Source of the DNA: a virus
Taxonomy: Duplodnaviria > Heunggongvirae > Uroviricota > Caudoviricetes
Strand: one strand, 5' to 3'
Length of the DNA stretch: 64,000 nucleotides
IMG/VR virus record: IMGVR_UViG_3300021599_001517
Coordinates: 18,702 to 82,701 of that record
In this document: positions 1-64,000 of the stretch, in pieces
Numbering within the stretch: the stretch's first letter is position 1
How the letters are laid out: every line of letters starts with the position of its first letter
Program-made: the position numbers and the translations under genes
Notes under the pieces: model-generated
Database searches by the model: none
What the model was told of the DNA's origin: nothing
What the model saw: the letters and a program-made list of their open reading frames with translations, nothing else

Positions 1-1592
1 TCGTAAAGAAAAATATTAAAGTTGGTCTTTATACTTCGGAACTTCTTGAATGGTATTCAGAAGATGATTGGAATAAGATGAATGATATGTTAGATCATTC
101 TAAAGATGAAGAATATTCCTATGCTGCTATTGAACAACTAATTGAAAAATATCTAGTGCGTAATCGTGCTACAAAAGAAATATACGAAACTCCTCAAGTT
201 CGTTATATGATTGCAGCAGCTACAGTATTTCATAAGGAAGAACCAAATGCTGCCAGAATGCGTTACATAAAGGAATATTATAATGCTGCTAGTGATGGTC
301 TTTTTACTCTTGCTACTCCTGTCCTTGCTGGGCTTGGCACTCCGACGAAACAATTTTCTTCTTGCGTTCTCATTAGGTCTGATGATGACCTGGATAGTAT
401 ATTCGCTAGTGGCGAGATGATGGCCAAGTATGCCAGCAAACGTGCTGGCATTGGCTTAGAGATTGGACGTTTGCGTCCTTTGGGTAGTCCAATTCGCGGT
501 GGCGAGATCATGCACACTGGCATGATCCCTTTCCTTAAGAAGTGGTTTGGTGACCTACGCAGTTGCAGTCAAGGAGGTATTCGTAATGCTAGTGCTACAG
601 TTTTTTATCCTATTTGGCATCATCAGTTTGATGATCTTATCGTCCTTAAGAACAACCAAGGCACAGACGAAACCAGAGTCCGTCATATGGATTATGGGGT
701 TGTGCTTAGTGCTTTCTTCTGGAGAAGATTTAAAAACAGAGAAAACATAACCTTCTTTGATCCTAATGAAGTACCGGATTTATATGAAGCTTTCTACAGC
801 AATACAGAACGCTTTGAAGAATTATATGTTAAATATGAAAAGCAAAAAAGTCTCCGTAAAAAAGTAATGAGTGCTGAAGAGGTATTCAAAGGAGGCATTT
901 TAAAAGAGCGCACAGACACAGGACGTATCTATCTTGTATTCATTGACAATGTAATGAATCAAGGTCCGTTTGATACAGAGTATCATACCATTTATCAGAG
1001 TAACCTTTGCTGTGAGATCCTATTACCTACGAAACCATTTAAGAGACTCGACGATCCGGAGGGCAGAATTGCTCTTTGCACCCTTGGGTCCATTAACTGG
1101 GGTGCCTTCCGCAATCCTGAAGACATGCGTCGTGCTTGCCGTATATTGCAGCGTAGTCTTTGCAATATATTGGATTATCAAGATTTTCTAAGTATACAAT
1201 CTGAGTTAAGCAATCAAGAAATACAACCGTTGGGTATTGGTGTTACTAATCTAGCCTACTGGCATGCTAAACGTAGTTTGAAATACGGTGAGAAGGATGC
1301 ACTACAAGAAGTTAAGTCGTGGATGGAACACCAAGCGTTCTATCTTACAGAAGCAACAGTGGATCTTGCTAAGGAAAGAGGCAAATGTTTAGACAGTAAC
1401 AAAACTTGGTATGGTAAGGGTGTGTTTCCTTGGGAGCGCAGAGCTCATGGTGCAAACGAGCTAGCAGATTTTACTCCAGAGTTAGATTGGGAACCTTTAC
1501 GTAAGGAGATGAAAGAACATGGTGTACGAAATGCTACTCTTATGGCTATTGCTCCAGTTGAGTCTAGTAGTGTTGTTATTAATAGTATGTAG
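1..1592 (+). CDS. nrdA: Class Ia ribonucleotide reductase large subunit NrdA, 5'-partial (frame open to window start). The body stops at 1592, well before the normal C-terminus.
   Basis: Translation has RNR-alpha hallmarks (SNLCCEILLPT catalytic N/C/E loop, ALCTLGSINW, ...LMAIAPVESSS). The frame is open from nt 3. The expected C-terminal tail lies downstream in a different frame. Confidence 0.85.
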   Translation, partial: VKKNIKVGLYTSELLEWYSEDDWNKMNDMLDHSKDEEYSYAAIEQLIEKYLVRNRATKEIYETPQVRYMIAAATVFHKEEPNAARMRYIKEYYNAASDGLFTLATPVLAGLGTPTKQFSSCVLIRSDDDLDSIFASGEMMAKYASKRAGIGLEIGRLRPLGSPIRGGEIMHTGMIPFLKKWFGDLRSCSQGGIRNASATVFYPIWHHQFDDLIVLKNNQGTDETRVRHMDYGVVLSAFFWRRFKNRENITFFDPNEVPDLYEAFYSNTERFEELYVKYEKQKSLRKKVMSAEEVFKGGILKERTDTGRIYLVFIDNVMNQGPFDTEYHTIYQSNLCCEILLPTKPFKRLDDPEGRIALCTLGSINWGAFRNPEDMRRACRILQRSLCNILDYQDFLSIQSELSNQEIQPLGIGVTNLAYWHAKRSLKYGEKDALQEVKSWMEHQAFYLTEATVDLAKERGKCLDSNKTWYGKGVFPWERRAHGANELADFTPELDWEPLRKEMKEHGVRNATLMAIAPVESSSVVINSM

Positions 1593-1834
1593 ATCAAAGT
1601 ATTAGTACCAATACATTCTACAATCCAGCACATTTTATAGATCGTAAAGTTCCAACTACATTAATTGCTAAAAACTTAATGCAAGCTCACATGTGGGGTT
1701 TAAAAACTTTCTATTATAGTTTGATTAACAAACAAGGTAGTAAAGCACAAGAAGAAAAAGTTCAGGAAGTCGTTAATTATAATGGCTACCATAATGAAGA
1801 ATTAGAAGATGATTGCGAGGCATGTAAACTATGA
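1586..1834 (+). other. NrdA C-terminal tail segment in the -1 frame (YVDQSISTNTFYNP...GLKTFYYS...EDDCEACKL*). It ends with an ATGA overlap into nrdB.
   Basis: The frame starting at 1586 encodes the conserved FIDQSIS block, the radical-transfer Tyr-Tyr pair (KTFYY) and the C-terminal CxxC redox tail of class I R1. A -1 shift relative to 78-1592 is needed to reach it. Confidence 0.55.
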
Positions 1835-2877
1835 GTACGGCACAGTATAATTTAAACACAAAAACAGACTACCTTAATCGCAAAATGTTCCTTGATCCAG
1901 CCGGACCAGTTACTATTCAAAGGTTTGAGGAAGTCAAATATAATAAAATTTCAGACTTTGAAAAAACAGCTAGGGGTTTCTTTTGGGTTCCTGAAGAAAT
2001 TAGTCTAGCTAAAGATGCAAATGATTTTAAGGAAGCCAGCGATGCAGTTAAACATATCTTCACTAGCAACCTGCTTAGGCAAACTGCTCTTGACAGTCTG
2101 CAAGGCCGCGGCCCAAGTCAAATCTTTACTCCGGTCGTAAGCCACAGTCGCAGTTACAGTCACATTATTCGTAACATTTACAATGTGCCCAAGGATGTAT
2201 TCAACACAATCCATGACACTAAAGAAATTGTCGACATGGCTAGTTCAGTAGGTAATTATTATGAATCTTTACATCGTATCAATATGCAAGTTGAACTAGG
2301 TATGGATGTCAAAAAAGAAGATCATATTAAAGCAATCTATCTAGCACTACATGCCAGTTATGCTCTCGAAGCATTCCGCTTTATGGTATCGTTCGCTACA
2401 TCACTAGCAATGGTTGAGAATAAGATCTTTATCGGCAACGGCAACATCATCAGTTTGATTCTACAAGACGAATTGCTACACAAAGGATGGACTGCTTGGT
2501 TAATCAATCAAGTGGTCAAAGAAGATCAAAGATTTGCCCAGGCAGCTCGAGAATGTCAAGAAGAAGTAATTCAAATTTACAAAGATGTTATTGCAGAAGA
2601 AAAAGGGTGGGCTGACTATCTGTTTAAGAAAGGTCCGGTGATTGGATTGAATGCTAACATTCTAAAAGACTTTGTAGACTATACTGCTGTTGGAGCATTA
2701 AAAGATATTGGTATTAAATATTGGGATGTTGCTCCTAAAACTACACCAATTCCTTGGTTCAATAAACATTCAGACACCAGTAAAAAACAAACGGCTCTGC
2801 AAGAAAATGAATCAACTAATTATGTCATTGGTGTAATGAGTGATGCTCTAAATTATGCAGAGCTTCCAGCAATTTAA
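1831..2877 (+). CDS. nrdB: Ribonucleotide reductase class I small subunit NrdB (atypical; see findings)
   Basis: Matches include ...HIFTSNLLRQTALDSLQGR..., HSRSYSHIIRNI (His118/Tyr122 block), FMVSFA...VEN... (Glu204) and LQDELLH (Glu238/His241). The stop/start overlap with nrdA is ATGA. Confidence 0.8.
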   Translation: MSTAQYNLNTKTDYLNRKMFLDPAGPVTIQRFEEVKYNKISDFEKTARGFFWVPEEISLAKDANDFKEASDAVKHIFTSNLLRQTALDSLQGRGPSQIFTPVVSHSRSYSHIIRNIYNVPKDVFNTIHDTKEIVDMASSVGNYYESLHRINMQVELGMDVKKEDHIKAIYLALHASYALEAFRFMVSFATSLAMVENKIFIGNGNIISLILQDELLHKGWTAWLINQVVKEDQRFAQAARECQEEVIQIYKDVIAEEKGWADYLFKKGPVIGLNANILKDFVDYTAVGALKDIGIKYWDVAPKTTPIPWFNKHSDTSKKQTALQENESTNYVIGVMSDALNYAELPAI

Positions 2878-3066
2878 TTAAGTAAAGATATGTATAAAGC
2901 ACAGTTTAAAAGTAAGAGTCCATACGAATCGTGGACTACTCTTGGAACATTTGGAACAGAAGCCCAAGCTATCTCTGCTGCTCTACAAAAAAAACAAAAA
3001 GGTGCTGTTATGGTTAGAGTTGTTGATAAAAACAACAGCATTGTTTATTCAAGTTAAGGAAGAAAG

Positions 3067-3306
3067 ATGAAAGCAGTAGTATGGAGTAAGTATCATTGTC
3101 CATTCTGTGATCAAGCTAAGGCACTGCTCACAGCAAAGGGCATTCAGTTTGAAGAAAAGAAAATTGGCGATGGATTTACCAAAGAAGATTTATTAGAAGC
3201 TGTTCCTAATGCAAGAACAGTTCCACAAATTTTCTTAGATGATAAGTTAATTGGTGGTTTTACAGAATTAAAAGCATATCTAGCAAAGGAACAAAATGTT
3301 AATTGA
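3067..3306 (+). CDS. Glutaredoxin (NrdH/Grx-like redoxin)
   Basis: 79 aa with a CPFC active site, glutaredoxin-like throughout, located next to nrdAB. Confidence 0.8.
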   Translation: MKAVVWSKYHCPFCDQAKALLTAKGIQFEEKKIGDGFTKEDLLEAVPNARTVPQIFLDDKLIGGFTELKAYLAKEQNVN

Positions 3307-3586
3307 TAAAGGCGTAACAGAAGGTGAAGTAGTAACTCTAAAACTATCAACTGGTGAAGAGTTAATAGCAAAATTAATTGAGGATGGTGCCCTCTATTAC
3401 AAATTAAGTAAGCCCATGGTTCTTAGTATGACACAAAAGGGTGTGGGCATGATGCCTTATCTTTTTACAGTTAATCCAGAAAAAGAAATTAAATTGTTTA
3501 AGACCAATGTAGTGGTGTTAGAAGCTACTGACAAAGATTTTGCTACTGCATATACGCAACAAACAACAGGAATAGCTCTAGCATAA
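3296..3586 (+). CDS. Hypothetical protein
   Basis: ORF with an ATG overlapping the glutaredoxin stop (ATGTTAATTGA). No recognisable motif. Confidence 0.35.
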   Translation: MLIDKGVTEGEVVTLKLSTGEELIAKLIEDGALYYKLSKPMVLSMTQKGVGMMPYLFTVNPEKEIKLFKTNVVVLEATDKDFATAYTQQTTGIALA

Positions 3587-3587
3587 T

Positions 3588-4616
3588 ATGGTAAAAGCAA
3601 TACAGAGACTCAAGGATGAAAACACATCCGGTGGTGAGATTGTCGAAACCGATGGCAACACTACTGTTTATGCTAATGATCGTTTAGTATCTGTTAATAC
3701 AAGTTTAGTTGGAGAATTCATAGAAGGCGATATACAAGCCAACGATGTAACCGCTAACGGAAGCAATGCAGTGTTTGTTCGTTTAATTGGAGTCAACTAC
3801 ACAACTAATAAAGACGAAAGTGGTGCTACTAGAATTGGTGGTAGTTCGGACGTTTTTGTTGGAGATGATGTTGATCAAGATATTCCTAGTATTAGAGAAG
3901 TTGTAACTGCCGACGATCTTGACCTCGATCCTGAAGATCCAGGAGCTGGCCGAAGAAGGTACGAAGAGCTAGTAAGAAATGGTACTATTAGCAAACGAGA
4001 ACAAGATGTTGCTTCCCCAAAACCCAGTGGAAAGAAAGATACTGCTCCTAGTAAATTTACCGGGACACCAACAACTGCCTGCGAAGGAATTGAATTAATA
4101 GTTGAACCCCCCGGTCTTCCTCCATTACAGGGATCGGTGTTAGATGCTGTTCAATTGTCACCAAGATTCACTGTTGGAAAACTAACTAGAGCTCCTAATA
4201 TAATTTTTGATCATCCCCTTAAACTTGGTGATTTAAGATTATCATTAGCAGAAACTGTGTGTAATTTAAAATTACTAGCAATCAATGTTTTAGAACCTAT
4301 TTTTTCTAAATACCCAAATGCTTTTATAACAAATACATTTAGACCTGCATCAACAAGTCAAAAAAGTCAACATGTTACAGGACAAGCGGTGGATTTGCAA
4401 TTTAGAAATGTCACTAAAGGTGATTATTATATAATTGCTCAAGATTTAAAAAATTTAGTCCCTTTTGATCAATTTTTATTAGAATATAAAACTACAGGTA
4501 CTAGATTACCGTGGATACATATAAGTTTTAGTAAATCCAACAATAGAAAACAGGTTCTTACTTTGCTTAATGATACAACATATGGTCAAGGACTAATTGA
4601 TTTACAGGCACAATAA
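3588..4616 (+). CDS. Virion-associated protein with a C-terminal peptidase M15 (VanY/LAS-type D,D- or L,D-peptidase) domain
   Basis: The C-terminal region contains SQHVTGQAVDL (SxHxxGxAxD zinc-peptidase motif) and a downstream HIS... segment. The N-terminal part is Gly/Thr/Val-rich, like an injected lysin or structural protein. Confidence 0.55.
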   Translation: MVKAIQRLKDENTSGGEIVETDGNTTVYANDRLVSVNTSLVGEFIEGDIQANDVTANGSNAVFVRLIGVNYTTNKDESGATRIGGSSDVFVGDDVDQDIPSIREVVTADDLDLDPEDPGAGRRRYEELVRNGTISKREQDVASPKPSGKKDTAPSKFTGTPTTACEGIELIVEPPGLPPLQGSVLDAVQLSPRFTVGKLTRAPNIIFDHPLKLGDLRLSLAETVCNLKLLAINVLEPIFSKYPNAFITNTFRPASTSQKSQHVTGQAVDLQFRNVTKGDYYIIAQDLKNLVPFDQFLLEYKTTGTRLPWIHISFSKSNNRKQVLTLLNDTTYGQGLIDLQAQ

Positions 4617-5026
4617 TGAAAAAATTATTTTGGAACATTTTAGGATTTTTAAGTTTGGGTATGGCCTACATAGGTTTGGTAACCCCCGGCATTCCTTACT
4701 CACCATTCATTGTATTTTCTGCATATTGTTTTAGCAAAGGCTCAGAACGTATGCATCGTTGGATCTACAATCATAAGATTTTTGGTCCGTTCTTAACCAA
4801 CTGGACAGAAAAGCGTGTGTTCCCAACTAAACTAAGATATCTCATGTTAGCCATGATGAGTCTAAGTTTAGTGCTGATGTGGACGGGAGGGGTTAAGCCT
4901 ATAGGGATAATCAGCACAGCAATATTCATGCTTTTAGTTGCAGTGTGGGCCTGGAGATATCCAGCAACACCAGAAGAACATGATCAAAGAAAATTAGATA
5001 ATAAGAGGATTGGATGGCTAAAATAA
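4616..5026 (+). CDS. DUF454 / YbaN-family inner membrane protein
   Basis: Matches LGMAYIGLVTPGIPYSPFIVFSAYCFSKGSERMHRW (YbaN signature) and is predicted to have 3-4 TM helices. Confidence 0.6.
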   Translation: MKKLFWNILGFLSLGMAYIGLVTPGIPYSPFIVFSAYCFSKGSERMHRWIYNHKIFGPFLTNWTEKRVFPTKLRYLMLAMMSLSLVLMWTGGVKPIGIISTAIFMLLVAVWAWRYPATPEEHDQRKLDNKRIGWLK

Positions 5027-5271
5027 CATTGAACGAATTAATTGACATTGCTTTTGCTGCCGAGGAAGGGGATCCAATTGAGTGGGGAATCTTTACCAAC
5101 GGTAAAGAACAAGCAATGACAATGATCGGAACTAGTATCTTAGAACAGTTCGACAAAGACATTATTACAGATGAAGATAAACTAATACTGTTAGCAACAA
5201 TTACTAAATTGGTAACAGAAAATATGGTATTAAACACAAAGCTATTGACATTGTCTAAAAAAGATAGTTAA
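5014..5271 (+). CDS. Hypothetical acidic protein
   Basis: ORF only. Confidence 0.3.
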   Translation: MAKITLNELIDIAFAAEEGDPIEWGIFTNGKEQAMTMIGTSILEQFDKDIITDEDKLILLATITKLVTENMVLNTKLLTLSKKDS

Positions 5272-5475
5272 ATAACATATGAACGATGATTTAACAAGAT
5301 TCTTAGTTGGTTTTCTTATAGTCGCGGCTGTGCTTTTTATTATACTACTATGATTTTTAATCTTTTAATTTTAGCATTTGCTGTATACTGTTTAGTAGTA
5401 TGGATCCATGCGTTAGTAACATACGATTGGACTAAATTTGAAGAGGATTCAAAAGACGACGATTTTTTGAAACCT

Positions 5476-5552
5476 TATGAATAAAGAATTGTTGTAATTC
5501 CTTCAAAGTGAAGGCATTCTGGACGCGGGTTCGACTCCCGCCAGGTCCACCA
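5476..5552 (+). ncRNA. ssrA: tmRNA acceptor piece of a permuted ssrA: T-arm plus 3' acceptor strand plus CCA, gGACGCGGGUUCGACUCCCGCCAGGUCC-A-CCA (5' boundary approximate)
   Basis: Positions 5521-5552 are almost identical to the E. coli tmRNA 3' end (GGACGCGGGUUCAACUCCCGCCAGCUCCACCA). The encoded CCA ends at 5552. Confidence 0.65.
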
Positions 5553-5673
5553 ATAGAGATGATTATGAACACTACACAAACTATAAAATTAGCAGGATTT
5601 TTTCTAGGAACGTATATTTTATACAGACTAGGATTAGAAGTTTGGTGTATAGTTTATGGACTACTTTATTGAT

Positions 5674-5892
5674 GGGCCTGACATGGTTTCGACAGGGTGA
5701 GATAATAGAGACGGCAACACGGTAGGCGATGACCGTAAATCAAGCAAATCTATAAATGCAAACGATAATGCATTTGACTTTACAGCAATGAGCTTCACCG
5801 GTAACACTGTTGCCAATGACAGCAAATTTGCTCTAGCAGCCTAAGAAACTGCAAGTCCGGGGTAGCTATACCTTGTAACCCAAAATAGTGAA
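5674..5892 (+). ncRNA. ssrA: tmRNA coding piece of a permuted ssrA: 5' acceptor strand GGGCCUG, a UGGUUUCGACAGGG D-analog, and a tag reading frame ending ...ANDSKFALAA-UAA (3' boundary approximate, at the terminator)
   Basis: GGGCCUGACAUGGUUUCGACAGGG matches the universal tmRNA 5' end GGGGCUGAUUCUGGAUUCGACGGG and pairs with the upstream CAGGUCC. It lies downstream of the CCA end, which makes the gene permuted. Confidence 0.65.
5758..5844 (+). other. tmRNA tag-peptide reading frame (ANDNAFDFTAMSFTGNTVANDSKFALAA-stop; the true resume codon is uncertain, minimal tag ANDSKFALAA from 5812)
   Basis: The GCA at 5758 lies 84 nt from the 5' end of the coding piece. The frame ends ...KFALAA-TAA (compare E. 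coli ANDENYALAA). Confidence 0.5.
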
Positions 5893-5916
5893 AAGCCCCC
5901 TTGGGGGCTTTTCTTT
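5891..5916. terminator. Bidirectional rho-independent terminator (GCCCCC-TT-GGGGGC plus T-run) between the tmRNA and the convergent lipoprotein gene
   Basis: Perfect 6-bp GC stem with a flanking A-run and T-run. Confidence 0.7.
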
Positions 5917-6379
5917 ATTGCGGATAGACTAAAACGTTTTCTTCGGTTCCGATAATAGGATCAACTATAAGTTTCCCAAATCCTAGCATGGTCTGATTAG
6001 TGTTAATAGCAATGTCTTTGTTATTGTTGCTGTTGACTATGGCAAGATCAGTGCTTTTCCCAATACCATAAATTTGAGTAAGGCTGGGCACAATTACACT
6101 AGCCCACCGCAGAGCTGTGTCGCCTGTGCTAGTAGGTTGCTGTAGCTTAGGACTGTTGTTTTCCGGTGCGCCTTGCTGTAATGCAATTACAGCGGCTACA
6201 CGAGCCGTGGTGTCGCCACTATTGGCAATAGCTTCTAATGCCTTGTATCGTGCAATTTCTGCTTCTGCTCTTGCTAGGGCAATATTTTCTTGGGTTTGGG
6301 CGTATTGTTGGTAGTTGTTAGATGCACAACCAGTTAGTGTTATGACGCAGATGGCGCCGGCGAGAATAGTTTTTCTCAT
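5915..6379 (-). CDS. Lipoprotein (signal peptide plus LTGC lipobox)
   Basis: MRKTILAGAICVITLTGCAS... No other motif. Confidence 0.55.
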   Translation of the reverse strand: MRKTILAGAICVITLTGCASNNYQQYAQTQENIALARAEAEIARYKALEAIANSGDTTARVAAVIALQQGAPENNSPKLQQPTSTGDTALRWASVIVPSLTQIYGIGKSTDLAIVNSNNNKDIAINTNQTMLGFGKLIVDPIIGTEENVLVYPQ

Positions 6380-6500
6380 AATAGTTTCCTTATAAATGAT
6401 TTTATTTGGAAACTACTTAGATCAACTTACTCCCAATATAATATTGGCATAGTTAGAATATTAAACCTAATATAGCAAAGGCTACTTCGGTAACTTTTTT

Positions 6501-6529
6501 TTGAGTTTTTATTCTAAAGACTATATAAT
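6501..6529 (+). promoter_or_regulatory. Sigma70-like promoter TTGAGT-N17-TATAAT driving the 6537 gene (very short leader)
   Basis: -35 at 6501-6506, 17-nt spacer, -10 TATAAT at 6524-6529, then ATG at 6537. Confidence 0.45.
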
Positions 6530-6536
6530 AACTCTT

Positions 6537-7391
6537 ATGAAACGTACCTCTATTAAAGAACTTTTTGGCGGTGAAGTTGCCTTCACCAAGTTCATCTCTC
6601 AAGATATTCAAACTGCCAAACGTTTGATTAATGCTATTTCTGCAGACTATGACGATGATTATACAGTCAAACCAGAGGATCATACGATTGATTCAAAACG
6701 TGTTGATCTTGTAATCCGCGATTCAGAAAACGTAGTTGCGTATGTAATTGAAAGCCAAGATTGTACTGGCTGGCTTGATTCAATTCATGCCAGCAAGATT
6801 CTTTATTATATGTACGAAAAAGAATGTTCAGAAGGTATTTTACTTTGCGAAGATGCAGATGAGCATATCAAAGGATTTGTTCGTTGGTGCAATGAAAATA
6901 CACCTGTACAGATTTGGTTGATGAGTGCTGTATGTTTTGAAGTTAATAATTCAAAGTATGTAGACTTCATTCCTTTGATTCGGCCAGGTATGCTTAAAGA
7001 TAAAAAGATTCGTCGAGTATCATCAAACGGATCTACATCAGCGTCTGTAGACTTTTCAGAAATGTTACAAGAAAAAGCAGACCAACATCCTGGTTTATTC
7101 ACGAATGTAAGATCAAGATATCTCAGTACAAATGGTGTAGGAGGATCTGGGATCAACGTAGGTATTAGTCCACGTAAGAGTGGTTACTTTATGGTTACCA
7201 TTTGGCATGCAGGCAAATGGAATAATGATAAATTTAGAAATAGTTTTAATGAATTTGTTAAAAACGAAACTAATCTAGAACCTAAGTGGCAAGATAGACA
7301 GAGTTATGTAAATGTAGATTCTTGGGACGAAGGTATAGAAGTTTATAAAAAATTTATAGATGGTTTAAAGTCTAAACAGATTGTCGGATAA
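6537..7391 (+). CDS. Hypothetical protein (possible PD-(D/E)xK-like fold: ...RVDLVIRD...VIESQD...)
   Basis: ORF from the first ATG after the promoter. The track ORF begins at TTG 6501, which is the -35 box. Confidence 0.45.
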   Translation: MKRTSIKELFGGEVAFTKFISQDIQTAKRLINAISADYDDDYTVKPEDHTIDSKRVDLVIRDSENVVAYVIESQDCTGWLDSIHASKILYYMYEKECSEGILLCEDADEHIKGFVRWCNENTPVQIWLMSAVCFEVNNSKYVDFIPLIRPGMLKDKKIRRVSSNGSTSASVDFSEMLQEKADQHPGLFTNVRSRYLSTNGVGGSGINVGISPRKSGYFMVTIWHAGKWNNDKFRNSFNEFVKNETNLEPKWQDRQSYVNVDSWDEGIEVYKKFIDGLKSKQIVG

Positions 7392-7435
7392 TTTGATATT
7401 GAAAAATCCTATTATCGTCATTGAAAAATATTAGA

Positions 7436-7453
7436 CAAAATCTATAGATTTTG
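7436..7453. promoter_or_regulatory. Perfect 18-bp palindrome CAAAATCTATAGATTTTG (operator-like) upstream of ahpC, followed by a second inverted repeat ATGTATA-N2-TATACAT at 7475-7490
   Basis: Read directly from the sequence. It sits in the ahpC upstream region, 85 nt before the RBS. Confidence 0.4.
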
Positions 7454-7537
7454 TTTGATTTATAGGATAACTAAATGTATAGTTATACATAGAACTTGTT
7501 GTTCTTTACGTTTTCAACACACACTTAAGGAGATAAA

Positions 7538-8071
7538 ATGAAAACAGTTGGTGATAAAATTGAAGCATTTGCCGTAACCGGCGTTAATCCTGGTAAAGAT
7601 GATTTCTTTACCATTACTGAAAAGTCATACGAAGGTAAGTGGAAAGTAATTGTTTACTATCCAAAAGACTTTACATTTGTATGCCCAACAGAAATCGTAG
7701 CATACGATAAATTGAATAGTGATTTTGCCGATCGTGACGCAGTATTACTAACTGGTTCAACAGATAACGAATTCTGTAAACTGGCATGGCAAGCAGCCCA
7801 TGAAGATCTTAAAAAAATCAAACATGTTCAGTTTGCTGATACACAGCGTAACGAATTGAGCCTTATTGATCAGCTTGGCGTATTCTATGCTCCAGCAGGT
7901 GCTGCACTTCGTGCAACATTCATTGTTGATCCAGAGAATGTTATCCAACACATTACTGTCAACAACTTGAATGTTGGTCGCTCACCAGAAGAAACACTTC
8001 GTGTATTAGACGCATTGCAAACAGGTGAACTTTGTGCTTGCAACCGTACAGTTGGCGGAGAGACACTGTAA
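7538..8071 (+). CDS. ahpC: Peroxiredoxin, AhpC/TSA family
   Basis: Contains FTFVCPTEI (peroxidatic Cys). Overall AhpC-like, with a C-terminal CAC. Confidence 0.85.
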   Translation: MKTVGDKIEAFAVTGVNPGKDDFFTITEKSYEGKWKVIVYYPKDFTFVCPTEIVAYDKLNSDFADRDAVLLTGSTDNEFCKLAWQAAHEDLKKIKHVQFADTQRNELSLIDQLGVFYAPAGAALRATFIVDPENVIQHITVNNLNVGRSPEETLRVLDALQTGELCACNRTVGGETL

Positions 8072-8586
8072 TGACTGCTTGGGTAGATCAAATTAAAGAA
8101 ACTATTCCGGACTATGCTAAAGACACTCGTCTTAACATTGATGCAGTAGTTAAGCGTTCTACTCTACCCCAAGAAGAAGCAGAAGCTGTTGCTATCGCAG
8201 CGGCTTTTGCCACAGGTAATAGTAAACTGTGGACTTGGATGCAGAGTCAGGCAATAGATAAGAAAGAAGCTGAAGCAGCAGTTACCGCAGCTAGTCTAAT
8301 GGCCATGAACAATGTATGGTACCCATTCGTTGAAATGGCTGAGGATCCTAATCTAACAGGATTACCGGCACAGTTGCGTATGAACGCAATTACTACACAT
8401 GGCGGCACTACTAAAGCAAGATTTGAAGCATATTCTTTATCTGCTAGTATTGTTGGCAAGTGTCATTTTTGTGTGAAAGCACATTATGAAACACTCAAGC
8501 AAGAAGGATATACAGTAGAACAATTACGTGATATTGGGCGCATAGCGGCAGTTATCACCAGTGTATCCAGAGTACTAAATAGTTAA
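8071..8586 (+). CDS. ahpD: Alkylhydroperoxidase AhpD-family protein (carboxymuconolactone decarboxylase fold)
   Basis: KCHFCVKAH matches the CxxCxxxH AhpD catalytic motif. The start is taken at the ATG in the TAATG overlap with the ahpC stop (the track ORF starts earlier, at 8032). Confidence 0.65.
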   Translation: MTAWVDQIKETIPDYAKDTRLNIDAVVKRSTLPQEEAEAVAIAAAFATGNSKLWTWMQSQAIDKKEAEAAVTAASLMAMNNVWYPFVEMAEDPNLTGLPAQLRMNAITTHGGTTKARFEAYSLSASIVGKCHFCVKAHYETLKQEGYTVEQLRDIGRIAAVITSVSRVLNS

Positions 8587-8626
8587 TCGCCGTAACAGAA
8601 CTGTAATCTTAGGTCTCTTAAATAAG

Positions 8627-8659
8627 AAGGTACAACATAGTGTTGTACCTTTCTTTTTA
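8627..8659 (+). terminator. Rho-independent terminator (AAGGTACAACA-TAG-TGTTGTACCTT plus T-run) after ahpD
   Basis: 11-bp perfect stem followed by TTCTTTTTATT. Confidence 0.65.
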
Positions 8660-8682
8660 TTCACTCACACAAGGAGATTACA

Positions 8683-9708
8683 GTGAAAAAAATCATACTG
8701 ACACTACTGGCGGCATTGACCGTTTCAGCACATGCAGCGGATCTAACAGGAGCAGGGGCAACATTTCCTTATCCTATCTATTCAAAATGGGCCGAAGCAT
8801 ATAAAGCAGCAACAGGCATCGGACTCAACTATCAATCAATTGGTTCAGGCGGCGGCATCCGTCAAATCAAAGCTAAGATTGTAGATTTTGGCGCCAGTGA
8901 CATGCCACTAAAACAAGACGAATTAGACAAAGACGGTCTAATGCAATTCCCTGCAATCATTGGCGGAGTTGTGCCGATTGTAAACATTGATGGTATTGGT
9001 GCAGGACAACTTAAACTTACCTCAGACATTATTGCTGACATCTATATGGGTAAGATCGTCAAGTGGGATCATCCCAGCATCACAGCAATCAATCCAGGAT
9101 TAAAATTACCTAATGCAAATATCTCTGTGGTTCACCGCAGTGATGGTTCAGGTACAACCTTTATATGGACTAACTGGTTAAGCAAGACTAATAAAGAATG
9201 GGCAGATAAAGTCAAAGACGGCACCGCAGTCAAATGGCCAATGGGTGTAGGTGGTAAGGGCAATGAAGGTGTAAGTGCTGTGGTCCAACAACTAAAAAAT
9301 AGTATTGGTTATGTAGAATATGCCTATGCTAAACGCAACAAGATTCCACACGCACAAGTCAAAAATCGTGATGGCAACTTTGTACAGCCTAGCGATGATA
9401 CATTCAAGGCAGCGGCAGCAGGTGCAGACTGGGCAAATGCTCCAGGGTTCTATCTATTGCTAACAGACCAAAAAGGCAAGGACGCTTGGCCTATTACAGG
9501 TGCCAGTTTCATTCTCATGCATAAGCAACAAGAGGATGCACTAACAGGTCGTGCAGTTCTTAAGTTCTTTGATTGGAGTTACAAGAACGGCGGGCAGATG
9601 GCTACAGATTTAGAATATGTACATCTTCCACAATCTGTTATTACATTAGTACAGAATCATTGGAAGACTCAGTTAAAAGATAAGGATAGCAACGCTATTT
9701 GGAAGTAA
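8683..9708 (+). CDS. pstS: Phosphate ABC transporter periplasmic phosphate-binding protein PstS (GTG start; RBS AAGGAG)
   Basis: Signal peptide, then a PstS-like sequence throughout (…GAGATFPYP…SDGSGTTFIWTNWL…). Confidence 0.9.
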   Translation: MKKIILTLLAALTVSAHAADLTGAGATFPYPIYSKWAEAYKAATGIGLNYQSIGSGGGIRQIKAKIVDFGASDMPLKQDELDKDGLMQFPAIIGGVVPIVNIDGIGAGQLKLTSDIIADIYMGKIVKWDHPSITAINPGLKLPNANISVVHRSDGSGTTFIWTNWLSKTNKEWADKVKDGTAVKWPMGVGGKGNEGVSAVVQQLKNSIGYVEYAYAKRNKIPHAQVKNRDGNFVQPSDDTFKAAAAGADWANAPGFYLLLTDQKGKDAWPITGASFILMHKQQEDALTGRAVLKFFDWSYKNGGQMATDLEYVHLPQSVITLVQNHWKTQLKDKDSNAIWK

Positions 9709-9718
9709 GCAGTACCCA

Positions 9719-9738
9719 CCGCCAGTGATCACTGGCGG
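9719..9738 (+). terminator. GC-rich perfect palindrome CCGCCAGTGATCACTGGCGG (hairpin; partial terminator/attenuator) between pstS and the porin gene
   Basis: 20-bp perfect palindrome followed by an AT-rich stretch. Confidence 0.45.
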
Positions 9739-9760
9739 ATCTATTTTATAAGGATTTAAA

Positions 9761-11173
9761 ATGAAAACATTACTTAAGGTAATGCTGGCGTCATCTGTGA
9801 CAGCATTTATACCTGCACCTGCACACGCAGACGAATACAAAGACACACTTGAAATTCTAAAAAATAAAAATATTCTTACACAGAAAGAATATGATATTAA
9901 ACTTAAAGAATATGAAGAAAAAGAAGAAAACAAAAAGTTTATTGAACAGAGAATTGACAGAGATGTCAGCGACTCAGTCAAATACAGACAGGCCAGAGTT
10001 AATGACGGATCAGTCACAGAAAACGGAATTGGACTCAAAAGCAAAGATGGCGGCAACACCGTCCAGCTTACAGGTCGACTACATATGGACTATCGTCAGT
10101 ACTCCCCGGATTACGGTACAGGTCAAACCACAGATTCGTACCAGAATACTGCTGAAGCACGACGAGCCAGATTTGGAGTAAGAGGTCAGTTTGCCAAAGA
10201 TTTCAAATATCAATTATTAGCAAACTTTGGTGCCAGTGATGGTTTTAGTTCAACATCGAGTACAGCAGATGAAATGTGGGTCAACTATGCTGCAAATCCA
10301 GAAGCACAGTTTCAATTTGGTTTATTCAAGATGCCATTCAGTCTTGAGCAGTTAACAAGTTCAAACAATCTTGACTTTATGGAACGCAGTTTAATTGGTC
10401 AAAATGATACAGAGTTTATACCTGCTAAAGAAACTGGATTTATGTTACATGGTATTCCTAAGCCTGGCTTAACATACGCTCTAGCATTAAGCAGAGGTAA
10501 GAGCAATAAGAGTGCCGAGTTTGATGGCTTTGACTACATTAGTCGTGTAACTACAAACATCGCTGAACTAACCGGAAGCAAAGCATATACAGCACATTTA
10601 GGTGCCGCTTATAGTACAGGTGAAATCAAAAGCGGTGTAGCTCCAGCAAGTGGTAGAACAGAATCACGTATGCAATCAGGATGGTTTACAGGATCTGCTC
10701 TTAGCGGTGCAACTACAAGAACACGTCAAGGCCTCGAAGCTGCATTTGCTTATAATGCATTTAAGGTGCAAGGCGAACATTTTCAATTTAATTATGATCC
10801 TGCAACAGGTAACGATCAGAAAATAAATGGATACTATGTGCAAGCTGTGTATAATCTAACAGGTGAGTCACACTCATATAAAGATGGCGCATTTGGTTGG
10901 ATCAAACCTGCTAATCCTTTGGACAAAGGTGGTCGTGGTGCATGGCAAGTTGGTGTACGTATGAGTGAGTTTGATGCCAGTGACATTACTGTAGCTACCG
11001 GCAAATCAAATCGTGCTACTGCTATGACATATGGTGTTACCTGGTTCTGCACAGACAACCTACGTTTTATGTTAAATTATGTAGACACAAAATTTGATAG
11101 TCTAGTAGGCAGTTCAGGTAGTCGTGTAAACGGCGAACGTGCTGTTATGTTTAGAAGCCAACTAAGTTTTTAA
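9761..11173 (+). CDS. Phosphate-selective porin O/P family outer-membrane protein
   Basis: 470 aa with a signal peptide (AHA-DE cleavage site), an N-terminal charged coiled segment, then an aromatic-rich beta-barrel-like sequence ending ...FRSQLSF, the C-terminal Phe typical of OMPs. The overall pattern matches OprO/OprP-type porins. Confidence 0.6.
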   Translation: MKTLLKVMLASSVTAFIPAPAHADEYKDTLEILKNKNILTQKEYDIKLKEYEEKEENKKFIEQRIDRDVSDSVKYRQARVNDGSVTENGIGLKSKDGGNTVQLTGRLHMDYRQYSPDYGTGQTTDSYQNTAEARRARFGVRGQFAKDFKYQLLANFGASDGFSSTSSTADEMWVNYAANPEAQFQFGLFKMPFSLEQLTSSNNLDFMERSLIGQNDTEFIPAKETGFMLHGIPKPGLTYALALSRGKSNKSAEFDGFDYISRVTTNIAELTGSKAYTAHLGAAYSTGEIKSGVAPASGRTESRMQSGWFTGSALSGATTRTRQGLEAAFAYNAFKVQGEHFQFNYDPATGNDQKINGYYVQAVYNLTGESHSYKDGAFGWIKPANPLDKGGRGAWQVGVRMSEFDASDITVATGKSNRATAMTYGVTWFCTDNLRFMLNYVDTKFDSLVGSSGSRVNGERAVMFRSQLSF

Positions 11174-11195
11174 TAAATAACTTGGCATTTATAAT

Positions 11196-11220
11196 GCCCC
11201 ATCTAATGGGGCTTTTTTTT
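11196..11220 (+). terminator. Rho-independent terminator GCCCCATCTAATGGGGC plus T8
   Basis: 5-bp GC stem plus TTTTTTTT. Confidence 0.7.
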
Positions 11221-11231
11221 GGACACACTAA

Positions 11232-11411
11232 ATGGAAACACACAAACGAACACTAACACGAGCAATTACATGGAGAATTACCGCAACTCTTATAACTGCG
11301 GCATGGACAGGATTGGCAGGAGCTATCGTTATTAATATTTTTATGACTGTTGCCCACTACATACATGAACGATTTTGGCTAAAAATTGAGTGGGGTAAAC
11401 AGATCAATTAG
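11232..11411 (+). CDS. Small membrane protein (DUF2061-like: RAITWRITATLITAAWTGLAGAIV)
   Basis: 59-aa ORF below the track cutoff, with 2 TM helices. Confidence 0.3.
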   Translation: METHKRTLTRAITWRITATLITAAWTGLAGAIVINIFMTVAHYIHERFWLKIEWGKQIN

Positions 11412-11519
11412 CCTATTTTAATGAATTTCACTATGGTTTTCTGGTAGTTTTTATCATATAATGCAGATACATACTGTTGCAATAGTATGTTTTTATTGTT
11501 GTTAAAAAGGAGAAGCATT

Positions 11520-11591
11520 ATGTGGACCAAGCCAGAAGCAACCGAGATGCGTTATGGTTTTGAGATCACTATGTACATCGCTAATCGCTAA
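11520..11591 (+). CDS. pqqA: PqqA-like peptide (23 aa: [23 protein letters not shown]), a putative RiPP precursor
   Basis: Near-identical in pattern to proteobacterial PqqA (MW.KPA..D.R.G.EVT.Y...R) with the E-x-x-x-Y cross-link pair. AAGGAG RBS 7 nt upstream. Its own terminator follows. Confidence 0.6.
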
Positions 11592-11607
11592 TACATAGTA
11601 TCAAAAA

Positions 11608-11632
11608 TCAAAACCCGCTCCGGCGGGTTTTT
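11608..11632 (+). terminator. Rho-independent terminator AACCCGC-TCCG-GCGGGTT plus T-run
   Basis: Read directly from the sequence. Confidence 0.7.
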
Positions 11633-11700
11633 TCTTGACTTTTATTGCAAATATGTTATACTATATGCTCAGTAACTAATTTTGGAGATATACTTTGAGT

Positions 11701-12066
11701 ATGCATTTGGAAGGTCCGTGGCTCAGTACCACAGGCAAGAAAAAAAGCAAACGTAAATTTCGTAATGCTGAAGAAGCACGTAAGTCTCGCGAGTTACAAG
11801 ATTCTTGGCAGTCGTTGTTAGAAAAGTATGATGTGCCAAAAACTAGTAAACAGAAAAAATTTGAACCATTAAAGGCCAAATCAGCACCTATAAGAGAGAC
11901 TCCAAAGATTCCTAGTCTTCCTTTTACTGCTGGACCTTGTACTAAACCAGAGCAGAAAGTTTATACTGGTACAAAAGTTAAAGGTATTGGCACTATGCAT
12001 AAAAGTAATGCTGTTCCAATTTTTTCAGACGAAGAAGCTGTAGAAATTGCCAAAATGAGGCGATAA
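11701..12066 (+). CDS. Hypothetical Lys/Arg-rich protein
   Basis: ORF from the first ATG (the track starts at TTG 11695). Confidence 0.4.
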   Translation: MHLEGPWLSTTGKKKSKRKFRNAEEARKSRELQDSWQSLLEKYDVPKTSKQKKFEPLKAKSAPIRETPKIPSLPFTAGPCTKPEQKVYTGTKVKGIGTMHKSNAVPIFSDEEAVEIAKMRR

Positions 12067-12366
12067 TACCACATTTTAGTACCAAAATGAGTGATATATG
12101 CTATATAAAAATACGTTTCGCAAAGAAACTAAGATAGTAGAACCAAAGTATGTCAAAAGCTGAAACGGTTCCGCGAGTCTTGGCCAATTGGAAACCCGTG
12201 AGATTCGGGCGGTCAAGGCTCCAAAGGCACACAAGTTATGAGATTGTGCGTCCAATGGAGACAACTACACGAACCCAGGGTTCTTCATTTAGAGCCTCGT
12301 GAAGTTTACTCCCTTAATGTAATGTAATATGAAGTTCGTATTACACCAAATGAAAGGAGATACAAA

Positions 12367-12906
12367 ATGGAAAAAGTAATAAAACCTATAATTTTGATTA
12401 TTGGGTTAGTACTAACAGTAATGTCTATTAAAGCTGTTACAGCCGTAAAACTAAATCAATTAAAACAGACAGCAGGAGTTTCTTATTCTGATGTTGTCAC
12501 AATTCGTGAACGTGAGCGTCAGTTAGATTGCTTGGCTAGAAATATCTATCACGAAGCGGCCAGCGAACCATTTGAGGGTAAAGTTGCGGTAGCACAGGTT
12601 ACAATGAACCGTGCATCCAGCGGCAAATTCCCAAATGATATTTGCGGTGTTATATACCAAAAGAATGTTTTCTATGAAAAAGTAGTTTGCCAATTTAGTT
12701 GGTACTGCGAAGGTCACGGTAAAAGCAAACCAATTCGTAGCAAAGAAATGTACGACGAATCATATCGTGTTGCTAAAAAAGTATTGTTAGAAAACTTTAG
12801 ACTTGACGTTATGAAAGAAGCCATGTATTATCATGCTGATTACGTGAACCCTCAATGGGGTAGAGAAAAGATTGGCAAAATTGGTCGTCATATATTTTAC
12901 AAATAA
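12367..12906 (+). CDS. Cell wall hydrolase, SleB/CwlJ (Hydrolase_2) family, with an N-terminal membrane anchor
   Basis: ...NIYHEAASEPFEGKVAVAQVTMNRA...QFSWYCEGH... is typical of SleB-family lytic enzymes. RBS AAAGGAG. Confidence 0.7.
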   Translation: MEKVIKPIILIIGLVLTVMSIKAVTAVKLNQLKQTAGVSYSDVVTIRERERQLDCLARNIYHEAASEPFEGKVAVAQVTMNRASSGKFPNDICGVIYQKNVFYEKVVCQFSWYCEGHGKSKPIRSKEMYDESYRVAKKVLLENFRLDVMKEAMYYHADYVNPQWGREKIGKIGRHIFYK

Positions 12907-12915
12907 GGATTAAGA

Positions 12916-13227
12916 ATGGAAAAGTTTGAGTTGTTGTTTAATAAATGCAGAGAATTTTTATCTACCAAATTAAGTCACATCAGTAGCGAAGCTTTGGGTT
13001 GGTTAGCTACTATTGTGATTCATGCATCAACCTTGCCAACGTTTCTTGCAGTTATGATGGGATTAACTGACAAGCTACCTGGCGTTGATATCATTCTAAT
13101 GGTTTGGGGTGGACTAACCTTGTTGTTCTTTAGAGCCGTGTTAATCAAAGACATGCTCAATGTAGCAACAATTGGATTTGGTTTTATTCTTCAAGCTGTA
13201 TTCATGTCACTGATTTTCTTTAAGTAA
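12916..13227 (+). CDS. Small integral membrane protein
   Basis: 3 predicted TM helices. Confidence 0.4.
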   Translation: MEKFELLFNKCREFLSTKLSHISSEALGWLATIVIHASTLPTFLAVMMGLTDKLPGVDIILMVWGGLTLLFFRAVLIKDMLNVATIGFGFILQAVFMSLIFFK

Positions 13228-13308
13228 TTTTGGTAATCACCGTAGTTGACTTTGGTCGACTGCGGTGTTATATTAGTAACTGTCTTAACACACACAGAAA
13301 GAGGCATT

Positions 13309-13785
13309 ATGAAAAAGGCAATTTTAGTAGGCTTAATGGCAGCGGCTATTACAGGCTGTTCGTCTATGAAAGATATTCCAGAACGTAAAACTTATGCTCA
13401 ACCTAGTTGGTATCAGGATTGCGCACAAGAAGGCATCAAAGGCTGGTTCTGGTGGAAAGAAGACTATGTCTATGCCTGCGGTGCAGGTGAATCAGCATAC
13501 GCACAGGCTGCTGAAGAGCAAATGGATGCAATTGCAATGAATAACTTTGCAAAACGCATTAATGGTACAGTAAACTCTGAAACTGTAATTGATATCAAAG
13601 ACGATAAGAAAACTACTCGTACACTGATTTCTTACAAAGTTACTGATACTGCTATTCGTCGTCACGTCAAGACCGAAAAAGGCCACTTTACGATGAATGG
13701 ACGCCACTACACTTATGTACGGCTTGAAATGAAAAAGTCTACATTTGAACAATTGATGAACGAAGCTAAACAGAAAGCACAATAA
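13309..13785 (+). CDS. Lipoprotein (MKKAILVGLMAAAITGCSS)
   Basis: Start taken at the ATG after an AGAGG RBS. The track ORF begins at 13246. Confidence 0.5.
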   Translation: MKKAILVGLMAAAITGCSSMKDIPERKTYAQPSWYQDCAQEGIKGWFWWKEDYVYACGAGESAYAQAAEEQMDAIAMNNFAKRINGTVNSETVIDIKDDKKTTRTLISYKVTDTAIRRHVKTEKGHFTMNGRHYTYVRLEMKKSTFEQLMNEAKQKAQ

Positions 13786-14099
13786 TGAAATTATTGATTA
13801 TTGCTGCTACCGCTGTAATTTTAGCGGGCTGTAGTTCTGCCCCTAAAATTGCAGCCGAAAAGCCGCAGTATTGTCACACTTATCAAACAATAAAATCTAA
13901 GAACGGTGATACTGTTAATAGTGAGACTACTGTCAAATGTACTGATGATCAGGTTGAACGTGTAACTTCAAAACGTCTAGGTATGGCGGACAATTGTGGT
14001 TATTTTACTAGTTATATGAAAGTTGGAGGCAAAGATGTTCCGTATCGTGCGATTAGTTGTTTTGACGGTCGTAATTGGGAAATCATTAATGTTCAGTAA
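13785..14099 (+). CDS. Lipoprotein (LAGC lipobox)
   Basis: ATGA overlap with the upstream gene. Confidence 0.5.
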   Translation: MKLLIIAATAVILAGCSSAPKIAAEKPQYCHTYQTIKSKNGDTVNSETTVKCTDDQVERVTSKRLGMADNCGYFTSYMKVGGKDVPYRAISCFDGRNWEIINVQ

Positions 14100-14454
14100 T
14101 GCATTAGCATCTGATTTTAATAATCCTAAATTTTTTGAATATTCAGGTGGTGATTTTATAAATCGTCTTTCTGATCTTAGTTTTGGATGGTTTAAAACAC
14201 TATCAACTGAAGAAAGTGTAGCTTATCACCAAAGCATAACCCATGCGATAATGTACGCAGATAATGGGCAAAGTGTACGTTGGTTTAGAGGAAATGCCAG
14301 CGGCGAATCTACCCCAATTATGACATATCCCTCAGGCAATGGTTATTGCAGAAGGATATATATTAGAGTAATTGCCCATGAAACTGAAAAACGCCTAAAA
14401 AATACGGCCTGTTATAATAAGACAAACGACAGGTGGATGTGGGTCAATGAATAA
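14035..14454 (+). CDS. Secreted protein (signal peptide ...SNALA-SD)
   Basis: ORF from the first ATG. Cys-containing periplasmic-type sequence. Confidence 0.4.
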   Translation: MFRIVRLVVLTVVIGKSLMFSNALASDFNNPKFFEYSGGDFINRLSDLSFGWFKTLSTEESVAYHQSITHAIMYADNGQSVRWFRGNASGESTPIMTYPSGNGYCRRIYIRVIAHETEKRLKNTACYNKTNDRWMWVNE

Positions 14455-14478
14455 ATATAACATTAAGGAGATATTTTT

Positions 14479-15174
14479 ATGGCCTCAGGATTCCAACAAG
14501 ACACAAACCAACTAAGTCCTAATTTTTATAGAGTAACTATTGATCTTAGTGGTTATGATTCCACAGCCGCTAATACGACTTCGGGTAGTGTTGAACCTGA
14601 TAGCGGCGATTCTTTCGCAACAATGAACACAACTTTAGCAAATTCAAGACGTCGTGCTAGAGGTAACTTACGTTGGGAAGCAATTATCAGCAACCTGTCA
14701 AAGCACAGTGATTGCCAAATTTTAGATGTTACTGCTACAGAAGCAGGCCCATCAACTCTAGATGTAGCAGATGATGTTACTACTGCACTTTCTTTCACAG
14801 TTAGATATGATCGTGATGCATTTGTATTGCCTGGTGTTCAAGCTCAGTTAATTGCCGAGGGAAGAATTTCCGGTGGAGCAGCCAAAATGACTGATCATGA
14901 AACTCTTGGCAGTGCAACTAGTTGTACCACAACTGCATTAGCTGTTAAAGAAATGATAGTTCGTGGTATTACTAAAGGATATGCCGATTATCTAACTAAC
15001 GTTTCTACTGCTGTTAATTCATCAACAGACGTATTTCAAAAGTCTGCTAGAGTTTATGACGGCATCGGTGGTGGTCAAGAAACGGTTACAGTTGCATCCC
15101 CAGTAACTCCAAAGGTTGCTCATACTGATGTGACAGTGACACTGGTTGACACAGTTACCTTGGTGAATGCATAA
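14479..15174 (+). CDS. Hypothetical Ala/Thr/Val-rich protein (possibly structural)
   Basis: ORF with an RBS. Locally higher GC. Confidence 0.4.
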   Translation: MASGFQQDTNQLSPNFYRVTIDLSGYDSTAANTTSGSVEPDSGDSFATMNTTLANSRRRARGNLRWEAIISNLSKHSDCQILDVTATEAGPSTLDVADDVTTALSFTVRYDRDAFVLPGVQAQLIAEGRISGGAAKMTDHETLGSATSCTTTALAVKEMIVRGITKGYADYLTNVSTAVNSSTDVFQKSARVYDGIGGGQETVTVASPVTPKVAHTDVTVTLVDTVTLVNA

Positions 15175-16486
15175 TAGCTTAATGCTACTAGCCTATCTAC
15201 TACTACTAACTGGTTTAACAATTTCAGCGGTCGCAATCTACTACTCAGTAGTTGGTTTGGCCGCTATTTTCTCTGCGGCTGTTATTCCTATCTATATTAT
15301 GGGAACAACGTTAGAGGTTGCCAAACTAGTTTGCGCCAGCTGGTTAAAAGCCAACTGGGAACGTGCTCCACGTTTTATGAAATACTACATGAGTATTTCT
15401 GTAGTAGTATTGATGATTATTACTTCTATGGGTATCTTTGGATTTCTGTCAAAGGCACATACCGATCAAAATTTAGTCAGCGGCGATGTACAAAGTAAGA
15501 TTGCTGTGTATGACGAAAAAATTAAAACAGAACGAGATAACATAGACGCAGCCAAGAAAGCTTTGAGCCAAATGGATGCACAAGTTGATCAAATGTTGGG
15601 TCGTACAGACACTGATCGAGGAGCAGAACGTGCTGTACAAATTCGTCGTAATCAAGCAAAAGAACGTGCAGCATTGCAAGCAGATATTGCCAAAGCTCAA
15701 AAAAATATTTCTCAGTTACAAGCAGAACGTTCTCCAATTGCAGCAGAAGTTCGTAAAGTAGAAGCAGAAGTTGGCCCTCTAAAATATATTGCTAAGTTTA
15801 TCTACGGTGATAAAGGTGCCGATGTAAACATGCTAGAGAAAGCTGTTACCTGGGTAATTATCCTTATTGTTATTGTGTTTGATCCATTGGCAGTTATCAT
15901 GTTGTTGGCAGCACAAATGACATTCCAGTGGAATCGCGAACAGAAAAAAGTCAACGATGAAATGCACGATGAGTATGACTTTTCTAATGGAGTAAAAGGT
16001 CCGGTACTTCCACCTGAAGTACCTCCAGCACCTTGGCCATTTCCTGCTAAGATAGATACTCTTGTTGAAGCCGAAGATCGTCATAATGAATCTATTGATC
16101 TAGAAAAAGTTGCGACAGAAAAACCTAACAATGTAGATCCATTTCCGGATGCAACAGTTAATCCTTTAGATACTCCAGATTTTTTGAAAAAAGCTGAAAA
16201 TCGTGTTAAAGAAAAAGTAGAAGAATTGGAAGAAACTCCAATGCCTATTGATCAATGGAATAAAATGATTGAGGAGGCAGAGAAAGCTGCAGAGGAAGAA
16301 GCCAACAGGCTTAAAGAAGAACTAATTGCAACTGAAGAAGCTAAGAAATGGGCTGAGGAAAATCCTCAAACTGAAGAAGCCGAAAAAGCTAAAGAGTGGG
16401 CGGACGAAGAAGAGACCAAAAAAAAAGAGTTGACTTGGTTCGAGAAGGAAGGCAAGGAACAGGTCAAAAAGAGCCGCTTAGAATAG
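15167..16486 (+). CDS. Membrane protein with N-terminal TM helices, a central coiled coil and an E/K-rich C-terminal low-complexity tail
   Basis: Read from the translation. Confidence 0.45.
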   Translation: MHNSLMLLAYLLLLTGLTISAVAIYYSVVGLAAIFSAAVIPIYIMGTTLEVAKLVCASWLKANWERAPRFMKYYMSISVVVLMIITSMGIFGFLSKAHTDQNLVSGDVQSKIAVYDEKIKTERDNIDAAKKALSQMDAQVDQMLGRTDTDRGAERAVQIRRNQAKERAALQADIAKAQKNISQLQAERSPIAAEVRKVEAEVGPLKYIAKFIYGDKGADVNMLEKAVTWVIILIVIVFDPLAVIMLLAAQMTFQWNREQKKVNDEMHDEYDFSNGVKGPVLPPEVPPAPWPFPAKIDTLVEAEDRHNESIDLEKVATEKPNNVDPFPDATVNPLDTPDFLKKAENRVKEKVEELEETPMPIDQWNKMIEEAEKAAEEEANRLKEELIATEEAKKWAEENPQTEEAEKAKEWADEEETKKKELTWFEKEGKEQVKKSRLE

Positions 16487-16767
16487 AAGGCTATCAACAG
16501 AACAGCGAACAAAGCAATTCTACAGTTTGGAAAAAAATTAAAGAAAGACAACCAGTAGAAGATAACTTTACCCCACGCGATAGAATATATAGAAATCTAA
16601 ACAAAGACAATTTAAGTTCTTTGGATCTAGAAATTTATAATGAAGAAGATCCCGAGCTAATTAGAATTATGACGTTTATTAAAAAATTGCGGTCTCGTGA
16701 AATAAAACCGGAAGACTTGTCAGTCGAAGATGCTGAAATCGTTGCAGAAGTATTATCTAAAATCTAA
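16396..16767 (+). CDS. Hypothetical protein (5' end overlaps the previous gene in another frame; the true start is uncertain)
   Basis: ORF only. Confidence 0.3.
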   Translation: MGGRRRDQKKRVDLVREGRQGTGQKEPLRIEGYQQNSEQSNSTVWKKIKERQPVEDNFTPRDRIYRNLNKDNLSSLDLEIYNEEDPELIRIMTFIKKLRSREIKPEDLSVEDAEIVAEVLSKI

Positions 16768-17159
16768 TGAATAAAATTACTTTGGTTACTGAGCCAGATG
16801 ATATACTGGTAGATGCTTTTAGAATATTGTGCGTAAATCTAACCGTAGATCAAACACAGTTTCTTTCTGACATCGTAAATGATATGGAATATATAGTTGA
16901 CACTGTTGTATATGTTTGGAACGATGGAGATGACGAAAAATGGTTATTTGATAAAAAGACAAAAAGTAATCTAATTGTCTTTAATGCAAGTACAGAATGT
17001 GGAGAGATAAATGGATATCTAGCTGCACAACCAAATTCGTTTTATTTTGGTCCTCTCAGAAATTTATCTCTCGTAAATATTAGAGATATATATGATGCAA
17101 CAGATTTTAAAGATACTTTATTAGAATATATCAGGAAATATGAACAAATTTACGAATAA
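16767..17159 (+). CDS. Hypothetical protein
   Basis: ORF only. Confidence 0.4.
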   Translation: MNKITLVTEPDDILVDAFRILCVNLTVDQTQFLSDIVNDMEYIVDTVVYVWNDGDDEKWLFDKKTKSNLIVFNASTECGEINGYLAAQPNSFYFGPLRNLSLVNIRDIYDATDFKDTLLEYIRKYEQIYE

Positions 17160-17379
17160 ACCTTCTGGTAGTGTAGTTACAGTTAAAGATGGCGAAGATA
17201 TTAATCGTGCTCTTAGACGTTTTAAGAAAAAAATAGAAGAATCCGGCACACTTGACACCCTCCGTAAAAAAGAATTTTACGAAAAACCTACTACAGAACG
17301 TAAGCGTAAAAAATCAGCGGCTAAGGCACGTTGGCGCAAACAATTACGTTCACAAGAATTACCACCTAAACTCTATTGA
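17140..17379 (+). CDS. rpsU: Ribosomal protein S21 (bS21)
   Basis: ...INRALRRFKKKIEESGTLDTLRKKEFYEKPTTERKRKKSAAKAR... is nearly a match to bacterial S21 (...ALRRFKR...REFYEKPTTERKR...). Confidence 0.85.
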   Translation: MNKFTNKPSGSVVTVKDGEDINRALRRFKKKIEESGTLDTLRKKEFYEKPTTERKRKKSAAKARWRKQLRSQELPPKLY

Positions 17380-17410
17380 CATCTGAAAGAAAGTAGTTTA
17401 TAATAGTACT

Positions 17411-17992
17411 ATGAACTCAGATATAATGATAGACCTCGAAACCCTTGCCACCACTCCTGATGCTGCAATTTTAAGTATTGGCGCAGTGAAATTTGATCCG
17501 TTTGGGCAAGAATTAAAAGAACCAGCAATGGAAAGTTTTTATCTACGTGTAGATATTGACAGTTGTGATCGGTTAGGATTAGCTACATCACAAGATACTC
17601 TTGAATGGTGGGCAAAACAAAGTCAAGCAGCTCAAGACGAAGCATTTGGAACCGAAGGTAGAGTTGATATTGTTAGTGCTATGAATCAACTTTATAAATT
17701 CTGTTGGGGTGCTAAACGTGTATGGAGTCACGGTGCTGGCTTTGACGTTGTTATTTTAGAAACAGTATTTCGCAAAATGGGAAAAGGTTACCCTTGGAGT
17801 TTCTGGCAAGTAAGAGATACTAGAACAATTTTTGATCTTGGTATCAATCCAGACCGCCCTGAAGTATTAGCTCACCATGCGTTACACGATTCTTATAATC
17901 AAGCAATTGGTGTGCAAAATGTTTTCCGTAGATTGCGAACATCGTCGACATTAGACGGCCAATTGCTTTCTCCATTAAAGGATTCAAGATGA
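17411..17992 (+). CDS. DEDD-family 3'-5' exonuclease (RNase T / Rv2179c-like)
   Basis: IMIDLETL...[10 protein letters not shown]...HHALHDSYN correspond to exo motifs I-III (DEDDh). Confidence 0.6.
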
Positions 17993-19068
17993 GAATCGAA
18001 GATGAAATCAAATTAGATTTCAAAGATGTTCTTATTCGTCCTAAGCGCAGTACTTTATCAAGTCGCAAAGAAGTTGACTTAACAAGGACTTACAAATTTA
18101 AACACAGTCGCGCCGAGTGGACAGGAGTTCCGATTATGGCCAGTAACATGGACGGTGTTGGTACACTAGAAATGGCTCATGCTCTATATCAACACAAAAT
18201 GTTCACTTGCCTAGTTAAGAATATCAGTACGGTATACTTTGAAACAACCGTACAAGATATAGGAGGCAATCATTTCGCAGTAAGCACAGGGACTTCCGAA
18301 AAGGACTTTGAAAGATTAAGTAACATACTTAATTCTTATTCCGAAATAAAATTTATCTGTATAGATGTAGCAAATGGATATAGCGAACACTTCGGGGACT
18401 ATGTAGAAGAAGTGCGTGAGGCATTTCCTAATCACACAATTATCGCAGGTAACGTTGTTACCGCAGACATGACACAGGAGTTAATTTTACGTGGAGCAGA
18501 TATTATCAAAGTGGGCATTGGTCCAGGCAGTGTTTGTACAACTAGGATACAAACTGGCGTCGGTTATCCTCAGCTCAGTGCTATTATTGAGTGTGCTGAC
18601 GCTGCTCATGGTCTCGGCGGCCATATTATTGCTGATGGTGGTTGTGTGTGTCCCGGTGACATTGCTAAGGCGTTTGGCGCCGGAGCAGACTTTGTAATGT
18701 TAGGAGGCATGTTAGCCGGTCATGATGAGGGCGGCGGTGAAGTTATTGAAGAAATGCACGAACTTTCAAAACTTCAAAAAGATATGTTTTCAAATGATTA
18801 TGAAATTAAAAAATATGTAGAATTCTATGGAATGAGTTCAAATACTGCTATGAACAAGCATCATGGTGGCATAGCTGAATATCGTTCATCAGAAGGACGT
18901 ACGGTAAGAGTACCGTATAAGGGCCCGGTCCAAAGTACAATTTTGGATATGTTGGGCGGACTGCGTAGTTCTTGCACATATGTAGGTGCTGCAAGTCTTA
19001 AACAATTATCTAAATGTACTACATTTATTAGGGTCAATATGCAATTTAATGATGTCTTTACGAGATAA
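17989..19068 (+). CDS. guaC: GMP reductase
   Basis: Collinear with E. coli GuaC ([24 protein letters not shown]...F..., ...[21 protein letters not shown]...), plus one short insertion. Confidence 0.9.
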
Positions 19069-19076
19069 ATAAAAAC

Positions 19077-19102
19077 GCAATTAGCACCCAATGGGCTAAT
19101 TG
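19077..19102 (+). promoter_or_regulatory. Hairpin GCAATTAGC-ACCCAATGG-GCTAATTG upstream of dnaK. Its loop motif is shared with the hsp20 and porin hairpins.
   Basis: 8-bp stem. The loop contains CCAATGGG. Confidence 0.35.
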
Positions 19103-19149
19103 TAACGAGCTCAGTGCTCATTAAATTCTTACTTTTTAAGGAGAAAAAT

Positions 19150-21063
19150 ATGTCAAAAATCATCGGTATCGATTTGGGTACCACAAACTCATGTGTAGCT
19201 GTTATTGAAAACGGCAAATCCAAAGTAATTGAAAACTCAGAAGGCGCAAGAACAACTCCGAGTATTGTTGCTTATACAGACAGCGATATTTTAGTAGGTG
19301 CTTCAGCAAAGCGTCAGGCGGTAACTAATCCCAAAAACACAATTTATGCATCTAAGCGGTTAATTGGACGTAAGTTCAATGAACAGGCTGTTCAGAAGGA
19401 CATTGACCTAATGCCTTATGAAATTGTCAAGGCAACAAATGGTGATGCTTGGATTCGCGCACAAGGAAAAGAAATGGCACCTCCACAGGTGTCTGCAGAA
19501 GTTCTTCGCAAGATGAAAAAGACTGCAGAGGACTATTTAGGGCATGAAGTTACACAGGCTGTTATTACAGTGCCTGCTTACTTCAATGATAGTCAAAGAC
19601 AGGCAACTAAAGATGCCGGTCAAATCGCTGGCTTAGAAGTTCTACGTATTATTAACGAACCTACTGCGGCTGCATTAAGCTACGGTGTTGACAAGACAGA
19701 CAAAGCTGATCGTAAGATTGCGGTGTATGACTTAGGTGGTGGCACATTTGATATCAGTATCATTGAGATTGCCAACGTCGAAGGCGACAAACAAATTGAA
19801 GTATTGTCAACAAACGGCGATACATTCTTAGGCGGTGAAGACTTTGACCAGCGCATTATGGATTATCTGGTTGAGGAATTTAAGAAAGAGCAAGGCATTG
19901 ATCTAACTAAAGATATGTTGGCACTACAACGTCTTAAGGACTCTGCTGAAAAAGCTAAGATTGAATTATCTAATTCTACACAAACTGAAGTTAATCTTCC
20001 ATACATTACTGCCGATGCTAGTGGTCCTAAACATCTAGTGGTAAAAATTACCAAGGCAAAATTGGAACAGTTAGTTGACGATTTAATTCAACGTTCATTA
20101 GAACCTTGTCGTATTGCTATGAAAGATGCCGGAGTTACCGCAGATCAGATCGACGAAGTTATTCTAGTTGGCGGCCAAACTCGCATGCCAAAGGTACAAG
20201 AAGAAGTAGAACGTTTATTTGGAAAAGCGCCACGTAAAGATGTTAACCCAGACGAAGCAGTAGCAGTTGGTGCTGCTATCCAAGGTGCTGTGTTGGGTGG
20301 TGATCGTAAAGATGTCCTATTGTTAGATGTTACTCCATTAACTTTGGGTATTGAAACAGTAGGCGGTGTAATGGCCAAACTGGTTGCTAAGAATACTACT
20401 ATTCCAACTAAGGCAAATCAAATTTTCAGTACAGCTGATGACAATCAACCTGCTGTTACTATTCGTGTGTTCCAAGGAGAACGCGAATTGGCACATCATA
20501 ACAAATTGTTAGGCGAATTTAATCTTGAAGGTATTGATCCAGCACCACGTGGTATGCCTCAAATTGAAGTTACATTTGATATTGATGCTAATGGTATTTT
20601 AAGCGTAAGTGCCAAAGACAAAAATACTGGTAAAGAAAATAAAATTACCATTAAAGCTAATAGCGGCATTACTGAAGATGAAATCAAACGTATGATCGCT
20701 GAAGCAGAACAATATGCAGAAGAAGATAAAAAAGCACGTGAAGTTATTGAAACACGTAATGGTGCATTATCTGAACTGTATACAATTCGCAGAGAATTAG
20801 AAGCAGAAAAAGATCTTGCTACAGAAGAAGAATGGAAAATAATTGAAGATGCACTAGAGGCTGCTGAAAAATTAGTCAATGATAATAGTGACATTGAAGA
20901 AATTAAGAAAGGTCCTTTCAATGTAGCCGATGCTGCAAAACCTTTGTTTGAAAAAATTAAAGCCAAACGCGAAGCTGCCAAAGCAGAACAATCTGCACCG
21001 CAGCCAACTGATGGTGAAGTGATCGATGCTTCCTTTACAGCAACTGAAGGCAAGGCATCTTAA
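19150..21063 (+). CDS. dnaK: Molecular chaperone DnaK (Hsp70), full length
   Basis: [22 protein letters not shown] and the complete NBD plus SBD. Start taken at the ATG after the AAGGAG RBS (the track starts at 19114). Confidence 0.95.
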
Positions 21064-21084
21064 GAATACACATATGTGTGTATA

Positions 21085-21113
21085 ATGTTGCGGTACCTAA
21101 TGGGCCGCAACAT
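21085..21113 (+). promoter_or_regulatory. Hairpin ATGTTGCGG-TACCTAATGGG-CCGCAACAT in the hsp20 upstream/5'-UTR region, immediately after a TATAAT (21080-21085)
   Basis: 9-bp stem. The loop contains CTAATGGG. Confidence 0.35.
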
Positions 21114-21154
21114 TGAGCATAAAGCTCATATTCTTACTTTAAAAGGAGATTAAT

Positions 21155-21592
21155 ATGAATAATAATCAGTTAGCACAAATTACAGCTCTTAACAGAGCTC
21201 TTATTGGATTTGACACACTGTTTGATCAAATGGAAAGACGTTTTTCTAATAGTGTATCTAATAACTATCCACCTCACAACATTCTTAAAACTGGTGAAAA
21301 TCAGTATGAGATTCAATTAGCAGTTACTGGATTTGATAAAACAGAAATTTCTGTTACTGTAGAGGACGGAATTCTTATTGTTAAAGGTGAAAGCATGGCT
21401 ACAGATCATGCGCCAGAACAATACATTCATCGCGGTCTTGCTACTCGCGATTTTGTTAAAGAATTTCCTCTAGCAGAACATATTGAAGTTACTGGAGCGG
21501 AAACCAAAAATGGTATGTTAACCATTAAGTTGGTCCGTAATGTTCCAGAGTCTGCGAAACCGAAAGTCATTGACATTGTAGACATTAAGTAA
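21155..21592 (+). CDS. ibpA: Small heat-shock protein (Hsp20/alpha-crystallin, IbpA-like)
   Basis: ...YPPHNILKTGENQYEIQLAVTGF...ISVTVEDGILIVKGE... matches the IbpA/B pattern. Confidence 0.85.
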   Translation: MNNNQLAQITALNRALIGFDTLFDQMERRFSNSVSNNYPPHNILKTGENQYEIQLAVTGFDKTEISVTVEDGILIVKGESMATDHAPEQYIHRGLATRDFVKEFPLAEHIEVTGAETKNGMLTIKLVRNVPESAKPKVIDIVDIK

Positions 21593-21597
21593 TATAA

Positions 21598-21623
21598 TTA
21601 AGGGGAAGGAAACTTCCCCTTAA
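21598..21623 (+). terminator. Perfect 11-bp inverted repeat TTAAGGGGAAG-GAAA-CTTCCCCTTAA after hsp20
   Basis: Read directly from the sequence. No strong T-run. Confidence 0.45.
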
Positions 21624-21641
21624 TTAACCTACAGAGGAAAT

Positions 21642-21950
21642 ATGGCAGACGTAGAAACTAAAATCAAAGAAGTAACAAAGACAGTTGAAACTCAACCACC
21701 CAATCATTGGAAGGTAGTATTCTTAAACGATGATTATACTCCCATGGAATTTGTTGTTGCTCTTTTGGTTACTATTTTTAGGCACAGTGAACAATCTGCC
21801 GAGCAGATCACAATAGAAATACACAACACGGGCAGTGCTGTTGTTGGTTTATACACACACGAAATTGCAGAACAAAAGTCTATTGATGCAACAACCGTTT
21901 GCAGACAACACGGTCATCCTTTACAAATTACAATCGAAGAAGACAAATAA
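21642..21950 (+). CDS. clpS: ATP-dependent Clp protease adaptor ClpS
   Basis: ...HWKVVFLNDDYTPMEFVV..L...F... matches ClpS. Confidence 0.85.
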   Translation: MADVETKIKEVTKTVETQPPNHWKVVFLNDDYTPMEFVVALLVTIFRHSEQSAEQITIEIHNTGSAVVGLYTHEIAEQKSIDATTVCRQHGHPLQITIEEDK

Positions 21951-22208
21951 ATGACAGCCGACGAGTTTAAGTTCATACGATATATGAACGCTGAAACTAG
22001 TCGGTTTTCTTTTTGGATAATTTTTCACGACCTTAGAAGATATAATTTGGGTAAAAAAGGAAGAAAGAATTTTATAAGCTTCTTTACAGAAATTCTAGGG
22101 CCAGTAGGTGAGCGTTGGCAATATGAAAAAACAATTCATACATTTTGTATAAAATTAGATAAAGAAATAGATGCCACAATGATGATACTGAGATACGGGC
22201 CTAAGTAA
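21951..22208 (+). CDS. Small hypothetical protein, a diverged member of the 'LKW' paralog family (C-terminus ...DATMMILRYGPK)
   Basis: Its C-terminal ERW.Y...D.EIDATMMILRY resembles the 34490 ORF tail DRDATMFMLRWGG. Confidence 0.4.
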   Translation: MTADEFKFIRYMNAETSRFSFWIIFHDLRRYNLGKKGRKNFISFFTEILGPVGERWQYEKTIHTFCIKLDKEIDATMMILRYGPK

Positions 22209-22218
22209 ATAAAAAACT

Positions 22219-22785
22219 ATGAGTTTAAAAGAAATTACCAAAGATCTTCATCACGAAGCAGAAACAACCCAATTTGCTAAGATGTTACTTAGCGGAAAAA
22301 TTACTAAAGAAGATTATGCCAACTACCTTTATCAGTTAGTATTAATTTATAATGCTATAGAGTTAGGTAATCGAGTAGAAGGCAATTTTAAAAATCTTCC
22401 TGGTTTAGAAAGAACACACGCAATCTATCAAGACTTTATTGAGATCGCAGGTGTTGATCACAATTACAAATGGTTACCTGGAACTATAGACTATTACAAC
22501 TATCTCTTAAATTTAGTTCGTGATCCTGCGCATCGTCCTAAAATCAAAGCTCATCTATATTGTCGACATATGGGAGATCTGTATGGTGGTCAAATAATTA
22601 AAAAACAAGTAGCACATATTAGCAAAGGTCGTTTTTATGATTTTAAAGATGCAGATGCATTAAAAATGTCCATACGTGCAGAACTAACTGATGACCTAGG
22701 AGACGAAGCAAGAGTTGCGTTTGAATGGGCCATTAAAATGATGAGAGAATTGTATAATGAGTCAGGTCTGGAACAGTCTAATTGA
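22219..22785 (+). CDS. ho1: Heme oxygenase (HO-1 family)
   Basis: N-terminal L..HH.AE and HLYCRHMGDLYGGQ (compare HAYTRYLGDLSGGQ). Confidence 0.85.
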   Translation: MSLKEITKDLHHEAETTQFAKMLLSGKITKEDYANYLYQLVLIYNAIELGNRVEGNFKNLPGLERTHAIYQDFIEIAGVDHNYKWLPGTIDYYNYLLNLVRDPAHRPKIKAHLYCRHMGDLYGGQIIKKQVAHISKGRFYDFKDADALKMSIRAELTDDLGDEARVAFEWAIKMMRELYNESGLEQSN

Positions 22786-23437
22786 AATACAAAAACTGTT
22801 AGAAAAAAGATTTTCAGAGACAGGCATTGAAACTTTTGAGCCCGGAATGGAAAGATTTAATCAACCGGGTTGGGTAAATAGAGTTTGGTGCAGCGATCAT
22901 TATCGCAGAGCTCATGTCGACGTAGTTGACGCCCGATCCTCAAAGGGCCTTTGGATGATGCATTGCTGCATCTTTCCTCACATACACAATCCTGCTCCTA
23001 TTTTTGGATTTGATGTAATTGCAGGAAAAAATAAAATCACAGGTTGTTTTATAGACTACAGCCCAACAGCTGATAAACAGCATCCTATGATCGAATATTT
23101 TGCTGAAGAAGTCAGTAGATACGAATGGATCCGCAAACGTGAACTACCTGAATGGGCGCAACGTATATTCAGTTCACACATGGTGGCCGCTGGCAATGTG
23201 CAAGAAGAATCAGAATTATCTCAAATTAGCGGTCTAGCGAACATTCTAGTAAATCATTATTTAGAAACAGTAGGCGAAACAAATCACAAAGTTGCAGATA
23301 CAACGTTTGAGCAAAATTATTACGCACAGAATCAAAAACAAAATCCGCACACCCCTAGAGTTATGGTTAGTTTGGGGCTTAGTGAAGAAGATGTTAAGCA
23401 TTTTATTCAAGATTGTTTATTTCCAGAAATAAACTAA
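22757..23437 (+). CDS. Ferredoxin-dependent bilin reductase (PebS/PcyA/PcyX family)
   Basis: ...YRRAHVDVVD...WMMHCCIFP...PIFGFDVIAG...GCFIDYSP... is the Fe_bilin_red pattern. It is adjacent to heme oxygenase. Confidence 0.75.
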   Translation: MSQVWNSLIEIQKLLEKRFSETGIETFEPGMERFNQPGWVNRVWCSDHYRRAHVDVVDARSSKGLWMMHCCIFPHIHNPAPIFGFDVIAGKNKITGCFIDYSPTADKQHPMIEYFAEEVSRYEWIRKRELPEWAQRIFSSHMVAAGNVQEESELSQISGLANILVNHYLETVGETNHKVADTTFEQNYYAQNQKQNPHTPRVMVSLGLSEEDVKHFIQDCLFPEIN

Positions 23438-23444
23438 ATATTCA

Positions 23445-23663
23445 ATGCGTTTTACAGAAATAGAATCAAAACCACAGCTTATCAAACTTCACTACTTTCA
23501 AGTAGATGACACGCAGGCCGCTCGGGATATTGGTATGCGTCAAGATCGTAATGGCCAATGGTTTCTTCCACAATACAATAAAAGTGGTGGCGGATTTGAT
23601 CGTAAAGTGTCATCGGCTATGAGGTTATTTGGTACACCTCGTACAATTACATTAAAAAATTAA
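23445..23663 (+). CDS. Hypothetical protein
   Basis: ORF only. Confidence 0.3.
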   Translation: MRFTEIESKPQLIKLHYFQVDDTQAARDIGMRQDRNGQWFLPQYNKSGGGFDRKVSSAMRLFGTPRTITLKN

Positions 23664-23752
23664 ATTTAATTAAGACACCATAATCTAGTGTTTTAATATC
23701 TCTCCTCTTCTCCTTAAATAATAATAACCCAATATCCCGGGAGCGAGAAAAA

Positions 23753-24583
23753 ATGAAAAAAATAATAATAACGGGCGTATTGCTGGGATCTTTAACCACC
23801 CCTGCATTTTCGCAAACAACGTATGATAGTAAAAGTTTAGTAGATACCAATAATAACTCAACAAGTACTAGCACGGTTAACAGCACCAGTACCAACACTA
23901 ATAATAATATAAACACCAGTACAGTTAACAGTAATAGTGTCAATACCAATGTAAACCAAAATACCAGTACTAGTACGAGTGTTAATACCAACAACAATAT
24001 TAATACCGGTCATACAACCAGTGCTAACACTAATACAAATAATAATACTAATGTAAACACTAGTACCAGTACAGCAACCAGTACCAATCAAAACAATAAT
24101 GTAAATCAAAATATCAACAGTGGTGATATGACCAATCGTAATATTAATGACAGTAATATTACACAAAAAGTAATTCAACCTCCACCAACTGCCATTGCAC
24201 CTGCAATGATGAGCGGTGGCAATAATGATTTATGTACTACAGGAACCAGTGGTGCTGTTCAAACACAAATATTAGGTGTCAGTAGTGGTGGTACAGTAAG
24301 AGATATGAATTGCGAAAGATTAAAAAACGCCAAGACACTTTATGATATGGGAATGAAAGTTGCTGCGGTAGCTACAATGTGTCAGGATCGTAGAGTTTTT
24401 GATGCTATGTGGAATGCTGGCACACCTTGTCCTTATGAAGGTGTGATTGGTGAACAGGCTCGTGTAGCATGGAATGAAAATCCTAACAAGTGGCCAAAAA
24501 CTGAGGAACCAAAGAGTGATGATTTCTATAAGAAAACTGGCTTCGGCGCTTTGCTTGGCGCTCTGCTTTTCGCACTATTCTAA
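23753..24583 (+). CDS. Secreted protein with a long Asn/Thr/Ser low-complexity region and a Cys-containing C-terminal domain
   Basis: Signal peptide MKKIIITGVLLGSLTTPAFS-Q. ~130 aa of N/T/S repeats. Confidence 0.5.
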   Translation: MKKIIITGVLLGSLTTPAFSQTTYDSKSLVDTNNNSTSTSTVNSTSTNTNNNINTSTVNSNSVNTNVNQNTSTSTSVNTNNNINTGHTTSANTNTNNNTNVNTSTSTATSTNQNNNVNQNINSGDMTNRNINDSNITQKVIQPPPTAIAPAMMSGGNNDLCTTGTSGAVQTQILGVSSGGTVRDMNCERLKNAKTLYDMGMKVAAVATMCQDRRVFDAMWNAGTPCPYEGVIGEQARVAWNENPNKWPKTEEPKSDDFYKKTGFGALLGALLFALF

Positions 24584-26354
24584 CGCTCAAGAACCTGGCG
24601 TTGAGTATACCACCGGCAACATAGTTCTTCCTACTGTTGCTGGTTCCGGAACGACTCCTTGGGTTGGGGGAGTGTATCAAGACAATCTCACCTGCTGGAG
24701 TTGGGGCAATCCAGGATATTGTGGACCAAACGCAATTGTTCGTCCGGGTGGAAGTATAAACTTCTCATTTGGTACGACAGACTTATATCAGAGCCAGGCC
24801 ATAGCAAATGTGTTACCTAATTCCGGTACTGGATTACAAGTTAACGGATATACTTTTAGTTTTATGGCTAAGAATGGTAATGGGTGGGACGATGGTCGCG
24901 TAGATTATCTAAACGCTTATGTGCATTTTAAAAACTCTAATGGTAGCGTAGTAGAGTATGATTCATATGATCTAAACTACAAATTTAATTGGACTAACTT
25001 TAATTTTTCAAGAAATTTTACAACACCATACTCTGCTAGTACATTAGGAAATGTTACTTATGGATTTGTTGGTCGTGATAATAATGGGTGGGCAGGACCT
25101 TACGGTCCAGAAATTAATAATGTTAATTTTAGTCTAAGATATTCAGTTGATCAATGCGTGATAAATCCTCTTAGTAGTGTATCCTGTACTGGATATGCAG
25201 AAGCATTTAAAAATTATCAATGTTCAATAAATCCCTTATATGATAGTACATGTCCGGGTTACGCACAGGCTTATTATACACAACAATGTTCAATCAATGC
25301 TTTGTATGATCCCACTTGCCCTGGTTATGCGCAGGCTTATTATTCACAGCAGTGTTCAATAAATGCATTATACGATCCAGGATGTCCAGGTTACGCACAG
25401 GCTTTCTTTAATAATCAATGTTCGTTGAATGCACTTTATAATACACAATGCCCTGGTTATGCACAGGCAAAAGTTCTTAAAGATCTGCAGGATAAACAAA
25501 CCGAATCAACGGAAACTGCAACAACGACCAGTTCGCCAATCCCTACATCTTCAACCTCAACTGCACAAGCATCGTCACCAACAGTATCATTGGCCGATCC
25601 TACTAGAACTGAAACACTTGTGACTACAGATGTGGGCGGAGTTGAATTAACTACCAGCGGTCAAATTAGCATACCCACTGGTCAAACTGCTTCTACTAAA
25701 GAAGCAATAAAAGAATCGACAAGAGAAGAAAATAAAACAGAATCCGCCAATAGAGAAACCGCCAATAGAGAATCTGACAGAAAACGTGTAGATCCTAGAG
25801 CTCTTGCTGTAGCCATGGCAGCAGTGGCAGCTACAGAACGTACAGCATTGGCTACATCAGAACAAGCAATAGTAATGAGTCAAGCTAGTATAGGTCCTAA
25901 TGACGGAACTAGTATAGCATTAGGTTCTGGATTAACTTTACAAAATAATAGATCTCAATCATTTAATGATGACAAGTTTGAAGATAAAAAGGATGAAGGC
26001 AAAAATAATACTGCACAAAAATCTTCCGGACCAACTGATAATATTAATTTACTGATAACACCAATTCAAACAGTTCCAGATACTAATCAAAAGGCAGGAC
26101 CTAGTGTAAGAAGAGGTGGAGCAGTAGAAGGTATGGAGGGAGGACCAGATCCTACCACATTAGCAAAAGCACCGATGGATTTTAATCAATATCTTAATTC
26201 ACAATTAAAAGATGCACAGTTTTATCAAAGTAAAGAAATTTATCGAGGACAGCGAACTGTTGATAATCAAAGGTTGTTAAGAGGTTTGTCTGGAGGTAGT
26301 GATGCACTACACCAAAGAATGATAGAACAACAATATAATATTTCAGGACAATAA
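24519..26354 (+). CDS. Large secreted protein with six tandem 21-aa Cys-containing repeats (QCSIN[AP]LYD.xCPGYAQAYY) and a Thr/Ser-rich linker
   Basis: Signal peptide MISIRKLASALCLALCFSHYSNA-QE at the first ATG (the track starts at 24474). Overlaps the upstream gene by 65 nt in another frame. Confidence 0.5.
   Translation: MISIRKLASALCLALCFSHYSNAQEPGVEYTTGNIVLPTVAGSGTTPWVGGVYQDNLTCWSWGNPGYCGPNAIVRPGGSINFSFGTTDLYQSQAIANVLPNSGTGLQVNGYTFSFMAKNGNGWDDGRVDYLNAYVHFKNSNGSVVEYDSYDLNYKFNWTNFNFSRNFTTPYSASTLGNVTYGFVGRDNNGWAGPYGPEINNVNFSLRYSVDQCVINPLSSVSCTGYAEAFKNYQCSINPLYDSTCPGYAQAYYTQQCSINALYDPTCPGYAQAYYSQQCSINALYDPGCPGYAQAFFNNQCSLNALYNTQCPGYAQAKVLKDLQDKQTESTETATTTSSPIPTSSTSTAQASSPTVSLADPTRTETLVTTDVGGVELTTSGQISIPTGQTASTKEAIKESTREENKTESANRETANRESDRKRVDPRALAVAMAAVAATERTALATSEQAIVMSQASIGPNDGTSIALGSGLTLQNNRSQSFNDDKFEDKKDEGKNNTAQKSSGPTDNINLLITPIQTVPDTNQKAGPSVRRGGAVEGMEGGPDPTTLAKAPMDFNQYLNSQLKDAQFYQSKEIYRGQRTVDNQRLLRGLSGGSDALHQRMIEQQYNISGQ
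25150..25470 (+). repeat. About 5 tandem copies of a 63-nt coding repeat within 24519-26354
   Basis: The CAATGTTCAATAAATCCCTTATATGA...GGTTACGCACAGGCTTATTAT unit is repeated with minor variation. Confidence 0.6.
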
Positions 26355-26355
26355 A

Positions 26356-26493
26356 ATGTTTGAAGCATTTATGATTTTTTATCTATTAGAAGTGTTAGTG
26401 CTAGTGTCAGTGGCCGTTTGGTATTATAAAGAACCTAAAAAGGTAGAAAAAAAATTACATGACCCTTGGGGTTTTTTTAGAGGAACAAAATAA
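26356..26493 (+). CDS. Small hydrophobic peptide (45 aa, single TM)
   Basis: ATG immediately after the upstream stop. Below the track cutoff. Confidence 0.25.
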   Translation: MFEAFMIFYLLEVLVLVSVAVWYYKEPKKVEKKLHDPWGFFRGTK

Positions 26494-26494
26494 A

Positions 26495-27112
26495 ATGAGC
26501 GAAGAAAAAGTAGACGTAAACAAAAAAATTGACGAAGCAGATGCAGCAATGAAAAAATATGCCAGCAAAGACACTGTTATCAGTATCGGCGGCTATGAAT
26601 TTACTCCTGCTAAACTTATGGTAGCAGCTACGCTGATTTCATCAACACTGGGTGGGTTATATGGATGTTTTGAAGTGTACAAGGATTACATGGGCATGAA
26701 GAAAAAGATTGCCGAGTATGTCACACCCGACTTAACTGAAATCTATAAGAAGATGGAAGTGTTAGATGCCAACACCAGCAAGATGGTCGAATACACTGAC
26801 AACATCAAGATTGATTTAAAGAATGATGTCCGTAGACTAGAAAATGTAGTTGAAAATGTTGAACGTAGTTCTAAACAAACTGCAAGAGATACTGACCAAA
26901 CGGTCAAGGAGATAAAGAGAGATGTTGACGGTACTCTTAAAGAAGTTAGAAGATATAGCGATCAGACTGTTAAAGAAATTAATCAAGAAATAGCTCGTAA
27001 TAATCAAGAGATGGCTAGAAATCAAAAAGAAACGCAAGCTGAAATACGTGCGTTAAGAAAAGAAGTAGATGACAAAATTAAGAAAGCATTGGACAATCCA
27101 TTGTCTCAATAA
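26495..27112 (+). CDS. Membrane-anchored coiled-coil protein, paralog A
   Basis: GAGGAA RBS plus ATG. Shares DTVISIGGY.FTPAKLM.AA..ISS..GGLYG.FEVYK.Y..MK.KIA.YV.PDL with the next gene. Confidence 0.5.
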   Translation: MSEEKVDVNKKIDEADAAMKKYASKDTVISIGGYEFTPAKLMVAATLISSTLGGLYGCFEVYKDYMGMKKKIAEYVTPDLTEIYKKMEVLDANTSKMVEYTDNIKIDLKNDVRRLENVVENVERSSKQTARDTDQTVKEIKRDVDGTLKEVRRYSDQTVKEINQEIARNNQEMARNQKETQAEIRALRKEVDDKIKKALDNPLSQ

Positions 27113-27124
27113 GGAGAGGAGCAA

Positions 27125-27589
27125 GTGGCAGAAGATAAAGATCTAAACAAAGCAGTAGATAAATTACAGGAGATTACCAGCAAGGACACAGTAATAAGCA
27201 TAGGTGGGTATAGTTTTACTCCGGCCAAACTTATGATTGCCGCGGGTATTATATCATCTGTAATTGGAGGACTCTATGGAGCATTTGAAGTATATAAGGG
27301 CTATATAGATATGAAGGAAAAAATAGCCAAATATGTAGCACCAGATTTAAGCGAGTTTGACAAGCGTCTGTCAGTAATTGAAGAAAACAGTCAAAAAACC
27401 ACAGACTACACACGTGATATTAAAAATGATTTAAAGCAGGATTTGCGTAAACTTGAACAAGTCGTAGAGACAGTAGAACGTAGTTCTAAACAACAACAGA
27501 GAGAAGTTGATCAGGATATTAGGCAGTTGCGCAAAGAAGTAGACACTAAGATACAGAAAGCCATGGATAACCCGTTAGCCAATAAATAA
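27125..27589 (+). CDS. Membrane-anchored coiled-coil protein, paralog B (GTG start, RBS AAGGAGAGGAG)
   Basis: Tandem paralog of 26495-27112, with the same TM segment and a C-terminal ...VERSSKQ...LRKEVD.KI.KA.DNPL motif. Confidence 0.5.
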   Translation: MAEDKDLNKAVDKLQEITSKDTVISIGGYSFTPAKLMIAAGIISSVIGGLYGAFEVYKGYIDMKEKIAKYVAPDLSEFDKRLSVIEENSQKTTDYTRDIKNDLKQDLRKLEQVVETVERSSKQQQREVDQDIRQLRKEVDTKIQKAMDNPLANK

Positions 27590-27611
27590 CTATATATTCA
27601 GGAGCTAAATT

Positions 27612-27944
27612 ATGAAGCCGTTACTAGATATACTAAGATTGTCGCTAGTAGCGGCTTTCTTTTCACCGTTATTTGCTCAAGCAGAAGTAGTCTATCCAAC
27701 AAAACTAGTATGTGTTACTGAACAGGAATTAACCCCTGTTTTAACAAAATATCAAGAACAACCCGTACTAAAGTTTTCCTCTATGCGAGTTATAGGAAAT
27801 AGTCAGGGTTATTTGCAATCAGTCCTGTATATGAATCCTACTACTAAAACATGGACATTGGTTGAACAATGGGATGAAAATTTATACTGTATTGTTTCCA
27901 TAGGAGTCGATGCCGAGCCAGCGATATCGGGCGATAAAATATGA
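27612..27944 (+). CDS. Small secreted protein
   Basis: Signal peptide ...FAQA-EV. Confidence 0.4.
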   Translation: MKPLLDILRLSLVAAFFSPLFAQAEVVYPTKLVCVTEQELTPVLTKYQEQPVLKFSSMRVIGNSQGYLQSVLYMNPTTKTWTLVEQWDENLYCIVSIGVDAEPAISGDKI

Positions 27945-27966
27945 ATCAATTCCTTATAGGTGTTCA

Positions 27967-28611
27967 ATGAATGGTAAAATAGGTTTATTTTTACACCAGC
28001 CAAAATGTTCCGTTCAGAGCGGGAACGGAATCATGCAAGCACTGTATCCGCACTATTCTTTTAAAATTTTCACTAAGCATGAGATAGAAGACGATTTTTT
28101 CAACAATCTTGATATGGTCTGCTTTCCCGGTGGGTTTGGGGACAGTGATGCTTTTGACTATCTTTTACCAAACCATATTAAAAGTATAAAAAAATTTATA
28201 AATCGTGGCGGAAAGTATCTTGGTATCTGCATGGGAGCATATTGGGCAGATAAAGATTACTTTGATATATTAGAAGATATTAGAGTAGAACAATATATCA
28301 AACGTCCTAACACAGATACAAAAAGACCACATGCTAAAGCCATAGATGTTAAATGGTTTAATAGATCAGAAAAAATGTATTTTTATGATGGTTGTACTTT
28401 TGTTGGGGATCGTTCAAAGTTTGAAACAGTGTCAACGTATGCTAATGGTGATCCAATGGCTATTATTAAAAATAACATTGCACTAATTGGTTGCCATTTG
28501 GAAAGCGAACGGCATTGGTACAACAGTTATAGTTGGATGCCACGTCACTGGCATAAAGGTTCTCATCACAAATTACTTTTAGAGTTTGTCGACAGATTTT
28601 TGACCAAATAA
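27967..28611 (+). CDS. Class I glutamine amidotransferase-like (DJ-1/PfpI superfamily) protein
   Basis: ...VCFPGGFGDSDAF...INRGGKYLGICMGAYWA..., with a nucleophile-elbow Cys. The start is uncertain (the track starts at 27910). Confidence 0.4.
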   Translation: MNGKIGLFLHQPKCSVQSGNGIMQALYPHYSFKIFTKHEIEDDFFNNLDMVCFPGGFGDSDAFDYLLPNHIKSIKKFINRGGKYLGICMGAYWADKDYFDILEDIRVEQYIKRPNTDTKRPHAKAIDVKWFNRSEKMYFYDGCTFVGDRSKFETVSTYANGDPMAIIKNNIALIGCHLESERHWYNSYSWMPRHWHKGSHHKLLLEFVDRFLTK

Positions 28612-28788
28612 TTCTCCGTCTTTTAAAAATTTAATCAAATCGTCTTGTTTGACCAAATACTGCCGTCCATTTACATTGACTAATTTAAAATAGTCTCCGC
28701 CCTTCCAGCCTAATCCATCTGAATCAAATTCTGGATCTAACAGAATTCCTTTTTTATTAACCACCCACTCGTATTCAAAATTTTTCAT
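28579..28788 (-). CDS. Small hypothetical protein
   Basis: ORF convergent with 27967-28611. Confidence 0.3.
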   Translation of the reverse strand: MKNFEYEWVVNKKGILLDPEFDSDGLGWKGGDYFKLVNVNGRQYLVKQDDLIKFLKDGELFGQKSVDKL

Positions 28789-28801
28789 CCTTTATTTATT
28801 A

Positions 28802-28830
28802 TTGACTTTGTCCAAACTATCTGCTATAAT
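28802..28830 (+). promoter_or_regulatory. Consensus sigma70 promoter TTGACT-N17-TATAAT
   Basis: -35 at 28802-28807, 17-nt spacer, -10 at 28825-28830, about 30 nt before the 28860 ATG. Confidence 0.5.
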
Positions 28831-28859
28831 CTACATATTATTCAGTTGGTAAATAGACG

Positions 28860-29669
28860 ATGAAAATTAGATTAGTATCAGATCTCCATTTAGAATTTTC
28901 AGATTGCTTCGATATTAAGAATGATGATAATATCGATGTCTTAATTCTTGGCGGTGACATTATGATCGCCAGTAAAGTTCTAAAACCTCAAAGTGAATAC
29001 GGTATTCGTTTTCGTGACTTTCTAAAACGAATGAGCTTTCAGTTTCCTCATGTTATCTACATAATGGGCAATCATGAATTTTATAGTGATGGTCATTGGG
29101 TAGGTAGTGTTGAACAAATGCGCATGGCTTGCGGTGTACATGATAATATCTACATGTTGGAGAGAGATACTAAAATTATCGACGATGTAGTTTTTGTTGG
29201 TGGAACATTATGGACAGACATGAATAAGTACGATCCATTAACTATGCATGCCGTCCGAGACATGATGAACGATTATCGTGCTATTCGTAATGATCAGGCT
29301 GGATATCGAAATCTTAAACCTGCCGACACTGCCGAACGTCATCGTCAAACAGTAGATTATATTAAACATGTTGTTAAAGAACACAAAGATAAACAGTGCG
29401 TAGTAGTTGGACATCATTCTCCAAGTTGGTTAAGTGTGCATGAACAATATAAGAATGATTACATAATGAACGGTGCATATCACAGTGATCTCTCTAATAT
29501 CATGTTAGATAATCCTAATATTAAATTGTGGACGCATGGCCATACACATCATTGCTTTGACTATATGATTGGAGAAACTAGGATAGTTTGTAATCCTAGA
29601 GGTTATCATCAGGCAAGTGGGTGGAGTGAAGACACTAACTGGAACCCTTCATTATGTATAGAAATTTAA
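28860..29669 (+). CDS. Calcineurin-like metallophosphoesterase
   Basis: Contains VSDLHLEF, GGDIM, GNHEFY, GHHSP and GHTHH metal-binding motifs. Confidence 0.75.
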   Translation: MKIRLVSDLHLEFSDCFDIKNDDNIDVLILGGDIMIASKVLKPQSEYGIRFRDFLKRMSFQFPHVIYIMGNHEFYSDGHWVGSVEQMRMACGVHDNIYMLERDTKIIDDVVFVGGTLWTDMNKYDPLTMHAVRDMMNDYRAIRNDQAGYRNLKPADTAERHRQTVDYIKHVVKEHKDKQCVVVGHHSPSWLSVHEQYKNDYIMNGAYHSDLSNIMLDNPNIKLWTHGHTHHCFDYMIGETRIVCNPRGYHQASGWSEDTNWNPSLCIEI

Positions 29670-30463
29670 TCTTATTAATCCTGTTGTTCCCTATTAAGAG
29701 TTGGGCCGAATCCAACTCTTATCTTTATAATATCACCAATGATAAAATTGTCATGGGCGATAGATTAGATGAAGTACGACCAATTGCCAGCATAACAAAA
29801 ATTATGACTGCTATGATTGTATTAGACTACTATAAATCGTTATCTGATAAAATTAAAACTGGCACCGGAATGCTACCTCGTAAAGAGTATACTCTCGAAC
29901 AAATACTAACTGCTATGTTGGTACGAAGTGATAATGGCGCTGCAGAAACATTGGCTAGAAATTTTCCCGGAGGTAGGAAGGAGTTTCTAATCCAGATGAA
30001 TCGCAAAGCCAATCAACTTAAAATGTATAATACCAACTTTGATGATCCAACAGGATTGAGTAGAAAAAACGTATCTTCTATTCACGATCTTAGTTTAATG
30101 ATGACAACGGCTCAAAAATATTCTAAAATTAGAGAAATTAGCATTAAGAAACAGGCATTATTTGAAACCAAATATAAAAAGAAAATTAGAACTATTCATT
30201 TGCATAATACTAATACACCAATACTTTTTGAATTTGATACTGTAGTGGTGTCTAAAACAGGGTATACCAACCCAGCTGGATGGTGTGTGGCAATGGTAGT
30301 TGAAAAGTTCAATAACACTTATGTTGTAATTGTCTTGGGTGCTAAAAACAAAGCGCATCGTATTGACAAAGTTAAGGAAATCATGTATAATCATATTGTT
30401 GATGAAAGAGTTTTTGATAAAGACATAGACTATGATTTCCAAATCCCCCATCCTATTTTATAG
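29654..30463 (+). CDS. D-alanyl-D-alanine carboxypeptidase (peptidase S11 / PBP5-like), secreted
   Basis: Signal peptide plus SITK (SxxK), SDN (SxN) and KTG motifs in the canonical order and spacing. Confidence 0.7.
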   Translation: MYRNLILLILLFPIKSWAESNSYLYNITNDKIVMGDRLDEVRPIASITKIMTAMIVLDYYKSLSDKIKTGTGMLPRKEYTLEQILTAMLVRSDNGAAETLARNFPGGRKEFLIQMNRKANQLKMYNTNFDDPTGLSRKNVSSIHDLSLMMTTAQKYSKIREISIKKQALFETKYKKKIRTIHLHNTNTPILFEFDTVVVSKTGYTNPAGWCVAMVVEKFNNTYVVIVLGAKNKAHRIDKVKEIMYNHIVDERVFDKDIDYDFQIPHPIL

Positions 30464-30905
30464 AAAAGAAGGTCGCCGTTATATTCCGGTAGCAGAATAT
30501 GACAACGAACTATTAGATAGTTTCCCCAAAGGGGATCATCTTGTGTCTGTATACCCCGGCGGCACTAGTCGTCGCTTTAAGATTGATCCAGCTTATGCTC
30601 CTATGATTGCTGCGGGTCGTGTTGCCGAAGACAAAATCTGTAGGGCTATCGCCAAAGCCGCTGAACTACGTCCTCCTCGTTCTCCAATTACTCCTCAGCA
30701 GAAGAAAGCCTGGGAAGCATTGGCCAAAGCATTTGGCGATGAACTTTGTACCTTACAAGGATTGAGCATTCATGATTGTGCAGAAGCAGGTATTAAAGCT
30801 ATGCAGGAAGAAGCAGATAAACTTTTAAAACATGAAAGTGTTCGAAAGGCGTATGATCATTTTATGTTAATGTGCGAACTTACAAAAGAAAATACAGGAG
30901 ATTAA
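30432..30905 (+). CDS. Hypothetical protein
   Basis: ORF with locally higher GC. Confidence 0.35.
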   Translation: MISKSPILFYRKEGRRYIPVAEYDNELLDSFPKGDHLVSVYPGGTSRRFKIDPAYAPMIAAGRVAEDKICRAIAKAAELRPPRSPITPQQKKAWEALAKAFGDELCTLQGLSIHDCAEAGIKAMQEEADKLLKHESVRKAYDHFMLMCELTKENTGD

Positions 30906-30906
30906 A

Positions 30907-31086
30907 ATGGCACTACCATTATTAATAATTGGATTTGCTTCTTTGTTTGGCAGTGGTTGTACCTTTATGGACTGGCGCAGTCATCGAGAAGAAACATCTA
31001 AAATTGTTTGGACTGTTGGTCTGGCTATTATTGGTATGTATATGGTAGTTGCTGTTATTGGACAGTTAGTAAGGCATTGCTCATGA
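30907..31086 (+). CDS. Small membrane protein (59 aa, 2 TM)
   Basis: ATGA overlap with the next gene. Confidence 0.3.
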   Translation: MALPLLIIGFASLFGSGCTFMDWRSHREETSKIVWTVGLAIIGMYMVVAVIGQLVRHCS

Positions 31087-31718
31087 GTTTTAATTTAGGT
31101 GATATTTGGTCATATGAAGATAAAACTAGGAATCTTCCTAGTATTCAAGTAGTACGATATCCAACTATCCATTATCAAGATTGGTTTCCAGTATCTGTAA
31201 TCAATCCTAATTTTGAAAAAGGTCCTTGGATTGCTGGCGGTGCTGGTTTACGTTGGTATCAAGGAATTCCTGTAGGGGAAAGCGACATAGATGTATATTG
31301 TTCTTCTCCCATGCAGGCAGAGCAGTTACAACAGAAAATTTTTGCTTCAATGGCCTGTACAGAAAAATACAAATCAGATAACGCTGTTACATTAGAAGTT
31401 TCAAAAGATGATCAGACATGGACTGTACAAATAATTAAGAAAAACTATTTTACTGATATGCAAAAAGTCATTGATAGTTTTGATCTATCAGTTTGTCAAG
31501 TTGCTACTGATGGAAATACCTACTTGTTAGGCAATCATACAGCCAAGGATATTCGTGAACGCAACTTAAGAATGCGTATGCCTTTACAAGCAGATGCACT
31601 CAAGCGCCTTATCAAATATTGGACCTACGGGTATCGTCCAGTAGACGGATTATTAGAAGCAATTCAACACAATCCAGTAGGTCGTTGGGAATTTAACCCT
31701 GCAGAGGATTATCTATGA
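31083..31718 (+). CDS. Nucleotidyltransferase-fold protein (minimal NTase motif GGAGLRW...GESDIDVY)
   Basis: The hG[GS]x9-13[DE]hD pattern. Start taken at ATG 31083 (the track starts at 31008). Confidence 0.4.
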   Translation: MSFNLGDIWSYEDKTRNLPSIQVVRYPTIHYQDWFPVSVINPNFEKGPWIAGGAGLRWYQGIPVGESDIDVYCSSPMQAEQLQQKIFASMACTEKYKSDNAVTLEVSKDDQTWTVQIIKKNYFTDMQKVIDSFDLSVCQVATDGNTYLLGNHTAKDIRERNLRMRMPLQADALKRLIKYWTYGYRPVDGLLEAIQHNPVGRWEFNPAEDYL

Positions 31719-32107
31719 GAGCAGAACACAGTTGGAGTTTATTAGATCCAAGACCAGTTTTAATGTATCTAGAACATCACGATGATTATATCGTCTATTG
31801 GAATGGTGTTGTTATGCCACACAGCTATGCACTTGCTATGGCAGTAGAACAGTTTGGAATTTATGCTACTCCAGAAATGAAAAATGCAAGGTTGACAAAT
31901 TATAAGAAATTATATTATACTAACGCATTTGAAACTCGAGCTTGGGACAGTAAGATAATGGATCATGATGTTTATTCATATCTAAAAAATATAATGTCAT
32001 ATCATATTACTAAAACATGTGAAGGTAAAGAACCACAAGAAATATTATCCTGGTTTGATTATAAACGAGCCAGAACAGAAAATTATCAACCAAAGGAAGA
32101 GAAGTAA
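31715..32107 (+). CDS. Hypothetical protein
   Basis: ORF only. Confidence 0.4.
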   Translation: MRAEHSWSLLDPRPVLMYLEHHDDYIVYWNGVVMPHSYALAMAVEQFGIYATPEMKNARLTNYKKLYYTNAFETRAWDSKIMDHDVYSYLKNIMSYHITKTCEGKEPQEILSWFDYKRARTENYQPKEEK

Positions 32108-32319
32108 TGGATATGAATCAAGCAGCAGTATTTTTAGCAGGTAGTGTTTTAACTATGATTGGTTTTATAGTTATAGTTGTGGGATTAGTTATTATTAACA
32201 ATATTCTTCATAGGTATTGGAAACCTGTTAAGATGTGGAAATTTGATGTATATCCTCCGCAGTTCATGCATCAAGAACCTTTAATGGATCAACCTAAAGA
32301 AAAGGAACTTAAGAAATGA
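32107..32319 (+). CDS. Small membrane protein
   Basis: One TM helix. Confidence 0.35.
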   Translation: MDMNQAAVFLAGSVLTMIGFIVIVVGLVIINNILHRYWKPVKMWKFDVYPPQFMHQEPLMDQPKEKELKK

Positions 32320-32825
32320 TTACCTTAAAACAGTTCATGGAAACCGTTGACTACCGTATCACTGAAGGTAGTGAGTATATGTGGCAATGCTACGGTCCTA
32401 ATGCTTATAGATTAGATTCATGGTCTGGCGATCAAGACGGGCATTCTGTTAGTATTGTATTCGATACTAAAACTCAAGAAGTCTACGAAGCCAGCGCATA
32501 TGATTATAAAAATCAACGTGCCTATAGATTGATTAATACTGATTATAAGACGGATCACGATGACGAATCTGAGGATCGTGGTGTGTTAGGTAATCAAGCA
32601 TGGGATGATGTTAATTATGTTGATCTAGATGTCGATGAAGACTTTTTAGAAAAAGCACAGGCAATTGTAAATGAGGAAGATTACGACACTCGGGTTCAAG
32701 TTCAAGTAGAATTTACGGATGACGAACTATTTCGTTACATGAAATTTGCACATGATAAAGATATAACATTTAATCAATTAGTTGAGGAAGCTGTAAAATC
32801 AGCAATCAAGGAACACCAAGCATGA
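32316..32825 (+). CDS. Hypothetical acidic protein
   Basis: ORF only. Confidence 0.4.
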   Translation: MITLKQFMETVDYRITEGSEYMWQCYGPNAYRLDSWSGDQDGHSVSIVFDTKTQEVYEASAYDYKNQRAYRLINTDYKTDHDDESEDRGVLGNQAWDDVNYVDLDVDEDFLEKAQAIVNEEDYDTRVQVQVEFTDDELFRYMKFAHDKDITFNQLVEEAVKSAIKEHQA

Positions 32826-33010
32826 TTAAAGTTGTACTGTCGTTCTTAGTTGTTGCTGTTGTATTTCATTTTGTAATCGAATCTTGGAGATATACTTCAG
32901 GAAAAGAACGTTGGAATAGTATAAAAACCTTGACATACAGTCTAGGTCTTGCTACACTAACTTTCATAGCATTATCGCTATTTGTTTTTTTATTTTAAGG
33001 ATTTACACAC

Positions 33011-33808
33011 ATGAAACGTATCGCAACTCTTGGCCTTATCGCTGCCGCTGTGTTGGCAACTGGCTGTACTCGTATTGAAACCGGTGAGGTTGGTGTACGA
33101 GTTGGTTTTGACAAACAGGTTCAACCTGGTGAACTATTGCCTGGTTCGTTTAATCAGGTATTGATTGGCGACGTGCTTACATTCCCTATCAAGGATGTCA
33201 ACGTCACACTAGAGAACATGACTCCTGTGGCCAAAGATAATAGCACAATGAAAGACTTTGATGCTGTGGTTGTTTACAACATCAACCCACAACAAGTATC
33301 AGAACTGTATGCTACCAAGAACAAGGCTTTCCACGCTGACTTCAAAGGCGACACTTATGTGATGTATAACTACATTGTTCAGAATGCTCGTAATGCTATC
33401 TACAAAGCCGCACGTAAGTACGAAGCCTTGGACATGGCAGACAATCGTGGCGAAATGGAGAAGTTCATCCAAGACGAGATCGTTCGCAACTTGTCAGAAG
33501 AAAAGTTGGACGGTACTATTATGATTAGTCAAGTGCTGATTCGTAATGTTGTGCCAGCAGACAGTGTGGTTGAATCAGCTAACGCATTAGTTCGTTCAAA
33601 GAACGAGTTGAAGCAGAAGGAAGTTGAAGTTAAGACTGCTGAAGCCGAAAGCCGTCGTATGGCAGCATTGGCTAACAACTCAGGTGCATCAATTGCATTC
33701 ATGCAGGCCCAAGCCATGTTAAATATCTCCGAAGGTATTAAGAACGGTCAAGTGCAGACTATTGTAGTGCCTTCAAACTTTAACGCTTTGATGTTACCCA
33801 AACAATAA
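33011..33808 (+). CDS. SPFH/band-7 (stomatin/prohibitin-like) domain lipoprotein
   Basis: Lipobox LATGCT. An SPFH-like core followed by a coiled-coil. Confidence 0.7.
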   Translation: MKRIATLGLIAAAVLATGCTRIETGEVGVRVGFDKQVQPGELLPGSFNQVLIGDVLTFPIKDVNVTLENMTPVAKDNSTMKDFDAVVVYNINPQQVSELYATKNKAFHADFKGDTYVMYNYIVQNARNAIYKAARKYEALDMADNRGEMEKFIQDEIVRNLSEEKLDGTIMISQVLIRNVVPADSVVESANALVRSKNELKQKEVEVKTAEAESRRMAALANNSGASIAFMQAQAMLNISEGIKNGQVQTIVVPSNFNALMLPKQ

Positions 33809-33976
33809 TGTAGGATTATTTCTTAGAGGTTAATTAGTGATATTAGAAATTATGATGTGGGGTTTTTTCTCCGCCTGGGGGTGGTTTGGAGCCAGTTATA
33901 TTAAAGATCAAATCTGGAAACCAGAAACTGTTGAGCAGGATAAGCAACAGAAACAAGAAAAGAAAGATTAATAATT

Positions 33977-34237
33977 ATGAATTATAATTTCAATATCACT
34001 ATGACAACTGATATATCTTCAACTATTGTAGAGGAAATAATAAAAAAAATAGTAGAAGAACAAACAGGTAAAAAAATTTCCTCTATAGAAGTTAAACTAC
34101 GCCGAGTACAAAAAGGCATAGGTCCCAATGAATCAATTGACACTGTGTTTGACGGATATAACATTGTGTTTGTTGAAGAATCCACAAAAGGAAACAAACA
34201 ACCTAATACTGGATTTAAACCTGCTGTTTATCAATGA
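33977..34237 (+). CDS. Hypothetical protein
   Basis: ORF only. Confidence 0.35.
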   Translation: MNYNFNITMTTDISSTIVEEIIKKIVEEQTGKKISSIEVKLRRVQKGIGPNESIDTVFDGYNIVFVEESTKGNKQPNTGFKPAVYQ

Positions 34238-34560
34238 CTTTAACTAATCAAAGACTTATTGAAGAAATAAAAGGAATCCGCCGAGTGGTGATTAACATTT
34301 GCCACGGCGGATTTAGCCTTAGTGATCAAGCAATTGAAAAATATCGAGAGCTCACCGGTATAACTGATGAAAAATTTTGGGATCGAGATATATCAAGAGA
34401 CGATCCCTATCTAATTCAAATAATCAATGAAATGGGCGAAAAAGCCAACGGTTCTTACGCCGAATTAAAAATCGTAGAGATTCCTGCAGATGTTGATTGG
34501 ATTGTTGAGGAATACGATGGAAGAGAATGGATTGCCGAACGACATAGAACTTGGGACTAA
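34234..34560 (+). CDS. Hypothetical protein
   Basis: ORF only. Confidence 0.35.
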   Translation: MTLTNQRLIEEIKGIRRVVINICHGGFSLSDQAIEKYRELTGITDEKFWDRDISRDDPYLIQIINEMGEKANGSYAELKIVEIPADVDWIVEEYDGREWIAERHRTWD

Positions 34561-34792
34561 ACTTAAACAAGTTTTAGCTACAAGATCTCGAGCTGTCTTT
34601 AGTTATCGTATCAACTTTGACACAATAGGATATGAATCTTTAGATCTCATGAGAAAGTGGTGTGAAGATAATTGCTCTGGACTTTGGCGATTAGAGCATG
34701 TCCACGCACTATATTTTCAATTTGAAAACGACAGAGATGCTACAATGTTTATGCTACGTTGGGGCGGAGCAGAAGGAAATAGATTGAAATGA
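34490..34792 (+). CDS. 'LKW'-family small protein (start uncertain; core ...WCEDNCSGLW...FQFENDRDATMFMLRWGG...)
   Basis: Shares the W[CM].E...F.F.NE.DA..F.LKW domain with 7 neighbouring genes. Confidence 0.4.
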   Translation: MLIGLLRNTMEENGLPNDIELGTKLKQVLATRSRAVFSYRINFDTIGYESLDLMRKWCEDNCSGLWRLEHVHALYFQFENDRDATMFMLRWGGAEGNRLK

Positions 34793-34795
34793 GAG

Positions 34796-35014
34796 GTGGG
34801 CATGACATATACTGTAGAAAAATTTTCCTTACCTAATAATTTACATGAATGGTTAATTCATGATTATGAAACGAATTTTTTAGGTCCAGGTAAACGATAT
34901 CCAAAAAATTATTCAGATCAATATAAAAAAAGATATAATTGTCATTATGATTGTCATTATTATACATTTGACTCAGAAAAAGATTATATGTTATTTTTGT
35001 TAAAATGGTCATGA
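34796..35014 (+). CDS. 'LKW'-family small protein (...DSEKDYMLFLLKWS)
   Basis: Has the family C-terminal motif. Its terminal codons embed the next gene's ATG. Confidence 0.5.
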   Translation: MGMTYTVEKFSLPNNLHEWLIHDYETNFLGPGKRYPKNYSDQYKKRYNCHYDCHYYTFDSEKDYMLFLLKWS

Positions 35015-35403
35015 TTTATTCTTGGCAAAAAGAGATATTAGAAAAAATGACGCAGTACAAAGGTAAAGGTATGACAACAATTACTGGACGCAAGTTAGGC
35101 AAGAGTGCCTTTTCTGCTCAGGCTTTTCAACGACTGTGGGAAGATCTTCATGCTCGCCCGGTGGAAGATCTTAAGCTCACAGAAGGCACAGTCTACGGTG
35201 CTAGATATTATTGTGTAGAACCAGTTGGTGGAGTATGGCGAGAAATGGAAGCGTGGTGTGTCGAAACATTTGGTTCAGTTGGGGAACACATGTGGGGTAA
35301 CGAGAAAGCACCAGACCCTGCACAGCGTTGGTACATGAACAATCGCAAGTTCTGGTTCCACAATGAAGTAGATAGAATGGTGTTTGTATTAAAATGGCGA
35401 TAA
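35005..35403 (+). CDS. 'LKW'-family protein (...EAWCVETFG...NEVDRMVFVLKWR)
   Basis: Starts at the ATG inside the upstream AAATGG. Confidence 0.5.
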   Translation: MVMIYSWQKEILEKMTQYKGKGMTTITGRKLGKSAFSAQAFQRLWEDLHARPVEDLKLTEGTVYGARYYCVEPVGGVWREMEAWCVETFGSVGEHMWGNEKAPDPAQRWYMNNRKFWFHNEVDRMVFVLKWR

Positions 35404-35771
35404 AACTTTTAAGACGAAAAGTTATTATAAGAGAGCACGACTTTAATAAAGTTGAAGCTAAATCTCGGCACCTGTCATTATATGACAGGATGTCATTTAC
35501 TCCTCTTAATCAAGATAGTTTAGAAAAATTAAAACTACAAGAAATTTTAAGAGGTAAGACTGGGCCTTTAGCAGCTATTGATACTGATCTTAAAATGCCT
35601 GCAGTTCTAGTGGCACAGTTACAAGACTTTCTCTACGACAAAAAATATCATCAATGGACTGTATCCATTGATGAAGAAGGTTACCTCTGTGTACAGTCTA
35701 GAAAGAATACACCTAGAACTAGATTAGGGTGGGGTATCTTTGAAAAAGATATAGAAAGACATTATGAATAA
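35394..35771 (+). CDS. Hypothetical protein (starts at the ATG inside the upstream LKW codons)
   Basis: ORF only. No LKW motif. Confidence 0.4.
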   Translation: MAIKLLRRKVIIREHDFNKVEAKSRHLSLYDRMSFTPLNQDSLEKLKLQEILRGKTGPLAAIDTDLKMPAVLVAQLQDFLYDKKYHQWTVSIDEEGYLCVQSRKNTPRTRLGWGIFEKDIERHYE

Positions 35772-36027
35772 TTTAGAAGAAGAAATAACTCAAGAACTAG
35801 CTACACAGATGCAAAGTGAAATGGACTTTCATATTCTTTCTGATATGTTGGTCAAATCCTGCGGATGGAAGAAAGTCACATTAACCAGATTCTTTAGTCG
35901 TAAACATTCTGTGAATATTTTAATGTGGTGCGAAGAAAATATTAAAAATCCTTTTGAACATAGAGGAAGCACTTTTGTATTTGAGAATGAAGGTGATGCT
36001 GTTAACTTTACACTAAAATGGTTATGA
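35764..36027 (+). CDS. 'LKW'-family small protein (...MWCEENIKNPFEHRGSTFVFENEGDAVNFTLKWL)
   Basis: Family motif. Confidence 0.5.
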   Translation: MNNLEEEITQELATQMQSEMDFHILSDMLVKSCGWKKVTLTRFFSRKHSVNILMWCEENIKNPFEHRGSTFVFENEGDAVNFTLKWL

Positions 36028-36248
36028 AAACTGCTAGAGATTTTCCTTACCAAACAGTTACTGATAGAACCAATCATGGAAAAGCTGCAGAATGGTGCAA
36101 GGAAAAGTTTGGTCCTAGATGGGAAGCTATAGGATATAGAGAAGGTACATGGTGTACATTTTGGCAAGGTCGAGGCGTACCGGGAAGCTATGAATGGTTC
36201 TTTCTCAACGAACAAGATTATTTGATGTTTACTTTAAAATGGTTATAA
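36018..36248 (+). CDS. 'LKW'-family small protein (...EWCKEKFGPRW...NEQDYLMFTLKWL)
   Basis: Family motif. Starts at the ATG inside the upstream AAATGG. Confidence 0.5.
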   Translation: MVMKTARDFPYQTVTDRTNHGKAAEWCKEKFGPRWEAIGYREGTWCTFWQGRGVPGSYEWFFLNEQDYLMFTLKWL

Positions 36249-36505
36249 AAACTTCTGTACACCATTGGCGTTTTGAGGACGGCAAGACAGTGCCTAACCC
36301 CAGTAGCCATTTCCCTTTAGGACCTCCTCCTCGTGGTTGGTACTGTTGGGTATATCCCGAAGACGATCATGAGTTTGAAGAATGGATGGCTAAGATGTGT
36401 CCTACGACAGATTGCACACACCGATTTAACGGTGGCGATCCCATGTACACCGTTTTTATTAAAGAAGATAAAGAAGCGACACTGTTTCAATTAAAATGGA
36501 TGTAA
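36239..36505 (+). CDS. 'LKW'-family small protein (...EEWMAKMCPTTDC...KEDKEATLFQLKWM)
   Basis: Start taken at the ATG inside the upstream TTAAAATGGTTATAA (the track starts at 36194). Confidence 0.45.
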   Translation: MVIKTSVHHWRFEDGKTVPNPSSHFPLGPPPRGWYCWVYPEDDHEFEEWMAKMCPTTDCTHRFNGGDPMYTVFIKEDKEATLFQLKWM

Positions 36506-36508
36506 TAC

Positions 36509-36904
36509 ATGGCAAGATGGTATAAGGATATCGACAGAACTTTTCAAATTAATGAATATCTTTCTGATCGATATTCTTCAAATCATAAAGACAAGATTCG
36601 TTGGCCGGTAACAAATAAGTATGTTATAATAAACACCCCCGAAGGAGATCGCGTGGAAGAAGTTAAAGAGATAATAGTTCATCAATTCTCGATGGGGGAT
36701 GTTGAAGATCCAGATCTTTACGCTGCTACTCCTCTATGGGAGTGGGAGAAAAGTGAACAAGGACAGTGGGTAATGAAAAATGCCGTGGATACCCCAACGT
36801 GGTATCGAATGGCTGATACCAGTATATTTGGTTACAAATATCAAATTAGAGCCAAGCTAATGGGTCCGGCATTAACAGAATGGTTGTTGAGGTTTGGTGA
36901 GTGA
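36509..36904 (+). CDS. Hypothetical protein
   Basis: ORF only. Confidence 0.4.
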   Translation: MARWYKDIDRTFQINEYLSDRYSSNHKDKIRWPVTNKYVIINTPEGDRVEEVKEIIVHQFSMGDVEDPDLYAATPLWEWEKSEQGQWVMKNAVDTPTWYRMADTSIFGYKYQIRAKLMGPALTEWLLRFGE

Positions 36905-37161
36905 AAGATAATCCAAAACAATTTATTACTATGGCTCACAAAAAAGTGGGTTCGGTATTATTAGAAGATGATAAACTGATGTCTATCTTAAATGGTTATC
37001 ATATTGTACGATTAGAAGGTGACGACGACTTTAATGAAAAACTCACGTGGTGTATGGAACACTGTCAAAGTAAATTTCGAGATATAAGAGAATCTAACTG
37101 CCGTGCTTGGTATTTTCAAAATGAACAGGACGCCAGTATGTTTGCCATGAAATGGTCTTAA
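36901..37161 (+). CDS. 'LKW'-family small protein (...LTWCMEHCQSKF...QNEQDASMFAMKWS)
   Basis: Family motif. Confidence 0.5.
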   Translation: MKDNPKQFITMAHKKVGSVLLEDDKLMSILNGYHIVRLEGDDDFNEKLTWCMEHCQSKFRDIRESNCRAWYFQNEQDASMFAMKWS

Positions 37162-37383
37162 ATGTTAGTAGTATATCTCGATGATTCAAAAATAGTCTAC
37201 GATAGATCCTTAGAATATTTTCAAACAGCGGCAGATTGGGCCAAAGCTCAATGTCAAAGTTTTGTTGACTATCATGTTCAAGATGTTTCAGATGTATCAA
37301 TGATGTTCGATCACGTGGCAGAATATCGATTTAAAGATTCTAAAGATGTTTTAATGTTTCAATTAAAATGGAAAACCAATTGA
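37162..37383 (+). CDS. 'LKW'-family small protein (...AADWAKAQCQSF...KDSKDVLMFQLKWKTN)
   Basis: Family motif. Confidence 0.5.
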   Translation: MLVVYLDDSKIVYDRSLEYFQTAADWAKAQCQSFVDYHVQDVSDVSMMFDHVAEYRFKDSKDVLMFQLKWKTN

Positions 37384-37439
37384 CTTTTGAAGTTAATGAG
37401 TATATAATTAACTTGTTTAATAATATATAGGTAACTTAA

Positions 37440-37850
37440 ATGAAAATTGGTTTTAGTTTTGGACGCTGTATTCGTGACATCGTTAACGGTGATGTTGAAC
37501 TCGAAGATGTTGCATTTATTATTGCAGCAACTTGTATGCATGACGAGAAGCATGTACGTAATGTTATTCTTAACTATCTAACAGAACCTAGTTATCTCCT
37601 TGGCTACAATGAAAAAGATTGCATGGAAGTAGGTCTTGCACTTTGGAATCAAAACAAAGTTCTACAACCTCGCAAACAGGGAATACCAAGACATGCCCAA
37701 CCAGAAAATGCAGTTTGGGTTGATATCTTTCCTACATCTCATTCCGACAGCGAAGCAGTAAAAACTGCTTGGGATCAATATCGCTTTATGTTACATATGG
37801 TTGAAAATGTAGACACTGAAGCTATCGATGTTTTTAAAGAACCTTATTAA
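37440..37850 (+). CDS. Hypothetical protein
   Basis: ORF only. Confidence 0.4.
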   Translation: MKIGFSFGRCIRDIVNGDVELEDVAFIIAATCMHDEKHVRNVILNYLTEPSYLLGYNEKDCMEVGLALWNQNKVLQPRKQGIPRHAQPENAVWVDIFPTSHSDSEAVKTAWDQYRFMLHMVENVDTEAIDVFKEPY

Positions 37851-37852
37851 CA

Positions 37853-38125
37853 ATGTTTAGATTATTTTTTAATATCAGCAATCCCTGGAGCGATCGTTGG
37901 GAGAACATCAAACAGTGGTCTGGAACTACTCCTTTTAAACACAAGTTTTGGGAAGCGCAGATTGATAAAACTCATGATGTTATAGGTGTTGATATACAAT
38001 ACAGTGTTCGACAAGATCATGCAGGAATATTCCTGTGCCTGGCATTTTTGGGCTATGAAGTAATTTTTAATTTTTACGATAGCAGGCACTGGGATCATGA
38101 AACCAATAATTGGGCAAAAGATTAA
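37853..38125 (+). CDS. Hypothetical protein
   Basis: ORF only. Confidence 0.35.
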   Translation: MFRLFFNISNPWSDRWENIKQWSGTTPFKHKFWEAQIDKTHDVIGVDIQYSVRQDHAGIFLCLAFLGYEVIFNFYDSRHWDHETNNWAKD

Positions 38126-38196
38126 GTGCGCAGTTAATTAAATATGTATGAAATCTAAACTCTAGATAAGTACATAGTTAATCAAATGGAGCATTT

Positions 38197-38754
38197 GTGA
38201 AAAAAATCGAGGACTTCAATGCCGAAGATCGTATTGATATCGAACTACTCGGAAACAGTATACATTTCTTAGTGGGAGAAATAAATGAGGACACGATCAA
38301 AAGTGCTATAAAATGGATTGTTTACGAAAACCTAGAGTCAAAGGAAAAAACATTAACTTTATACGTTAATTCAACAGGCGGTGATCTTTATCAAGCATTT
38401 GCCTTAATTGATGTAATGCGTAGCAGTAATCACACAATTAGAACTGTTGGTATCGGTGCTGTAATGAGTGCAGCATTTTTAATTTTTGCCAGCGGTGATC
38501 AAGGTGAAAGATACGCAGCTCGTAATACTAGTTTTATGTGTCATCAGTTTTCAGAAAGTATGGATAACAAATATCATGACCTTAAAGCTACTATGCGAGA
38601 AAATGATTTATGTAATGAAAAAATGGTACAAATATTAAAAGACGCTACAGGACTTGCTCCTAGCGTAGTCAAAAAGAAATTACTGCCCGCCAGTGATGTT
38701 TATCTATCATCCCAGGAAGTCATAGATCTCAACGTTGCAGATCATCTGTTATAA
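38197..38754 (+). CDS. clpP: ClpP-family serine protease (S14)
   Basis: Collinear with E. coli ClpP: LYVNSTGG (LYINSPGG), [14 protein letters not shown] (catalytic Ser block), MCHQF (His) and [16 protein letters not shown] (Asp). Confidence 0.7.
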
Positions 38755-38756
38755 AT

Positions 38757-38975
38757 ATGTCTAAAGAAGATATTATTAAGTTCGACGGAACTATTGTAGA
38801 AGTTCTGCCCAACACAACTTATCGTGTAAAATTAGCAGATACCCAAACAGTAGTATATGCTTATTCTAGCGGTAAAATTAGGAAGAACAACATTAAAATT
38901 CTGTTAGGTGATACAGTAACTTTGGAGTTTAGCCCCTATGACCTTTCCAAAGGAAGGATTGTTTACCGAAAATAA
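38757..38975 (+). CDS. infA: Translation initiation factor IF-1
   Basis: [72 protein letters not shown] is nearly identical in pattern to bacterial IF-1 (S1-like OB fold). Confidence 0.9.
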
Positions 38976-39606
38976 AATAATTGATCCGAATAGGGTAATA
39001 GTATATCTCACGGATAGACTGTTAACTACTGAAAAAATAAGTTCTGAGGAACTGATCAAAATCCTCAAAAAAATGTTACCTTCTAAAACTAAAATTAAGG
39101 TAACTTATCAAAGATCAAAAATTACCAAAGACTGTTTTGGAATAAATGGTTTTTTTGATTCTGATTATGTTAGAGATATAGAGTTACAGATCTGCTGCTC
39201 TAGCTTTAAAAAGAAATTCCCCATTACAGAAGATCTAAAGCAACAGTTAATTTACGATGTTGCTGATACGCTCTGTCACGAAACTATACACAGACGTCAA
39301 TTTTATCTTCGAGGAGATTGTGCAAGCATTGACGAAACTGGGGATCGTCAAAGAGATTATTATCTAGATCCAGATGAAATGTTTGCTTATTCAGTAAACA
39401 TAGCACATAATCTTCACCGTAAATATGGAGTTGATGCACTAAAACATCTTTGCGATATAAACAGCGCAGTTAAAGATGACTGTTATCTAGCGGATTATTA
39501 TTACTGGTTTTATAACGATTATCCGTTTAAACGCTTATTAAAAATGATAGCACAAAATTTAGAAGCTATAAATCAGGGTGAAGTTTGCCATCGCTCTTTA
39601 ATTTGA
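38938..39606 (+). CDS. Hypothetical protein with an HExxH motif ([10 protein letters not shown]); possible zinc metallopeptidase. The start overlaps infA and is uncertain.
   Basis: ORF plus motif only. Confidence 0.3.
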
Positions 39607-39643
39607 ATTGCGATAAATATTACATCAAAACGGATTTTTAAAT

Positions 39644-40573
39644 ATGCAACCAGTACAAATAGCTATGTCGGGAGTTACTCCCGGAACTTATGGAAACAAC
39701 ACCCAGATTCCTTCTTTCACAGTTGATGCTAGAGGTAGACTAGTATGGGCTGCAAATGTTGATATTCAATCAACATTTAAATTTAAGGTTAATGATGACG
39801 ATAGAATTGAAACCGTTAATTTAAGTAATGATTCATTCAATTTTAGAAGTGGACATGGAATCAATATAACACCGGCACCAGACGGAATTAATATTGATTT
39901 TGATAGATCAATAATTCCCGATACTAGTGACTTTGTTAGAAAATCAGAAACATCTCATCAATTTTTAGGATCTATAAGATCTCCGTTAATTTATTCTCAA
40001 GAAGGAATATTTGATTCAGTTACTACAAAAGAAATATTAATAGATGGTGTATATACTAGATTTCAAACAAAAGGGTTCCATGTAGATTTTACAGACTTTG
40101 ATGTTCTTGATTCTAAAGTTTTTCAAATCGATGGAATTTCAAAAAATACTAATACTGAAACAGCAAATTTTAATGTTGATATTACATCTTCTTGGTTAAA
40201 ATTCACCAGTCAAATTGAACTTCCTAATTCTGCTTTAAGTTTTCCAGATGGCCATGCTTTGGGAATTATTTCTTTTCAAGATGGCGGAATTGAAATGGGA
40301 TATGGTGCAGGATTAATTGCTATCAAAAATTTTAATAATGATGGATCTTCACCGACAGGAATTTGCGTTATTACTTCAAATGGGAAAGATGATATTTTTG
40401 AAAATCCAACAAAGTTTAACTTTGGTGGCGACGGAGTATTTGAAGCACCAATTTTAAAAACAAAAAGCTATACAAGTTTGCCAGATAATCCCAAAGAAGG
40501 TTGGATAGTATTTGATGGCAACAACAAACAATTTAAAGGGTGGAACGGAACTAGTTGGATAACTTTAGGATAA
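39644..40573 (+). CDS. Hypothetical protein (possibly a virion fibre/receptor-binding protein); last gene of the + strand block
   Basis: ORF. Asn/Gly/Thr-rich beta-type sequence. Confidence 0.35.
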   Translation: MQPVQIAMSGVTPGTYGNNTQIPSFTVDARGRLVWAANVDIQSTFKFKVNDDDRIETVNLSNDSFNFRSGHGINITPAPDGINIDFDRSIIPDTSDFVRKSETSHQFLGSIRSPLIYSQEGIFDSVTTKEILIDGVYTRFQTKGFHVDFTDFDVLDSKVFQIDGISKNTNTETANFNVDITSSWLKFTSQIELPNSALSFPDGHALGIISFQDGGIEMGYGAGLIAIKNFNNDGSSPTGICVITSNGKDDIFENPTKFNFGGDGVFEAPILKTKSYTSLPDNPKEGWIVFDGNNKQFKGWNGTSWITLG

Positions 40574-42107
40574 GAGGTTTAAAATAATCTCTTATTATTG
40601 TTTCTTTAAACATTTCTGTAAAATTAATAGACTTAATTAAATTTTGATATTCTTTATCTGTTAAATCTAAATTTTTTTCTCTATTGCTTAGTCTACTATC
40701 ATTAAAACTACTAATATAAAAATCTCCTCGATACGGCTTATTCTTCAATGTAGAATTTAATTCTTGCGAAAGTAATTCGGCCTGTTCGTAGCTGTTTATA
40801 TCAGTATCATCATCTTTTCTCCAACTAAAGAAATTTATATCGGGATTAGGAAAATAATAACCATACTTTGAATAATTGCGATCAATTTCACTCATATACA
40901 TGTATTTCATAATATTGTGATTACCAATAATACTTAAAGGAAATGTGTTAGCTAAATCTATTGGGCAATCTTTTCTTTTAAAAAATTCAACAGCCTTATA
41001 AATTGTATCTGTACTTTCGTAAGGTAAACCTATAATAATCCCCGAAGCAATGTAACTTCGATCTCCCCAAATTTCTTTACACTGATAGATAGTATCTATT
41101 AATCTTTCACTAGCCATCCCCTTACCAATAAACTTTGCAGTTTTTGGATTAAATGTTTCTAGACCAAAGTAAGTTTCTGCTATACCGGCATCTTTTAGTA
41201 ATTGTATTTGCTCTGGGTGTGCCGCTAATAAATCTGCTCTTAGATAACACCAAAATTTTAATTCAAAAGGCAAACTCTGACTAACATCTGCAAACATCTG
41301 CATCTTTTCTGTACTATCATTAAACGTATCATCAACAATAAAATATTTTGTTGTTCCCCATTGTTCATAATTTTCTAAGAGTTCTCTACGTATAACATCA
41401 GCTTGTTTAAGATAGTTGACTGTTTTCTGTCCTATCAAAGGATACGAGCAATAGGCACATTTAAATTTACAACCTCTGCTGACTTCTAAATTTAAAGTTT
41501 CTTGAGGTTGTATTAAATCCCAGGACGTATATGAAGTAGTACTTAATTTAAAATCCCATGTTGGATTGTGCGCCTTACGATCATGATCTATAATTCTATT
41601 AAATATCCTTTTTGTTTTTCCCGACAGAGAATCTAACAAATCAATAGTTTCAGTTTCTCCTAATCCGACTATAACATAATCTGTAGGAGCATTAAGATAA
41701 AAATCAATCCTTGCACCACCCAACATTGTTTTTGTTTTTAAATTACATTGTTTGACATAATCGATCCAGGGTTTATAATTATCTCGAGCAAACTCAGTAA
41801 CTAAACTTGGAATCTCAAATCGTTCTTTATCTGTTCCTGTTCCTTCTCCCGGATTACTGGTTCTAACACCAATATCAGGAAACTTAAAAGGCATCCATGT
41901 TGTACTATAGCCAACTAGTAATGTGTTTGGTCCAATTGCTTTATCTAATATTTCAGTGTATATTTCCCAAGTAACAAGAGAGCTAAAATTAATTACTAAA
42001 CAGCTATAACCATAATTGCGTATATGACTGGCTAATCTGTGTACACCATAACCTCTAGATTTAATATTAAATTCTACAGTGTCAGTAAAAAGAATAACAT
42101 CAAACAT
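40551..42107 (-). CDS. B12-binding-domain radical SAM enzyme (class B rSAM), paralog 1
   Basis: N-terminal Rossmann-like B12-binding region (MFDVILFTD...GYGVHRLASHIRNYGYSCLVINF) plus EVSRGCKFKCAYCSYP (CxxxCxxC). Confidence 0.7.
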   Translation of the reverse strand: MFDVILFTDTVEFNIKSRGYGVHRLASHIRNYGYSCLVINFSSLVTWEIYTEILDKAIGPNTLLVGYSTTWMPFKFPDIGVRTSNPGEGTGTDKERFEIPSLVTEFARDNYKPWIDYVKQCNLKTKTMLGGARIDFYLNAPTDYVIVGLGETETIDLLDSLSGKTKRIFNRIIDHDRKAHNPTWDFKLSTTSYTSWDLIQPQETLNLEVSRGCKFKCAYCSYPLIGQKTVNYLKQADVIRRELLENYEQWGTTKYFIVDDTFNDSTEKMQMFADVSQSLPFELKFWCYLRADLLAAHPEQIQLLKDAGIAETYFGLETFNPKTAKFIGKGMASERLIDTIYQCKEIWGDRSYIASGIIIGLPYESTDTIYKAVEFFKRKDCPIDLANTFPLSIIGNHNIMKYMYMSEIDRNYSKYGYYFPNPDINFFSWRKDDDTDINSYEQAELLSQELNSTLKNKPYRGDFYISSFNDSRLSNREKNLDLTDKEYQNLIKSINFTEMFKETIIRDYFKPLILKLSN

Positions 42108-43710
42108 TTTTATTTTTAAGATAGTTTAACAACGGTTGAAAATATTCTTTATTGGTATGATCATAAAACAGTTGATTAAAGTCTATAGAATTTATTAAAT
42201 TATTATATTCTATCTTTGGCATATCGATAGTAAACTCTCTATTTCCAAGTATTGGATGATTGAAAGAACTAACATAAAAATCTCCCTGACGTATTCTTTG
42301 ATATGATGCTAATTCTTTAGTGGTAATGTCGGCTATTTCTTGTGCTTGATAAAAATTTTTAATATCGGTATCATCTTTCTCCCAATATAACATTCCGTCT
42401 ACTCCGTCCTTAGGAAATTGATATCCAAACTTTTCGTAGTTTTCGTCAAACCAACTAGTAGGGAACCATTTATTTCTATCGGTTTTTTTAATTATATTGA
42501 GAGGATATACTGTCGAAATATCTAGCGGACAATCTCTACGCTTTAACCAATCAACGGTTTCTCTCCAACTAGCCTGGGTTTCGTGAGGAAGGCCAATCAT
42601 AAAACCCCCTTCTAACCATACTCGATCACCCCACACTTCTTTTGCTCTATATAAAGTATCCTTACGGCGACTTGATGGCATTCCCTTACCAATAGTTTTT
42701 GAGCTCTTGTCATTAAAAGTTTCAAGACCAAAAAATGTTTCTGCTATGCCTATTTCTTTTAACAGTTCCATCTGTTCGGGATGTGCGGCTAATAGATCAA
42801 CTCGGGTATAACACCAAAATTTAATTTTAAAAGGCAAGTCGCTCATTACCTTGGCCAACATTTCTAATTTTTCAGTGCTGTCATTAAATGTATCATCCAC
42901 AATAAAATACTTAGTAGTACCCCAAAGTTCGTAATTTTTTAACAACTCGTCACGAATAATAGTTGGATATTTTAAATAATCATTGACATTTTTTTGACCA
43001 ATAAGAGGAAAGTTGCAGAACGAACATTTAAATCTACATCCGCGACCTACTTCTAAGTTAAGAGTTTCTTGAGGTTGTATAAAATCATATTCTGTGTATT
43101 GTGTGCTACTTTCTCTAAAATCCCATGTAGGAGCATGAGCTTTTCTATCGTGATCGATATATTTTCCAAATATGCGTTTTGTTTTTCCCGATAGTCGATC
43201 TAATAAATCAATAGTTTCAGTTTCGGCAATTCCAAAAATAACATGATCTATATTTTTTAGATCCATATAAAAATCTGCTTTTGCACCACCTAATACAATT
43301 TTTAATTTTGAATTAATTGTTTTAGGATATAACAACCATTCTTCAACTTCATTCTTTCCAAATTTAACCACTAAATTATCTTTTCTCCAATCGTGCATCT
43401 CTGACTTTAAATGACTTAATTCATGTTGTTCCCCAATATGGTGTCCGGGAATCTGATTGGTAAATTCTCCTGGTTTTTCCGGCCATCTATAAGGTAACCA
43501 AGTTGTACTAAAACCAACCATAAGAGTTTCTGGTCCCACTGAATTATCAATAATTTCTTTATATCTATCAAATGTTAGTGCCGAACTAAAATCAATGACA
43601 AGACAAGAGTAACCATTTGTTCTAATTTGACTAGCAATTCTATGCACACCATAACCTCTAATTTTATGATGAGGATAGGGAGCATCGGTAAATAGTATGA
43701 CATTAAACAT
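42100..43710 (-). CDS. B12-binding-domain radical SAM enzyme, paralog 2 (tandem duplicate of 40551-42107)
   Basis: MFNVILFTD...GYGVHRIASQIRTNGYSCLVIDF plus EVGRGCRFKCSFCNFP. Shares ETIDLLD.LSGKTKRIF with paralog 1. Confidence 0.7.
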   Translation of the reverse strand: MFNVILFTDAPYPHHKIRGYGVHRIASQIRTNGYSCLVIDFSSALTFDRYKEIIDNSVGPETLMVGFSTTWLPYRWPEKPGEFTNQIPGHHIGEQHELSHLKSEMHDWRKDNLVVKFGKNEVEEWLLYPKTINSKLKIVLGGAKADFYMDLKNIDHVIFGIAETETIDLLDRLSGKTKRIFGKYIDHDRKAHAPTWDFRESSTQYTEYDFIQPQETLNLEVGRGCRFKCSFCNFPLIGQKNVNDYLKYPTIIRDELLKNYELWGTTKYFIVDDTFNDSTEKLEMLAKVMSDLPFKIKFWCYTRVDLLAAHPEQMELLKEIGIAETFFGLETFNDKSSKTIGKGMPSSRRKDTLYRAKEVWGDRVWLEGGFMIGLPHETQASWRETVDWLKRRDCPLDISTVYPLNIIKKTDRNKWFPTSWFDENYEKFGYQFPKDGVDGMLYWEKDDTDIKNFYQAQEIADITTKELASYQRIRQGDFYVSSFNHPILGNREFTIDMPKIEYNNLINSIDFNQLFYDHTNKEYFQPLLNYLKNKNV

Positions 43711-43733
43711 CTAGTTATTTAAGTGAGATATCT

Positions 43734-44420
43734 ATGGTAAAAAAATTTAATTCAGTTCTAGCATTTGGAGATAGTCATGTTGCTGGATGTGAATTATCAA
43801 ATCAATATACTTTTGAAGATTATACCAGAGGTAAAATAACAATAGAACAAGCAGATGATTCTGGAAAAAAATTAGCCTTTCCTCAAGTGGTTGCTGATAA
43901 ATTAAATATTCCTTGTTATAATTATGCAATGACTGGCGGAAGTAATGCTCGTAGTCTAAGATTATTAGTCAACGCATTACAAGAACATCCAAATAGTTTA
44001 GTATTGTTTGGGTATACATGTACAGATAGAACAGAATTTTACTATCCAGACGTTGGCAATTTCTTAGGTAGAGATAAAGATAAATTCATACAAGTTGGTA
44101 TGCAATGGAAAGGTAAGGTTGATGGAACCATGATTCATCCAATTAACGATCTGTTTGTTAATGAAATGCTTCGTCCTTATAATAATTTAAATGAATTAAT
44201 GTTTATAGTAGATAATTTATGTACAGGATGGGCTACTGATTTTTTACATTTACCGTTGTTTCCAGAAATTATACCAAAGGTAGATAATGTTTTTAATTTT
44301 GAAAGTTGTGAGAATTATGTAAATTGGTGTGAATTCAAAATGTATAAAAAATTACCATTTTATCATTACGATCAAGAAGCACATAATAATTTGGCTAGAT
44401 TAATTCTTGAGGAGTTATAA
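43734..44420 (+). CDS. SGNH/GDSL-like hydrolase (putative)
   Basis: N-terminal AFGDSHVAG (block I), ...TGGSNA..., C-terminal ...DQEAHN. Confidence 0.4.
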   Translation: MVKKFNSVLAFGDSHVAGCELSNQYTFEDYTRGKITIEQADDSGKKLAFPQVVADKLNIPCYNYAMTGGSNARSLRLLVNALQEHPNSLVLFGYTCTDRTEFYYPDVGNFLGRDKDKFIQVGMQWKGKVDGTMIHPINDLFVNEMLRPYNNLNELMFIVDNLCTGWATDFLHLPLFPEIIPKVDNVFNFESCENYVNWCEFKMYKKLPFYHYDQEAHNNLARLILEEL

Positions 44421-44773
44421 TGTCTTGGGGTTATCATATTATGTTAGATTGTGCCGGTTGTGATTTAAAAAAAATTAAAGATAAAGATCACATATGGGCA
44501 TTTGTATATACATTAATAAAACGTGTTGAAATGGAAGCGCACGGAAAAATGATCATTGAAAATTTATTACCAGGAACAGACAATGAAGGATATAGTGTAT
44601 TACAAATGATTACTACAAGTAATATAAATTGTCATTTTGTAAACAAGACTGCTGATGCTTATATTGATTTGTTTAGCTGTAAAGAATTTAAAGCAGAAAT
44701 AGTTATTGCTACTGTTAAAGAATTTTTTAATCCAACCAGCATCAAATTAAACTTTGTAGAAAGACAGGCTTAG
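44420..44773 (+). CDS. S-adenosylmethionine decarboxylase-like protein (SpeH / class 1b AdoMetDC fold)
   Basis: Aligns with B. subtilis SpeH (GRHVISELWGCD / GYHIMLDCAGCD; ...ESHLTIH.FPE.GYA..DV.TCG / ...TSNINCHF......AYIDLFSCK), but has Thr-Ser where the self-cleaving Glu-Ser lies. Confidence 0.5.
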   Translation: MSWGYHIMLDCAGCDLKKIKDKDHIWAFVYTLIKRVEMEAHGKMIIENLLPGTDNEGYSVLQMITTSNINCHFVNKTADAYIDLFSCKEFKAEIVIATVKEFFNPTSIKLNFVERQA

Positions 44774-45849
44774 GGATCTATCCTCATATCCTCTCTGCTA
44801 CGAAATCTATAACGTTCCGGAACGGTGTCATATAATATCATATTCTTGTTTACAGCCGCGTCACGTAGCATGATTTGATGTAGAAAATTACTAATAGGTT
44901 TATTAGGTACAAAGTCACACCACGGACCACATCGTAGCTCTTCCATATCAATGGTTTTAGGATCGCTCCATTGTATTAATCTATGTGTGATACCGTTAAT
45001 CTTAACCATATAATGATACAGATTATCATCTGCAGGTATCTTTTCCCATGTCCATCCTTTGCTGTCTACATAGTCCTTAATTGCTTTTACATGGTCACTA
45101 AGATAATAACGAGGTTCATCCGGGTTGCGACCAATGTCGCTGCCAGCACGTACACGATACTGTAAGGCATTATTTCCTAGTTTTTGTATTTCTTCTAGTA
45201 CTTCTGGAATGTGATTTAAGTTTTCTAATGTATAACCTACGTAGTAAACAACAATGCCAGCAGCCTTACAATTCTCAATACCTTGTAACTGTTTTTGATG
45301 TACAGTATCACCTTGGTACGAATGATGGTTAAGTCCTACCATCACAGCACGACATCCAGCCTTGGCTATTTCTTCAGTCCACTGCTTATCAGCGAGCTTA
45401 ACACCATTAGTTAAAATTGTAATATCCTGGTGTGTTCTGCCTAGGCGAGTTTGTACATGTCTGATGTTTCTAATTAGTTCAGGTAAGTCTTTACGTAGTG
45501 TAGGTTCAGCACCTGCAAGGATAACGCTACCAGCATCTTCAGGCCAACTTTCAATTTGTTGAAGTATTAATCCTAAGGGTTTGTCTGTTGTTGCATTTTC
45601 TGGTTCATGATAACAGTGCGGGCATTTTAAATTACAGCGATCTGTAACTTCAATCATAATACCACTGGGCACATCGTATCCGTACGGATCAAATTCTAAA
45701 CTCTTATAAAAGTCTGAATCGCGTTCTATCATATATTCACTATAACCGTGCTCCGGACACTCTTTACTCATCCACACGCTACCATCTCGTATAAACTTTT
45801 TAGCAGAAACGTGTCTATAACAATGTTCGCATAAACTTATTGTGTCCAT
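44770..45849 (-). CDS. Radical SAM protein with an N-terminal Cys/His cluster (CEHC...CPEH), then CNLKCPHC
   Basis: CxxxCxxC plus the downstream G-rich SAM motif region. No SPASM-like C-terminal Cys cluster. Confidence 0.65.
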   Translation of the reverse strand: MDTISLCEHCYRHVSAKKFIRDGSVWMSKECPEHGYSEYMIERDSDFYKSLEFDPYGYDVPSGIMIEVTDRCNLKCPHCYHEPENATTDKPLGLILQQIESWPEDAGSVILAGAEPTLRKDLPELIRNIRHVQTRLGRTHQDITILTNGVKLADKQWTEEIAKAGCRAVMVGLNHHSYQGDTVHQKQLQGIENCKAAGIVVYYVGYTLENLNHIPEVLEEIQKLGNNALQYRVRAGSDIGRNPDEPRYYLSDHVKAIKDYVDSKGWTWEKIPADDNLYHYMVKINGITHRLIQWSDPKTIDMEELRCGPWCDFVPNKPISNFLHQIMLRDAAVNKNMILYDTVPERYRFRSREDMRIDP

Positions 45850-46382
45850 CTATCTACCTTTGATAATTGATCTAAAAATATATTTTTATTAAGTTTCCAG
45901 AACGTTTGTTTATGACCTCTATAATTATGATCAAACGCTCTGGTCAGCACTCCTGTAGATTCTAATGTGGGCCCCCATATTGTATGAACTAATCTTTGTG
46001 TGCCAACTTCGCTTTCGTGACTAGTAATATACATATCATGATTGCCTACCCATTCAATACAAGTGGGCATAAAAAACTGTGCAGTAATATGTTGATGATT
46101 TTTAATTTGATTAATTGTTCTTAAAGTTATTTTAGGTAAGTGATTGGTTAATACACATGTTCTAGCACAAATCCTATATCCAAGATCGTCTAAAGTATGT
46201 GCCGCCACAGATCCAACAGGGTGGTCATTATAATATAATATCCAGATGTTCCAACGTACTTCATTTTTAAAACAATCGATCATTGCTGCTTGACTTGAGT
46301 TATTTACGAAACCTCTAGATTTTGCCTCGGCATAAAATTCAGTAAGATCTAAATCTTCCGACCATGGAACTATTTTATACAT
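45837..46382 (-). CDS. Hypothetical protein
   Basis: ORF translationally coupled to its neighbours. Confidence 0.4.
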   Translation of the reverse strand: MYKIVPWSEDLDLTEFYAEAKSRGFVNNSSQAAMIDCFKNEVRWNIWILYYNDHPVGSVAAHTLDDLGYRICARTCVLTNHLPKITLRTINQIKNHQHITAQFFMPTCIEWVGNHDMYITSHESEVGTQRLVHTIWGPTLESTGVLTRAFDHNYRGHKQTFWKLNKNIFLDQLSKVDRWTQ

Positions 46383-47074
46383 TCTTTTACACTTTCTATA
46401 AAATCTTGAGGATAGTTTGTTCTAAAACTCTCCCAACATAATTGGTCCATTATTTTCCAAGGTTGCGGTGTATGCCATTCGATGTTCAGTGTTTTTAAAT
46501 GCTTACGCATTTCTGCTTGTCTATTAGAGTGGATGTGACTTTCAACATCTTTAATGCTAATATTAGGTTCTTCTTCATGATATGTAAAAAAATAATTAAT
46601 GCTTTTAAGCTGACCGTTAACAACAAAATAACTGCTGGGATGCATACTATATTTGTGTAATCCTAAACTTTTGTGGGCTGTGATAATTTTACACATCTGA
46701 TCTTTCCAATCTGGTAATACTTTATCATAATTTTCAGTAACACATCCTGCACGATTCCAAAAGTCTAAACCATCTATAGACAAATAAATTTTTTGTTCTT
46801 TATGATTTATTTCTAATATTTTTGGAACTTTATCTTCATACTTCCGGGCCATTTCTATAAGATATTTTACTTCACGATTCCACTTAGCATTCATCAGATT
46901 CGAATCAACAACTTCATTATTCCCTTTATGATATTCACTATCATTATGATACCATTGGACAAAAGTTTTTTTATCACGACTGATCAAGCTGGTGTAAATA
47001 AGGTTGTTCCTTGTTAAACCAACTCCAGGAACATTGTTGTAATAATATTCATAATCCATACATTTAATTATCAA
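46370..47074 (-). CDS. Hypothetical protein
   Basis: ORF only. Confidence 0.4.
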   Translation of the reverse strand: MIIKCMDYEYYYNNVPGVGLTRNNLIYTSLISRDKKTFVQWYHNDSEYHKGNNEVVDSNLMNAKWNREVKYLIEMARKYEDKVPKILEINHKEQKIYLSIDGLDFWNRAGCVTENYDKVLPDWKDQMCKIITAHKSLGLHKYSMHPSSYFVVNGQLKSINYFFTYHEEEPNISIKDVESHIHSNRQAEMRKHLKTLNIEWHTPQPWKIMDQLCWESFRTNYPQDFIESVKECIK

Positions 47075-47082
47075 GAAAAATA

Positions 47083-47886
47083 ATGATCAAAGGTATAAAC
47101 GAACAACCCTACTTTAACATGGAACCATATTTGGATATGGCCAAGTTTGAGCAACTACAACCTGAAATTTTAACTGGTTTTGCTCTAGCACGAGAAAATG
47201 CTAAAGAAGGCACTTGGATGAAGCCCGGTTTTAATTTTGATAATATGAGTTATAAACTAAGCTGGAAACCAATATATCAAGCCATGGATGAATTTATGGA
47301 GTTGCCTAAAGATGATCCTATATATCAAACCGGCATAAAACTAATGCCTACAGATTTTAAAAACTTCCAACAGCGTAATAAGTTTACTCGTTATTTGAAA
47401 ATGGCAATGGGTGCCTACGATCCTTACATTTACTATTACTTGTGGGAAGAAGGCTCATGGGATGATCGAACAGCACCACGCAAACTAACTCCAGAAGCAG
47501 AACATTTTCCTAACGTAGTTAAGTGGGTTGAAAGCCTAGTAGGCACAGTGTTCAAAGACATTGGCCGTGTTATATTCTTCCATTGTGAAGCCGATGGCAT
47601 TCCGTTTGAACACAGAGACTTAGATGCTAAGAATGGTATCGATGTTGTTAAGCCACATTGCAACGAGTTTATACATGTTCGACCAAATACAAAAAAAGCC
47701 ATGTACTTATGGGATCCAGAAACAAAAAATAAAACATATCTTAATACTAGAGCCGCCTGGTGGAATGACGTAGATTGGCATGGCGGAGAACGTATTATGG
47801 AACAGAGCTATAGCCTACGCATTGACGGCAAATTTACAGAAGCATTTCGTAAACAACTAGGAGTAGATCACCTTGACAGCTATTGA
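47083..47886 (+). CDS. Cupin/Fe(II)-oxygenase-like protein of the 'W.DxDWHGG' paralog family
   Basis: FFHCEADG (HxE/D) ... AAWWNDVDWHGGE, the same C-terminal pattern as 62856 and 63416. Confidence 0.4.
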   Translation: MIKGINEQPYFNMEPYLDMAKFEQLQPEILTGFALARENAKEGTWMKPGFNFDNMSYKLSWKPIYQAMDEFMELPKDDPIYQTGIKLMPTDFKNFQQRNKFTRYLKMAMGAYDPYIYYYLWEEGSWDDRTAPRKLTPEAEHFPNVVKWVESLVGTVFKDIGRVIFFHCEADGIPFEHRDLDAKNGIDVVKPHCNEFIHVRPNTKKAMYLWDPETKNKTYLNTRAAWWNDVDWHGGERIMEQSYSLRIDGKFTEAFRKQLGVDHLDSY

Positions 47887-48448
47887 TCACGGCATATTTT
47901 CACTAGACATTGTAGATAATCTTGCAGTAATGGAATTTAATCCGGAGGGTGATAGATATCCCGATGACCTAGTTAATGAAGTATATACTAGAGAATGTAG
48001 ATATCTTGAAAGATTGTCAAGGTATTCTTGGGCACCGCAGAACATACATCTATTAAAACCATTCAGACAAATATGTTTTGAATGGTATGGTAATACCTGT
48101 GAGGATTGGTTACCGAAGGATTATAAAGAACAGTTAGAGCAAATAGTATCTGATTTGCATAAAGAACAAATATATAAACCTAGCTTTTATCCCAAGTACT
48201 TCTACTCAGATAAGAATGGACAACTACATGCATATGCATTTTATAGTTCTAGCGATTATAGCGAACAGCCCATACATATGGACTTCTATAAACCTATATT
48301 GAATCCTAGACGTGAAGAGCTTGTTAATTTCTTGCTAGGAGATAGCAAGACACTAGATATGGGTTTACTTGTTGAAAGAGCGTTTACGGACTATATTAAA
48401 TGGCCAGAAGATGCATTAAAAGAAATTTATAATAAAGTTTATAGATAG
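47873..48448 (+). CDS. Hypothetical protein
   Basis: ORF only. Confidence 0.4.
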   Translation: MTAIDHGIFSLDIVDNLAVMEFNPEGDRYPDDLVNEVYTRECRYLERLSRYSWAPQNIHLLKPFRQICFEWYGNTCEDWLPKDYKEQLEQIVSDLHKEQIYKPSFYPKYFYSDKNGQLHAYAFYSSSDYSEQPIHMDFYKPILNPRREELVNFLLGDSKTLDMGLLVERAFTDYIKWPEDALKEIYNKVYR

Positions 48449-48696
48449 TCTTTTTCTTTTTCTATCATCATTAACACAAAGGTATTAATATTTTTCCAAG
48501 ATTTAATAAATTCTTCGTTATTATCTAACCATTGTTTAAATTCATCACTTTCTAAATAATCTTTATAATCTACATGGTCAATGTTTTTTATAAATTTGCT
48601 AATGCTATACATAATATCAGCCGGAGTATCCATTTCGTTTGTCATTGCAATTATGTTATAAATTTCTTCTTGAAGATTATTCATAAGAATTAACAA
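48439..48696 (-). CDS. Small acidic hypothetical protein
   Basis: 85-aa ORF upstream of, and coupled to, a B12-rSAM gene. Confidence 0.35.
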   Translation of the reverse strand: MLILMNNLQEEIYNIIAMTNEMDTPADIMYSISKFIKNIDHVDYKDYLESDEFKQWLDNNEEFIKSWKNINTFVLMMIEKEKDYL

Positions 48697-50470
48697 TTAA
48701 TAAATTTTTTAAAGAACCTCTACGTCTCATAGAAACTAAACTTAAACCTTTAATATCTTTAATTTTTGGAACAACCTCGTAAAATACATTTTCTTTTTTC
48801 TTATTAACTATATCGCAACTGCCTTGTATTCTAATAGGATATGTATGCTCAATATCGAATATAAAAGTTGATTGAAGATCAATCACCCATTGTGGTATAT
48901 TATTAAACTTTTTTGAAAAATCAATAACTTTTCTTATCAATTCGTGACGATGATCGTATAACCATTCATTACTTCGTTTGTGTAATATGTGTCCCGGTCC
49001 GTCATCTATTTTTCCAAAAGTTAAAAACTGTCGAACAAGATTTTTCATTTTATCATATTCTTGTTTTGTTAACGGATCAGTTTTTAAAAATTCATAAAAA
49101 TCATCATAAAACTGTTGATATGAAATATCATTATTAACTCTTAAATATCTTGAAATAATTTGAGAGTATCCAGTAAAGTGAAATTTTGTTATCATCCATC
49201 CGTACATATATCCATCGACCATTTCTTCTCTGGACATCGTTTTAGTTTCGCAAATTATTTCTATAGTTTCTGAAATGCCGTCGTTCGTTTCGCTATGCAT
49301 GTCGATATAATCATGACACTTAACTGCTTTTATTCCATGCATCAGTCTGCTGGTAGCAGAAGCAAGTTCGCTATTTGTCAACAGTTGAGTCCAATACATT
49401 TCAACTACATTGTGTTGTCCTAATTCAATTACTCGAGTAAATCCCTCTTTCCAGCTCTTTAAAGTTTCATTAGGCATTCCCAGAATTAATTCTGTATAAG
49501 TGGGAACATTATATTTTGTACTCATTTCTAACAATTCTTCTAAATTGTTTGTAGGTAAATTTTTACGTTTTATGGCATCTAAAGTATCTTCATTGAAACT
49601 TTGCAATGCAATAGAAACTCCTAAATATTTTGGTCCCAAAACCTGCCCAATCATAAAAATATTTTCCGTACTATTTTTTGCAGTAATAATACTCATTACT
49701 TCTACTTTTGGGTTACTATCTGTTACTTCTCTTAATTTTTTAGCAATCTCTAAATCTCTTTCTTTGAATATTCCAAAGTTTGCATCTGCGAGATATACAT
49801 AAGAAATTGGTCGATCTCGTATCCACTCTATTTCGCTATAAATTTTTTCAAGTTCAAATTTAGCAACTTTACTGTAAGTAAGACTGCCCCAATCGCAAAA
49901 TGTGCAGGAATATGGACAACCCCGATTGGTTTCTAATGTCATAGCCCAAACTGCATTCGGATTTTCTTCTATGATTTTATCAAATATTCCTGTTGTGTAT
50001 GGACTTGGAATAACTGATAAATCCTTCATGCGTTTTTTTGGCATGAATTTTTCGATAGGTTGTTGATTTTTTATTCTTCTTAATATTTCAACAAATGTTT
50101 CTTCGCCTTCGGCCTGGACTATTGAATCAATAAAATCGTATTCTAAAAACCCAGAATTAACTTCCGGCCCCCCAAAAACAATAACACACGAAGGCCATTT
50201 TTCTTTAATTTGTTTTGCAAATTCTAAACAATAAAGGCGATTCCACATATAACAACTAAACCCACATAATGACGGATTTTCAATTTTAGATATGGCATCT
50301 TCTATTTTTTCTCTTTTAAAAATCAAACCAGCCAGCGTAAAATTTTCTGCAATTTCTGGATATTGAATAGCATAACACCAAATGGTTCCAACACTATAAG
50401 GTATCCAATGATTGGCTTGTCCGTTGATTACTGCTGTATATTGTGGTTGTAAAAGATAAACGTTAAACAT
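48677..50470 (-). CDS. B12-binding-domain radical SAM enzyme, paralog 3
   Basis: N-terminal B12-binding-like domain plus ETNRGCPYSCTFCDWGS. Confidence 0.7.
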   Translation of the reverse strand: MFNVYLLQPQYTAVINGQANHWIPYSVGTIWCYAIQYPEIAENFTLAGLIFKREKIEDAISKIENPSLCGFSCYMWNRLYCLEFAKQIKEKWPSCVIVFGGPEVNSGFLEYDFIDSIVQAEGEETFVEILRRIKNQQPIEKFMPKKRMKDLSVIPSPYTTGIFDKIIEENPNAVWAMTLETNRGCPYSCTFCDWGSLTYSKVAKFELEKIYSEIEWIRDRPISYVYLADANFGIFKERDLEIAKKLREVTDSNPKVEVMSIITAKNSTENIFMIGQVLGPKYLGVSIALQSFNEDTLDAIKRKNLPTNNLEELLEMSTKYNVPTYTELILGMPNETLKSWKEGFTRVIELGQHNVVEMYWTQLLTNSELASATSRLMHGIKAVKCHDYIDMHSETNDGISETIEIICETKTMSREEMVDGYMYGWMITKFHFTGYSQIISRYLRVNNDISYQQFYDDFYEFLKTDPLTKQEYDKMKNLVRQFLTFGKIDDGPGHILHKRSNEWLYDHRHELIRKVIDFSKKFNNIPQWVIDLQSTFIFDIEHTYPIRIQGSCDIVNKKKENVFYEVVPKIKDIKGLSLVSMRRRGSLKNLLIVNSYE

Positions 50471-51716
50471 ATTTTTTCACTAACTTTTTAATATTTAATA
50501 ATATGTTATCTGAAGAATTTAGCAGAATCATATCAAGGTTATGATTATAGTTATCATTAACATAATCTAATTCCTGATATAGTGATTTTTGATCATTTTT
50601 AAAAAAAATTAATTTTTTAATAACTGCATTTGCTCTTTCAACTGGATCTTTAATTTTATCAATTTCTAATGTTGATTTTGAAAATTTAAAATTAAATTTT
50701 TCTTCCAAAGCATGGCATAGATTATATGTAGCTAAAGGTAAGATAATTTGCCCTAGTAAAATAGGTCTTAAAATTTTTTCACTGTGTGTTATGATATTTT
50801 GAACAAAAAAGGTCTCAGTGACAACATTAATCGGCGCCATAAACATTTGATCATTGTAAAAATTTGAAACAAAATATTCGTGCGTACCGTGGGTTAATTT
50901 AAAATTTGGTATTTCTAAATTGTCTATCTTAATAGGAAGAAGTTTATTAATTTGATTTAATTCTTCCTCAGAGACATTTAAATTAAATTTTTCACATATT
51001 TTTAAAAATCTTAAATTATAATTTTTTTGATGCATGGATAAAATTCCATCGTCTAATAGATTATTTTTCCACAGTAGGTAAAATATTAATTCTCTATTCC
51101 AGCGACGCTGTCTATTAAAAGAGTTGAATAAATGTGTGTGGCGGTATTGTTTCCTAATTTCTTGGAATGTTGTTCTAAAAAACATTTCTGGATCAGAAGA
51201 AGATTTAAAAAATAACATTGTAAAATTTAATAGAACTTTTCCGTACAATAGGTTGTCAACACAAGATACTGCAAATTTAGGTTTAGTCTTTAAAGCTCTA
51301 GCCCATTTTCTAAAACTTGATTTAATTGAAAAATCATTGTCAATATACTCTAATGTATTTGGAGTAACAAGATTATGATAAACAGTTAAAAATTCATATA
51401 CTGGCTGATATTCTGGAGATTCAATAATTCTATCTTCAATAAGTTTAACCGCGGGTTCCATTCCATGAAAAAATATATGATGTTTAAATGATTTAATAAA
51501 TTCTAAATCTCTAAGGATAGTCGATGGGATGTCAATAGAAAATCCGCTAAACATATTAAAAACAATAACAGATACGTTAGTGGATAATTGTTTTATTTTT
51601 TCACTTATTATGTTATCTGTAAAAATATCATTTCCGTCAATGTCTTTTGCCGAAACAATTAATTTTCCGTTGATGTTTAGAGAATAAAAAATATATGCTG
51701 GAGTCATTGGTTCCAA
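50463..51716 (-). CDS. Hypothetical protein (417 aa)
   Basis: ORF only. Confidence 0.4.
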   Translation of the reverse strand: MEPMTPAYIFYSLNINGKLIVSAKDIDGNDIFTDNIISEKIKQLSTNVSVIVFNMFSGFSIDIPSTILRDLEFIKSFKHHIFFHGMEPAVKLIEDRIIESPEYQPVYEFLTVYHNLVTPNTLEYIDNDFSIKSSFRKWARALKTKPKFAVSCVDNLLYGKVLLNFTMLFFKSSSDPEMFFRTTFQEIRKQYRHTHLFNSFNRQRRWNRELIFYLLWKNNLLDDGILSMHQKNYNLRFLKICEKFNLNVSEEELNQINKLLPIKIDNLEIPNFKLTHGTHEYFVSNFYNDQMFMAPINVVTETFFVQNIITHSEKILRPILLGQIILPLATYNLCHALEEKFNFKFSKSTLEIDKIKDPVERANAVIKKLIFFKNDQKSLYQELDYVNDNYNHNLDMILLNSSDNILLNIKKLVKKYV

Positions 51717-52456
51717 AAAGTTTCCACTTTATCTGTAAAATCTAAACACAATCCATTTTGATAATTTTCAATGCTATGTTTTATCCAATTAAAAACTAAG
51801 GTATTTTTTATTTCCCCATCGAGGTGATTAGCTCTTTGATCTGTTTGTAAAATTTTTATATCATGATCAGTTAAACTTAAACTTAATAATGGGGGACGAA
51901 TCTCAACTCCGTGCTTCCATGTATGATGATACGTAACATTATTTGGTTTTGTACTGTCAGTAGACCAATCACTTGTTTTACCGGCAGTCCATAGATGAAT
52001 AATTTTTGTAGGTAATTTTGATAAAATTTCGTCGTCGAAATATCTTAATGCAGAAATATATTCAAGTTCCTCTTTTTCCCAATTAAACAATTCATTATAA
52101 TATAATTGAGCAGCTTTCCATACTTTCCAATATAATGGATTAAATGTATGAAATTTTGGATTAATTGCATCTGCACTATTTAGTCTTCTTACTTTTTTAT
52201 GATATAATCGACCCGGTAAACTCCATACAAATACAGATATATCGGGAACTTTATTTTGGTCTATTAATGGTTTTAGCTGTGTTAGATAACAATCCCATAT
52301 GCCCGACCCTCCATATCCAAGATTTACTATATCACAAGAATAATGTTTTTTTAATTTTTTTATATAGGTGTCATACCTAAACCATAAGCTATGATGATTT
52401 TCTATCTCTGCGCAAAAGCTATCTCCAAAGAATCCTATAGTATTATATTTTTGCAT
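51704..52456 (-). CDS. SGNH/GDSL-like protein (putative), paralogous in layout to 43734-44420
   Basis: N-terminal GFFGDSFCAE and GYGGSG. Confidence 0.35.
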   Translation of the reverse strand: MQKYNTIGFFGDSFCAEIENHHSLWFRYDTYIKKLKKHYSCDIVNLGYGGSGIWDCYLTQLKPLIDQNKVPDISVFVWSLPGRLYHKKVRRLNSADAINPKFHTFNPLYWKVWKAAQLYYNELFNWEKEELEYISALRYFDDEILSKLPTKIIHLWTAGKTSDWSTDSTKPNNVTYHHTWKHGVEIRPPLLSLSLTDHDIKILQTDQRANHLDGEIKNTLVFNWIKHSIENYQNGLCLDFTDKVETFWNQ

Positions 52457-52650
52457 CTTTTGTGTTTACATATAAGGTAAATTTTGCATCCAAGTCAACT
52501 GAACATGCTCCGGAGCAAACAAGCAATCTTCCTTCTGAAAATTTCTTAGTCCAACTCCTTTCTAGTTCTAGATAAAATTCACTGTTTAAAATATCATTCC
52601 AGTTGTGCGAAGATAATTTTAACTTATCTCCTCCGTAGGTTGTCCATAAT

Positions 52651-53394
52651 TTATAGACATTTTATACAAGACTTCTCGGAATTCTCTCCCCACTCTTCAG
52701 TTGATTTTTTATCAAGTTTTAGCAGTATTGATTTTTCTTCTTCTATGGTTGGAGGTTCTAATCTTTTTCCGTCGGCACCAAACGTTTCTCTTCCAAAAAG
52801 TTCTTCAACAAAGAATCTATTATTATAGATAGTAAAGAAATTCTTAAATCCCATTTGTTGAGAAAAATTTCTAGCTTCTTCAATTTGTTTTTCGTTATGT
52901 TTAAAAACAATAAATTGCCACCAGGCATGTCCGCCTGCATCAATAAATGCTTTCACATTCTCCATTAATTTATTCCACTTCACATTTACTCGATAAATCC
53001 AATTTGTATTTTCTAGCCCGTCAATGCCAAAAATAACTATATCAGTCCGATCTAATACAGATGCTAATTCTTTCCACCATTCGACGGATCTCAATCCTCC
53101 GTTTGTTGCTATAGTTAATTTTATATTCGGATTTTTCTTTTTTATTATTCTGCAAACATCTATAAAATTAGGTGCCGCACACGGATCTCCCATTGTTCCA
53201 CAAAAATTTATTCTTTCTAAATCATTATAAATTTGATCTGGTATTCTTTCTTCATAGAATTCTGTTGGGATATAAGTTTGTTTAAAAAAGCTATGATCTC
53301 CTTCGTACCATTCTCTGAGACATTGTGGACAGGCAGCATTACAAATCGTGCTAGTTTCAATTTGTATATTTTTAATTTTATTGTATTTGGCCAT
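52651..53394 (-). CDS. Radical SAM protein (small, about 250 aa)
   Basis: ETSTICNAACPQC (CxxxCxxC) near the N-terminus, and NFCGTMGDP (glycine-rich SAM motif). Confidence 0.6.
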   Translation of the reverse strand: MAKYNKIKNIQIETSTICNAACPQCLREWYEGDHSFFKQTYIPTEFYEERIPDQIYNDLERINFCGTMGDPCAAPNFIDVCRIIKKKNPNIKLTIATNGGLRSVEWWKELASVLDRTDIVIFGIDGLENTNWIYRVNVKWNKLMENVKAFIDAGGHAWWQFIVFKHNEKQIEEARNFSQQMGFKNFFTIYNNRFFVEELFGRETFGADGKRLEPPTIEEEKSILLKLDKKSTEEWGENSEKSCIKCL

Positions 53395-54016
53395 ATATAA
53401 TTGCTACTTGTAGAAAATCAGTATTTCCCTCGATAATTAGATTTAATTTTGTATCTAAAATCTGCTGTCTTAATTCGTCGGCATTGAATGCTGCTAAGAG
53501 CGAATTGTAATAATCGTTTTTAAATAATTCGCTATCTTTTTCAGCCAATTGACCAACAATTTTTTTTGCAATATCTTTGTTTTTAGGACGAACCAAATCC
53601 ATAATGAATACATTGTTTGAAATATTCTTTACACAGTTCCAAAAAATATTAGAATCATGTATGTGATGAAGTGTATTAGTTGATATTACGCAATCAGCAG
53701 AATCTTTAACATTTTTAAAATATTCGCATCTTAATCGTACTCCACTACTGATATTTTCTACAATAGTTTGTCCAAGTTCTATCATATACTCACTCGCGTC
53801 ATAGCCGGTTATTAATAGGTCTGGATATTGCGTCTCTAATGCAAATAGATACGATCCAGTACCACATCCCAAATCGACTACTTTACCTTTTTTGAGATTG
53901 ACATATTTTTTATAAAAGTCAAGAAATCCCTTGATTCCATAATCTCTACTACCGTGATGAAACGCCAATACTTGATTTTTTTCATTCATTATTTCTGGTT
54001 CTAAATGACGTTGCAT
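53378..54016 (-). CDS. Class I SAM-dependent methyltransferase
   Basis: VVDLGCGTGSYLF (motif I) plus downstream motif II/III-like segments. Confidence 0.7.
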   Translation of the reverse strand: MQRHLEPEIMNEKNQVLAFHHGSRDYGIKGFLDFYKKYVNLKKGKVVDLGCGTGSYLFALETQYPDLLITGYDASEYMIELGQTIVENISSGVRLRCEYFKNVKDSADCVISTNTLHHIHDSNIFWNCVKNISNNVFIMDLVRPKNKDIAKKIVGQLAEKDSELFKNDYYNSLLAAFNADELRQQILDTKLNLIIEGNTDFLQVAIIYGQIQ

Positions 54017-54603
54017 ATATTGGATCCTATAATAATTCTATCTTCATTCGAAAGATTGGGTTGAGTTTTATGATTTATATACCCGGGAAATATTATTAAC
54101 ATTCCTGTTTTCACGGTAATTTCTTGCTCAAATGATTTGTAACGCATTTGATCAAAATCATATGGCTGGTGTTTTAGCAAGATAGCATTGGGATGTTCGA
54201 ATATAATATTTCCACCATTTGTAGGATGCTGAAGATAAAAACTAGCAGTCATGTGTATAGGACTATGATTATGCATATCAATAAATGATTCTTGTTCGTA
54301 TCGATTCACCCACATTTCATAAACACCTGGTTTACCTGATTTACTATATCCTAATCTGTTCCAATATGTTCCTGCTTCTTTGTTTATAAATTCAGTTAAT
54401 TCAATAAAGGATGGATCTAAATTTAAATCTCGTTTTATGTTATATGAACATATACCTTTTCCGCGTATGCTCGATTGATTATTCTTTTTGGTTTCTTCAA
54501 ACCACGGTTGTATCTTAGGGAATAACATATTCTGAAGTTGTTTAATATCTCCAGAATACTCTGCTGTATGAATCAGTATGGGAAAAATTTCTTTAGTTGG
54601 CAT
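54001..54603 (-). CDS. Fe(II)/2-oxoglutarate oxygenase, phage-type (2OG-FeII_Oxy_5 / TIGR02466-like)
   Basis: ...FIDMHNHSPIH...SFYLQ...GGNIIFEHPN...GMLIIFPGYINHKTQPN...EDRIIIGSN fits the H.H...DP...FPS.L.H.V..N...RISISFN pattern. Confidence 0.5.
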   Translation of the reverse strand: MPTKEIFPILIHTAEYSGDIKQLQNMLFPKIQPWFEETKKNNQSSIRGKGICSYNIKRDLNLDPSFIELTEFINKEAGTYWNRLGYSKSGKPGVYEMWVNRYEQESFIDMHNHSPIHMTASFYLQHPTNGGNIIFEHPNAILLKHQPYDFDQMRYKSFEQEITVKTGMLIIFPGYINHKTQPNLSNEDRIIIGSNICNVI

Positions 54604-54620
54604 AAGTCTATAAATACCGC

Positions 54621-55253
54621 ATGTATCTTACTTATGTTGACTTACCGCCCGTACCAAAATATATTAGAGATCAAATAATTCACATAGTAGAACACCCTAT
54701 TCATAATTTTCAAAACTCGGCATCATTCGTCGAATATGCTAGAAAAAATCTAAACATAGAAGCAAGCCAAGAAATTATTGATGCTATTGTTGGTATAGAA
54801 TATAATTCGCAGGATTCTTTGGGTTATCATTTATCTGATGCTTTCAAATATTTTGATGATCTAGCAAATTTTGATTTTTTAGAAGTTAACGATGAAATTA
54901 AAAAATGGGTTAGAGAGAATATCGATCTTGATGTAATACACATTAGCATACAATCAATGCATAGTGGAAAAACAATCACCCCACACATTGATGAAATGAG
55001 AAATTACGCTTACAATTATATCATAGAAACAGGAGGAGATAAAACCTCCACATGTTTTTGGACTCCAAAGGTAGAATACAGTCATTTAAAAACATATGCT
55101 CAAACAGTATTTCCATATGACAGATTAGATTTAGTAGAAAAAATTAAAATAAAAGAATGCGCCTGGCACAAACTAGATACTAAAACTATTCATAGTGTAG
55201 AAAATTTAGATCCACATAAAAAAAGAATTTCGTTGTCACTGAGTTTTTTATGA
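54621..55253 (+). CDS. Putative 2OG-Fe(II) oxygenase-like protein
   Basis: ...HIDEMRNYAYNYIIETGG... (HxD) ... AWHKLDTKTIHSVENL ... KRISLSLSF resembles the same family more distantly. Confidence 0.35.
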   Translation: MYLTYVDLPPVPKYIRDQIIHIVEHPIHNFQNSASFVEYARKNLNIEASQEIIDAIVGIEYNSQDSLGYHLSDAFKYFDDLANFDFLEVNDEIKKWVRENIDLDVIHISIQSMHSGKTITPHIDEMRNYAYNYIIETGGDKTSTCFWTPKVEYSHLKTYAQTVFPYDRLDLVEKIKIKECAWHKLDTKTIHSVENLDPHKKRISLSLSFL

Positions 55254-56434
55254 CCAATATTATATTTCCCTATTCAAAAAATAATCAACAACCGATTCGT
55301 AAAATAGAAGAATATACTGACTATGGGTTTATCGAAAATGGTAATCAGTATTTAGATCTAAGTTTGGGTGCCTGCGGTTGTTTTCCCCTAGGATTTAAAA
55401 GAAAAGACATTATTGATTTCGTATCTCTTAGAATGATCAATAATCCATTTTGCGGCGGAGAATTCTACACAACAAATGATGCTGTGTTAGAATTAACCGA
55501 TCGAATTAGTAAAATGAGCGGAGGATACAAAAGTGCATTTGCATTGAGTGGAAGCGATGCGATCGAAGGAGCACTAAGGTTAGCTCAAATGTATAACAAA
55601 AAAAATAAATTTTTGGGATTTCGAAAATCTTATCATGGAAGTACATTTTTAAGTAGCAGTGTCAGTGATGCTACTTATATGACAGATGTATTCGGAAAAG
55701 ATTCAAGATGTGTCATCAGCGATTACAACTTAGAGATGATTACTGAAGATTTATGTGCCGTAGTTGTAGAAACTGCCAGTTGGCAAAACGGATTATACGA
55801 TCCTGGTGAAAACTTTTGGAACGGGCTTAGAGAAGAATGCACTCGCAAAAATATAGTTCTTATTGTTGATGACATCGCCGTGTGCGGAGGAAAGACTGGT
55901 TCTTTTTTTGGTTGGACTGGAAGAATAATTCCAGATATTTTTACAATGGGTAAAGCATTAACCGGAGGTTATTTTCCTCTCAGTGCCGTTTGTGCTAATC
56001 AAAAAATATTTGATAAAATTAAATATGATGTTTTTGTGCATGGCTTTAGTTACAGTTTCAATCTAAGTGGGATTTATTCTGCATTAGAATATATGAATAT
56101 ATTAGATCGAGAACAGTTATTAATTAATCAACCTAAATTAGAAAGATGGGGGAAATTAATGTGTCAGCGATTTAAAGACAAAGAATTAATTAAGGATTAT
56201 AATAATTATGGACTTTTATTTAATCTAGTATTACTAAACGAAAAGCCCATGGACAGTACATTTGAAAGATTTTTATATCAATATGGGATTAATGCCGGAA
56301 TGTGGAACGAAGGTGGAACTGGAGTTTTGTTTGTTATTCCTCTCGATGCACCTTCCGATTGGTTTGAAGACATTGAATATCGATTTTTACAAGCCTTAAC
56401 TGATTACAGATCGATTTCTACCCTCACGAGATAG
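55250..56434 (+). CDS. Class-III pyridoxal-phosphate-dependent aminotransferase
   Basis: ...LSGSDAIEGALRLA..., VLIVDDIAVCGGKTGSFFGW, FTMGKALTGGYFPLSAV (PLP-Lys block). Confidence 0.75.
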   Translation: MTNIIFPYSKNNQQPIRKIEEYTDYGFIENGNQYLDLSLGACGCFPLGFKRKDIIDFVSLRMINNPFCGGEFYTTNDAVLELTDRISKMSGGYKSAFALSGSDAIEGALRLAQMYNKKNKFLGFRKSYHGSTFLSSSVSDATYMTDVFGKDSRCVISDYNLEMITEDLCAVVVETASWQNGLYDPGENFWNGLREECTRKNIVLIVDDIAVCGGKTGSFFGWTGRIIPDIFTMGKALTGGYFPLSAVCANQKIFDKIKYDVFVHGFSYSFNLSGIYSALEYMNILDREQLLINQPKLERWGKLMCQRFKDKELIKDYNNYGLLFNLVLLNEKPMDSTFERFLYQYGINAGMWNEGGTGVLFVIPLDAPSDWFEDIEYRFLQALTDYRSISTLTR

Positions 56435-57436
56435 ATCCAAAGTTAAACAGTGGATTCCTGCTTCCCAGAATAATCCGTGGCGTTGTGGTACTACATGACA
56501 GTTAATGCTGTAACGTTCCATGACTTTAAAAATACCGGGCTGATGATTGCTGAATAAAATATTGTTGCTGTCAATAACTAAAACATTACTATCAAAAAAC
56601 ACTTCTTGTGCATACCCTTTCCATTCGGTTAGCCACTTATCGATCCAAGCATCACTAAATTTGCCTGTTGTGTTTCGATAGTCATTGATAAATTTTGTAT
56701 CGTCGAATTTCTCAAAATGATCTTGTAGCTCTACTATCTGCTTATTATGCAACGGTTCTGGTACCCAAGTTTTGTTTACGCAAAAAATTAGATCATCGTT
56801 AGTCATAAACCATCCGTGATCTATGTGTCCAAAACCTTTCTGATGTGTATTGCCTGCATCAATAATAGTATTTTCTGGAAGATTACGTTTCATCCATTCG
56901 AGTCCAAGAGTATTTCCCGGTCCTTTGATATTAGTAATTAATTTGTCTCCGCACTTAAACATTGTAGCTGTATGCCATAGAACTTGATTCTTTAATTGCT
57001 CGTGATAGACATATTCACCGTTTGCCCACCATCTATCTACTAGTGTATCTAATTTTGGTGGAGGCATGCTTATCCAATTATAACCTCTATCAAAAAATTC
57101 CTTAAAAATATGTGTGTAATTTATGCTGTCTAAATATCTATCAGGCATACTAGTATATGTTTGATAGATGGTATTTCCATAAACTAGATATTGATCTCGG
57201 GGAACAATAGGAGCAGTTGCATATTTAATTTTAAAATTGCTTAGATCAATATCTTCTTTAAAATAGGTTACATCGGGACGATATACTTTAATTCCCATTT
57301 TAATCAAATAGTCTGCTAGATTATCTAAATCTTCTTTAGTTTCGATAAAAATTTGAGATAATTTATTTCGACTATGATCAACAAAACAGTTACCTACTAT
57401 AATTTCTTTAAGCGGATCCCAATTAGTATAAATCAT
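56396..57436 (-). CDS. Amidinotransferase-superfamily enzyme (AGAT / StrB1-like)
   Basis: N-terminal TNWDPLKEIIVG, internal GFGHIDHGW, C-terminal WEAGIHCLTLDLSREG (G.HC.T.D..R catalytic Cys motif). Confidence 0.6.
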   Translation of the reverse strand: MIYTNWDPLKEIIVGNCFVDHSRNKLSQIFIETKEDLDNLADYLIKMGIKVYRPDVTYFKEDIDLSNFKIKYATAPIVPRDQYLVYGNTIYQTYTSMPDRYLDSINYTHIFKEFFDRGYNWISMPPPKLDTLVDRWWANGEYVYHEQLKNQVLWHTATMFKCGDKLITNIKGPGNTLGLEWMKRNLPENTIIDAGNTHQKGFGHIDHGWFMTNDDLIFCVNKTWVPEPLHNKQIVELQDHFEKFDDTKFINDYRNTTGKFSDAWIDKWLTEWKGYAQEVFFDSNVLVIDSNNILFSNHQPGIFKVMERYSINCHVVPQRHGLFWEAGIHCLTLDLSREGRNRSVIS

Positions 57437-58920
57437 TTGTTTAACTTTTTTTCTACATATTCTCGCTCTCTCGGACCTGTTCGATTTTTAGGAGCATCAA
57501 AATATTTTACTTTATCTAATACTTCTTGAAGAGGAATATCGGGATAGGTATAATCAGCAAAAGTCCAGATGCTAGATTTCATTATAATCTCATCTCTTAC
57601 AATTTTAACATAAAAGTCATCGACTATTTTACACGCATCTGCATAAGTCATGTTATCATTTTCCCATATAACTTTATCGTTAGCTTGCTTCACTCGTGTT
57701 TCGGCCGATCCAAAAAATTTGACTTCCTCTGGAGGTTCTGGCTCGGGTATATCTGAATGTCGATACCCATATTTTCCCATATCTTTTGATATAGTAGATT
57801 GCACATCATTAGTTTCTGATCCGTGTATTTCTAAAGGAAATGCATGGACACATTCACCTTGCCAATTTTTTTCAATCCAATTAAAAGTTTTTATCTGACT
57901 TTCTAATGTTTCGTGCGGAAGTCCTACTACTATTCCGAGTGCCCCTCTGTAAGGACCATTGCTTAAAAAATAATTTTTTACTTCGATTAATCCATCTCCG
58001 AGTTTTTCCGGTCTCATTCCCTTTCCAATAAATTTTGCTGTTTCATAATTCATAGTTTCTATACCATAAAAATGTCCAACAAATCCCATCTTTAATAAAG
58101 GTTCCCAATCTCTTCTTCTAGAAACTAAAAGGTCTGCACGAATAAATCCTGCAAAAATAGTATCAAGATTTAATTGTTGTATAGCATCTGAATATTTTTC
58201 TATTTTTTCACTATGATCATTAAAAGTTTCATCGGCCATGTAGTAATTTTTGATTCCCCACCTTTCCCAATTTTCTTTCATATCTTCCTTAAAATCTTCT
58301 GCCGATCGAGTATAATCTCCCTTAACACCAAGAACCGGATGATTACAATATGGACATTGAAATTTACAACCTCTAGAGCACTCTATCGTCAACCATTCCC
58401 AGGGTTGTAGATCATCTCGATCTTGATATTTTATTGTGAGGCGATTCATAGGAAAAGCAGGATAATGTTTATTTGCGCTAATAACTTTTTTCTTTCCAAG
58501 ATATAACGGATCAAGGGTTATTTTATTATTCGAATTTCCTACAAAAGATCTGGCAAGTTCTAATACTGCTAATTCTCCGTAGCCGTGAATATAGTAATCG
58601 ACTTTTTTAGTATTAATTAGAGGTTTACTTTGTCCTCCTACAATTATTCTAATGTAAGGATAAGAAGATTTAATCCAGTCAATAAAAATATCAACGTCGT
58701 CGCTCCATGCATTAAAAAAAGAACTGAAACCAATAAAAATAGTTTTAGAACTTATACGCATTTTAGCTACTTCTTTTAATTCTTCTAGCGTGAATGATTT
58801 AACGTAATCTATTACCTCTACATCCCATTCGTGTTCGCGAAGAAATGTGGCTATCCTATATGGGCCTGCCAATCTCCTTAATGCCAAGTCGTGAACACAA
58901 AAAATTAATGCGTGATTCAT
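57433..58920 (-). CDS. B12-binding-domain radical SAM enzyme, paralog 4
   Basis: N-terminal B12-binding-like Rossmann region plus IECSRGCKFQCPYCNHP. Confidence 0.7.
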   Translation of the reverse strand: MNHALIFCVHDLALRRLAGPYRIATFLREHEWDVEVIDYVKSFTLEELKEVAKMRISSKTIFIGFSSFFNAWSDDVDIFIDWIKSSYPYIRIIVGGQSKPLINTKKVDYYIHGYGELAVLELARSFVGNSNNKITLDPLYLGKKKVISANKHYPAFPMNRLTIKYQDRDDLQPWEWLTIECSRGCKFQCPYCNHPVLGVKGDYTRSAEDFKEDMKENWERWGIKNYYMADETFNDHSEKIEKYSDAIQQLNLDTIFAGFIRADLLVSRRRDWEPLLKMGFVGHFYGIETMNYETAKFIGKGMRPEKLGDGLIEVKNYFLSNGPYRGALGIVVGLPHETLESQIKTFNWIEKNWQGECVHAFPLEIHGSETNDVQSTISKDMGKYGYRHSDIPEPEPPEEVKFFGSAETRVKQANDKVIWENDNMTYADACKIVDDFYVKIVRDEIIMKSSIWTFADYTYPDIPLQEVLDKVKYFDAPKNRTGPREREYVEKKLNK

Positions 58921-59336
58921 GTTTCTAAAATCTCTTTTAAATATTCTTCACTCCAGTGCGTATAATAACTAGATTTAGATAATTTATCTCTCGCTTTATT
59001 CAGTTCGTCTCTCCACTGGCACAGAATTAAATTGTGTTCTCCATTATTAGTTTGTATACCATTAATGTAGGTTATTCTATTTTTAGGATCTGGTAAGAAA
59101 ACCATCTCTGGATAAATGCTGTTATATTCTTTCGCAATTTTAAATATTTCTTCTTCGGAATAGTCATTCGGTAATTTATAAATGATGAGCTCAAAATTCC
59201 AAGGAGGTGGATCGATATCTGATCCATCAGTTTCAATAATTTCATACTTAGAACCTTTAGCATACGGACAAATGCTAAATCCACCAAGTTCATCTCTAGG
59301 TTGGGTAATACGATCAATCCAATTGTCAATATCCAT
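58917..59336 (-). CDS. Hypothetical protein
   Basis: ORF coupled to its neighbours. Confidence 0.4.
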   Translation of the reverse strand: MDIDNWIDRITQPRDELGGFSICPYAKGSKYEIIETDGSDIDPPPWNFELIIYKLPNDYSEEEIFKIAKEYNSIYPEMVFLPDPKNRITYINGIQTNNGEHNLILCQWRDELNKARDKLSKSSYYTHWSEEYLKEILET

Positions 59337-59943
59337 TTTGTACCGTTATACTTGAAATAAAGTTTCTACCATTGATACTCTGTAAAATTAAATCAACAGT
59401 CTTTGTAAGATCTTCAATTGTAATTATGCTATTGGTATCCATTACCTTATTATATAATTCTATACCATTCTGATTTTCTGTGTCATAGGGATTATAAAAA
59501 TTAGTTTGACAAACACCTGGCATAATAACTATGCTTTTACATTTACTACCGCTATGATTTATATCCCAGCTGACTTTATTAATAGCATATTTTTCTTCTC
59601 CGTAGTTTTTAAGCCATGGAAAATTTTTAGGTATATCTGCTAATGGTTCTGCAGCTATAGAACTTGTACTTATAATAAAATGAGGATCATTCCAATGTTG
59701 TTGGTGCCATAATTTCATTAGTTCTACTTGAGAATAATAATGATAGGCATTATTGATAAACAAATCACAATCTTTTGTATAAGAAATAATAATATCTTGA
59801 TTAGATCTATCACCGATATCGAAACCGTTGTCTTTGCTAAATCCTTTAACTCTACAATTTAAATTAAGAAAATAATCATATAATCCTTTGCCAATCCCGC
59901 TGGTATGACCAGTAATTGCTATATTATTAAATTTCATAAACAT
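59326..59943 (-). CDS. Short-chain dehydrogenase/reductase (SDR)-like NAD(P)-binding protein
   Basis: N-terminal ITGHTSGIGKGL (TGxxxGIG) and an NNAY segment. Short (205 aa). Confidence 0.5.
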   Translation of the reverse strand: MFMKFNNIAITGHTSGIGKGLYDYFLNLNCRVKGFSKDNGFDIGDRSNQDIIISYTKDCDLFINNAYHYYSQVELMKLWHQQHWNDPHFIISTSSIAAEPLADIPKNFPWLKNYGEEKYAINKVSWDINHSGSKCKSIVIMPGVCQTNFYNPYDTENQNGIELYNKVMDTNSIITIEDLTKTVDLILQSINGRNFISSITVQNGY

Positions 59944-60472
59944 CTTCCTTAAGAAGTTCTAATAACACAACAACTCTAGGAGATGATGTGTGATTCCAAA
60001 CCGAATGAGGAGTTTCTACATCTAATAAAAAACATTCCCCCTCGAACCATCTTCCTCGATAATCTCCTTCTGAGAATCCGACATCTCCGAGAGGAATAAT
60101 TAGAGGAACGTGACAAATAACATAATTTTCGTGACCTTCTTCTGTATCAGTGTGCATCGGAACAACTCCGCCTGCGTCTAAAACACTGTAACCTGCACTA
60201 CGACAAGTATCACCAAAACTTTTAACTAGTTCAGTTAATATTGGGTATCGAGATAAATTTTTATCTTCCCATTTGCCCATAATTTTAATTACAAGCATTT
60301 TCCATTTATTTTGAGGATCTAAACTGTTTCCAATATATTCGCTGTAGAGGGGAATGTTACCAGTATCGTAACCGTGAACAGTCACAAATTCATTTTTTAA
60401 TTTTGGTATAAATTTATTAATTTTATCTTTAAAAATAAATTTGTTTATGTCATAGATCATTCCACTCTCCAT
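59927..60472 (-). CDS. Aspartyl/asparaginyl beta-hydroxylase-like cupin (Fe(II)/2OG oxygenase)
   Basis: GGVVPMHTDTEEGHE...HSVWNH (HxD...H facial triad pattern of PF05118). Confidence 0.5.
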   Translation of the reverse strand: MESGMIYDINKFIFKDKINKFIPKLKNEFVTVHGYDTGNIPLYSEYIGNSLDPQNKWKMLVIKIMGKWEDKNLSRYPILTELVKSFGDTCRSAGYSVLDAGGVVPMHTDTEEGHENYVICHVPLIIPLGDVGFSEGDYRGRWFEGECFLLDVETPHSVWNHTSSPRVVVLLELLKEDVYEI

Positions 60473-61607
60473 CCATGTGCCACGAAGGAAGTGAATCTTT
60501 ATAAATCTCCGATGCCTTATTTACAGTAACAATAATGGCATTGGGATTATATTCTTTAATTTTTTTGAACAATAGATTCTCATTATATATTCTGTGTCTT
60601 AATGGAACAAAAGGTGCTACGGGATCGTAATTAAAAATATGACTAAGATGCACAATAGTAGAAGGCACTGCATCTAGCCAATCGCTTACTTCGAGATTTT
60701 TGTTAAGAACTAAATCTTGATGAGAAAATTCGAATTTAACGACTTTACTAATGTCACTCCAAATTACAGGATCAATCCGTTGTTCAACACCAGTTAACGT
60801 TATCCACTCTTGTTTTTTATTTTTTAAAAAACTTGATCTTTTATTAACATACGTTTTTACAAATTCTAAATAATTCAACCCGTCCCAATTCTTTATAATA
60901 TATTCCATACACTCTAAAGCAAACAAATTATAATCTACAAAACGAACAACGGTATTTTTATCATATCCATATTCTAAAAGATATTCTATAAACTGCAATC
61001 CACTTGCTTGAATTACTAATTGTTGTATTGGTGTACTACAATTAATTTTTATAACTTCTTCTGTATTGTAAGGATAGAATAATGTTTGTGAGGCAACCTC
61101 GTTTTTGCCGTATAGATAATCGCACGATTTTATAAACGCAGGTTCATAATTAGGATAATAGTATCTTTTGTTTTTTCTGAAACGATCTGCAAATGGTTTC
61201 ACAAATTTATTATTAGCAAACGCAACACTAAGAATGTTCCAGCCGTGCCATTTGTGTTTATATTGACGTTCGGTATCGCCACCGGTTACCCAGATAGGAG
61301 TATAATCGTCGTGAATATTTTCTTCACTGCGTCTGGGTGCTATCTGTGTATGAGCTGAATAATATTCAAATTTTCCTATAACAGGACAACCTAATTCTTT
61401 GTAAGTTTTTAGATTGATTATGTAGCATTGTTCGTGTAATTCATAATAACCATCATCCCTATCTGGTATATGACCCCAGATAAAAAATTCTTTGCCGCTG
61501 TAGACTTCCTTTTCGACTTCATGGAAAAATTCATCACCGTTGATGAACTCTGTGCCTGTACTTAATACAACTGCATGTGTATATTCTTTGGCGGCTTCTT
61601 GTAACAT
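60450..61607 (-). CDS. Hypothetical protein (385 aa)
   Basis: ORF only. Confidence 0.4.
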   Translation of the reverse strand: MLQEAAKEYTHAVVLSTGTEFINGDEFFHEVEKEVYSGKEFFIWGHIPDRDDGYYELHEQCYIINLKTYKELGCPVIGKFEYYSAHTQIAPRRSEENIHDDYTPIWVTGGDTERQYKHKWHGWNILSVAFANNKFVKPFADRFRKNKRYYYPNYEPAFIKSCDYLYGKNEVASQTLFYPYNTEEVIKINCSTPIQQLVIQASGLQFIEYLLEYGYDKNTVVRFVDYNLFALECMEYIIKNWDGLNYLEFVKTYVNKRSSFLKNKKQEWITLTGVEQRIDPVIWSDISKVVKFEFSHQDLVLNKNLEVSDWLDAVPSTIVHLSHIFNYDPVAPFVPLRHRIYNENLLFKKIKEYNPNAIIVTVNKASEIYKDSLPSWHMDGEWNDL

Positions 61608-61654
61608 AGCATCTTCATCTAATCCTTGAATAATATTAAGATCCTTCGGGTGTA

Positions 61655-62302
61655 TTAAATTTTACCATATTGATTATTATAACATCTTACTAACATTTCA
61701 CAAAACTCGGCAGTTCTATGTCCCAATATAATGTTAGCAATCATATGCACTCTTGGTTTACTGCTACGATTAAAAACGGCATGTTTTTTGCTTATATTGA
61801 TCATAATTATCTTTCCTTCTTTCCAAGGAACTTTCTTATCTTCTATAAACATCTCGCAATTATTTGGATGAGCTATAGCAATATTAATTGGTAGAATAGA
61901 TAATAATGGATCCATATCCAGTGGAATCTCGCCGTCGGTGTGCCAGTTTATATTACTCCACGGTGCCAATTTCATAAAACGTATTCTTGTATATCTTTCT
62001 GCAGGAAATTGATTCTTCCAAAAATCTGTAATTACAGGACACTTGTATGCTAGATCAGTATATTGATAAGGAGCATGATATTCATTATAACCATACCTGT
62101 CGGCAGTGTATGTTTTATCAATACCCAATCCGTGTAAACAACAACCGCTCCATCCTTCGCTATATCCTTCTCTATATTCTTGATAATGAGGCTCTGCTTC
62201 TAATGCCTGTTGTTTCCAGATATCTGCATTAAAAGAAATATCTAATTCTAACCAAGGTATATCTGATCTTAATATTTTACGTGCTTGTTCTATGCTATCC
62301 AT
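61655..62302 (-). CDS. Aspartyl/asparaginyl beta-hydroxylase-like cupin
   Basis: NINWHTDGEIPLD...KKHAVFN. Confidence 0.5.
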   Translation of the reverse strand: MDSIEQARKILRSDIPWLELDISFNADIWKQQALEAEPHYQEYREGYSEGWSGCCLHGLGIDKTYTADRYGYNEYHAPYQYTDLAYKCPVITDFWKNQFPAERYTRIRFMKLAPWSNINWHTDGEIPLDMDPLLSILPINIAIAHPNNCEMFIEDKKVPWKEGKIIMINISKKHAVFNRSSKPRVHMIANIILGHRTAEFCEMLVRCYNNQYGKI

Positions 62303-62868
62303 GATTTAAAAATTTCTAAAGATTCTGCTATTGTTAGTCCCGCTTCTGGATTCTCTTTCCTACTAATGTCACAACTAATTAACCAACGCGGTTCCCAAAC
62401 ATTATTGTGAATGTTATGTGGAATGCCAGTTTGCACGATTGTAGGCCATTTAACCACGTGAGAATATAAATGATTAACTTGGTTAGGGTGGTATTGTATG
62501 TAAGGTGTACCTGCTTGGGTATCCGTAGTTTCAAATGGTTGCTCGCCCTCTTTAAGTTTGTACCAATGCATCATACTACCAGCACCCTGTACACACCAAT
62601 TCATAACAGCACGGTCTGCGTCAGGAGAATGTCCGTCAATGTGTATACCGCATTGCTTGCCTTTAGGTGTGTAAAAAATAAGAGGAGGATAAGTTATTAC
62701 TAATCCTAAACTATCAAGCCAGGATCGAAACTCATCAGATACGTCACTATGATTAGCAAACCATATTTCTGTTTGGTCGCCTGTTTGATTTAATATAGCA
62801 GGGTTTACTAACGGATGAGATATCGGTATAGATAAATCGATAGCATAATTAGTGTTCACTTTTGCCAT
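62290..62868 (-). CDS. Cupin-like protein (CGIHIDGHSPD... HxD)
   Basis: Motif only. Confidence 0.35.
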   Translation of the reverse strand: MAKVNTNYAIDLSIPISHPLVNPAILNQTGDQTEIWFANHSDVSDEFRSWLDSLGLVITYPPLIFYTPKGKQCGIHIDGHSPDADRAVMNWCVQGAGSMMHWYKLKEGEQPFETTDTQAGTPYIQYHPNQVNHLYSHVVKWPTIVQTGIPHNIHNNVWEPRWLISCDISRKENPEAGLTIAESLEIFKSWIA

Positions 62869-63419
62869 CCAAAGAAATTAAACATATATTTTGTTTCAAG
62901 TCCCATATTCAGTCCGCCATGCCAATTTTGCCAATCATCCCAACGATAAACATCTCCTTGTTTAGGATCGTATATAGCATGATTTTCAATTATTGATACC
63001 TGACCAAAGCTAGGCTCGCATATATAGCAAGTATAATGAACAATTGGTCCTTTTGATAACCATTCTTTTTCCTGGTTGGGCATCTTATAATCGGGATGCC
63101 AAGGAACTATATACCCTGGAGGAACGGCACTAACCCAACAGCCTGCAGGTTCACAATTTATCCATTTAGAAAAATTTTCAACCCATACATTAGAAAAATG
63201 CTCATAAGGCAAATAATCAATCCATTTTGCTGCGGCATTATTTTTATCATAACCTGCATTTTCCCAAATCTTAATTAGTTTTTCTACTTTGGGATTTCCT
63301 AAATGTATATCATCTTCCTGATCGTTTCCTCTTAATCTAGGAGGTATTAATTTAAGATGATTTATTAAATCTTCCCATTTCATTGTTTTATTTGAATTTC
63401 CAATGTATGTGGCCATCAC
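62856..63419 (-). CDS. Cupin/Fe(II)-oxygenase-like protein, 'WHGG' paralog family
   Basis: VPWHPDYKMP ... YRWDDWQNWHGGLNMGL...FNFFGW. Confidence 0.4.
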   Translation of the reverse strand: MMATYIGNSNKTMKWEDLINHLKLIPPRLRGNDQEDDIHLGNPKVEKLIKIWENAGYDKNNAAAKWIDYLPYEHFSNVWVENFSKWINCEPAGCWVSAVPPGYIVPWHPDYKMPNQEKEWLSKGPIVHYTCYICEPSFGQVSIIENHAIYDPKQGDVYRWDDWQNWHGGLNMGLETKYMFNFFGWQK

Positions 63420-63961
63420 TTTATTCCTAAAAAATGAAACATAAATTGATCATGGAGCCCGCAGTTACCACCTGCATGATAATCTAAGTAATGGTCCCAC
63501 TGATATGTATTACCAGAAAGTTCGCAATGAAAACATTGATTTTTACAAACAAAAACTCCTCCCGGATAAGGGTGACTGATAAAAGTACTGAACCGAATTA
63601 CTTCTCCCTGAGATAGATATTCTTCAATGTTATCATCGATGTCTTGATGTATTGGAGCATATTTTCCTGGACGTATTTTACTAATCCATGCTCTAGCACA
63701 TTTCATTCCAACAAATTTTTCAAATTCTATAACACACGAATTATCAAAATGTTTTATAGGATAATAATTAAACCACTCAACAGTGTCAACTTTATCATAG
63801 CCCGCATCAATCAACATTTGGATGTTATTGTCAAATCGACCATCAAAGTTCTTATAAAAGTCTACACCAAACGCTCTCCGATCGCCTTCTTCAATACATA
63901 AAGAGTCAATTATACTATCCCATTTTCCTGCAAAAAAATTACCTATAAACTTAATTGACAT
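63416..63961 (-). CDS. Cupin/Fe(II)-oxygenase-like protein, 'WHGG' paralog family
   Basis: APIHQDIDDN ... YQWDHYLDYHAGGNCGL...FHFLG. Tandem paralog of 62856-63419. Confidence 0.4.
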   Translation of the reverse strand: MSIKFIGNFFAGKWDSIIDSLCIEEGDRRAFGVDFYKNFDGRFDNNIQMLIDAGYDKVDTVEWFNYYPIKHFDNSCVIEFEKFVGMKCARAWISKIRPGKYAPIHQDIDDNIEEYLSQGEVIRFSTFISHPYPGGVFVCKNQCFHCELSGNTYQWDHYLDYHAGGNCGLHDQFMFHFLGIK

Positions 63962-64000
63962 TTAATCCTCATATCTTATTACATATTCTTTAAATTTATT

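Follow-up and report, generated by a model that had tools for sequence, protein, structure and literature searches.

A 64,000-nucleotide stretch of phage DNA (hereafter the window) very probably carries, at positions 5486-5914 of the forward strand, a complete and functional-looking ssrA gene for a two-piece, or circularly permuted, tmRNA, the carrier being a low-GC, T4-like myophage. The segment that separates the two halves of this RNA itself contains a conserved protein-coding open reading frame (ORF). The evidence comprises the anatomy of the gene, its family membership, covariation, and coding constraint on both an extension of the tag and the nested ORF. Because phage examples have already been published, a phage two-piece tmRNA is not in itself new: 53 are recorded in isolate phage genomes, 50 of them marine or aquatic (Buchholz et al., 2022, PMC9004378), and carriers include the Methylophilales phage Melnitz, pelagimyophages, and cyanophages (PMC9004378). 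A gene nested in the spacer of a permuted tmRNA does appear to be new, no report of a protein gene in such a spacer having been found in the literature, as does the frequency of nested ORFs in the corresponding segments of other phage tmRNAs.

ARAGORN calls a permuted tmRNA at 5460-5935, reporting it as 'tmRNA*', the label of that program for the permuted form, and two Rfam covariance models match over their full length: RF04321 (tmRNA_permuted) at 152.6 bits (gathering score 47, E = 2.6e-30; model positions 1-213 of 213) and RF01850 (beta_tmRNA) at 135.9 bits (gathering score 84, E = 2.4e-41; model positions 1-331 of 331). The region is therefore neither a one-piece gene nor a fragment. Its order is permuted, the CCA at 5550-5552 lying upstream of G1 at 5674 on the same strand, with 121 nt between them. 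The tRNA-like 3' end (5521-5552, GGACGCGGGTTCGACTCCCGCCAGGTCCACCA) and the 5' end of the coding piece (5674-5697, GGGCCTGACATGGTTTCGACAGGG) form the 7-bp acceptor stem GGGCCUG/CAGGUCC, in which the single G-U is G3.U70, the alanine identity pair. The match of these elements to a two-piece tmRNA is far beyond chance. A first-pass annotation of the same DNA had described a complete two-piece tmRNA with a terminator, placed its two ends and the tag (5758-5844) where they are given here, recognized the stem with its one G-U, and estimated the spacing at about 120 nt; ARAGORN, Rfam, co-folding, covariation, and the terminator hairpin agree with that description, and the elements were all found at those positions.

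The acceptor piece, which is the 3' half of the tRNA-like domain, occupies 5486-5552 on the forward strand as delimited by the Rfam alignments, co-folding, and covariation, its 5' boundary being approximate. It consists of one strand of P2 (5489-5495), an internal hairpin (5500-5514), one strand of the D-arm analog (5515-5521), a T-arm with a loop of the GGUUCGAnUCC type (5525-5541; T-stem 5525-5529/5537-5541, T-loop 5530-5536), the acceptor 3' strand CAGGTCC (5542-5548), the discriminator A5549, and the encoded CCA. After the 121-nt intervening segment (IVS; 5553-5673, forward strand), which is presumed to be removed from the mature RNA, the coding piece (5674-5914, forward strand; ARAGORN, Rfam, co-folding, and covariation) supplies the acceptor 5' strand GGGCCUG (5674-5680), an SmpB/D-loop-like element UGGUUUCGAC (5685-5694), the second strand of the D-arm analog (5693-5699), the second strand of P2 (5711-5717), a hairpin (5719-5736), the tag reading frame, and the 3' terminal hairpin. 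The last of these is a bidirectional intrinsic terminator at 5890-5913 (GAAAAGCCCCC-TTGG-GGGGCTTTTC followed by a T-run), whose GC-rich, 10-bp stem matches the 3' terminal hairpin of RF01850 and which closes both the tmRNA and a convergent gene on the reverse strand (5915-6379).

When the two pieces are folded together, the minimum-energy structure reproduces the acceptor stem, the T-arm, the D-analog, and the P2 helices; the canonical structure is thus recovered, but its energy shows no significant gain over mononucleotide shuffles (z = -1.3), and support for the structure accordingly comes from covariation. When 19 sequences from phages and bacteria are compared, pairing in the helices of the acceptor, T-arm, and D-analog amounts to 99-100%, and compensatory changes occur; all 19 keep G3.U70, and the covariation score of 0.222, as compared with 0.106 for shuffles, was exceeded in 0 of 500. 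The matches listed comprise 123 phage loci; of these, 77 have U-A at pair 6:67, 37 have A-U, 7 have G-C, and 2 have a mismatch, while 120 encode the CCA.

RF01850 is the best-scoring model of the tmRNA clan CL00001, lower clan matches having been suppressed, and on this sequence basis the window's tmRNA is of the beta type; the earlier description of an alpha-proteobacterial/cyanobacterial-style ssrA gives way to the betaproteobacterial model. Sequence comparison further places the gene in a phage-only branch, sister to the bacterial beta-type genes, with the stem GGGCC(U/A/G)G in place of GGGGGUG and with members in at least 130 viral contigs. Over the tRNA-like portion, the gene shares 69-75% identity with Rhodocyclales tmRNAs and as much as 97% with those of other viruses. 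The IMG/VR contig L011 contains an identical region, and lake samples in which this phage is present include JGI 3300042691, 3300032093, and 3300005527. Since a megablast search of window positions 1-20000 against 50,697 phage records returned no match, the phage has no close cultured relative among them.

The tag reading frame (5758-5844, forward strand), located by ARAGORN and by the Rfam alignment of the resume context, opens with the resume codon GCA at 5758, directly after the conserved AUAAAU (AUAAAU-GCA at 5752-5760), and runs to the UAA at 5842-5844. It specifies the 28-residue tag ANDNAFDFTAMSFTGNTVANDSKFALAA, which consists of ANDNAFDFTAMSFTGNTV followed by ANDSKFALAA, such that the C-terminus is ALAA and the stop codon follows at once. 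A homologous long tag is present at locus L142, where synonymous changes and an in-frame 6-nt indel leave the frame intact. In the family to which this tag belongs, 14 distinct coding sequences have their variable columns distributed 5:4:12 over the three codon positions, and their differing codons comprise 213 synonymous and 194 non-synonymous cases. The in-frame tag ending in ANDSKFALAA-UAA that had been read at first pass is hence upheld by ARAGORN, resume context, and coding constraint alike, while the 18 residues ahead of the canonical tag appear to be a conserved, translated, and new extension. Long conserved extensions of phage tmRNA tags suggest targeting beyond the host ClpXP degron pathway, possibly to the phage ClpP or to a phage adaptor that would bind TFDFSAMSFTGNTV.

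The IVS contains an ORF of 37 codons (MIMNTTQTIKLAGFFLGTYILYRLGLEVWCIVYGLLY; 5559-5672, forward strand, stop UGA at 5670-5672), within which a second AUG at 5565, giving 35 residues, lies at a more favorable distance from the AGAGA/AAGGA purine motif than does the AUG at 5559. By shuffling, the ORF has P = 0.005-0.008. Homologs collected with hand-made degenerate DNA patterns, the pattern-fixed codons being excluded from the synonymous fraction, make up nine distinct IVS versions, every one of 121 nt. All nine keep frame 0 open, while stops interrupt frame 1 in 9/9 and frame 2 in 5/9; synonymous changes make up a fraction of 0.46 in frame 0, as compared with 0.09-0.10 in the shifted frames. 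At locus L414, a homolog of the peptide is encoded by a free-standing gene directly upstream of the tmRNA acceptor piece. Coding constraint thus identifies the nested ORF as a real, conserved gene for a 35-37-residue peptide of predicted hydrophobic, membrane-type character, which is probably translated in vivo. As the IVS is also a conserved small gene, the precursor would serve as an mRNA in addition to yielding two RNA pieces. The peptide would nonetheless be dispensable for tmRNA function, because L142, the closest relative by neighboring gene, has a different IVS without an ORF. That the spacer of about 120 nt is itself a gene had been overlooked at first pass.

The IVS and the acceptor stem together form one long hairpin, the fold of 5542-5680 having an energy of -41.3 kcal/mol as compared with -22.6 +/- 3.3 kcal/mol for shuffles (z = -5.7). 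The start codon of the nested ORF and its Shine-Dalgarno-like purines are buried in this hairpin, an arrangement that, on the predicted fold, could block translation. The IVS ends in UGAU, in which UGA is the ORF stop codon and the final U is U(-1) at the presumed RNase P cleavage site. The same ending, or UAAU, is found in about 86 of 95 IVS versions; the conserved U(-1) before G1 and the precursor hairpin lend indirect support to the proposed processing.

Nested ORFs are by no means restricted to the window. Phage IVSs range from 29 to 268 nt, as compared with about 3-43 nt in the bacterial beta-type genes sampled, and ORFs with P<=0.01 occur on the forward strand of 12 of 95 distinct IVSs but on the reverse strand of 1. 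In all, about a quarter of distinct IVSs contain nested ORFs, in both beta- and alpha-type phage tmRNAs, and the alpha-type genes show the same forward-strand enrichment; since related IVS versions are not fully independent, these counts overstate the number of independent events, and the 27 ORF-bearing IVSs are estimated to represent about 19 families. Their ORFs start 10-14 nt past the CCA and, in 14/27, stop 1 nt ahead of G1, whereas 9/27 beta-type ORF-bearing IVSs, and also that of Melnitz, have no stop before G1. One IVS ORF encodes a thioredoxin (PF00085, 75.4 bits, cut-off 23.5) and another a PGDYG protein (27.8 bits, cut-off 27), and the genes that hold them are still full-length tmRNAs by Rfam; in six further IVS peptide families, differences are distributed 65:38:137 by codon position. 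Close relatives exchange IVS content freely, and a metagenome scan with a 24-nt core of the tmRNA retrieved only IVS versions already known, repeated. A split RNA gene can therefore house a protein gene between its halves, and does so frequently in phages and in two independent tmRNA lineages. Because standard annotation labels such a region 'tmRNA', as in Melnitz, or leaves it blank, small phage proteins, including a thioredoxin, have been overlooked.

Within the phage genome, a rightward string of genes (RNR, glutaredoxin, a gp5-type baseplate hub, DUF454, and small ORFs) has the tmRNA as its 3'-most member; the adjacent 342-residue protein matches the T4-type baseplate hub/tail lysozyme of Cr30, Melnitz, and pelagiphages. 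A small ORF from the ORF listing immediately upstream of the tmRNA (5350-5484, forward strand) encodes 44 residues with a hydrophobic N-terminus (MIFNLLILAFAVYCLVVWIHALVTYDWTKFEEDSKDDDFLKPYE), and its last 14 codons are kept in L142 with synonymous differences only. Its stop codon lies 5 nt ahead of the first tmRNA helix, which implies that the two are probably co-transcribed. Public gene calls on the same phage place no gene at 5350-5484. A search of the window immediately 5' of the acceptor piece revealed no convincing promoter. A 10/12 promoter-like match at 5678-5706 was dismissed as coincidental, as it falls inside the tRNA-like domain.

The genes for S21 (17140-17379) and IF-1 (38757-38975), which the first-pass annotation had joined with the tmRNA into a translation module, are both real, and ClpP is encoded at 38197-38754. 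S21 and IF-1 are, however, 11 kb and 33 kb from the tmRNA, respectively, so that these are dispersed translation genes and not a single module. The combination of a tmRNA with translation genes in large phages has already been published (PMC7162821); the window's tmRNA is one more member of this documented class, and confirms that large aquatic phages carry a rescue RNA beside S21, IF-1, and ClpP. SmpB is encoded by some huge phages (PMC7162821). A crude tblastn search of the 64-kb window with an approximate E. coli SmpB query found nothing, and function would therefore depend upon host SmpB accepting the phage tmRNA.

The functional steps proposed here are modeled on the tmRNAs of Caulobacter and E. 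coli. A single precursor would be transcribed through the upstream small ORF, with the acceptor stem and IVS closed as one long hairpin before processing. Host RNase P would cleave 5' of G5674, the 3' end of the acceptor piece would be trimmed to CCA5552, and an acceptor piece of roughly 65 nt and a coding piece of roughly 240 nt would remain joined by the 7-bp acceptor stem, the D-arm analog, and P2. By analogy, the RNA would be charged with alanine by host AlaRS via G3.U70 and brought into stalled ribosomes by host SmpB and EF-Tu, translation resuming at GCA5758, such that the nascent chain would gain the 28-residue tag, whose ALAA end is a classical ClpXP degron. Given this degron and the phage ClpP, the tmRNA would boost ribosome rescue and the clearance or recycling of truncated proteins during infection.

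A more speculative proposal, in itself rather unlikely, is that the spacer of phage permuted tmRNAs serves as an expression slot and that the precursor is a bifunctional transcript. RNase P cleavage at G1 and trimming to the CCA would free the two RNA halves plus a hairpin-closed mini-mRNA, with its Shine-Dalgarno sequence 10-14 nt past the CCA, its stop UGA one nucleotide before the RNase P site, and its Shine-Dalgarno sequence and start codon paired with the 3' end of the ORF. Ribosome loading would then compete with formation of the precursor helix, coupling translation to tmRNA maturation and tying the output of tmRNA or peptide to the availability of free ribosomes. Where an ORF has no stop before G1, cleavage would yield a non-stop mRNA, the product of which could be tagged by the tmRNA from the same transcript. 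Nested genes also offer an opportunity to test for coupling of translation to RNA processing.

Two alternative explanations concern the tmRNA as a whole. The region might be a host ssrA remnant, an attP-type copy or DNA acquired by imprecise excision, with no function in the phage. Integration often takes place at the 3' ends of tmRNA genes, and 40-45-nt ssrA 3' fragments are present in many temperate phages; such fragments account for most blastn matches of the acceptor piece, in prophage-type records of Salmonella, Klebsiella, and Escherichia. The window's gene, however, has both halves complete over the full length of two covariance models, and its helices have undergone compensatory evolution within phages. 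The exact 24-nt core occurs in 11 viral contigs and returned zero matches in 185,579 bacterial species genomes; moreover, the genome is T4-like, a lytic type, and a crude tblastn search of the 64-kb window with an approximate E. coli query found no integrase or tyrosine recombinase. With the gene recurring whole in so many viral contigs, the attP-type origin that the first-pass annotation had itself raised against its proposal is effectively refuted. Alternatively, rather than rescuing ribosomes, the RNA might interfere with host trans-translation as a decoy or inhibitor, for instance by titrating SmpB. SmpB titration has been proposed for the TLD-only molecule of mycobacteriophage DS6A, and that tmRNA or a similar one inhibits tmRNA in E. 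coli (PMC4131195, PMC11915505); the empty SmpB search of the window is compatible with such a role. The window's tmRNA nevertheless has a full tag frame, a resume context, and an ALAA end with stop codon, unlike DS6A, and since the tag and its extension are under coding constraint a pure decoy is not to be expected, which makes this role very improbable.

The nested ORF invites two further alternatives. It may be untranslated and conserved only through constraint on the RNA structure of the precursor hairpin, a reading that is unlikely yet carries some weight. The strong structure of the IVS and its base-paired start region favor it, the strongly conserved ORF ends could reflect RNA structure and not the peptide, and no Pfam or PHROG family matches the peptide. 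A comparison of the window with locus L252 alone gives no codon signature (13:10:9 by position, 3 synonymous and 16 non-synonymous differences); a second frame is also open in this pair, and 13% of simulations leave the frame without a stop by chance, such that without the seven further versions the window's nested ORF would be unproven. Set against this are the synonymous fraction across all nine versions, in which only frame 0 is without stops, the recognizable thioredoxin and PGDYG protein encoded by other IVSs, and the confinement of ORF enrichment to the forward strand. It is also conceivable, if somewhat less probable, that each half is transcribed as a unit of its own and that what separates them is an ordinary small gene, the nesting being mechanistically meaningless. 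A weak sigma-70-like match (9/12) lies inside the IVS at 5589-5618, in L414 a member of the peptide family lies outside the IVS, IVS content is readily exchanged, and small ORFs are common between the genes of phage tRNA clusters. The extremely tight spacing of ORF starts and stops relative to the CCA and G1 nevertheless argues for one transcript, as does the geometry of the paired IVS ends, which extend the acceptor stem into a single hairpin. Bacterial permuted genes are likewise transcribed as one precursor, according to the account of Keiler et al. (2000) relayed in PMC9004378, and the tmRNA would be functional even if its halves were separate units.

Comparison with known systems sets these features in context. 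Bacterial beta-type tmRNAs (RF01850; Rhodocyclales: Dechloromonas, Azonexus, Thauera, Accumulibacter) share with the window's tmRNA the same covariance model and helices, the resume context AUAAAU-GCN-AAC-GAU, and the tag core ANDxxFALAA. They differ in the acceptor stem, where GGGGGUG/CACCUCC in bacteria and GGGCCUG/CAGGUCC in the window represent a double compensatory change, in their short IVS, which in the genes sampled holds no gene, and in a tag of 10 as opposed to 28 residues; the fully encoded CCA likewise sets the window's tmRNA apart. The bacterial permuted sample behind this comparison is small, at least 16 genes, and the loose pattern used also matched one-piece tmRNAs of Firmicutes, Fibrobacter, and Cloacimonadota.

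The Caulobacter crescentus two-piece tmRNA, reportedly characterized by Keiler, Shapiro and Williams in 2000, is the experimentally characterized case and the source of the mechanism proposed here, whereas the phage gene is known from sequence. Both have the same order of acceptor piece, IVS, and coding piece, and in C. crescentus one precursor gives rise to two base-paired RNAs; unlike the window's gene, that tmRNA is bacterial and alpha-type, with a short, non-coding IVS.

Among phages, the cultured Melnitz provides a close parallel: this aquatic myophage, lytic and T4-like, encodes S21 and has a complete permuted ssrA that, as in the window, comes last in a run of small ORFs; its baseplate-hub protein is homologous to that encoded next to the window's tmRNA. 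The 142-nt IVS of the Melnitz gene also contains an unannotated ORF, with a GGAGAA Shine-Dalgarno sequence and a product, beginning MFKWL, that belongs to a conserved peptide family. The Melnitz tmRNA is, however, alpha-type (RF01849) and its tag has 14 residues; a glutamine riboswitch follows its tag stop codon, while no riboswitch of any kind reaches the Rfam gathering score in the window. The idea that this riboswitch lies in the IVS and controls the nested ORF was rejected, given its position past the tag stop codon.

Complete but unannotated beta-type permuted tmRNAs were also recognized in the cultured Xanthomonas phage XacN1 (AP018399.1; RF01850, 107.8 bits) and Pseudomonas phage PA_L9 (PP869205.1; 101 bits). 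These likewise have long IVSs, of about 112-114 nt, but their acceptor stems (GGGCGUG and GGGGCUG, respectively) differ from that of the window, their IVSs are structured and without an ORF, and their tags have 12 residues. Permuted tmRNA has been reported from lineages that do not include Xanthomonas and Pseudomonas (PMC9004378, PMC11915505), and Melnitz carries an alpha-type gene although its host belongs to another branch (PMC9004378). The first-pass suggestion that the gene limits the host to lineages with two-piece tmRNA is not supported, given these phages of gammaproteobacterial hosts; the type of a phage tmRNA does not report host lineage, which matters for host prediction from such genes.

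Lastly, in intron-form tmRNA genes a group I intron carries a LAGLIDADG homing-endonuclease ORF (PMC11915505), and, as in the window, a protein ORF thus lies within a segment removed from the precursor. There, the segment is a self-splicing, mobile T-loop intron whose ORF serves its own mobility, whereas the IVSs of the window and other phages are permuted-gene spacers, presumably removed by tRNA-processing enzymes, and their cargo consists of small membrane peptides, a thioredoxin, and a PGDYG protein.

Sequence, structure and comparison give good support to the reading of region 5486-5914 (+) as a complete two-piece tmRNA gene of a phage, one that falls in a beta-type clade specific to phages. 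Inspection of 5300-6100 located every element listed in the first-pass annotation, namely a tRNA-like 3' end at 5521-5552 (T-stem GCGGG/CCCGC, T-loop UUCGACU, acceptor strand CAGGUCC, discriminator A and an encoded CCA), a coding-piece 5' end, GGGCCUGACAUGGUUUCGACAGGG, at 5674-5697 following a gap of exactly 121 nt, a tag frame running from GCA at 5758 to UAA at 5842-5844, and a GC-rich, 10-bp terminator hairpin with a T-run (5890-5913) that closes both the tmRNA gene and a convergent gene at 5915-6379. The permuted architecture proposed in that annotation is borne out by ARAGORN, which calls a permuted tmRNA with the tag ANDNAFDFTAMSFTGNTVANDSKFALAA, and by full-length matches to the Rfam models RF04321, tmRNA_permuted (152.6 bits; gathering threshold 47), and RF01850, beta_tmRNA (135.9 bits; gathering threshold 84); the latter places the gene in the beta type, and the alpha-proteobacterial or cyanobacterial subtype originally assigned is therefore abandoned. 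The best sigma-70-like match of the region (5678-5706; CTGACA-17-GATAAT with TG, 10/12) lies within the coding-piece tRNA-like domain and is probably a coincidence, since a transcript from there would be without the acceptor strand. Upstream, a 44-aa hydrophobic small ORF (5350-5484) ends 5 nt before the tmRNA, and its C-terminus is kept in the related locus L142, where all changes are synonymous; public gene calls for the same phage (L282 and L283) leave empty the interval that separates an 85-aa ORF from the convergent 154-aa gene.

When the two pieces (5486-5552 and 5674-5760) are folded together, as had been suggested, the minimum-energy structure contains the expected inter-piece acceptor stem and T-arm, a D-arm analog (CAUUCUG/CAGGGUG) and helix P2 (UUGUUGU/ACGGCAA); the energy of this co-fold is no better than that of shuffles (z = -1.3). 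In an alignment of 11 phage and 8 bacterial homologs from which the spacer was taken out, pairing in the acceptor, T-arm and D-analog helices reaches 99-100%, with compensatory changes, and G3.U70 never varies; covariation scores 0.222, as compared with 0.106 for shuffles and at most 0.142 for slid controls. Across 123 phage loci among the matches listed, acceptor pair 6:67 occurs as U-A (77), A-U (37), G-C (7) or a mismatch (2), and CCA is encoded in 120. The tmRNA structure is thus backed by comparison in addition to the model, and the gene most likely encodes a functional RNA for ribosome rescue and tagging, which would use the SmpB, AlaRS and RNase P of the host.

An alternative reading, in which the region is an attP-type remnant of a host ssrA gene, is rejected on the distribution of its sequence. 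Exact copies of the 24-nt 5' core are present on 11 viral and 10 metagenome contigs and in none of 185,579 bacterial species genomes, a slightly looser core recovers at least 119 more viral contigs, and no integrase-like sequence was found in the window. Among the matches listed, ARAGORN calls a permuted tmRNA at 127 of 130 usable loci. The bacterial beta-type sample comprises 16 genes, from Azonexus, Dechloromonas, Thauera, Accumulibacter and other Rhodocyclaceae. These bacterial genes differ from that of the window in acceptor stem (GGGGGUG/CACCUCC rather than GGGCCUG/CAGGUCC), in their 10-aa tags (ANDERFALAA or ANDEQFAIAA) and in their spacers (~3-43 nt versus 121 nt); the tRNA-like part of the window is 69-75% identical to theirs and up to 97% identical to that of other viral genes. 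One metagenome contig, L141 (OGVS01002799.1), carries the phage-type 5' core GGGCCUG together with the bacterial-type acceptor 3' strand CACCUCC; the two are unable to pair and ARAGORN calls no gene, which recombination, chimeric assembly or decay to a pseudogene may explain.

The 121-nt intervening segment (IVS) of the window gene contains an ATG-initiated ORF of 37 aa (5559-5672), MIMNTTQTIKLAGFFLGTYILYRLGLEVWCIVYGLLY, whose UGA stop ends 1 nt before G5674, the first nucleotide (G1) of the coding piece. For an ORF of such length, dinucleotide-preserving shuffles give P = 0.005-0.008; the IVS holds none on its reverse strand. Comparison with the first diverged copy, L252, by itself shows no codon signature: differences by codon position are 13:10:9, and 3 of the changed codons are synonymous as against 16 that are non-synonymous. 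Simulations keep the frame open by chance in 13% of cases, and L252 comparison leaves a second frame open as well. Further versions were found with a back-translated pattern of the C-terminus of the peptide, giving nine distinct versions, each of exactly 121 nt, in which frame 0 is open in 9/9 and stops occur in frame 1 in 9/9 and in frame 2 in 5/9. Because the search pattern forced conservation of the remainder, the codon test was limited to codons 1-26; differing codons are synonymous at a fraction of 0.46 in frame 0, as compared with 0.09 and 0.10 once the frame is shifted, and differences by codon position across the nine versions are 287:159:386. The open frame and this synonymous excess together form a signature of translation. 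No Pfam or PHROG family matches the peptide. Members of its family accompany tmRNAs with quite different tags; in L414 one is encoded as a free-standing gene directly upstream of the acceptor piece, and another small ORF fills the IVS.

The segment 5542-5680 is predicted to fold into one long irregular hairpin extending the acceptor stem (-41.3 kcal/mol versus -22.6 +/- 3.3 for shuffles, z = -5.7), which in the model matches the geometry expected of a permuted-gene precursor. As a purine-rich, Shine-Dalgarno-like segment and the start codons are paired in this predicted fold with the 3' end of the ORF, translation would have to compete with folding or to proceed co-transcriptionally, ahead of synthesis of the 3' strand.

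Nested genes appear to be general in phage permuted tmRNAs of both the beta and the alpha type. Among the matches listed, the beta-type phage set includes 95 distinct IVSs of 29-268 nt (median ~86), of which 12 contain forward ORFs at shuffle P<=0.01 and 27 at P<=0.05, as compared with 1 and 6 on the reverse strand and with ~1 and ~5 expected by chance; the 27 fall into an estimated ~19 sequence families, such that counts are not fully independent. Their layout is stereotyped, CCA being followed by UAAGGA(A/U)... and by AUG 10-14 nt past CCA, and in 14/27 the stop is the UGA of a conserved UGAU right before G1. Recognizable proteins are encoded in L251, where the 268-nt IVS specifies a thioredoxin (PF00085, 75.4 bits; cut-off 23.5), and in L207, where it specifies a PGDYG-domain protein (27.8 bits, cut-off 27; phrog_419, E = 1e-11); both loci are still full-length permuted tmRNAs by Rfam. 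In six other IVS peptide families, differences by codon position are 65:38:137, with 103 synonymous and 77 non-synonymous codons. Similarly, 101 distinct alpha-type phage IVSs contain 26 forward and 4 reverse ORFs at P<=0.05. This alpha-type set includes the cultured phage Melnitz (L286 15985-16447; MZ577097.1 45984-46446), which has a 142-nt IVS with an unannotated ORF, MFKWLSKTRLVVITRDYFRERNRKADAKIPKYLSG..., behind a GGAGAA motif; this belongs to a conserved family (MFKWL..ITRDYF.ERNRKADAKIPKYLSG) with homologs on other viral contigs and has no stop codon ahead of G1. The published Melnitz glutamine riboswitch (RF01739, 52.8 bits) was considered as IVS content and rejected, its position being after the tag stop codon. 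In about one third of ORF-bearing IVSs (L010, L170, L189/L198/L200, L218, L221/L267, L280, L286) the presumed RNase P site does not end the frame, which continues into the coding piece, so that cleavage would give a non-stop mRNA; one such family displays a CxxC...HxC pattern, MKYTALCPSCFNRFSWVPSKGLTKHKCFSD.

The 28-aa tag frame of the window is likewise extended. Among the matches listed, phage tags are 10 aa in 70/127 and at least 21 aa in 37/127, and that of the window falls in a recurrent family, AN(A)D(T/A)FDF(S/T)AMSFTGNTV followed by a canonical ten-residue tag. Over the first 18 codons of 14 distinct coding sequences, variable columns are distributed 5:4:12 by codon position, about half of differing codons are synonymous, and the conserved resume context precedes the first rather than the internal GCA, consistent with a conserved, translated extension. 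In L142, the closest relative at the neighbouring gene (75% protein identity), the tag is homologous, ANDDAFDFAAMSFNGNTVGGRVALAA, and differs by a 6-nt indel that keeps the frame, and the IVS is a different one containing no ORF, which argues that tag and IVS are independent modules.

The window derives from a widespread, low-GC, T4-like myophage, as judged from four findings. A 342-aa protein encoded just upstream of the tmRNA (3588-4616) has its matches among T4-type baseplate hub / tail lysozyme genes, namely those of Caulobacter phage Cr30, the OM43 phages of the Melnitz group, pelagiphages and Pseudomonas phage pf16; this protein recurs in public assemblies, in 40 blocks on contigs that reach the 0.2-1 Mb class; GC content is 29-40%; and an IMG/VR contig, L011, has an identical tmRNA region. 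The JGI sample series would suggest a freshwater origin. Genes flanking the tmRNA encode RNR, glutaredoxin, DUF454, AhpC, an AhpD-like protein, PstS, a phosphate porin and DnaK. An auxiliary, host-like run at 7538-11173 comprises AhpC peroxiredoxin, an AhpD/CMD-family protein, PstS and a phosphate-selective porin O/P, the last implying a Gram-negative host; a full-length DnaK/Hsp70 (19114-21063; phrog_22485, 886 bits) has phage relatives that include metagenomic huge phages of 480-735 kb. The S21 (17140-17379; PF01165, 70 bits) and IF-1 (38757-38975; PF01176, 75 bits) genes of the proposed translation module are real; lying 11-33 kb from the tmRNA, they form with ClpP (38197-38754; PF00574, 104 bits), directly upstream of IF-1, and an Rv2179c-like 3'-5' exoribonuclease (PF16473, 134 bits), directly after S21 in the stretch 17140-17992, a dispersed set rather than a single module. 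As the tag ends in ...ALAA, the ClpXP degron, its co-occurrence with a phage ClpP points to a functional link, and the exoribonuclease could supply RNA 3'-end trimming. Encoded at 40551-43710 and 48677-50470 (-) are three large radical-SAM proteins, of which one carries a B12-binding domain; they lie in a block (~40-64 kb) where the coding strand flips, GC falls to 29-35% and GC skew reverses sign, and where no large ORF tested matches a PHROG. ARAGORN finds no tRNA genes in the window; the relatives L007, L252 and L411 have arrays of ~19-21 tRNA genes within a few kb of the tmRNA.

Restriction of the host to lineages using two-piece tmRNA, as initially proposed, does not hold. According to published surveys (PMC9004378, PMC11915505), permuted tmRNA is confined to Alphaproteobacteria, Cyanobacteria and a single betaproteobacterial lineage, so that the hosts of the cultured Xanthomonas phage XacN1 (AP018399.1, ~37201-37620; tag ANANTFDYALAA) and Pseudomonas phage PA_L9 (PP869205.1, ~80300-80720; tag ANDTSFDVRLAA) are expected to use standard tmRNA; both phages carry complete beta-type permuted genes, unannotated in their GenBank records, and the host of Melnitz lies on another branch than its alpha-type tmRNA (PMC9004378).

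Phage two-piece tmRNAs are already known, having been described in the OM43 myophage Melnitz (Buchholz et al., 2022; PMC9004378), counted at 53 in a set of 18,146 phage genomes, with 50 of the 53 marine or aquatic (PMC9004378), and listed as 79 phage tmRNAs in the 2025 database paper in which RF04321 was built (PMC11915505); huge phages with tmRNA, SmpB, S21 and IF-1 have also been reported (Al-Shayeb et al., 2020; PMC7162821). The window gene is thus one further member. A literature search found no published report of protein-coding spacers in permuted tmRNA, and the one long IVS mentioned in the database paper contains a repetitive element (PMC11915505). Phage tmRNA as such being ordinary, the interest lies in the conserved nested gene, its frequency across phages and the conserved tag extension; in the 16 bacterial genes sampled among the matches listed, the spacers are too short for any ORF.

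What the first reader, a model, noticed from the sequence alone, without database searches (positions are those of the whole stretch)
11520..11591. Orphan PqqA-like peptide gene with its own RBS and terminator
A 23-codon ORF ([23 protein letters not shown]) sits 7 nt downstream of an AAGGAG RBS. A clean rho-independent terminator (11608-11632) follows it. Its pattern is almost superimposable on proteobacterial PqqA ([23 protein letters not shown]), including the Glu-x-x-x-Tyr pair that PqqE cross-links. No pqqB/C/D/E are visible in this window. The radical SAM proteins here lack a PqqE-like SPASM Cys cluster. The peptide would therefore have to be processed by host PqqE/D, or by the unusual rSAM island, or serve another role such as a decoy for host PqqD/E.
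Basis: partly seen in the sequence, partly recalled or inferred. Interest (0 to 1): 0.75.

Follow-up and report, generated by a model that had tools for sequence, protein, structure and literature searches.

The report
Phage copy of PQQ precursor gene
A 72-base gene in a large phage encodes a genuine copy of PqqA, the peptide that bacteria convert into the cofactor PQQ. It is a self-contained cassette found in many phages of methanol-oxidising bacteria, probably keeps the host's cofactor supply going during infection, and belongs to a kind of viral gene already reported from Lake Baikal.

Summary
Window 11520-11591 (+) encodes [23 protein letters not shown], preceded by AAGGAG with a 7-nt spacer and followed by a strong terminator hairpin. 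It scores above the curated cutoffs of both PqqA models (Pfam 35 vs 21.1 bits; TIGR02107 38.2 vs 20). No pqqB, C, D or E is in the window. None of the six radical SAM proteins checked has a SPASM motif.

The gene is not an oddity of this phage. Intact orphan pqqA ORFs occur, unannotated, in six distinct cultured Methylophilaceae phages and one uncultured freshwater phage, and in more than 120 IMG/VR contigs. A search using only the conserved non-coding 5' hairpin found 50 further large-phage contigs with an intact PqqA ORF just downstream. The peptide type matches Methylophilaceae, which carry 3-12 mostly orphan pqqA copies but one pqqBCDE set.

Best reading: a "moron" cassette supplying the consumable PQQ precursor to host PqqB-E, sustaining PQQ-dependent methanol dehydrogenase during infection. 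This step is inferred, not shown.

Viral PqqA in predicted Methylophilaceae phages was published in 2020 (PMC7678222). This is therefore a new member of a known kind. What is new is its breadth, its missing annotation and the conserved cassette.

The parts
11416..11440 (+). Conserved upstream box TTTTAATGAATTTCACTATGGTTTT. It is a putative promoter-proximal element covering the -35 region or an activator site. There is no canonical -35 hexamer.
   Evidence: It aligns across window, L099, L011 and L031, although their flanks differ. It is unique in the 64-kb window, with 0 matches expected by chance. It was absent upstream of pqqA in the 120 bacterial pqqA loci. Its function is inferred.
11457..11462 (+). 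TATAAT, a -10-like hexamer placed 3 nt upstream of the invariant GATACATACT.
   Evidence: Read from the sequence. A TATAAT, TATACT or TACTAT hexamer sits at the same position in L099, L011 and L031. The consensus promoter scan did not report it because no -35 hexamer matches. Inferred.
11466..11490 (+). Invariant GATACATACT plus the hairpin ACATACT-GTTGCAAT-AGTATGT, predicted to sit at or near the 5' end of the transcript.
   Evidence: It folds at -8 kcal/mol, z = -2.95, and is unique in the window. The two stem halves are constant while the loop varies in length and sequence among relatives. That argues for a hairpin rather than a fixed-spacing protein-binding site. An IMG/VR scan with this motif alone gave 118 hits (capped); 53 have a PqqA ORF 21-33 nt downstream, 50 of them on contigs not fetched before.
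11507..11512 (+). Shine-Dalgarno sequence AAGGAG, 7 nt before the ATG.
   Evidence: An SD-like motif is present in 120 of 126 viral pqqA copies found by the coding pattern and in 54 of 54 copies of the hairpin lineage, window included.
11520..11591 (+). pqqA: 23 codons plus stop, [23 protein letters not shown]. Glu15 and Tyr19 are the residues cross-linked in PQQ biogenesis.
   Evidence: Among the four divergent relatives, variable columns fall 5/4/16 by codon position. In the hairpin-ascertained set (37 distinct coding sequences) pS is 0.63 and pN 0.14; T3, A7, R11 and F14 are invariant although the detection filter did not require them.
11610..11633 (+). Rho-independent terminator: a 9-bp stem, loop TCCG and a T-run.
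   Evidence: L099, L011 and L031 each carry a hairpin of different sequence followed by a T-run at the same place, so the structure is kept rather than the sequence.

Best explanation
The locus 11416-11633 is a self-contained 'moron' cassette in a large, probably jumbo, phage. It comprises a dedicated promoter region, a 5' hairpin, an RBS, a 23-codon pqqA and a terminator. The phage most likely infects a member of the Methylophilaceae, which are betaproteobacterial methylotrophs. The cassette produces authentic PqqA precursor peptide. The phage carries none of the processing genes, so the peptide is handed to the host's PqqD/PqqE (Glu15-Tyr19 cross-link) and then to the host's peptidase, PqqB and PqqC to give PQQ. 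One peptide is consumed per PQQ molecule, whereas the enzymes are reused. The precursor is therefore the component that runs out once host transcription declines. By resupplying it the phage keeps PQQ-dependent methanol dehydrogenase (XoxF/MxaF) working, and with it host energy supply, during infection. Shown here: family membership, conserved coding and expression signals, orphan status, and restriction to phages of methylotrophs. Inferred: host identity, expression, processing by host enzymes and the benefit to the phage.
For: (1) The peptide exceeds both curated PqqA cutoffs. (2) A tblastn search of 50,697 phage records at E<=10 hit 12 records. Nine are cultured Methylophilales or Methylophilaceae phages: Melnitz x4, Venkman, MEP301, MEP401, MEP402 and P19250A, spanning Kyanoviridae, Zobellviridae and unclassified Caudoviricetes. 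One is an uncultured freshwater phage. Two are 'Acinetobacter phage' records that are really a bacterial pqqABCDE operon. All the phage copies examined are intact ORFs with an RBS. HTVC008M, a SAR11 phage of the same family as Melnitz, is in the collection but was not hit. (3) A coding-pattern scan of IMG/VR gave 120 contigs (capped), every one an intact 23-26 codon ORF, falling into 18 flank-sequence clusters. (4) A scan with the non-coding hairpin alone found 53 hits with an intact PqqA ORF downstream, 50 on contigs not fetched before, on contigs up to 365 kb. pS is 0.63 and pN 0.14, and E15 and Y19 are always kept. (5) No PqqB/C/D/E homolog appears in any viral locus examined or in the window, whereas the same queries find 50-60% identical proteins in host loci. 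(6) The same coding pattern in 185,579 species genomes returned almost only Methylophilaceae. Only 18 of 120 loci lie next to pqqB-E. The literature reports 3-12 pqqA copies against a single pqqBCDEFG set in this family (PMC4109929), and differential, sometimes high, expression of orphan copies in a PQQ-producing strain (PMC9851590). (7) The window carries a betaproteobacterial-type two-piece tmRNA (RF01850, 135.9 bits against a gathering score of 84). (8) The same auxiliary-gene reading was proposed for PqqA in T4-like Baikal phages predicted to infect Methylophilaceae (PMC7678222).
Against: There are no expression or peptide data. The host is inferred, not demonstrated, and the Melnitz case shows that a phage tmRNA need not match the host lineage (PMC9004378). 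The window variant (Y12, I16, I20, A21) was not seen among the bacterial copies sampled, nor in the 15-billion protein collection, so its acceptance by host PqqD/E is assumed. No canonical -35 hexamer precedes the -10. Only 64 kb of a probably much larger genome was seen, so pqqB-E or a methanol dehydrogenase could lie elsewhere. The pN/pS values are partly biased because the filters required W, P, G, E and Y.
Confidence: 0.7

Rival explanations
1. Phosphate-acquisition gene. The PQQ made from the peptide would serve a PQQ-dependent glucose dehydrogenase that acidifies the surroundings and solubilises mineral phosphate, acting together with the neighbouring phosphate-binding protein and phosphate porin.
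For: pqqA lies about 350 bp downstream of a PstS-like binding protein (8683-9708) and a phosphate-selective porin (9761-11173). A 2026 survey files viral pqqA, D and E under inorganic phosphate solubilisation (PMC13188868).
Against: The adjacency is not conserved. In L099 the cassette follows the CMD-family gene directly, with no pstS or porin between. L011 has other neighbours. The six small cultured methylophages have no phosphate genes annotated next to pqqA. The peptide type is specific to Methylophilaceae, whose known PQQ-dependent enzymes include the methanol dehydrogenases.
Confidence: 0.08
2. The phage's own radical SAM enzymes, rather than host PqqE, act on the peptide. They would either make PQQ independently of the host or convert the peptide into a different modified product.
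For: The window has seven radical SAM ORFs. In relative L099 a 501-aa homolog of the window's paired radical SAM genes sits immediately downstream of pqqA on the same strand. Some B12-type radical SAM enzymes do methylate ribosomal peptides, and weak hits to such families were seen at 35-38 bits.
Against: None of the six checked has a SPASM motif. The best PqqE score is 35 bits against a cutoff of 381 and covers only the radical SAM core. No PqqD-like protein was found in the window. A terminator separates pqqA from the radical SAM gene in L099, and the adjacency is absent in the window (29 kb away, on the opposite strand) and in L011. The small methylophages carry pqqA with no radical SAM gene annotated in the flanks examined.
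Confidence: 0.06
3. Decoy or inhibitor. The peptide would occupy host PqqD/PqqE unproductively and lower PQQ synthesis.
For: The window variant differs from the host consensus at four positions. Nothing measured here excludes tight but unproductive binding.
Against: Glu15 and Tyr19 and the whole recognition core are strictly kept in every phage copy, including copies ascertained without reference to the coding sequence. Many phage copies are identical in sequence to the commonest host peptide. No benefit to the phage from shutting down host energy metabolism is apparent.
Confidence: 0.04
4. Non-functional passenger: a piece of host DNA picked up by chance, or the remnant of an integration site within a host pqqA gene.
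For: The gene is tiny and host-derived. In several small siphoviruses it lies in the recombination module and on the strand opposite to its neighbours.
Against: There are 112 distinct viral nucleotide versions with synonymous divergence near 0.5, all keeping start, frame and stop. RBS, 5' hairpin and terminator are conserved, and the terminator is kept as a structure with changed sequence. No integrase is annotated next to it in the cultured phages. It is present in the T4-like Melnitz, whose authors found no integrase or other evidence of integration. The upstream region is phage-specific, not host-like.
Confidence: 0.04

Closest known systems
Bacterial PqqA (TIGR02107 / PF08042), in particular the multi-copy orphan pqqA genes of Methylophilaceae
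   Same: Same length (23 aa). Same W-T-x-P...R-x-G-F-E-[VI]-T-M-Y core with Glu15 and Tyr19. Scores above the curated cutoffs. A stand-alone gene away from pqqBCDE, as for most host copies.
   Different: It is carried by a phage. The upstream regulatory region (box plus 5' hairpin) is phage-specific and absent from the bacterial loci sampled. The exact peptide variant was not seen in the bacteria sampled.
Viral PqqA reported in T4-like Lake Baikal phages (VP_266 / VP_139) predicted to infect Methylophilaceae (Coutinho et al. 2020, PMC7678222)
   Same: An orphan PqqA precursor gene in a large phage of about 35% GC. The Baikal populations also carry ribonucleotide reductase and radical SAM genes. 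The proposed role is the same: boosting PQQ for methanol oxidation.
   Different: No methanol dehydrogenase gene is seen in this window or in the fetched relatives (Pfam scans; weak negative probe). I could not compare sequences with the Baikal contigs. The cassette anatomy and the distribution across cultured methylophages are not described in the passages of that paper read here.
Cyanophage psbA (own knowledge, used as a functional analogy only)
   Same: The phage carries only the fast-turnover, consumable component of a host energy-generating system and relies on the host for everything else.
   Different: psbA encodes a full-size reaction-centre protein and is not a ribosomal peptide precursor. 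There is no sequence relationship.
Phage 'morons' (own knowledge: independent transcription units with their own promoter and terminator inserted between phage genes)
   Same: A roughly 220-bp unit with its own promoter-like region and terminator, found between different neighbouring genes in window, L099 and L011.
   Different: Classic morons were described in temperate lambdoid phages. This one lies in large phage genomes for which no integrase was looked for or seen.

Membership tests
PqqA precursor peptide (TIGR02107 / PF08042) | Sequence match to the curated family models above their cutoffs | tested here: met
   PF08042 35 bits against 21.1; TIGR02107 38.2 bits against 20.
PqqA precursor peptide (TIGR02107 / PF08042) | Short ribosomal peptide (about 20-30 aa) with a conserved Glu-x-x-x-Tyr pair near the C-terminus | tested here: met
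   23 aa with Glu15 and Tyr19. Both residues are kept in every phage relative.
PqqA precursor peptide (TIGR02107 / PF08042) | Genomic association with pqqBCDE | tested here: not met
   No pqqB-E in the window or in any viral locus examined. This feature is not strictly defining: 102 of 120 Methylophilaceae pqqA loci are also orphan, and the family has 3-12 pqqA copies for one pqqBCDEFG set (PMC4109929).
PqqA precursor peptide (TIGR02107 / PF08042) | Bound by PqqD, cross-linked by PqqE and converted to PQQ | not testable with these tools
   This needs in vitro assays or infected-cell metabolomics.
Auxiliary metabolic gene of a phage (host-derived, expressed during infection, sustains host metabolism) | Located in a bona fide viral genome | tested here: inconclusive
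   The window has no capsid, terminase or tail gene. Support comes from a ClpP-like prohead protease hit, an endolysin-like hit, a metallophosphoesterase whose closest matches are jumbo phages, relatives filed in IMG/VR on contigs up to 365 kb, and the same gene in cultured phage isolates.
Auxiliary metabolic gene of a phage (host-derived, expressed during infection, sustains host metabolism) | Under purifying selection and conserved across related phages | tested here: met
   pS 0.63 against pN 0.14 in the hairpin-ascertained set. Intact ORFs in all copies found by the coding pattern (126 measured) and in all 54 hairpin-lineage loci.
Auxiliary metabolic gene of a phage (host-derived, expressed during infection, sustains host metabolism) | Expressed during infection, with a measurable effect on host metabolism | not testable with these tools
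   Only predicted signals are available: a -10 hexamer, a 5' hairpin, an RBS and a terminator.
PqqE (radical SAM/SPASM) among the window's radical SAM proteins | Radical SAM core plus a C-terminal SPASM cysteine cluster, scoring above the TIGR02109 cutoff | tested here: not met
   The best TIGR02109 score is 35 bits against a cutoff of 381. No CX2CX5CX3C motif in any of the six proteins checked.

The most novel reading that the evidence does not exclude
The divergent PqqA variants of this jumbo-phage lineage (Y12, I16, I20, A21; others carry D9) might not simply feed the host pathway. They could be substrates of the phage's own B12-type radical SAM enzymes, one of which lies directly downstream of pqqA in relative L099. 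The product would be a modified quinone cofactor or a new peptide-derived molecule made during infection.
Probability: 0.05. Interest if true: 0.8.

Novelty: new member of a known kind. Interest (0 to 1): 0.4.

Why it matters
At 72 bases this is among the smallest candidate auxiliary metabolic genes. Gene callers miss it routinely. It is not annotated as pqqA in the cultured Methylophilaceae phage genomes examined (in Melnitz an opposite-strand ORF is annotated instead). The exact window peptide is also absent from a 15-billion protein collection.

Its recurrence in phages with unrelated genome backgrounds argues that supply of the precursor peptide limits PQQ, and hence methanol oxidation, in natural methylotrophs. 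That idea can be tested directly in the OM43 and LD28 phage-host systems already in culture.

In the collections searched, the gene marks phages of Methylophilaceae almost exclusively, so it may help assign uncultured phages, including jumbo phages, to methylotroph hosts.

The basic idea was already published in 2020, so the surprise for a specialist is moderate.

Tried and rejected
- Megablast of window 9000-14000 against the phage collection found no match.
- tblastn with the ribonucleotide reductase and DnaK proteins was uninformative about phage lineage. Hits were spread over thousands of phages or fell on mislabelled bacterial records.
- The 'Acinetobacter phage MD-2021a' hits are a bacterial pqqABCDE operon. 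I used them only as a positive control and as the source of PqqB-E queries.
- The upstream box as a general phage promoter: rejected, because it occurs once in 64 kb.
- The upstream region as a co-captured host pqqA promoter: rejected, because it is absent from the 120 bacterial loci.
- The 5' hairpin as a terminator or attenuator: rejected, because the following T-run is not conserved in L099 or L031.
- Rfam found no known RNA family in the cassette.
- A tblastn probe for methanol dehydrogenase found nothing in the window or any locus.
- About 65 of the 118 hairpin-motif hits have no PqqA ORF. My rough estimate is that roughly that many matches are expected by chance.
- The pN/pS from the coding-pattern set is biased by the pattern itself, so I relied on the hairpin-ascertained set.

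Full report
**1. Observation**

The ORF is exactly as described. Window 11520-11591 (+) reads [23 protein letters not shown] followed by a stop. AAGGAG lies at 11507-11512, 7 nt before the ATG.

Downstream, AAAACCCGC-TCCG-GCGGGTTTT (11610-11631) runs into a T-tract ending at 11633. It folds at -15.3 kcal/mol, and none of 200 shuffles folds as well.

The resemblance to PqqA is statistically sound. Pfam PF08042 gives 35 bits against a gathering score of 21.1. NCBIfam TIGR02107, an equivalog model, gives 38.2 bits against a cutoff of 20. Glu15 and Tyr19 occupy the positions of the pair that PqqE cross-links.

**2. Orphan status**

tblastn with a genuine PqqB-E set found only generic radical SAM core hits in the window, the best at E 9e-6. 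Profile HMMs for PqqB, C, D and E, built from 11-17 Methylophilaceae homologs each plus Acinetobacter, found nothing in the six-frame ORFs apart from a 19-bit hit to the same core.

The window has seven radical SAM ORFs. Six were checked for cysteine motifs; all carry CxxxCxxC and none has the SPASM CX2CX5CX3C cluster. NCBIfam places five of them with B12-type (class B) radical SAM methyltransferase-like families. One (44770-45849) best matches TrsS/Tes-like and SPASM-type families, and another (52651-53394) a tungsten-cofactor maturase. All scores are far below the curated cutoffs. The best PqqE score is 35 bits against a cutoff of 381. The window contains only one PqqA-like ORF.

**3. Genomic setting**

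The window has 29-40% GC. Genes identified include:
- ribonucleotide reductase (78-2877)
- a two-piece betaproteobacterial-type tmRNA (5454-5914; RF01850, 135.9 bits against 84)
- AhpC, a CMD-family protein, a PstS-like phosphate-binding protein and a phosphate-selective porin (7538-11173)
- a cell-wall hydrolase, a GMP reductase/IMPDH-family protein, DnaK and Hsp20
- heme oxygenase plus a bilin reductase
- a ClpP-like prohead protease
- a minus-strand island rich in radical SAM genes

There is no capsid, terminase or tail gene in these 64 kb.

The metallophosphoesterase at 28860-29669 finds its closest matches mostly in jumbo phages of 240-350 kb. The same population occurs on 22 metagenomic contigs, at least one in the 0.2-1 Mb size class. 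I therefore treat the source as a large, probably jumbo, phage, but this is not proven within the window. In none of the five contigs shown did the gene caller call the pqqA ORF.

**4. Conservation in other phages**

A tblastn search with the peptide against 50,697 phage records at E<=10 hit only 12 records. Nine are cultured Methylophilales or Methylophilaceae phages: Melnitz x4, Venkman, MEP301, MEP401, MEP402 and P19250A. One is an uncultured freshwater phage. Two are 'Acinetobacter phage' records that are really a bacterial pqqABCDE operon, which served as a positive control.

Every phage copy examined is an intact 23-24 codon ORF with an SD-like motif. None is annotated as pqqA, and in Melnitz an opposite-strand hypothetical ORF is annotated there instead. 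Pelagibacter phage HTVC008M belongs to the same family as Melnitz and is in the collection, but it was not hit.

A degenerate coding pattern scanned against IMG/VR reached the 120-contig limit. Every match is an intact ORF of 23-26 codons. By flank similarity the 127 loci fall into 18 clusters. No PqqB-E homolog lies in any of these viral loci.

**5. The cassette**

The window's own lineage (L099, a 96-kb contig; L011; L031, a 356-kb contig) shares much more than the ORF. A conserved box (window 11416-11440), a -10-like hexamer (11457-11462), the invariant GATACATACT and a hairpin (11466-11490) precede the RBS. A terminator follows whose sequence differs between relatives while its structure is kept.

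The neighbours differ. In L099 the cassette follows the CMD-family gene directly, with no pstS or porin between, and is followed by a B12-type radical SAM gene. In L011 it is followed by an unknown gene and a sugar dehydratase-like gene. It therefore behaves as a mobile, independently transcribed unit, a 'moron'.

The box and the hairpin each occur once in the window. Both were absent upstream of pqqA in the 120 bacterial loci, and the hairpin was absent from all other loci held at that point. Variable loop length between constant stem halves favours an RNA hairpin near the 5' end of the message. This would plausibly stabilise the mRNA, but that is inference.

**6. A test independent of the coding sequence**

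Scanning IMG/VR with the hairpin motif alone returned 118 hits (capped). Of these, 53 have an intact PqqA ORF 21-33 nt downstream, and 50 are on contigs not fetched before. With the window, that makes 54 loci, each with an SD-like motif, on contigs up to 365 kb. The remaining hits are about the number I roughly estimate from chance.

Among 37 distinct coding sequences pS is 0.63 and pN 0.14. Variable columns fall 11/7/21 by codon position. W2, T3, P5, A7, R11, G13, F14, E15 and Y19 are invariant. T3, A7, R11 and F14 were not required by the detection filter. No PqqB-E homolog occurs in the 1.07 Mb of these loci.

**7. Host**

The same coding pattern in one genome per bacterial species returned 120 loci (capped). 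Almost all are from Methylophilaceae: Methylotenera, Methylophilus, Methylobacillus, Methylovorus and Ca. Methylopumilus.

Only 18 of the 120 lie beside pqqB-E. This agrees with the report that this family has 3-12 pqqA copies but a single pqqBCDEFG set (PMC4109929). It also agrees with differential expression of orphan copies in a PQQ-producing strain (PMC9851590).

The commonest phage peptides are identical to the commonest host peptide, which NCBI names PqqA in Ca. Methylopumilus universalis. The window's own variant is specific to its phage lineage and is absent from the 15-billion protein collection. Together with the beta-type tmRNA, a Methylophilaceae host is the best inference. It is not proven.

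**8. Mechanism**

The phage supplies only the stoichiometrically consumed substrate of PQQ biogenesis and relies on the reusable host enzymes. This mirrors the host's own habit of multiplying pqqA rather than pqqB-E.

The likely benefit is continued activity of PQQ-dependent methanol dehydrogenase during infection. This is the reading Coutinho et al. proposed for PqqA in T4-like Baikal phages of predicted Methylophilaceae hosts (PMC7678222).

Four rivals are each less likely, for the reasons given in their entries:
- a phosphate-solubilisation role, suggested by the pstS and porin neighbours and by PMC13188868
- processing by the phage's own radical SAM enzymes
- a decoy of host PqqD/E
- a non-functional passenger or integration-site remnant

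**9. Novelty**

Viral PqqA is published, so the kind is known. Three points were not found in the literature searched:
- the gene is present but not annotated as pqqA in the cultured methylophage genomes examined
- it recurs in at least 18 sequence contexts, always without pqqB-E
- in a lineage of large phages it sits in a conserved promoter-hairpin-RBS-ORF-terminator cassette

I rate it a new member of a known kind, of moderate interest.

Noticed in passing
window 5454-5914 (+): A two-piece (permuted) tmRNA gene of the betaproteobacterial type: RF01850 135.9 bits, RF04321 152.6 bits. ARAGORN predicts an unusually long tag peptide. The methylophage Melnitz also carries a two-piece tmRNA, but of alphaproteobacterial type.
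   Followed up: partly
window 7538-11411 (+): A run of host-like genes just upstream of pqqA: AhpC peroxiredoxin, a CMD-family protein, a PstS-like phosphate-binding protein, a 470-aa phosphate-selective porin (O/P family) and a small DUF2061-like membrane protein. I do not recall a phosphate porin being reported in a phage. In relative L131 pstS and the porin sit behind different upstream genes, and L099 lacks them at this position.
   Followed up: partly
window 40551-58920 (mostly - strand): An island with seven radical SAM ORFs: five are B12-type methyltransferase-like, one has an HMPTM-type zinc ribbon, and one is a short 247-aa protein. It also holds a SAM decarboxylase (44420-44773), a class-III aminotransferase, a SAM-dependent methyltransferase and a 2OG-Fe(II) oxygenase. 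It looks like a biosynthetic or modification cluster of unknown product. GC drops to 29-32% here.
   Followed up: partly
window 22219-23437 (+): Heme oxygenase followed by a ferredoxin-dependent bilin reductase, a pigment-synthesis pair known from cyanophages and some marine phages. Here it sits in a phage inferred to infect a non-photosynthetic methylotroph.
   Followed up: no
window 17989-21592 (+), and about 17140-17379 by correspondence with L128: A GMP reductase/IMPDH-family protein, a full-length DnaK (649 aa) and Hsp20. The near-identical contig L128 also has a called ribosomal protein S21 gene at the position corresponding to window 17140-17379.
   Followed up: no
L099 2914-4419 (+): In this 96-kb relative, a 501-aa B12-type radical SAM gene lies immediately after the pqqA terminator on the same strand. 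It is homologous to the window's paired genes at 40551-43710. The adjacency is not conserved in the window or in L011.
   Followed up: partly
L001 (Melnitz MZ577097.1 76134-76208) and L002-L006: GenBank annotation gaps. In Melnitz an opposite-strand 'hypothetical protein' (gene 152) covers the pqqA ORF. In MW202481 an opposite-strand hypothetical also overlaps it. In MEP402, Venkman, MEP301 and P19250A the locus is unannotated.
   Followed up: yes
L007 (CAKLQF020000010.1) and CAKLQH020000055.1: Records named 'Acinetobacter phage MD-2021a' contain ordinary bacterial chromosome: fur, ppk, pqqABCDE, and dnaK on a sister contig. They contaminate phage-collection searches.
   Followed up: partly
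window 11635-11662 (+): A strong sigma-70-like promoter (TTGACT, 16-nt spacer with TG, TATACT) lies directly after the pqqA terminator. It presumably drives the next gene (11695-12066), so the terminator really does separate two transcription units.
   Followed up: no

Follow-up and report, generated by a model that had tools for sequence, protein, structure and literature searches.

An infA homologue in a lineage of large aquatic tailed phages and its predicted role in translation initiation

Introduction

Does a short gene carried by an uncultured tailed phage encode a working translation initiation factor, and what would such a factor do in an infected cell? The gene lies in the window, by which we mean the whole 64,000-nucleotide stretch of DNA that was analysed. 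A first-pass annotation had read it as a full-length, conserved infA homologue directly downstream of a ClpP-like protease gene. Adding a bS21 gene and a permuted tmRNA, it had counted three translation-apparatus genes in the window, a set held to go beyond that of most phages and to be typical of large ones. It had also suggested profile searches and an infA phylogeny, and had warned that the contig might be a host-phage chimera.

Genes for IF1, IF3, S21 and tmRNA have been described in huge phages, where they were read as redirecting host translation (Al-Shayeb et al. 2020, PMC7162821). Phage IF-1 has thus been known since that 2020 report, and the gene described here is a further case. Remodelling of the host ribosome by phages is a hypothesis in the literature rather than a demonstrated fact. 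Phage initiation factors have been catalogued since 2020 and, to our knowledge, none has had a functional test.

Results and Discussion

The gene encodes a protein with the sequence and fold of bacterial IF-1

The features discussed here are collected in Table 1. The infA homologue runs from an ATG to a TAA codon and encodes 72 amino acids. Its product matches the NCBIfam equivalog TIGR00008 infA far beyond chance (98.9 bits, cut-off 61.15, E 1e-28) and does so end to end, over model positions 1-69 of 69, whilst residues 8-71 match Pfam eIF-1a (PF01176; 74.7 bits, cut-off 30.2, E 4e-21). A full-length alignment to E. coli IF1 (E 7e-22) shows 59-60% identity, and in it the beta2-beta3 turn of the phage protein is longer by one residue. 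The suggested profile searches therefore place IF-1 above its curated cut-off, as they do bS21 (see below), and the reading of the gene as a full-length, conserved infA homologue stands.

Table 1. Positions of the features in the window
Feature	Position	Strand	Evidence
gp5-like tail lysozyme	3588-4616		
Two-piece (circularly permuted) tmRNA gene	~5454..5935	+	ARAGORN, Rfam
Endolysin	12367-12906		
439-aa membrane protein	15167-16486		
rpsU homologue, ribosomal protein bS21	17140..17379	+	TIGR00030, Pfam, phrog_21469
DnaK	19150-21063	+	Pfam HSP70 838 bits
IbpA-like small heat-shock protein	21155-21592	+	Pfam HSP20; NCBIfam IbpA below cut-off
ClpS adaptor	21642-21950	+	Pfam ClpS; NCBIfam ClpS below cut-off
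Candidate sigma-70-like promoter, TTGACT-17-TATAAT, 11/12	37380..37408	+	Consensus scan
Pair of conserved small ORFs (136 and 90 aa) preceding ClpP-like gene	37440..38125	+	ORFs
ClpP-like serine protease gene	38197..38754	+	Pfam CLP_protease 103.8 bits, E 1e-29
infA homologue, full-length 72-aa IF-1	38757..38975	+	TIGR00008, Pfam eIF-1a, AlphaFold model, dN/dS
222-aa conserved protein with HExxH, no known family	38938..39606	+	ORF, homologues
309-aa ORF, last of putative plus-strand unit	39644..40573	+	ORF; weak PHROG matches of unknown function only

An AlphaFold model of the protein (pLDDT 84.6) has an OB fold, with strands at residues 7-17, 21-26, 32-37, 53-58 and 65-71 and a helix at 39-43. 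It superposes on 30S-bound E. coli IF1 (9fco_I) with a TM score of 0.92-0.95 and an rmsd of 0.9 Å. As modelled, the phage protein is a single-domain S1-like OB fold of the kind that defines bacterial IF-1. Archaeal and eukaryotic aIF1A and eIF1A belong to the same Pfam family (PF01176) and are like the phage protein in their OB core and small-subunit A-site position, and Foldseek comparison gives TM scores of 0.79-0.84 at 16-26% identity. However, eIF1A has a helical subdomain plus N- and C-terminal tails that the phage protein lacks and, judged by sequence, the latter is clearly of the bacterial rather than the eIF1A type.

The translation genes lie on phage DNA

Contigs from seven independent metagenome assemblies align collinearly with the window at 99.7-100% identity, and the gene order shared by these assemblies covers the tmRNA, S21 and IF-1 regions. 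Approximately 95% of the window is coding and most ORFs have no family match. It contains a tail lysozyme and an endolysin gene; 5-10 kb upstream of the window, the same contig encodes a tail spike together with a virion structural protein and an exonuclease. No capsid, portal or terminase gene was recognised with PHROGs and Pfam in the ~88 kb inspected (the window, ~15 kb to its left and 9 kb to its right), out of contigs of 138-212 kb.

The lack of capsid and terminase genes in this span is one of three observations that would suit an origin of infA, rpsU and ssrA on bacterial sequence, whether by chimeric assembly or because the whole contig is bacterial. The others are a DnaK that is 67-69% identical to gammaproteobacterial DnaK and the many genes of cellular type (RNR, PstS, porin, AhpC, GMP reductase). 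Such an origin is nevertheless highly improbable, given an identical gene order in seven independent assemblies, the presence of phage lysis and tail genes within the window and next to it, relatives that are IMG/VR viral contigs, and a uniform base composition around all three genes. Moreover, bacterial neighbours are absent: dnaJ and grpE are not beside dnaK, and infA has neither a ribosomal nor an aat context. The closest cellular-type IF-1 is only 63-69% identical to the window protein. IF-1, bS21 and tmRNA are on phage DNA, and the chimera of which the first-pass annotation had warned is not what we found.

Identical IF-1, S21 and other proteins are encoded on a contig of 211,818 bp, the longest with an identical IF-1, which sets a lower bound for the genome size of this phage. 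Relatives whose IF-1 is 71% identical are found on contigs of 351,065 and 351,068 bp. A nucleotide search with 36-42 kb of the window against 50,697 phage records returned no match. This is a lineage of large, uncultured aquatic tailed phages in which IF-1 is old and conserved. Contigs of this set come from JGI samples 3300008111, 3300008262 and 3300042691 and from ENA entries ERZ27247987, ERZ27247995 and ERZ27248008; the first two JGI samples are probably Lake Erie plankton.

The affinities of tmRNA, DnaK, S21 and IF-1 point loosely to Gamma/Betaproteobacteria, and the host is probably proteobacterial. A DnaK homologue search carried out for host assignment returned metagenome proteins only, many of which belong to this phage family; DnaK relatives with 78-87% identity are encoded by same-family phage contigs, for example one of 295,302 bp that also carries IF-1.

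Ribosome-contact residues are retained and the gene is under purifying selection

Residues through which IF1 contacts the 30S subunit include P18, R23, R41, G38, Y60, D61 and R66 (bioRxiv 10.1101/2023.10.27.564398). Using T. thermophilus numbering, we tested the contacts to 16S rRNA helix 44, the 530 loop and uS12 (P18, R23, R41, R46; K2, G38; Y60, D61). P18, R23, G38, R41, Y60, D61, R66 and R70 are invariant across all 69 IF-1 sequences of the phage clade; K2 is kept in 66 of the 69 and is present in the window protein. Position 46 is K instead of R, a residue also found in 22 of 66 labelled cellular sequences. By alignment, the window IF-1 retains the 30S-contact residues of bacterial IF1 with the exception of R46.

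The phage clade has a signature of its own, consisting of V16, Y22, N44 and K46. N44 replaces an aromatic residue (Y/F) present in ~90% of cellular sequences, and V16, Y22 and K46 are likewise fixed. These clade-specific changes map on or beside the helix-44 face and could indicate that function is altered rather than preserved.

The phage IF-1 proteins are 55-71% identical among relatives and synonymous sites are saturated. Values of dN/dS are 0.03-0.23 overall, and 0.07-0.08 in two pairs with dS below 1. The gene is under strong purifying selection and has been kept in several diverged sub-lineages. In the suggested infA phylogeny, constructed by neighbour joining, all syntenic phage IF-1 sequences fall into one clade and all cellular-type sequences fall outside it (72/100 bootstraps), setting phage apart from cellular IF-1. 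In a GTDB scan for cellular relatives, the conserved pattern KGRIVYRK near the C-terminus accounted for most of the matches listed, among which the best identity was 63%; the scan was therefore used for labelled outgroups rather than as a fair answer to which host is nearest. An assignment of P0029-type sequences to the IF-1 of a SAR11 host was rejected on account of their phage-like surroundings on a Tara scaffold.

GC3 of the IF-1 gene is 0.30, close to the 0.21-0.27 of its neighbours. Saturated synonymous sites, a phage base composition and clade-specific residues together mark IF-1 as long inherited within the phage lineage. A captured passenger with no role in infection and heading for loss is very hard to reconcile with this record. 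Smaller cultured relatives do lack IF-1, as a dispensable gene might lead one to expect, but it is intact in every relative examined, its dN/dS is low even though synonymous sites are saturated, the ribosome-contact residues are invariant, and the position of the gene and its overlaps are conserved.

IF-1 sits in a conserved gene neighbourhood with a ClpP-like protease

As first annotated, infA lies directly downstream of the ClpP-like gene, whose stop codon is 2 nt ahead of the IF-1 ATG (junction TAAATATG). Given this spacing, the two genes are probably translationally coupled. No Shine-Dalgarno motif precedes the IF-1 start at the junction; AGGA/GGAG motifs are 6-fold enriched upstream of this phage's genes overall.

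The protease falls below every NCBIfam cut-off for ClpP (PRK00277, 87.9 bits against 249; TIGR00493, 70.4 against 308.6) and for head-maturation proteases (NF045542, 51.7 against 120), which is why we call it ClpP-like only. Alignment to 3q7h places a serine (GAVMSAA), a histidine (MCHQF) and an aspartate (ASDVYL) on the catalytic triad positions, so a complete Ser-His-Asp triad is predicted. A head-maturation protease was considered and is the less likely reading, as genuine ClpP models score higher, the neighbouring genes are non-structural and the match lies below the NF045542 cut-off.

Downstream, the first 38 nt of the gene for the 222-aa protein overlap the 3′ end of IF-1. In L008, L009, L010 and L116, homologues at 46-67% identity occupy this position and likewise overlap IF-1 by 38 nt, and the HExxH motif (ADTLCHExxHR) is invariant among them. 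Profile searches of Pfam, PHROGs, NCBIfam and PDB gave no match to this protein, PADLOC gave one below significance (E 0.007), and a single-sequence AlphaFold model was unusable (pLDDT 37.5). The 309-aa ORF that follows ends head-on against a minus-strand radical-SAM cluster; it is found at this position in L001-L006 too, whilst L116 has a gene of 284 aa there.

Upstream of the protease, the 136-aa and 90-aa ORFs have no family match in Pfam, PHROGs or NCBIfam, have homologues at 46-65% identity in L007-L009, and probably belong to the same transcription unit as the ClpP-like gene. The best sigma-70-like match of the region lies in the 56-nt gap before the first of them and is a candidate promoter for the unit containing IF-1. 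Promoter-like sites are no more frequent here than in shuffled sequence, and so this site is a lead and not a demonstration.

The ClpP-like/IF-1 adjacency is conserved in L007-L010 and L116, and the trio of ClpP-like, IF-1 and 222-aa genes is kept in L007-L010, which are IMG/VR contigs, as well as in one of 351 kb. More broadly, a ClpP-like/IF-1 neighbourhood is found in IMG/VR viral contigs, in the ~351-kb contigs and in a cultured 469-kb jumbo phage. In a second sub-lineage, to which a Tara Oceans scaffold belongs, IF-1 is at another position.

This arrangement invites the proposal of a selective takeover, in which a specialised IF-1 works with its ClpP-like and HExxH partners, either to degrade and replace a host component or as a modified factor. 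We consider it unlikely. Its detailed version, no less doubtful, would have the proteases eliminate or disable either a component of host initiation or an A-site defence factor, whilst an IF-1 with N44, K46, V16 and Y22 biases ribosomes toward phage mRNAs. The three genes are tightly packed and overlapping in at least five diverged genomes, and a ClpP-like gene lies near IF-1 in unrelated huge phages, one gene upstream in Sinorhizobium phage Phosso and 4.4 kb away in Lak-A1. Moreover, the clade-diagnostic residues adjoin helix-44 contacts, ClpS is also phage-encoded, and in E. coli infA itself has aat and clpS-clpA as neighbours. However, adjacency of phage genes is often a matter of expression timing and not of joint function. 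The second sub-lineage has no ClpP-like gene in the 4-20 kb around IF-1, nor is there one within 6 kb of it in three other huge phages. K46 occurs normally in cellular IF-1, and the HExxH protein has no recognisable family. Were the proposal true, the recurrence of the pair in Phosso, Lak-A1 and, as clpS-clpA, E. coli would reflect a real functional link from Clp proteolysis to IF-1, and IF-1 would be a re-tuned factor that has co-evolved with the ClpP-like protease and a zincin-like HExxH protein.

bS21, tmRNA and proteostasis genes are also present

The bS21 protein scores 66.8 bits against TIGR00030 (cut-off 28.95) and is also matched in Pfam, in line with its first annotation. Alignment to bacterial bS21 begins at residue 13, indicating an N-terminal extension of ~9 residues (MNKFTNKPSG). 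The tmRNA was called permuted by ARAGORN, which gives it a tag of 28 aa with ALAA at its end (ANDNAFDFTAMSFTGNTVANDSKFALAA), and exceeds the gathering thresholds of two Rfam models, tmRNA_permuted (RF04321; 152.6 bits, gathering 47) and beta_tmRNA (RF01850; 135.9 bits, gathering 84); the betaproteobacterial model fits it best. All three translation-apparatus genes counted in the first-pass annotation are real. ARAGORN and Rfam identified no tRNA or further translation gene in the window.

Separately, the genes for DnaK, Hsp20 and ClpS form a proteostasis block on the plus strand (19150..21950).

A predicted role in 30S initiation

We think it likely, from the sequence evidence, that this gene encodes a functional orthologue of bacterial IF-1 that acts in 30S initiation during infection, in a lineage of large aquatic tailed phages with relatives of ~351 kb. 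On host ribosomes, its likeliest function would be to supply 30S initiation or to bias it. Like host IF1, the phage protein would bind to the 30S subunit of the host at the A site, working alongside host IF2 and IF3, and would raise the ratio of IF1 to ribosomes. At this higher ratio, 30S initiation complexes may still form, or form faster, on phage mRNAs as host expression falls. Expression of IF-1 would probably proceed by termination-reinitiation from the ClpP-like gene, since a Shine-Dalgarno motif is absent and the ATG lies 2 nt past the ClpP-like stop, within a putative six-gene plus-strand unit that includes the overlapping HExxH gene. Together with bS21, tmRNA, DnaK, Hsp20, ClpS and the ClpP-like protease, IF-1 may form a toolkit for keeping translation and protein quality control going in the host cell.

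E. coli IF1 also acts as an RNA chaperone and is able to stand in for cold-shock proteins. The phage protein might accordingly be a moonlighting one, its main task lying not in 30S initiation but with phage transcripts, as an RNA chaperone or antiterminator of the cold-shock-protein kind, though we judge this improbable. It would suit the S1/CSD-like OB fold and a cold or temperate-water habitat, the latter seen here solely from the Tara scaffold of a marine relative. However, the curated infA equivalog TIGR00008 is matched over the whole model, and the uS12 and 530-loop contacts Y60, D61 and G38 (and, nearly, K2) are conserved in the phage clade. These contacts are unneeded for generic RNA binding, and their conservation fits the prediction that the protein binds the ribosome.

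The locus offers a clean comparative set: its IF-1 gene is long-standing, evolves under purifying selection and belongs to a lineage of large aquatic phages that is widespread. Its comparative value also comes from the clade signature beside decoding-centre contacts and from the conserved ClpP-like/IF-1/HExxH operon context, in which coupling is probable. As a 72-aa protein is easy to synthesise, the claim that huge phages redirect translation becomes open to direct experiment.

Comparison with known systems

IF-1 is rare in phages. Matches were found in 36 of 50,697 phage records, mostly of huge phages, and several of the remaining matches look like mis-deposited bacterial contigs. This count, and the description of such genes as a hallmark of huge phages (PMC7162821), agree with the earlier view that the translation-gene set of the window goes beyond that of most phages and is typical of large ones.

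Aquatic T4-like myophages, such as the Pelagibacter phages Mosig and HTVC008M and Methylophilales phage Melnitz (bioRxiv 10.1101/2021.08.24.457595), resemble the window in having both rpsU and a permuted ssrA. There are further likenesses: the 439-aa membrane protein of the window is 44% identical to a Mosig protein and the gp5-like tail-lysozyme domain 49% identical to its Melnitz counterpart. These phages are of ~141-147 kb and lack IF-1. Cultured Mosig and Melnitz have S21 and tmRNA without it, which means that IF-1 is not generally required. Unlike the tmRNA of Melnitz, which has a glutamine riboswitch, that of the window has none detectable with Rfam. In the far larger uncultured relatives described here, the S21 and two-piece tmRNA toolkit of pelagiphages and methylophages is extended by IF-1, DnaK, Hsp20 and ClpS.

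Bacterial InfA (E. coli, PDB 1AH9 and 9FCO chain I; T. thermophilus on the 30S subunit, PDB 1HR0) is a 72-aa protein with a single OB fold, as is the phage protein. The genes differ in setting, the phage copy being placed between the ClpP-like and HExxH genes, away from any cellular context.

The closest parallels are with huge and jumbo phages (Al-Shayeb et al. 2020; Lak; Jug; Phosso), in which a full-length phage IF-1 likewise occurs with other translation genes (S21, tmRNA). In Jug phages IF-1 is a conserved core gene (PMC12880540). The IF-1 proteins of other huge phages are 45-59% identical to that of the window, with the best match among deposited phages being gp175 of Phosso (PV764938) at 59%. 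This cultured phage has in common with the window both the IF-1 signature EVLPNTT..KNNI.ILLGD and a ClpP-like gene close upstream. In comparison with the huge-phage IF-1 genes, the window copy is distinguished by its direct coupling to the ClpP-like gene and by the overlap with the gene that follows.

Identity and phylogeny of the phage IF-1

The first-pass annotation had recognised a full-length infA homologue directly downstream of a ClpP-like gene, and both points were borne out. The product scored 98.9 bits against the NCBIfam infA equivalog TIGR00008 (cut-off 61.15), covering model positions 1-69 of 69, and 74.7 bits against Pfam PF01176 (cut-off 30.2). Its ATG lies 2 nt past the ClpP-like stop. 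E. coli IF1 was the top sequence match among solved structures (E 7e-22), with a full-length alignment and a single additional residue, in the beta2-beta3 turn. An AlphaFold model (42 homologues as input, pLDDT 84.6) predicts a five-stranded OB barrel with one short helix, which superimposes on E. coli IF1 from the 30S-IF1-IF3 complex with a TM score of 0.92-0.95 and an rmsd of 0.9 Å over 71 columns at 59% identity.

Features of the window and their positions (window coordinates)
Feature	Position	Strand	Details
gp5-like baseplate-hub/tail-lysozyme domain protein	3588-4616		phrog_894, phrog_430
Two-piece tmRNA	~5454-5935		ARAGORN: permuted; Rfam tmRNA_permuted 152.6 bits, beta_tmRNA 135.9 bits, both above gathering
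Stress/phosphate run	7538-11173
PstS-like phosphate-binding protein	8683-9708
Phosphate-selective porin O/P	9761-11173
Endolysin	12367-12906		phrog_938, E 1e-22
439-aa membrane protein	15167-16486		Pelagibacter phage Mosig homologue, 44% identity, E 1e-48
bS21	17140-17379		TIGR00030 66.8 bits, cut-off 28.95
Exoribonuclease-family and GMP reductase/IMPDH-family genes	17411-19068
DnaK block	19150-21950
Heme oxygenase and bilin reductase genes	22219-23437
Indel hot spot	~34,792-35,038
Promoter-like site	37380-37408		best in region, 11/12 match; only sizeable upstream intergenic gap
ClpP-like gene	38197-38754	+
IF-1	38757-38975	+	ATG to TAA, 72 residues
222-aa HExxH gene	38938-39606	+
Radical-SAM cluster	40551-64000	mostly -	continues ~9 kb past window end
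AdoMet decarboxylase	44420-44773

When 5.8 billion proteins were searched with IF-1, the best matches split into two groups. The first carries a signature ending ...NNIK(I/V)L, and all members with readable context are phage-like. The second is of the ordinary proteobacterial type (ETLPNTTFRV...NYIRILTGD, 63-69% identity), some members coming from named Gammaproteobacteria/Pseudomonadota MAGs and one lying on a 927-kb contig. An infA phylogeny had been proposed to separate phage from host affinity. When 200 distinct sequences were placed in a neighbour-joining tree (71 columns, 100 bootstraps), all syntenic phage IF-1 fell into a 69-sequence clade with zero labelled cellular sequences; a clade with this property was recovered in 72/100 bootstraps, a moderate support that is expected with 71 columns. 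Synonymous sites are saturated between phage sub-lineages, and dN/dS was 0.03-0.23 wherever estimable, showing purifying selection; that IF-1 is a neutral passenger is very improbable.

Ribosome contacts

IF1 contacts helix 44 of the 30S subunit through P18, R23, R41 and R46, the 530 loop through K2 and G38, and uS12 through Y60 and D61 (T. thermophilus numbering; bioRxiv 10.1101/2023.10.27.564398). Window IF-1 has every one of these residues but R46, which is Lys. Throughout the phage clade P18, R23, G38, R41, Y60, D61, R66 and R70 are invariant (69/69) and K2 is present in 66/69; K46 is fixed in the clade and also occurs in 22 of 66 labelled cellular sequences. Because the contact residues are near-invariant, the ribosome-binding surface, as judged from sequence, is preserved, with a few consistent changes adjoining the decoding-centre contacts. 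Position 44 is N in 62/69 phage sequences against Y/F in 59/66 labelled and 30/33 cellular-type sequences, position 16 is V in 68/69 (cellular 1/99), position 22 is Y in 59/69 (cellular F, 99/99), and position 49 is not Pro in the clade (cellular: Pro in 52/66 labelled, Thr in 27/33 cellular-type). The window protein is probably a working IF-1, which would bind the A site of host 30S subunits and cooperate with host IF2 and IF3; an RNA-chaperone role for this protein is unlikely.

Phage residence of the region

It had been allowed at first pass that the contig might be a host-phage chimera with these genes lying on host DNA. The checks came out against this, and host DNA or a chimera is a highly improbable reading. 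Loci from seven assemblies (JGI 3300008111, 3300008262 and 3300042691; NCBI GCA_031545195.1; ENA ERZ27247987, ERZ27247995 and ERZ27248008) are collinear with the window at 99.7-100% identity, covering the tmRNA, S21 and IF-1 regions, and a chimeric join would not recur in this way. Contigs encoding the identical IF-1 protein are listed in 46 blocks of the public assembly collection (longest contig 211,818 bp), and exact S21 and several neighbour proteins were found on the same contig class. The usual bacterial neighbours, by comparison with E. coli, are absent around infA, rpsU, ssrA and dnaK, and IF-1 GC (0.34) and GC3 (0.30) are near those of neighbouring genes.

The window is ~95% coding, mainly in same-strand runs of small ORFs without a family match. 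Phage-type genes include the endolysin, the gp5-like protein (39-49% identity to annotated gp5 homologues of Caulobacter phage Cr30 and Methylophilales phage Melnitz) and the 439-aa membrane protein, common also to jumbo phages XacN1, RsoM2USA, SCTP-2 and others. The contig also carries, 5-10 kb before the start of the window, genes for a tail-spike-like protein, a 'virion structural protein' (phrog_14154) and a phage exonuclease. Across the ~88 kb inspected, no gene for a capsid, portal or terminase was seen. Contigs from different samples, otherwise 99.9% identical, differ at an indel hot spot by a ~250-bp segment and in the set of small ORFs. Window nrdA (~1587; ribonucleotide reductase large subunit) is 167 bp shorter than in metagenome contigs L029, L114 and L115, and the resulting frameshift stops the ORF at 1592, a remnant ORF (1679-1834) bearing the original C-terminus. 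Relative to the same contigs, nrdB (~2141; small subunit) has 54 bp missing in frame. Either a strain with disrupted nrdA or an assembly artefact would account for these gaps.

Gene arrangement and expression

The ClpP-like gene ends ...CTG TTA TAA at the junction TAAATATG. AGGA/GGAG is ~6-fold enriched upstream of the phage's genes, preceding ~40% of them, and is absent from the 20 nt upstream of IF-1; together with the 2-nt spacing, this suggests that IF-1 translation may be coupled to the ClpP-like gene by termination-reinitiation. The 222-aa ORF begins 38 nt ahead of the IF-1 stop, its ATG embedded in the invariant Tyr60-Asp61 codons (TAT GAC) and a GGAG located in the Glu56 codon region, and this overlap is conserved in all five diverged relatives. 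Given the promoter-like site in the upstream gap and the end of the plus-strand block at 40573, facing a convergent gene, we infer a candidate six-gene transcription unit (37440-40573) containing IF-1. The ClpP-like protein has a Ser-His-Asp triad and scores under all curated ClpP cut-offs and under the head-maturation-protease cut-off. In the 222-aa protein an ADTLCHExxHR motif and another block of 12 residues are invariant, and no known-family match was found for it. A re-tuned IF-1 acting with the operon's proteases is quite unlikely.

Relatives and other IF-1-bearing phages

IMG/VR holds diverged relatives and no copy of the window phage. Four contigs (58-107 kb) keep the order ClpP-like, IF-1, 222-aa gene at 47-73% protein identity, as well as many surrounding small ORFs. 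The trio also occurs with the same convergent radical-SAM cluster on 351,065- and 351,068-bp contigs, and in these relatives DnaK and the upstream structural protein share large contigs with their IF-1. A second sub-lineage, represented by a Tara Oceans scaffold and many IMG/VR contigs, has its full-length IF-1 elsewhere, after homologues of the window genes at 12367, 12916 and 11695. These sequences would most simply be read as a single ancient capture from a proteobacterium, the gene then being inherited vertically and moved once inside the phage family; alternatively, there may have been two separate captures.

Any IF-1 was found in only 36 of 50,697 deposited phage records. Most of these are Lak megaphages, Bacteroides DAC phages or huge phages from Al-Shayeb et al., and a few resemble bacterial contamination. 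The best deposited match (59% identity) is the annotated IF-1 of the cultured 469-kb Sinorhizobium phage Phosso, whose ClpP-like protein is among the best phage matches to that of the window. Its order is ClpP-like, MutT, IF-1, whereas in the window the ClpP-like gene directly precedes IF-1. Lak-A1 has a ClpP-like ORF 4.4 kb upstream of IF-1, and none lies within 6 kb of IF-1 in three other huge phages. E. coli K-12 (NC_000913.3, 922,913-927,432) has the order clpS-clpA-serW-infA-aat. The proximity of infA to Clp genes in such different genomes may be coincidence or a true functional link.

Accompanying genes and host

The bS21 and permuted tmRNA reported alongside IF-1 are likewise real, each passing its model thresholds; ARAGORN and Rfam found no tRNA or further translation genes in the window. 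bS21 has an N-terminal extension of ~9 residues (MNKFTNKPSG), and directly downstream lie the Rv2179c-like 3'-5' exoribonuclease-family and GMP reductase/IMPDH-family genes. The tmRNA encodes an unusually long tag of 28 aa (ANDNAFDFTAMSFTGNTVANDSKFALAA), in which a second segment starting with ANDN precedes 10 final residues that resemble an ordinary proteobacterial tag. Unlike the tmRNA of methylophage Melnitz, it gave no glutamine-riboswitch match in Rfam. The genes for DnaK, an IbpA-like small heat-shock protein and a ClpS adaptor follow one another, and neither DnaJ nor GrpE is encoded next to them. DnaK is 67-69% identical to gammaproteobacterial DnaK and 78-87% conserved across the phage family. 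The best-fitting tmRNA model is betaproteobacterial, and gamma/betaproteobacterial proteins are closest to DnaK, S21 and IF-1, all of which points loosely to a probable proteobacterial host.

Although its tmRNA fits the betaproteobacterial model, the phage has a heme oxygenase gene adjoining a ferredoxin-dependent bilin reductase gene, an auxiliary pair best known from cyanophages. The stress/phosphate run also encodes an AhpC peroxiredoxin and a carboxymuconolactone-decarboxylase-family protein; its outer-membrane porin is unusual phage cargo. The radical-SAM cluster is unusually dense: at least 11 such genes, of which some encode B12-binding or SPASM domains, are accompanied by several Asp/Arg beta-hydroxylase-like genes and by genes for a 2OG-Fe(II) oxygenase, a SAM methyltransferase, a class-III aminotransferase, a PIG-L deacetylase and the AdoMet decarboxylase. 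The cluster's GC (0.28-0.35) is below that of the left half of the window, and the cluster is conserved in relatives L009 (IMG/VR) and L116 (351 kb). It may encode a pathway that modifies peptides (RiPP-like) or glycans/nucleotides, and is remarkable for a phage.

Proposed role and comparison with known systems

The phage IF-1 would sustain or increase the ratio of initiation factor to ribosomes during expression of a very large phage coding load; with bS21, tmRNA, DnaK, the IbpA-like Hsp20, ClpS and the ClpP-like protease it would form a set maintaining translation and proteostasis. The analysis adds that a widespread lineage of large aquatic phages has long kept IF-1 under purifying selection, that the phage clade has its own residue signature, and that IF-1 lies in a conserved, probably translationally coupled ClpP-like/IF-1/HExxH arrangement. 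The ClpP-like/IF-1 neighbourhood has parallels in two unrelated huge phages and, curiously, in E. coli infA beside clpS-clpA. The gene is also a useful experimental entry point.

In 2020, huge phages were reported to encode IF1, IF3, ribosomal proteins S21, S1, S4 and L7/L12 and tmRNAs, which were taken to intercept host translation (PMC7162821), and the gut Jug phages have IF-1 among their conserved core genes (PMC12880540). Given these precedents and that of Phosso, the window gene adds to a known kind and is no surprise for the specialist. Pelagi- and methylo-myophages are known to carry S21 and a two-piece tmRNA without IF-1, whereas the window phage has all three.
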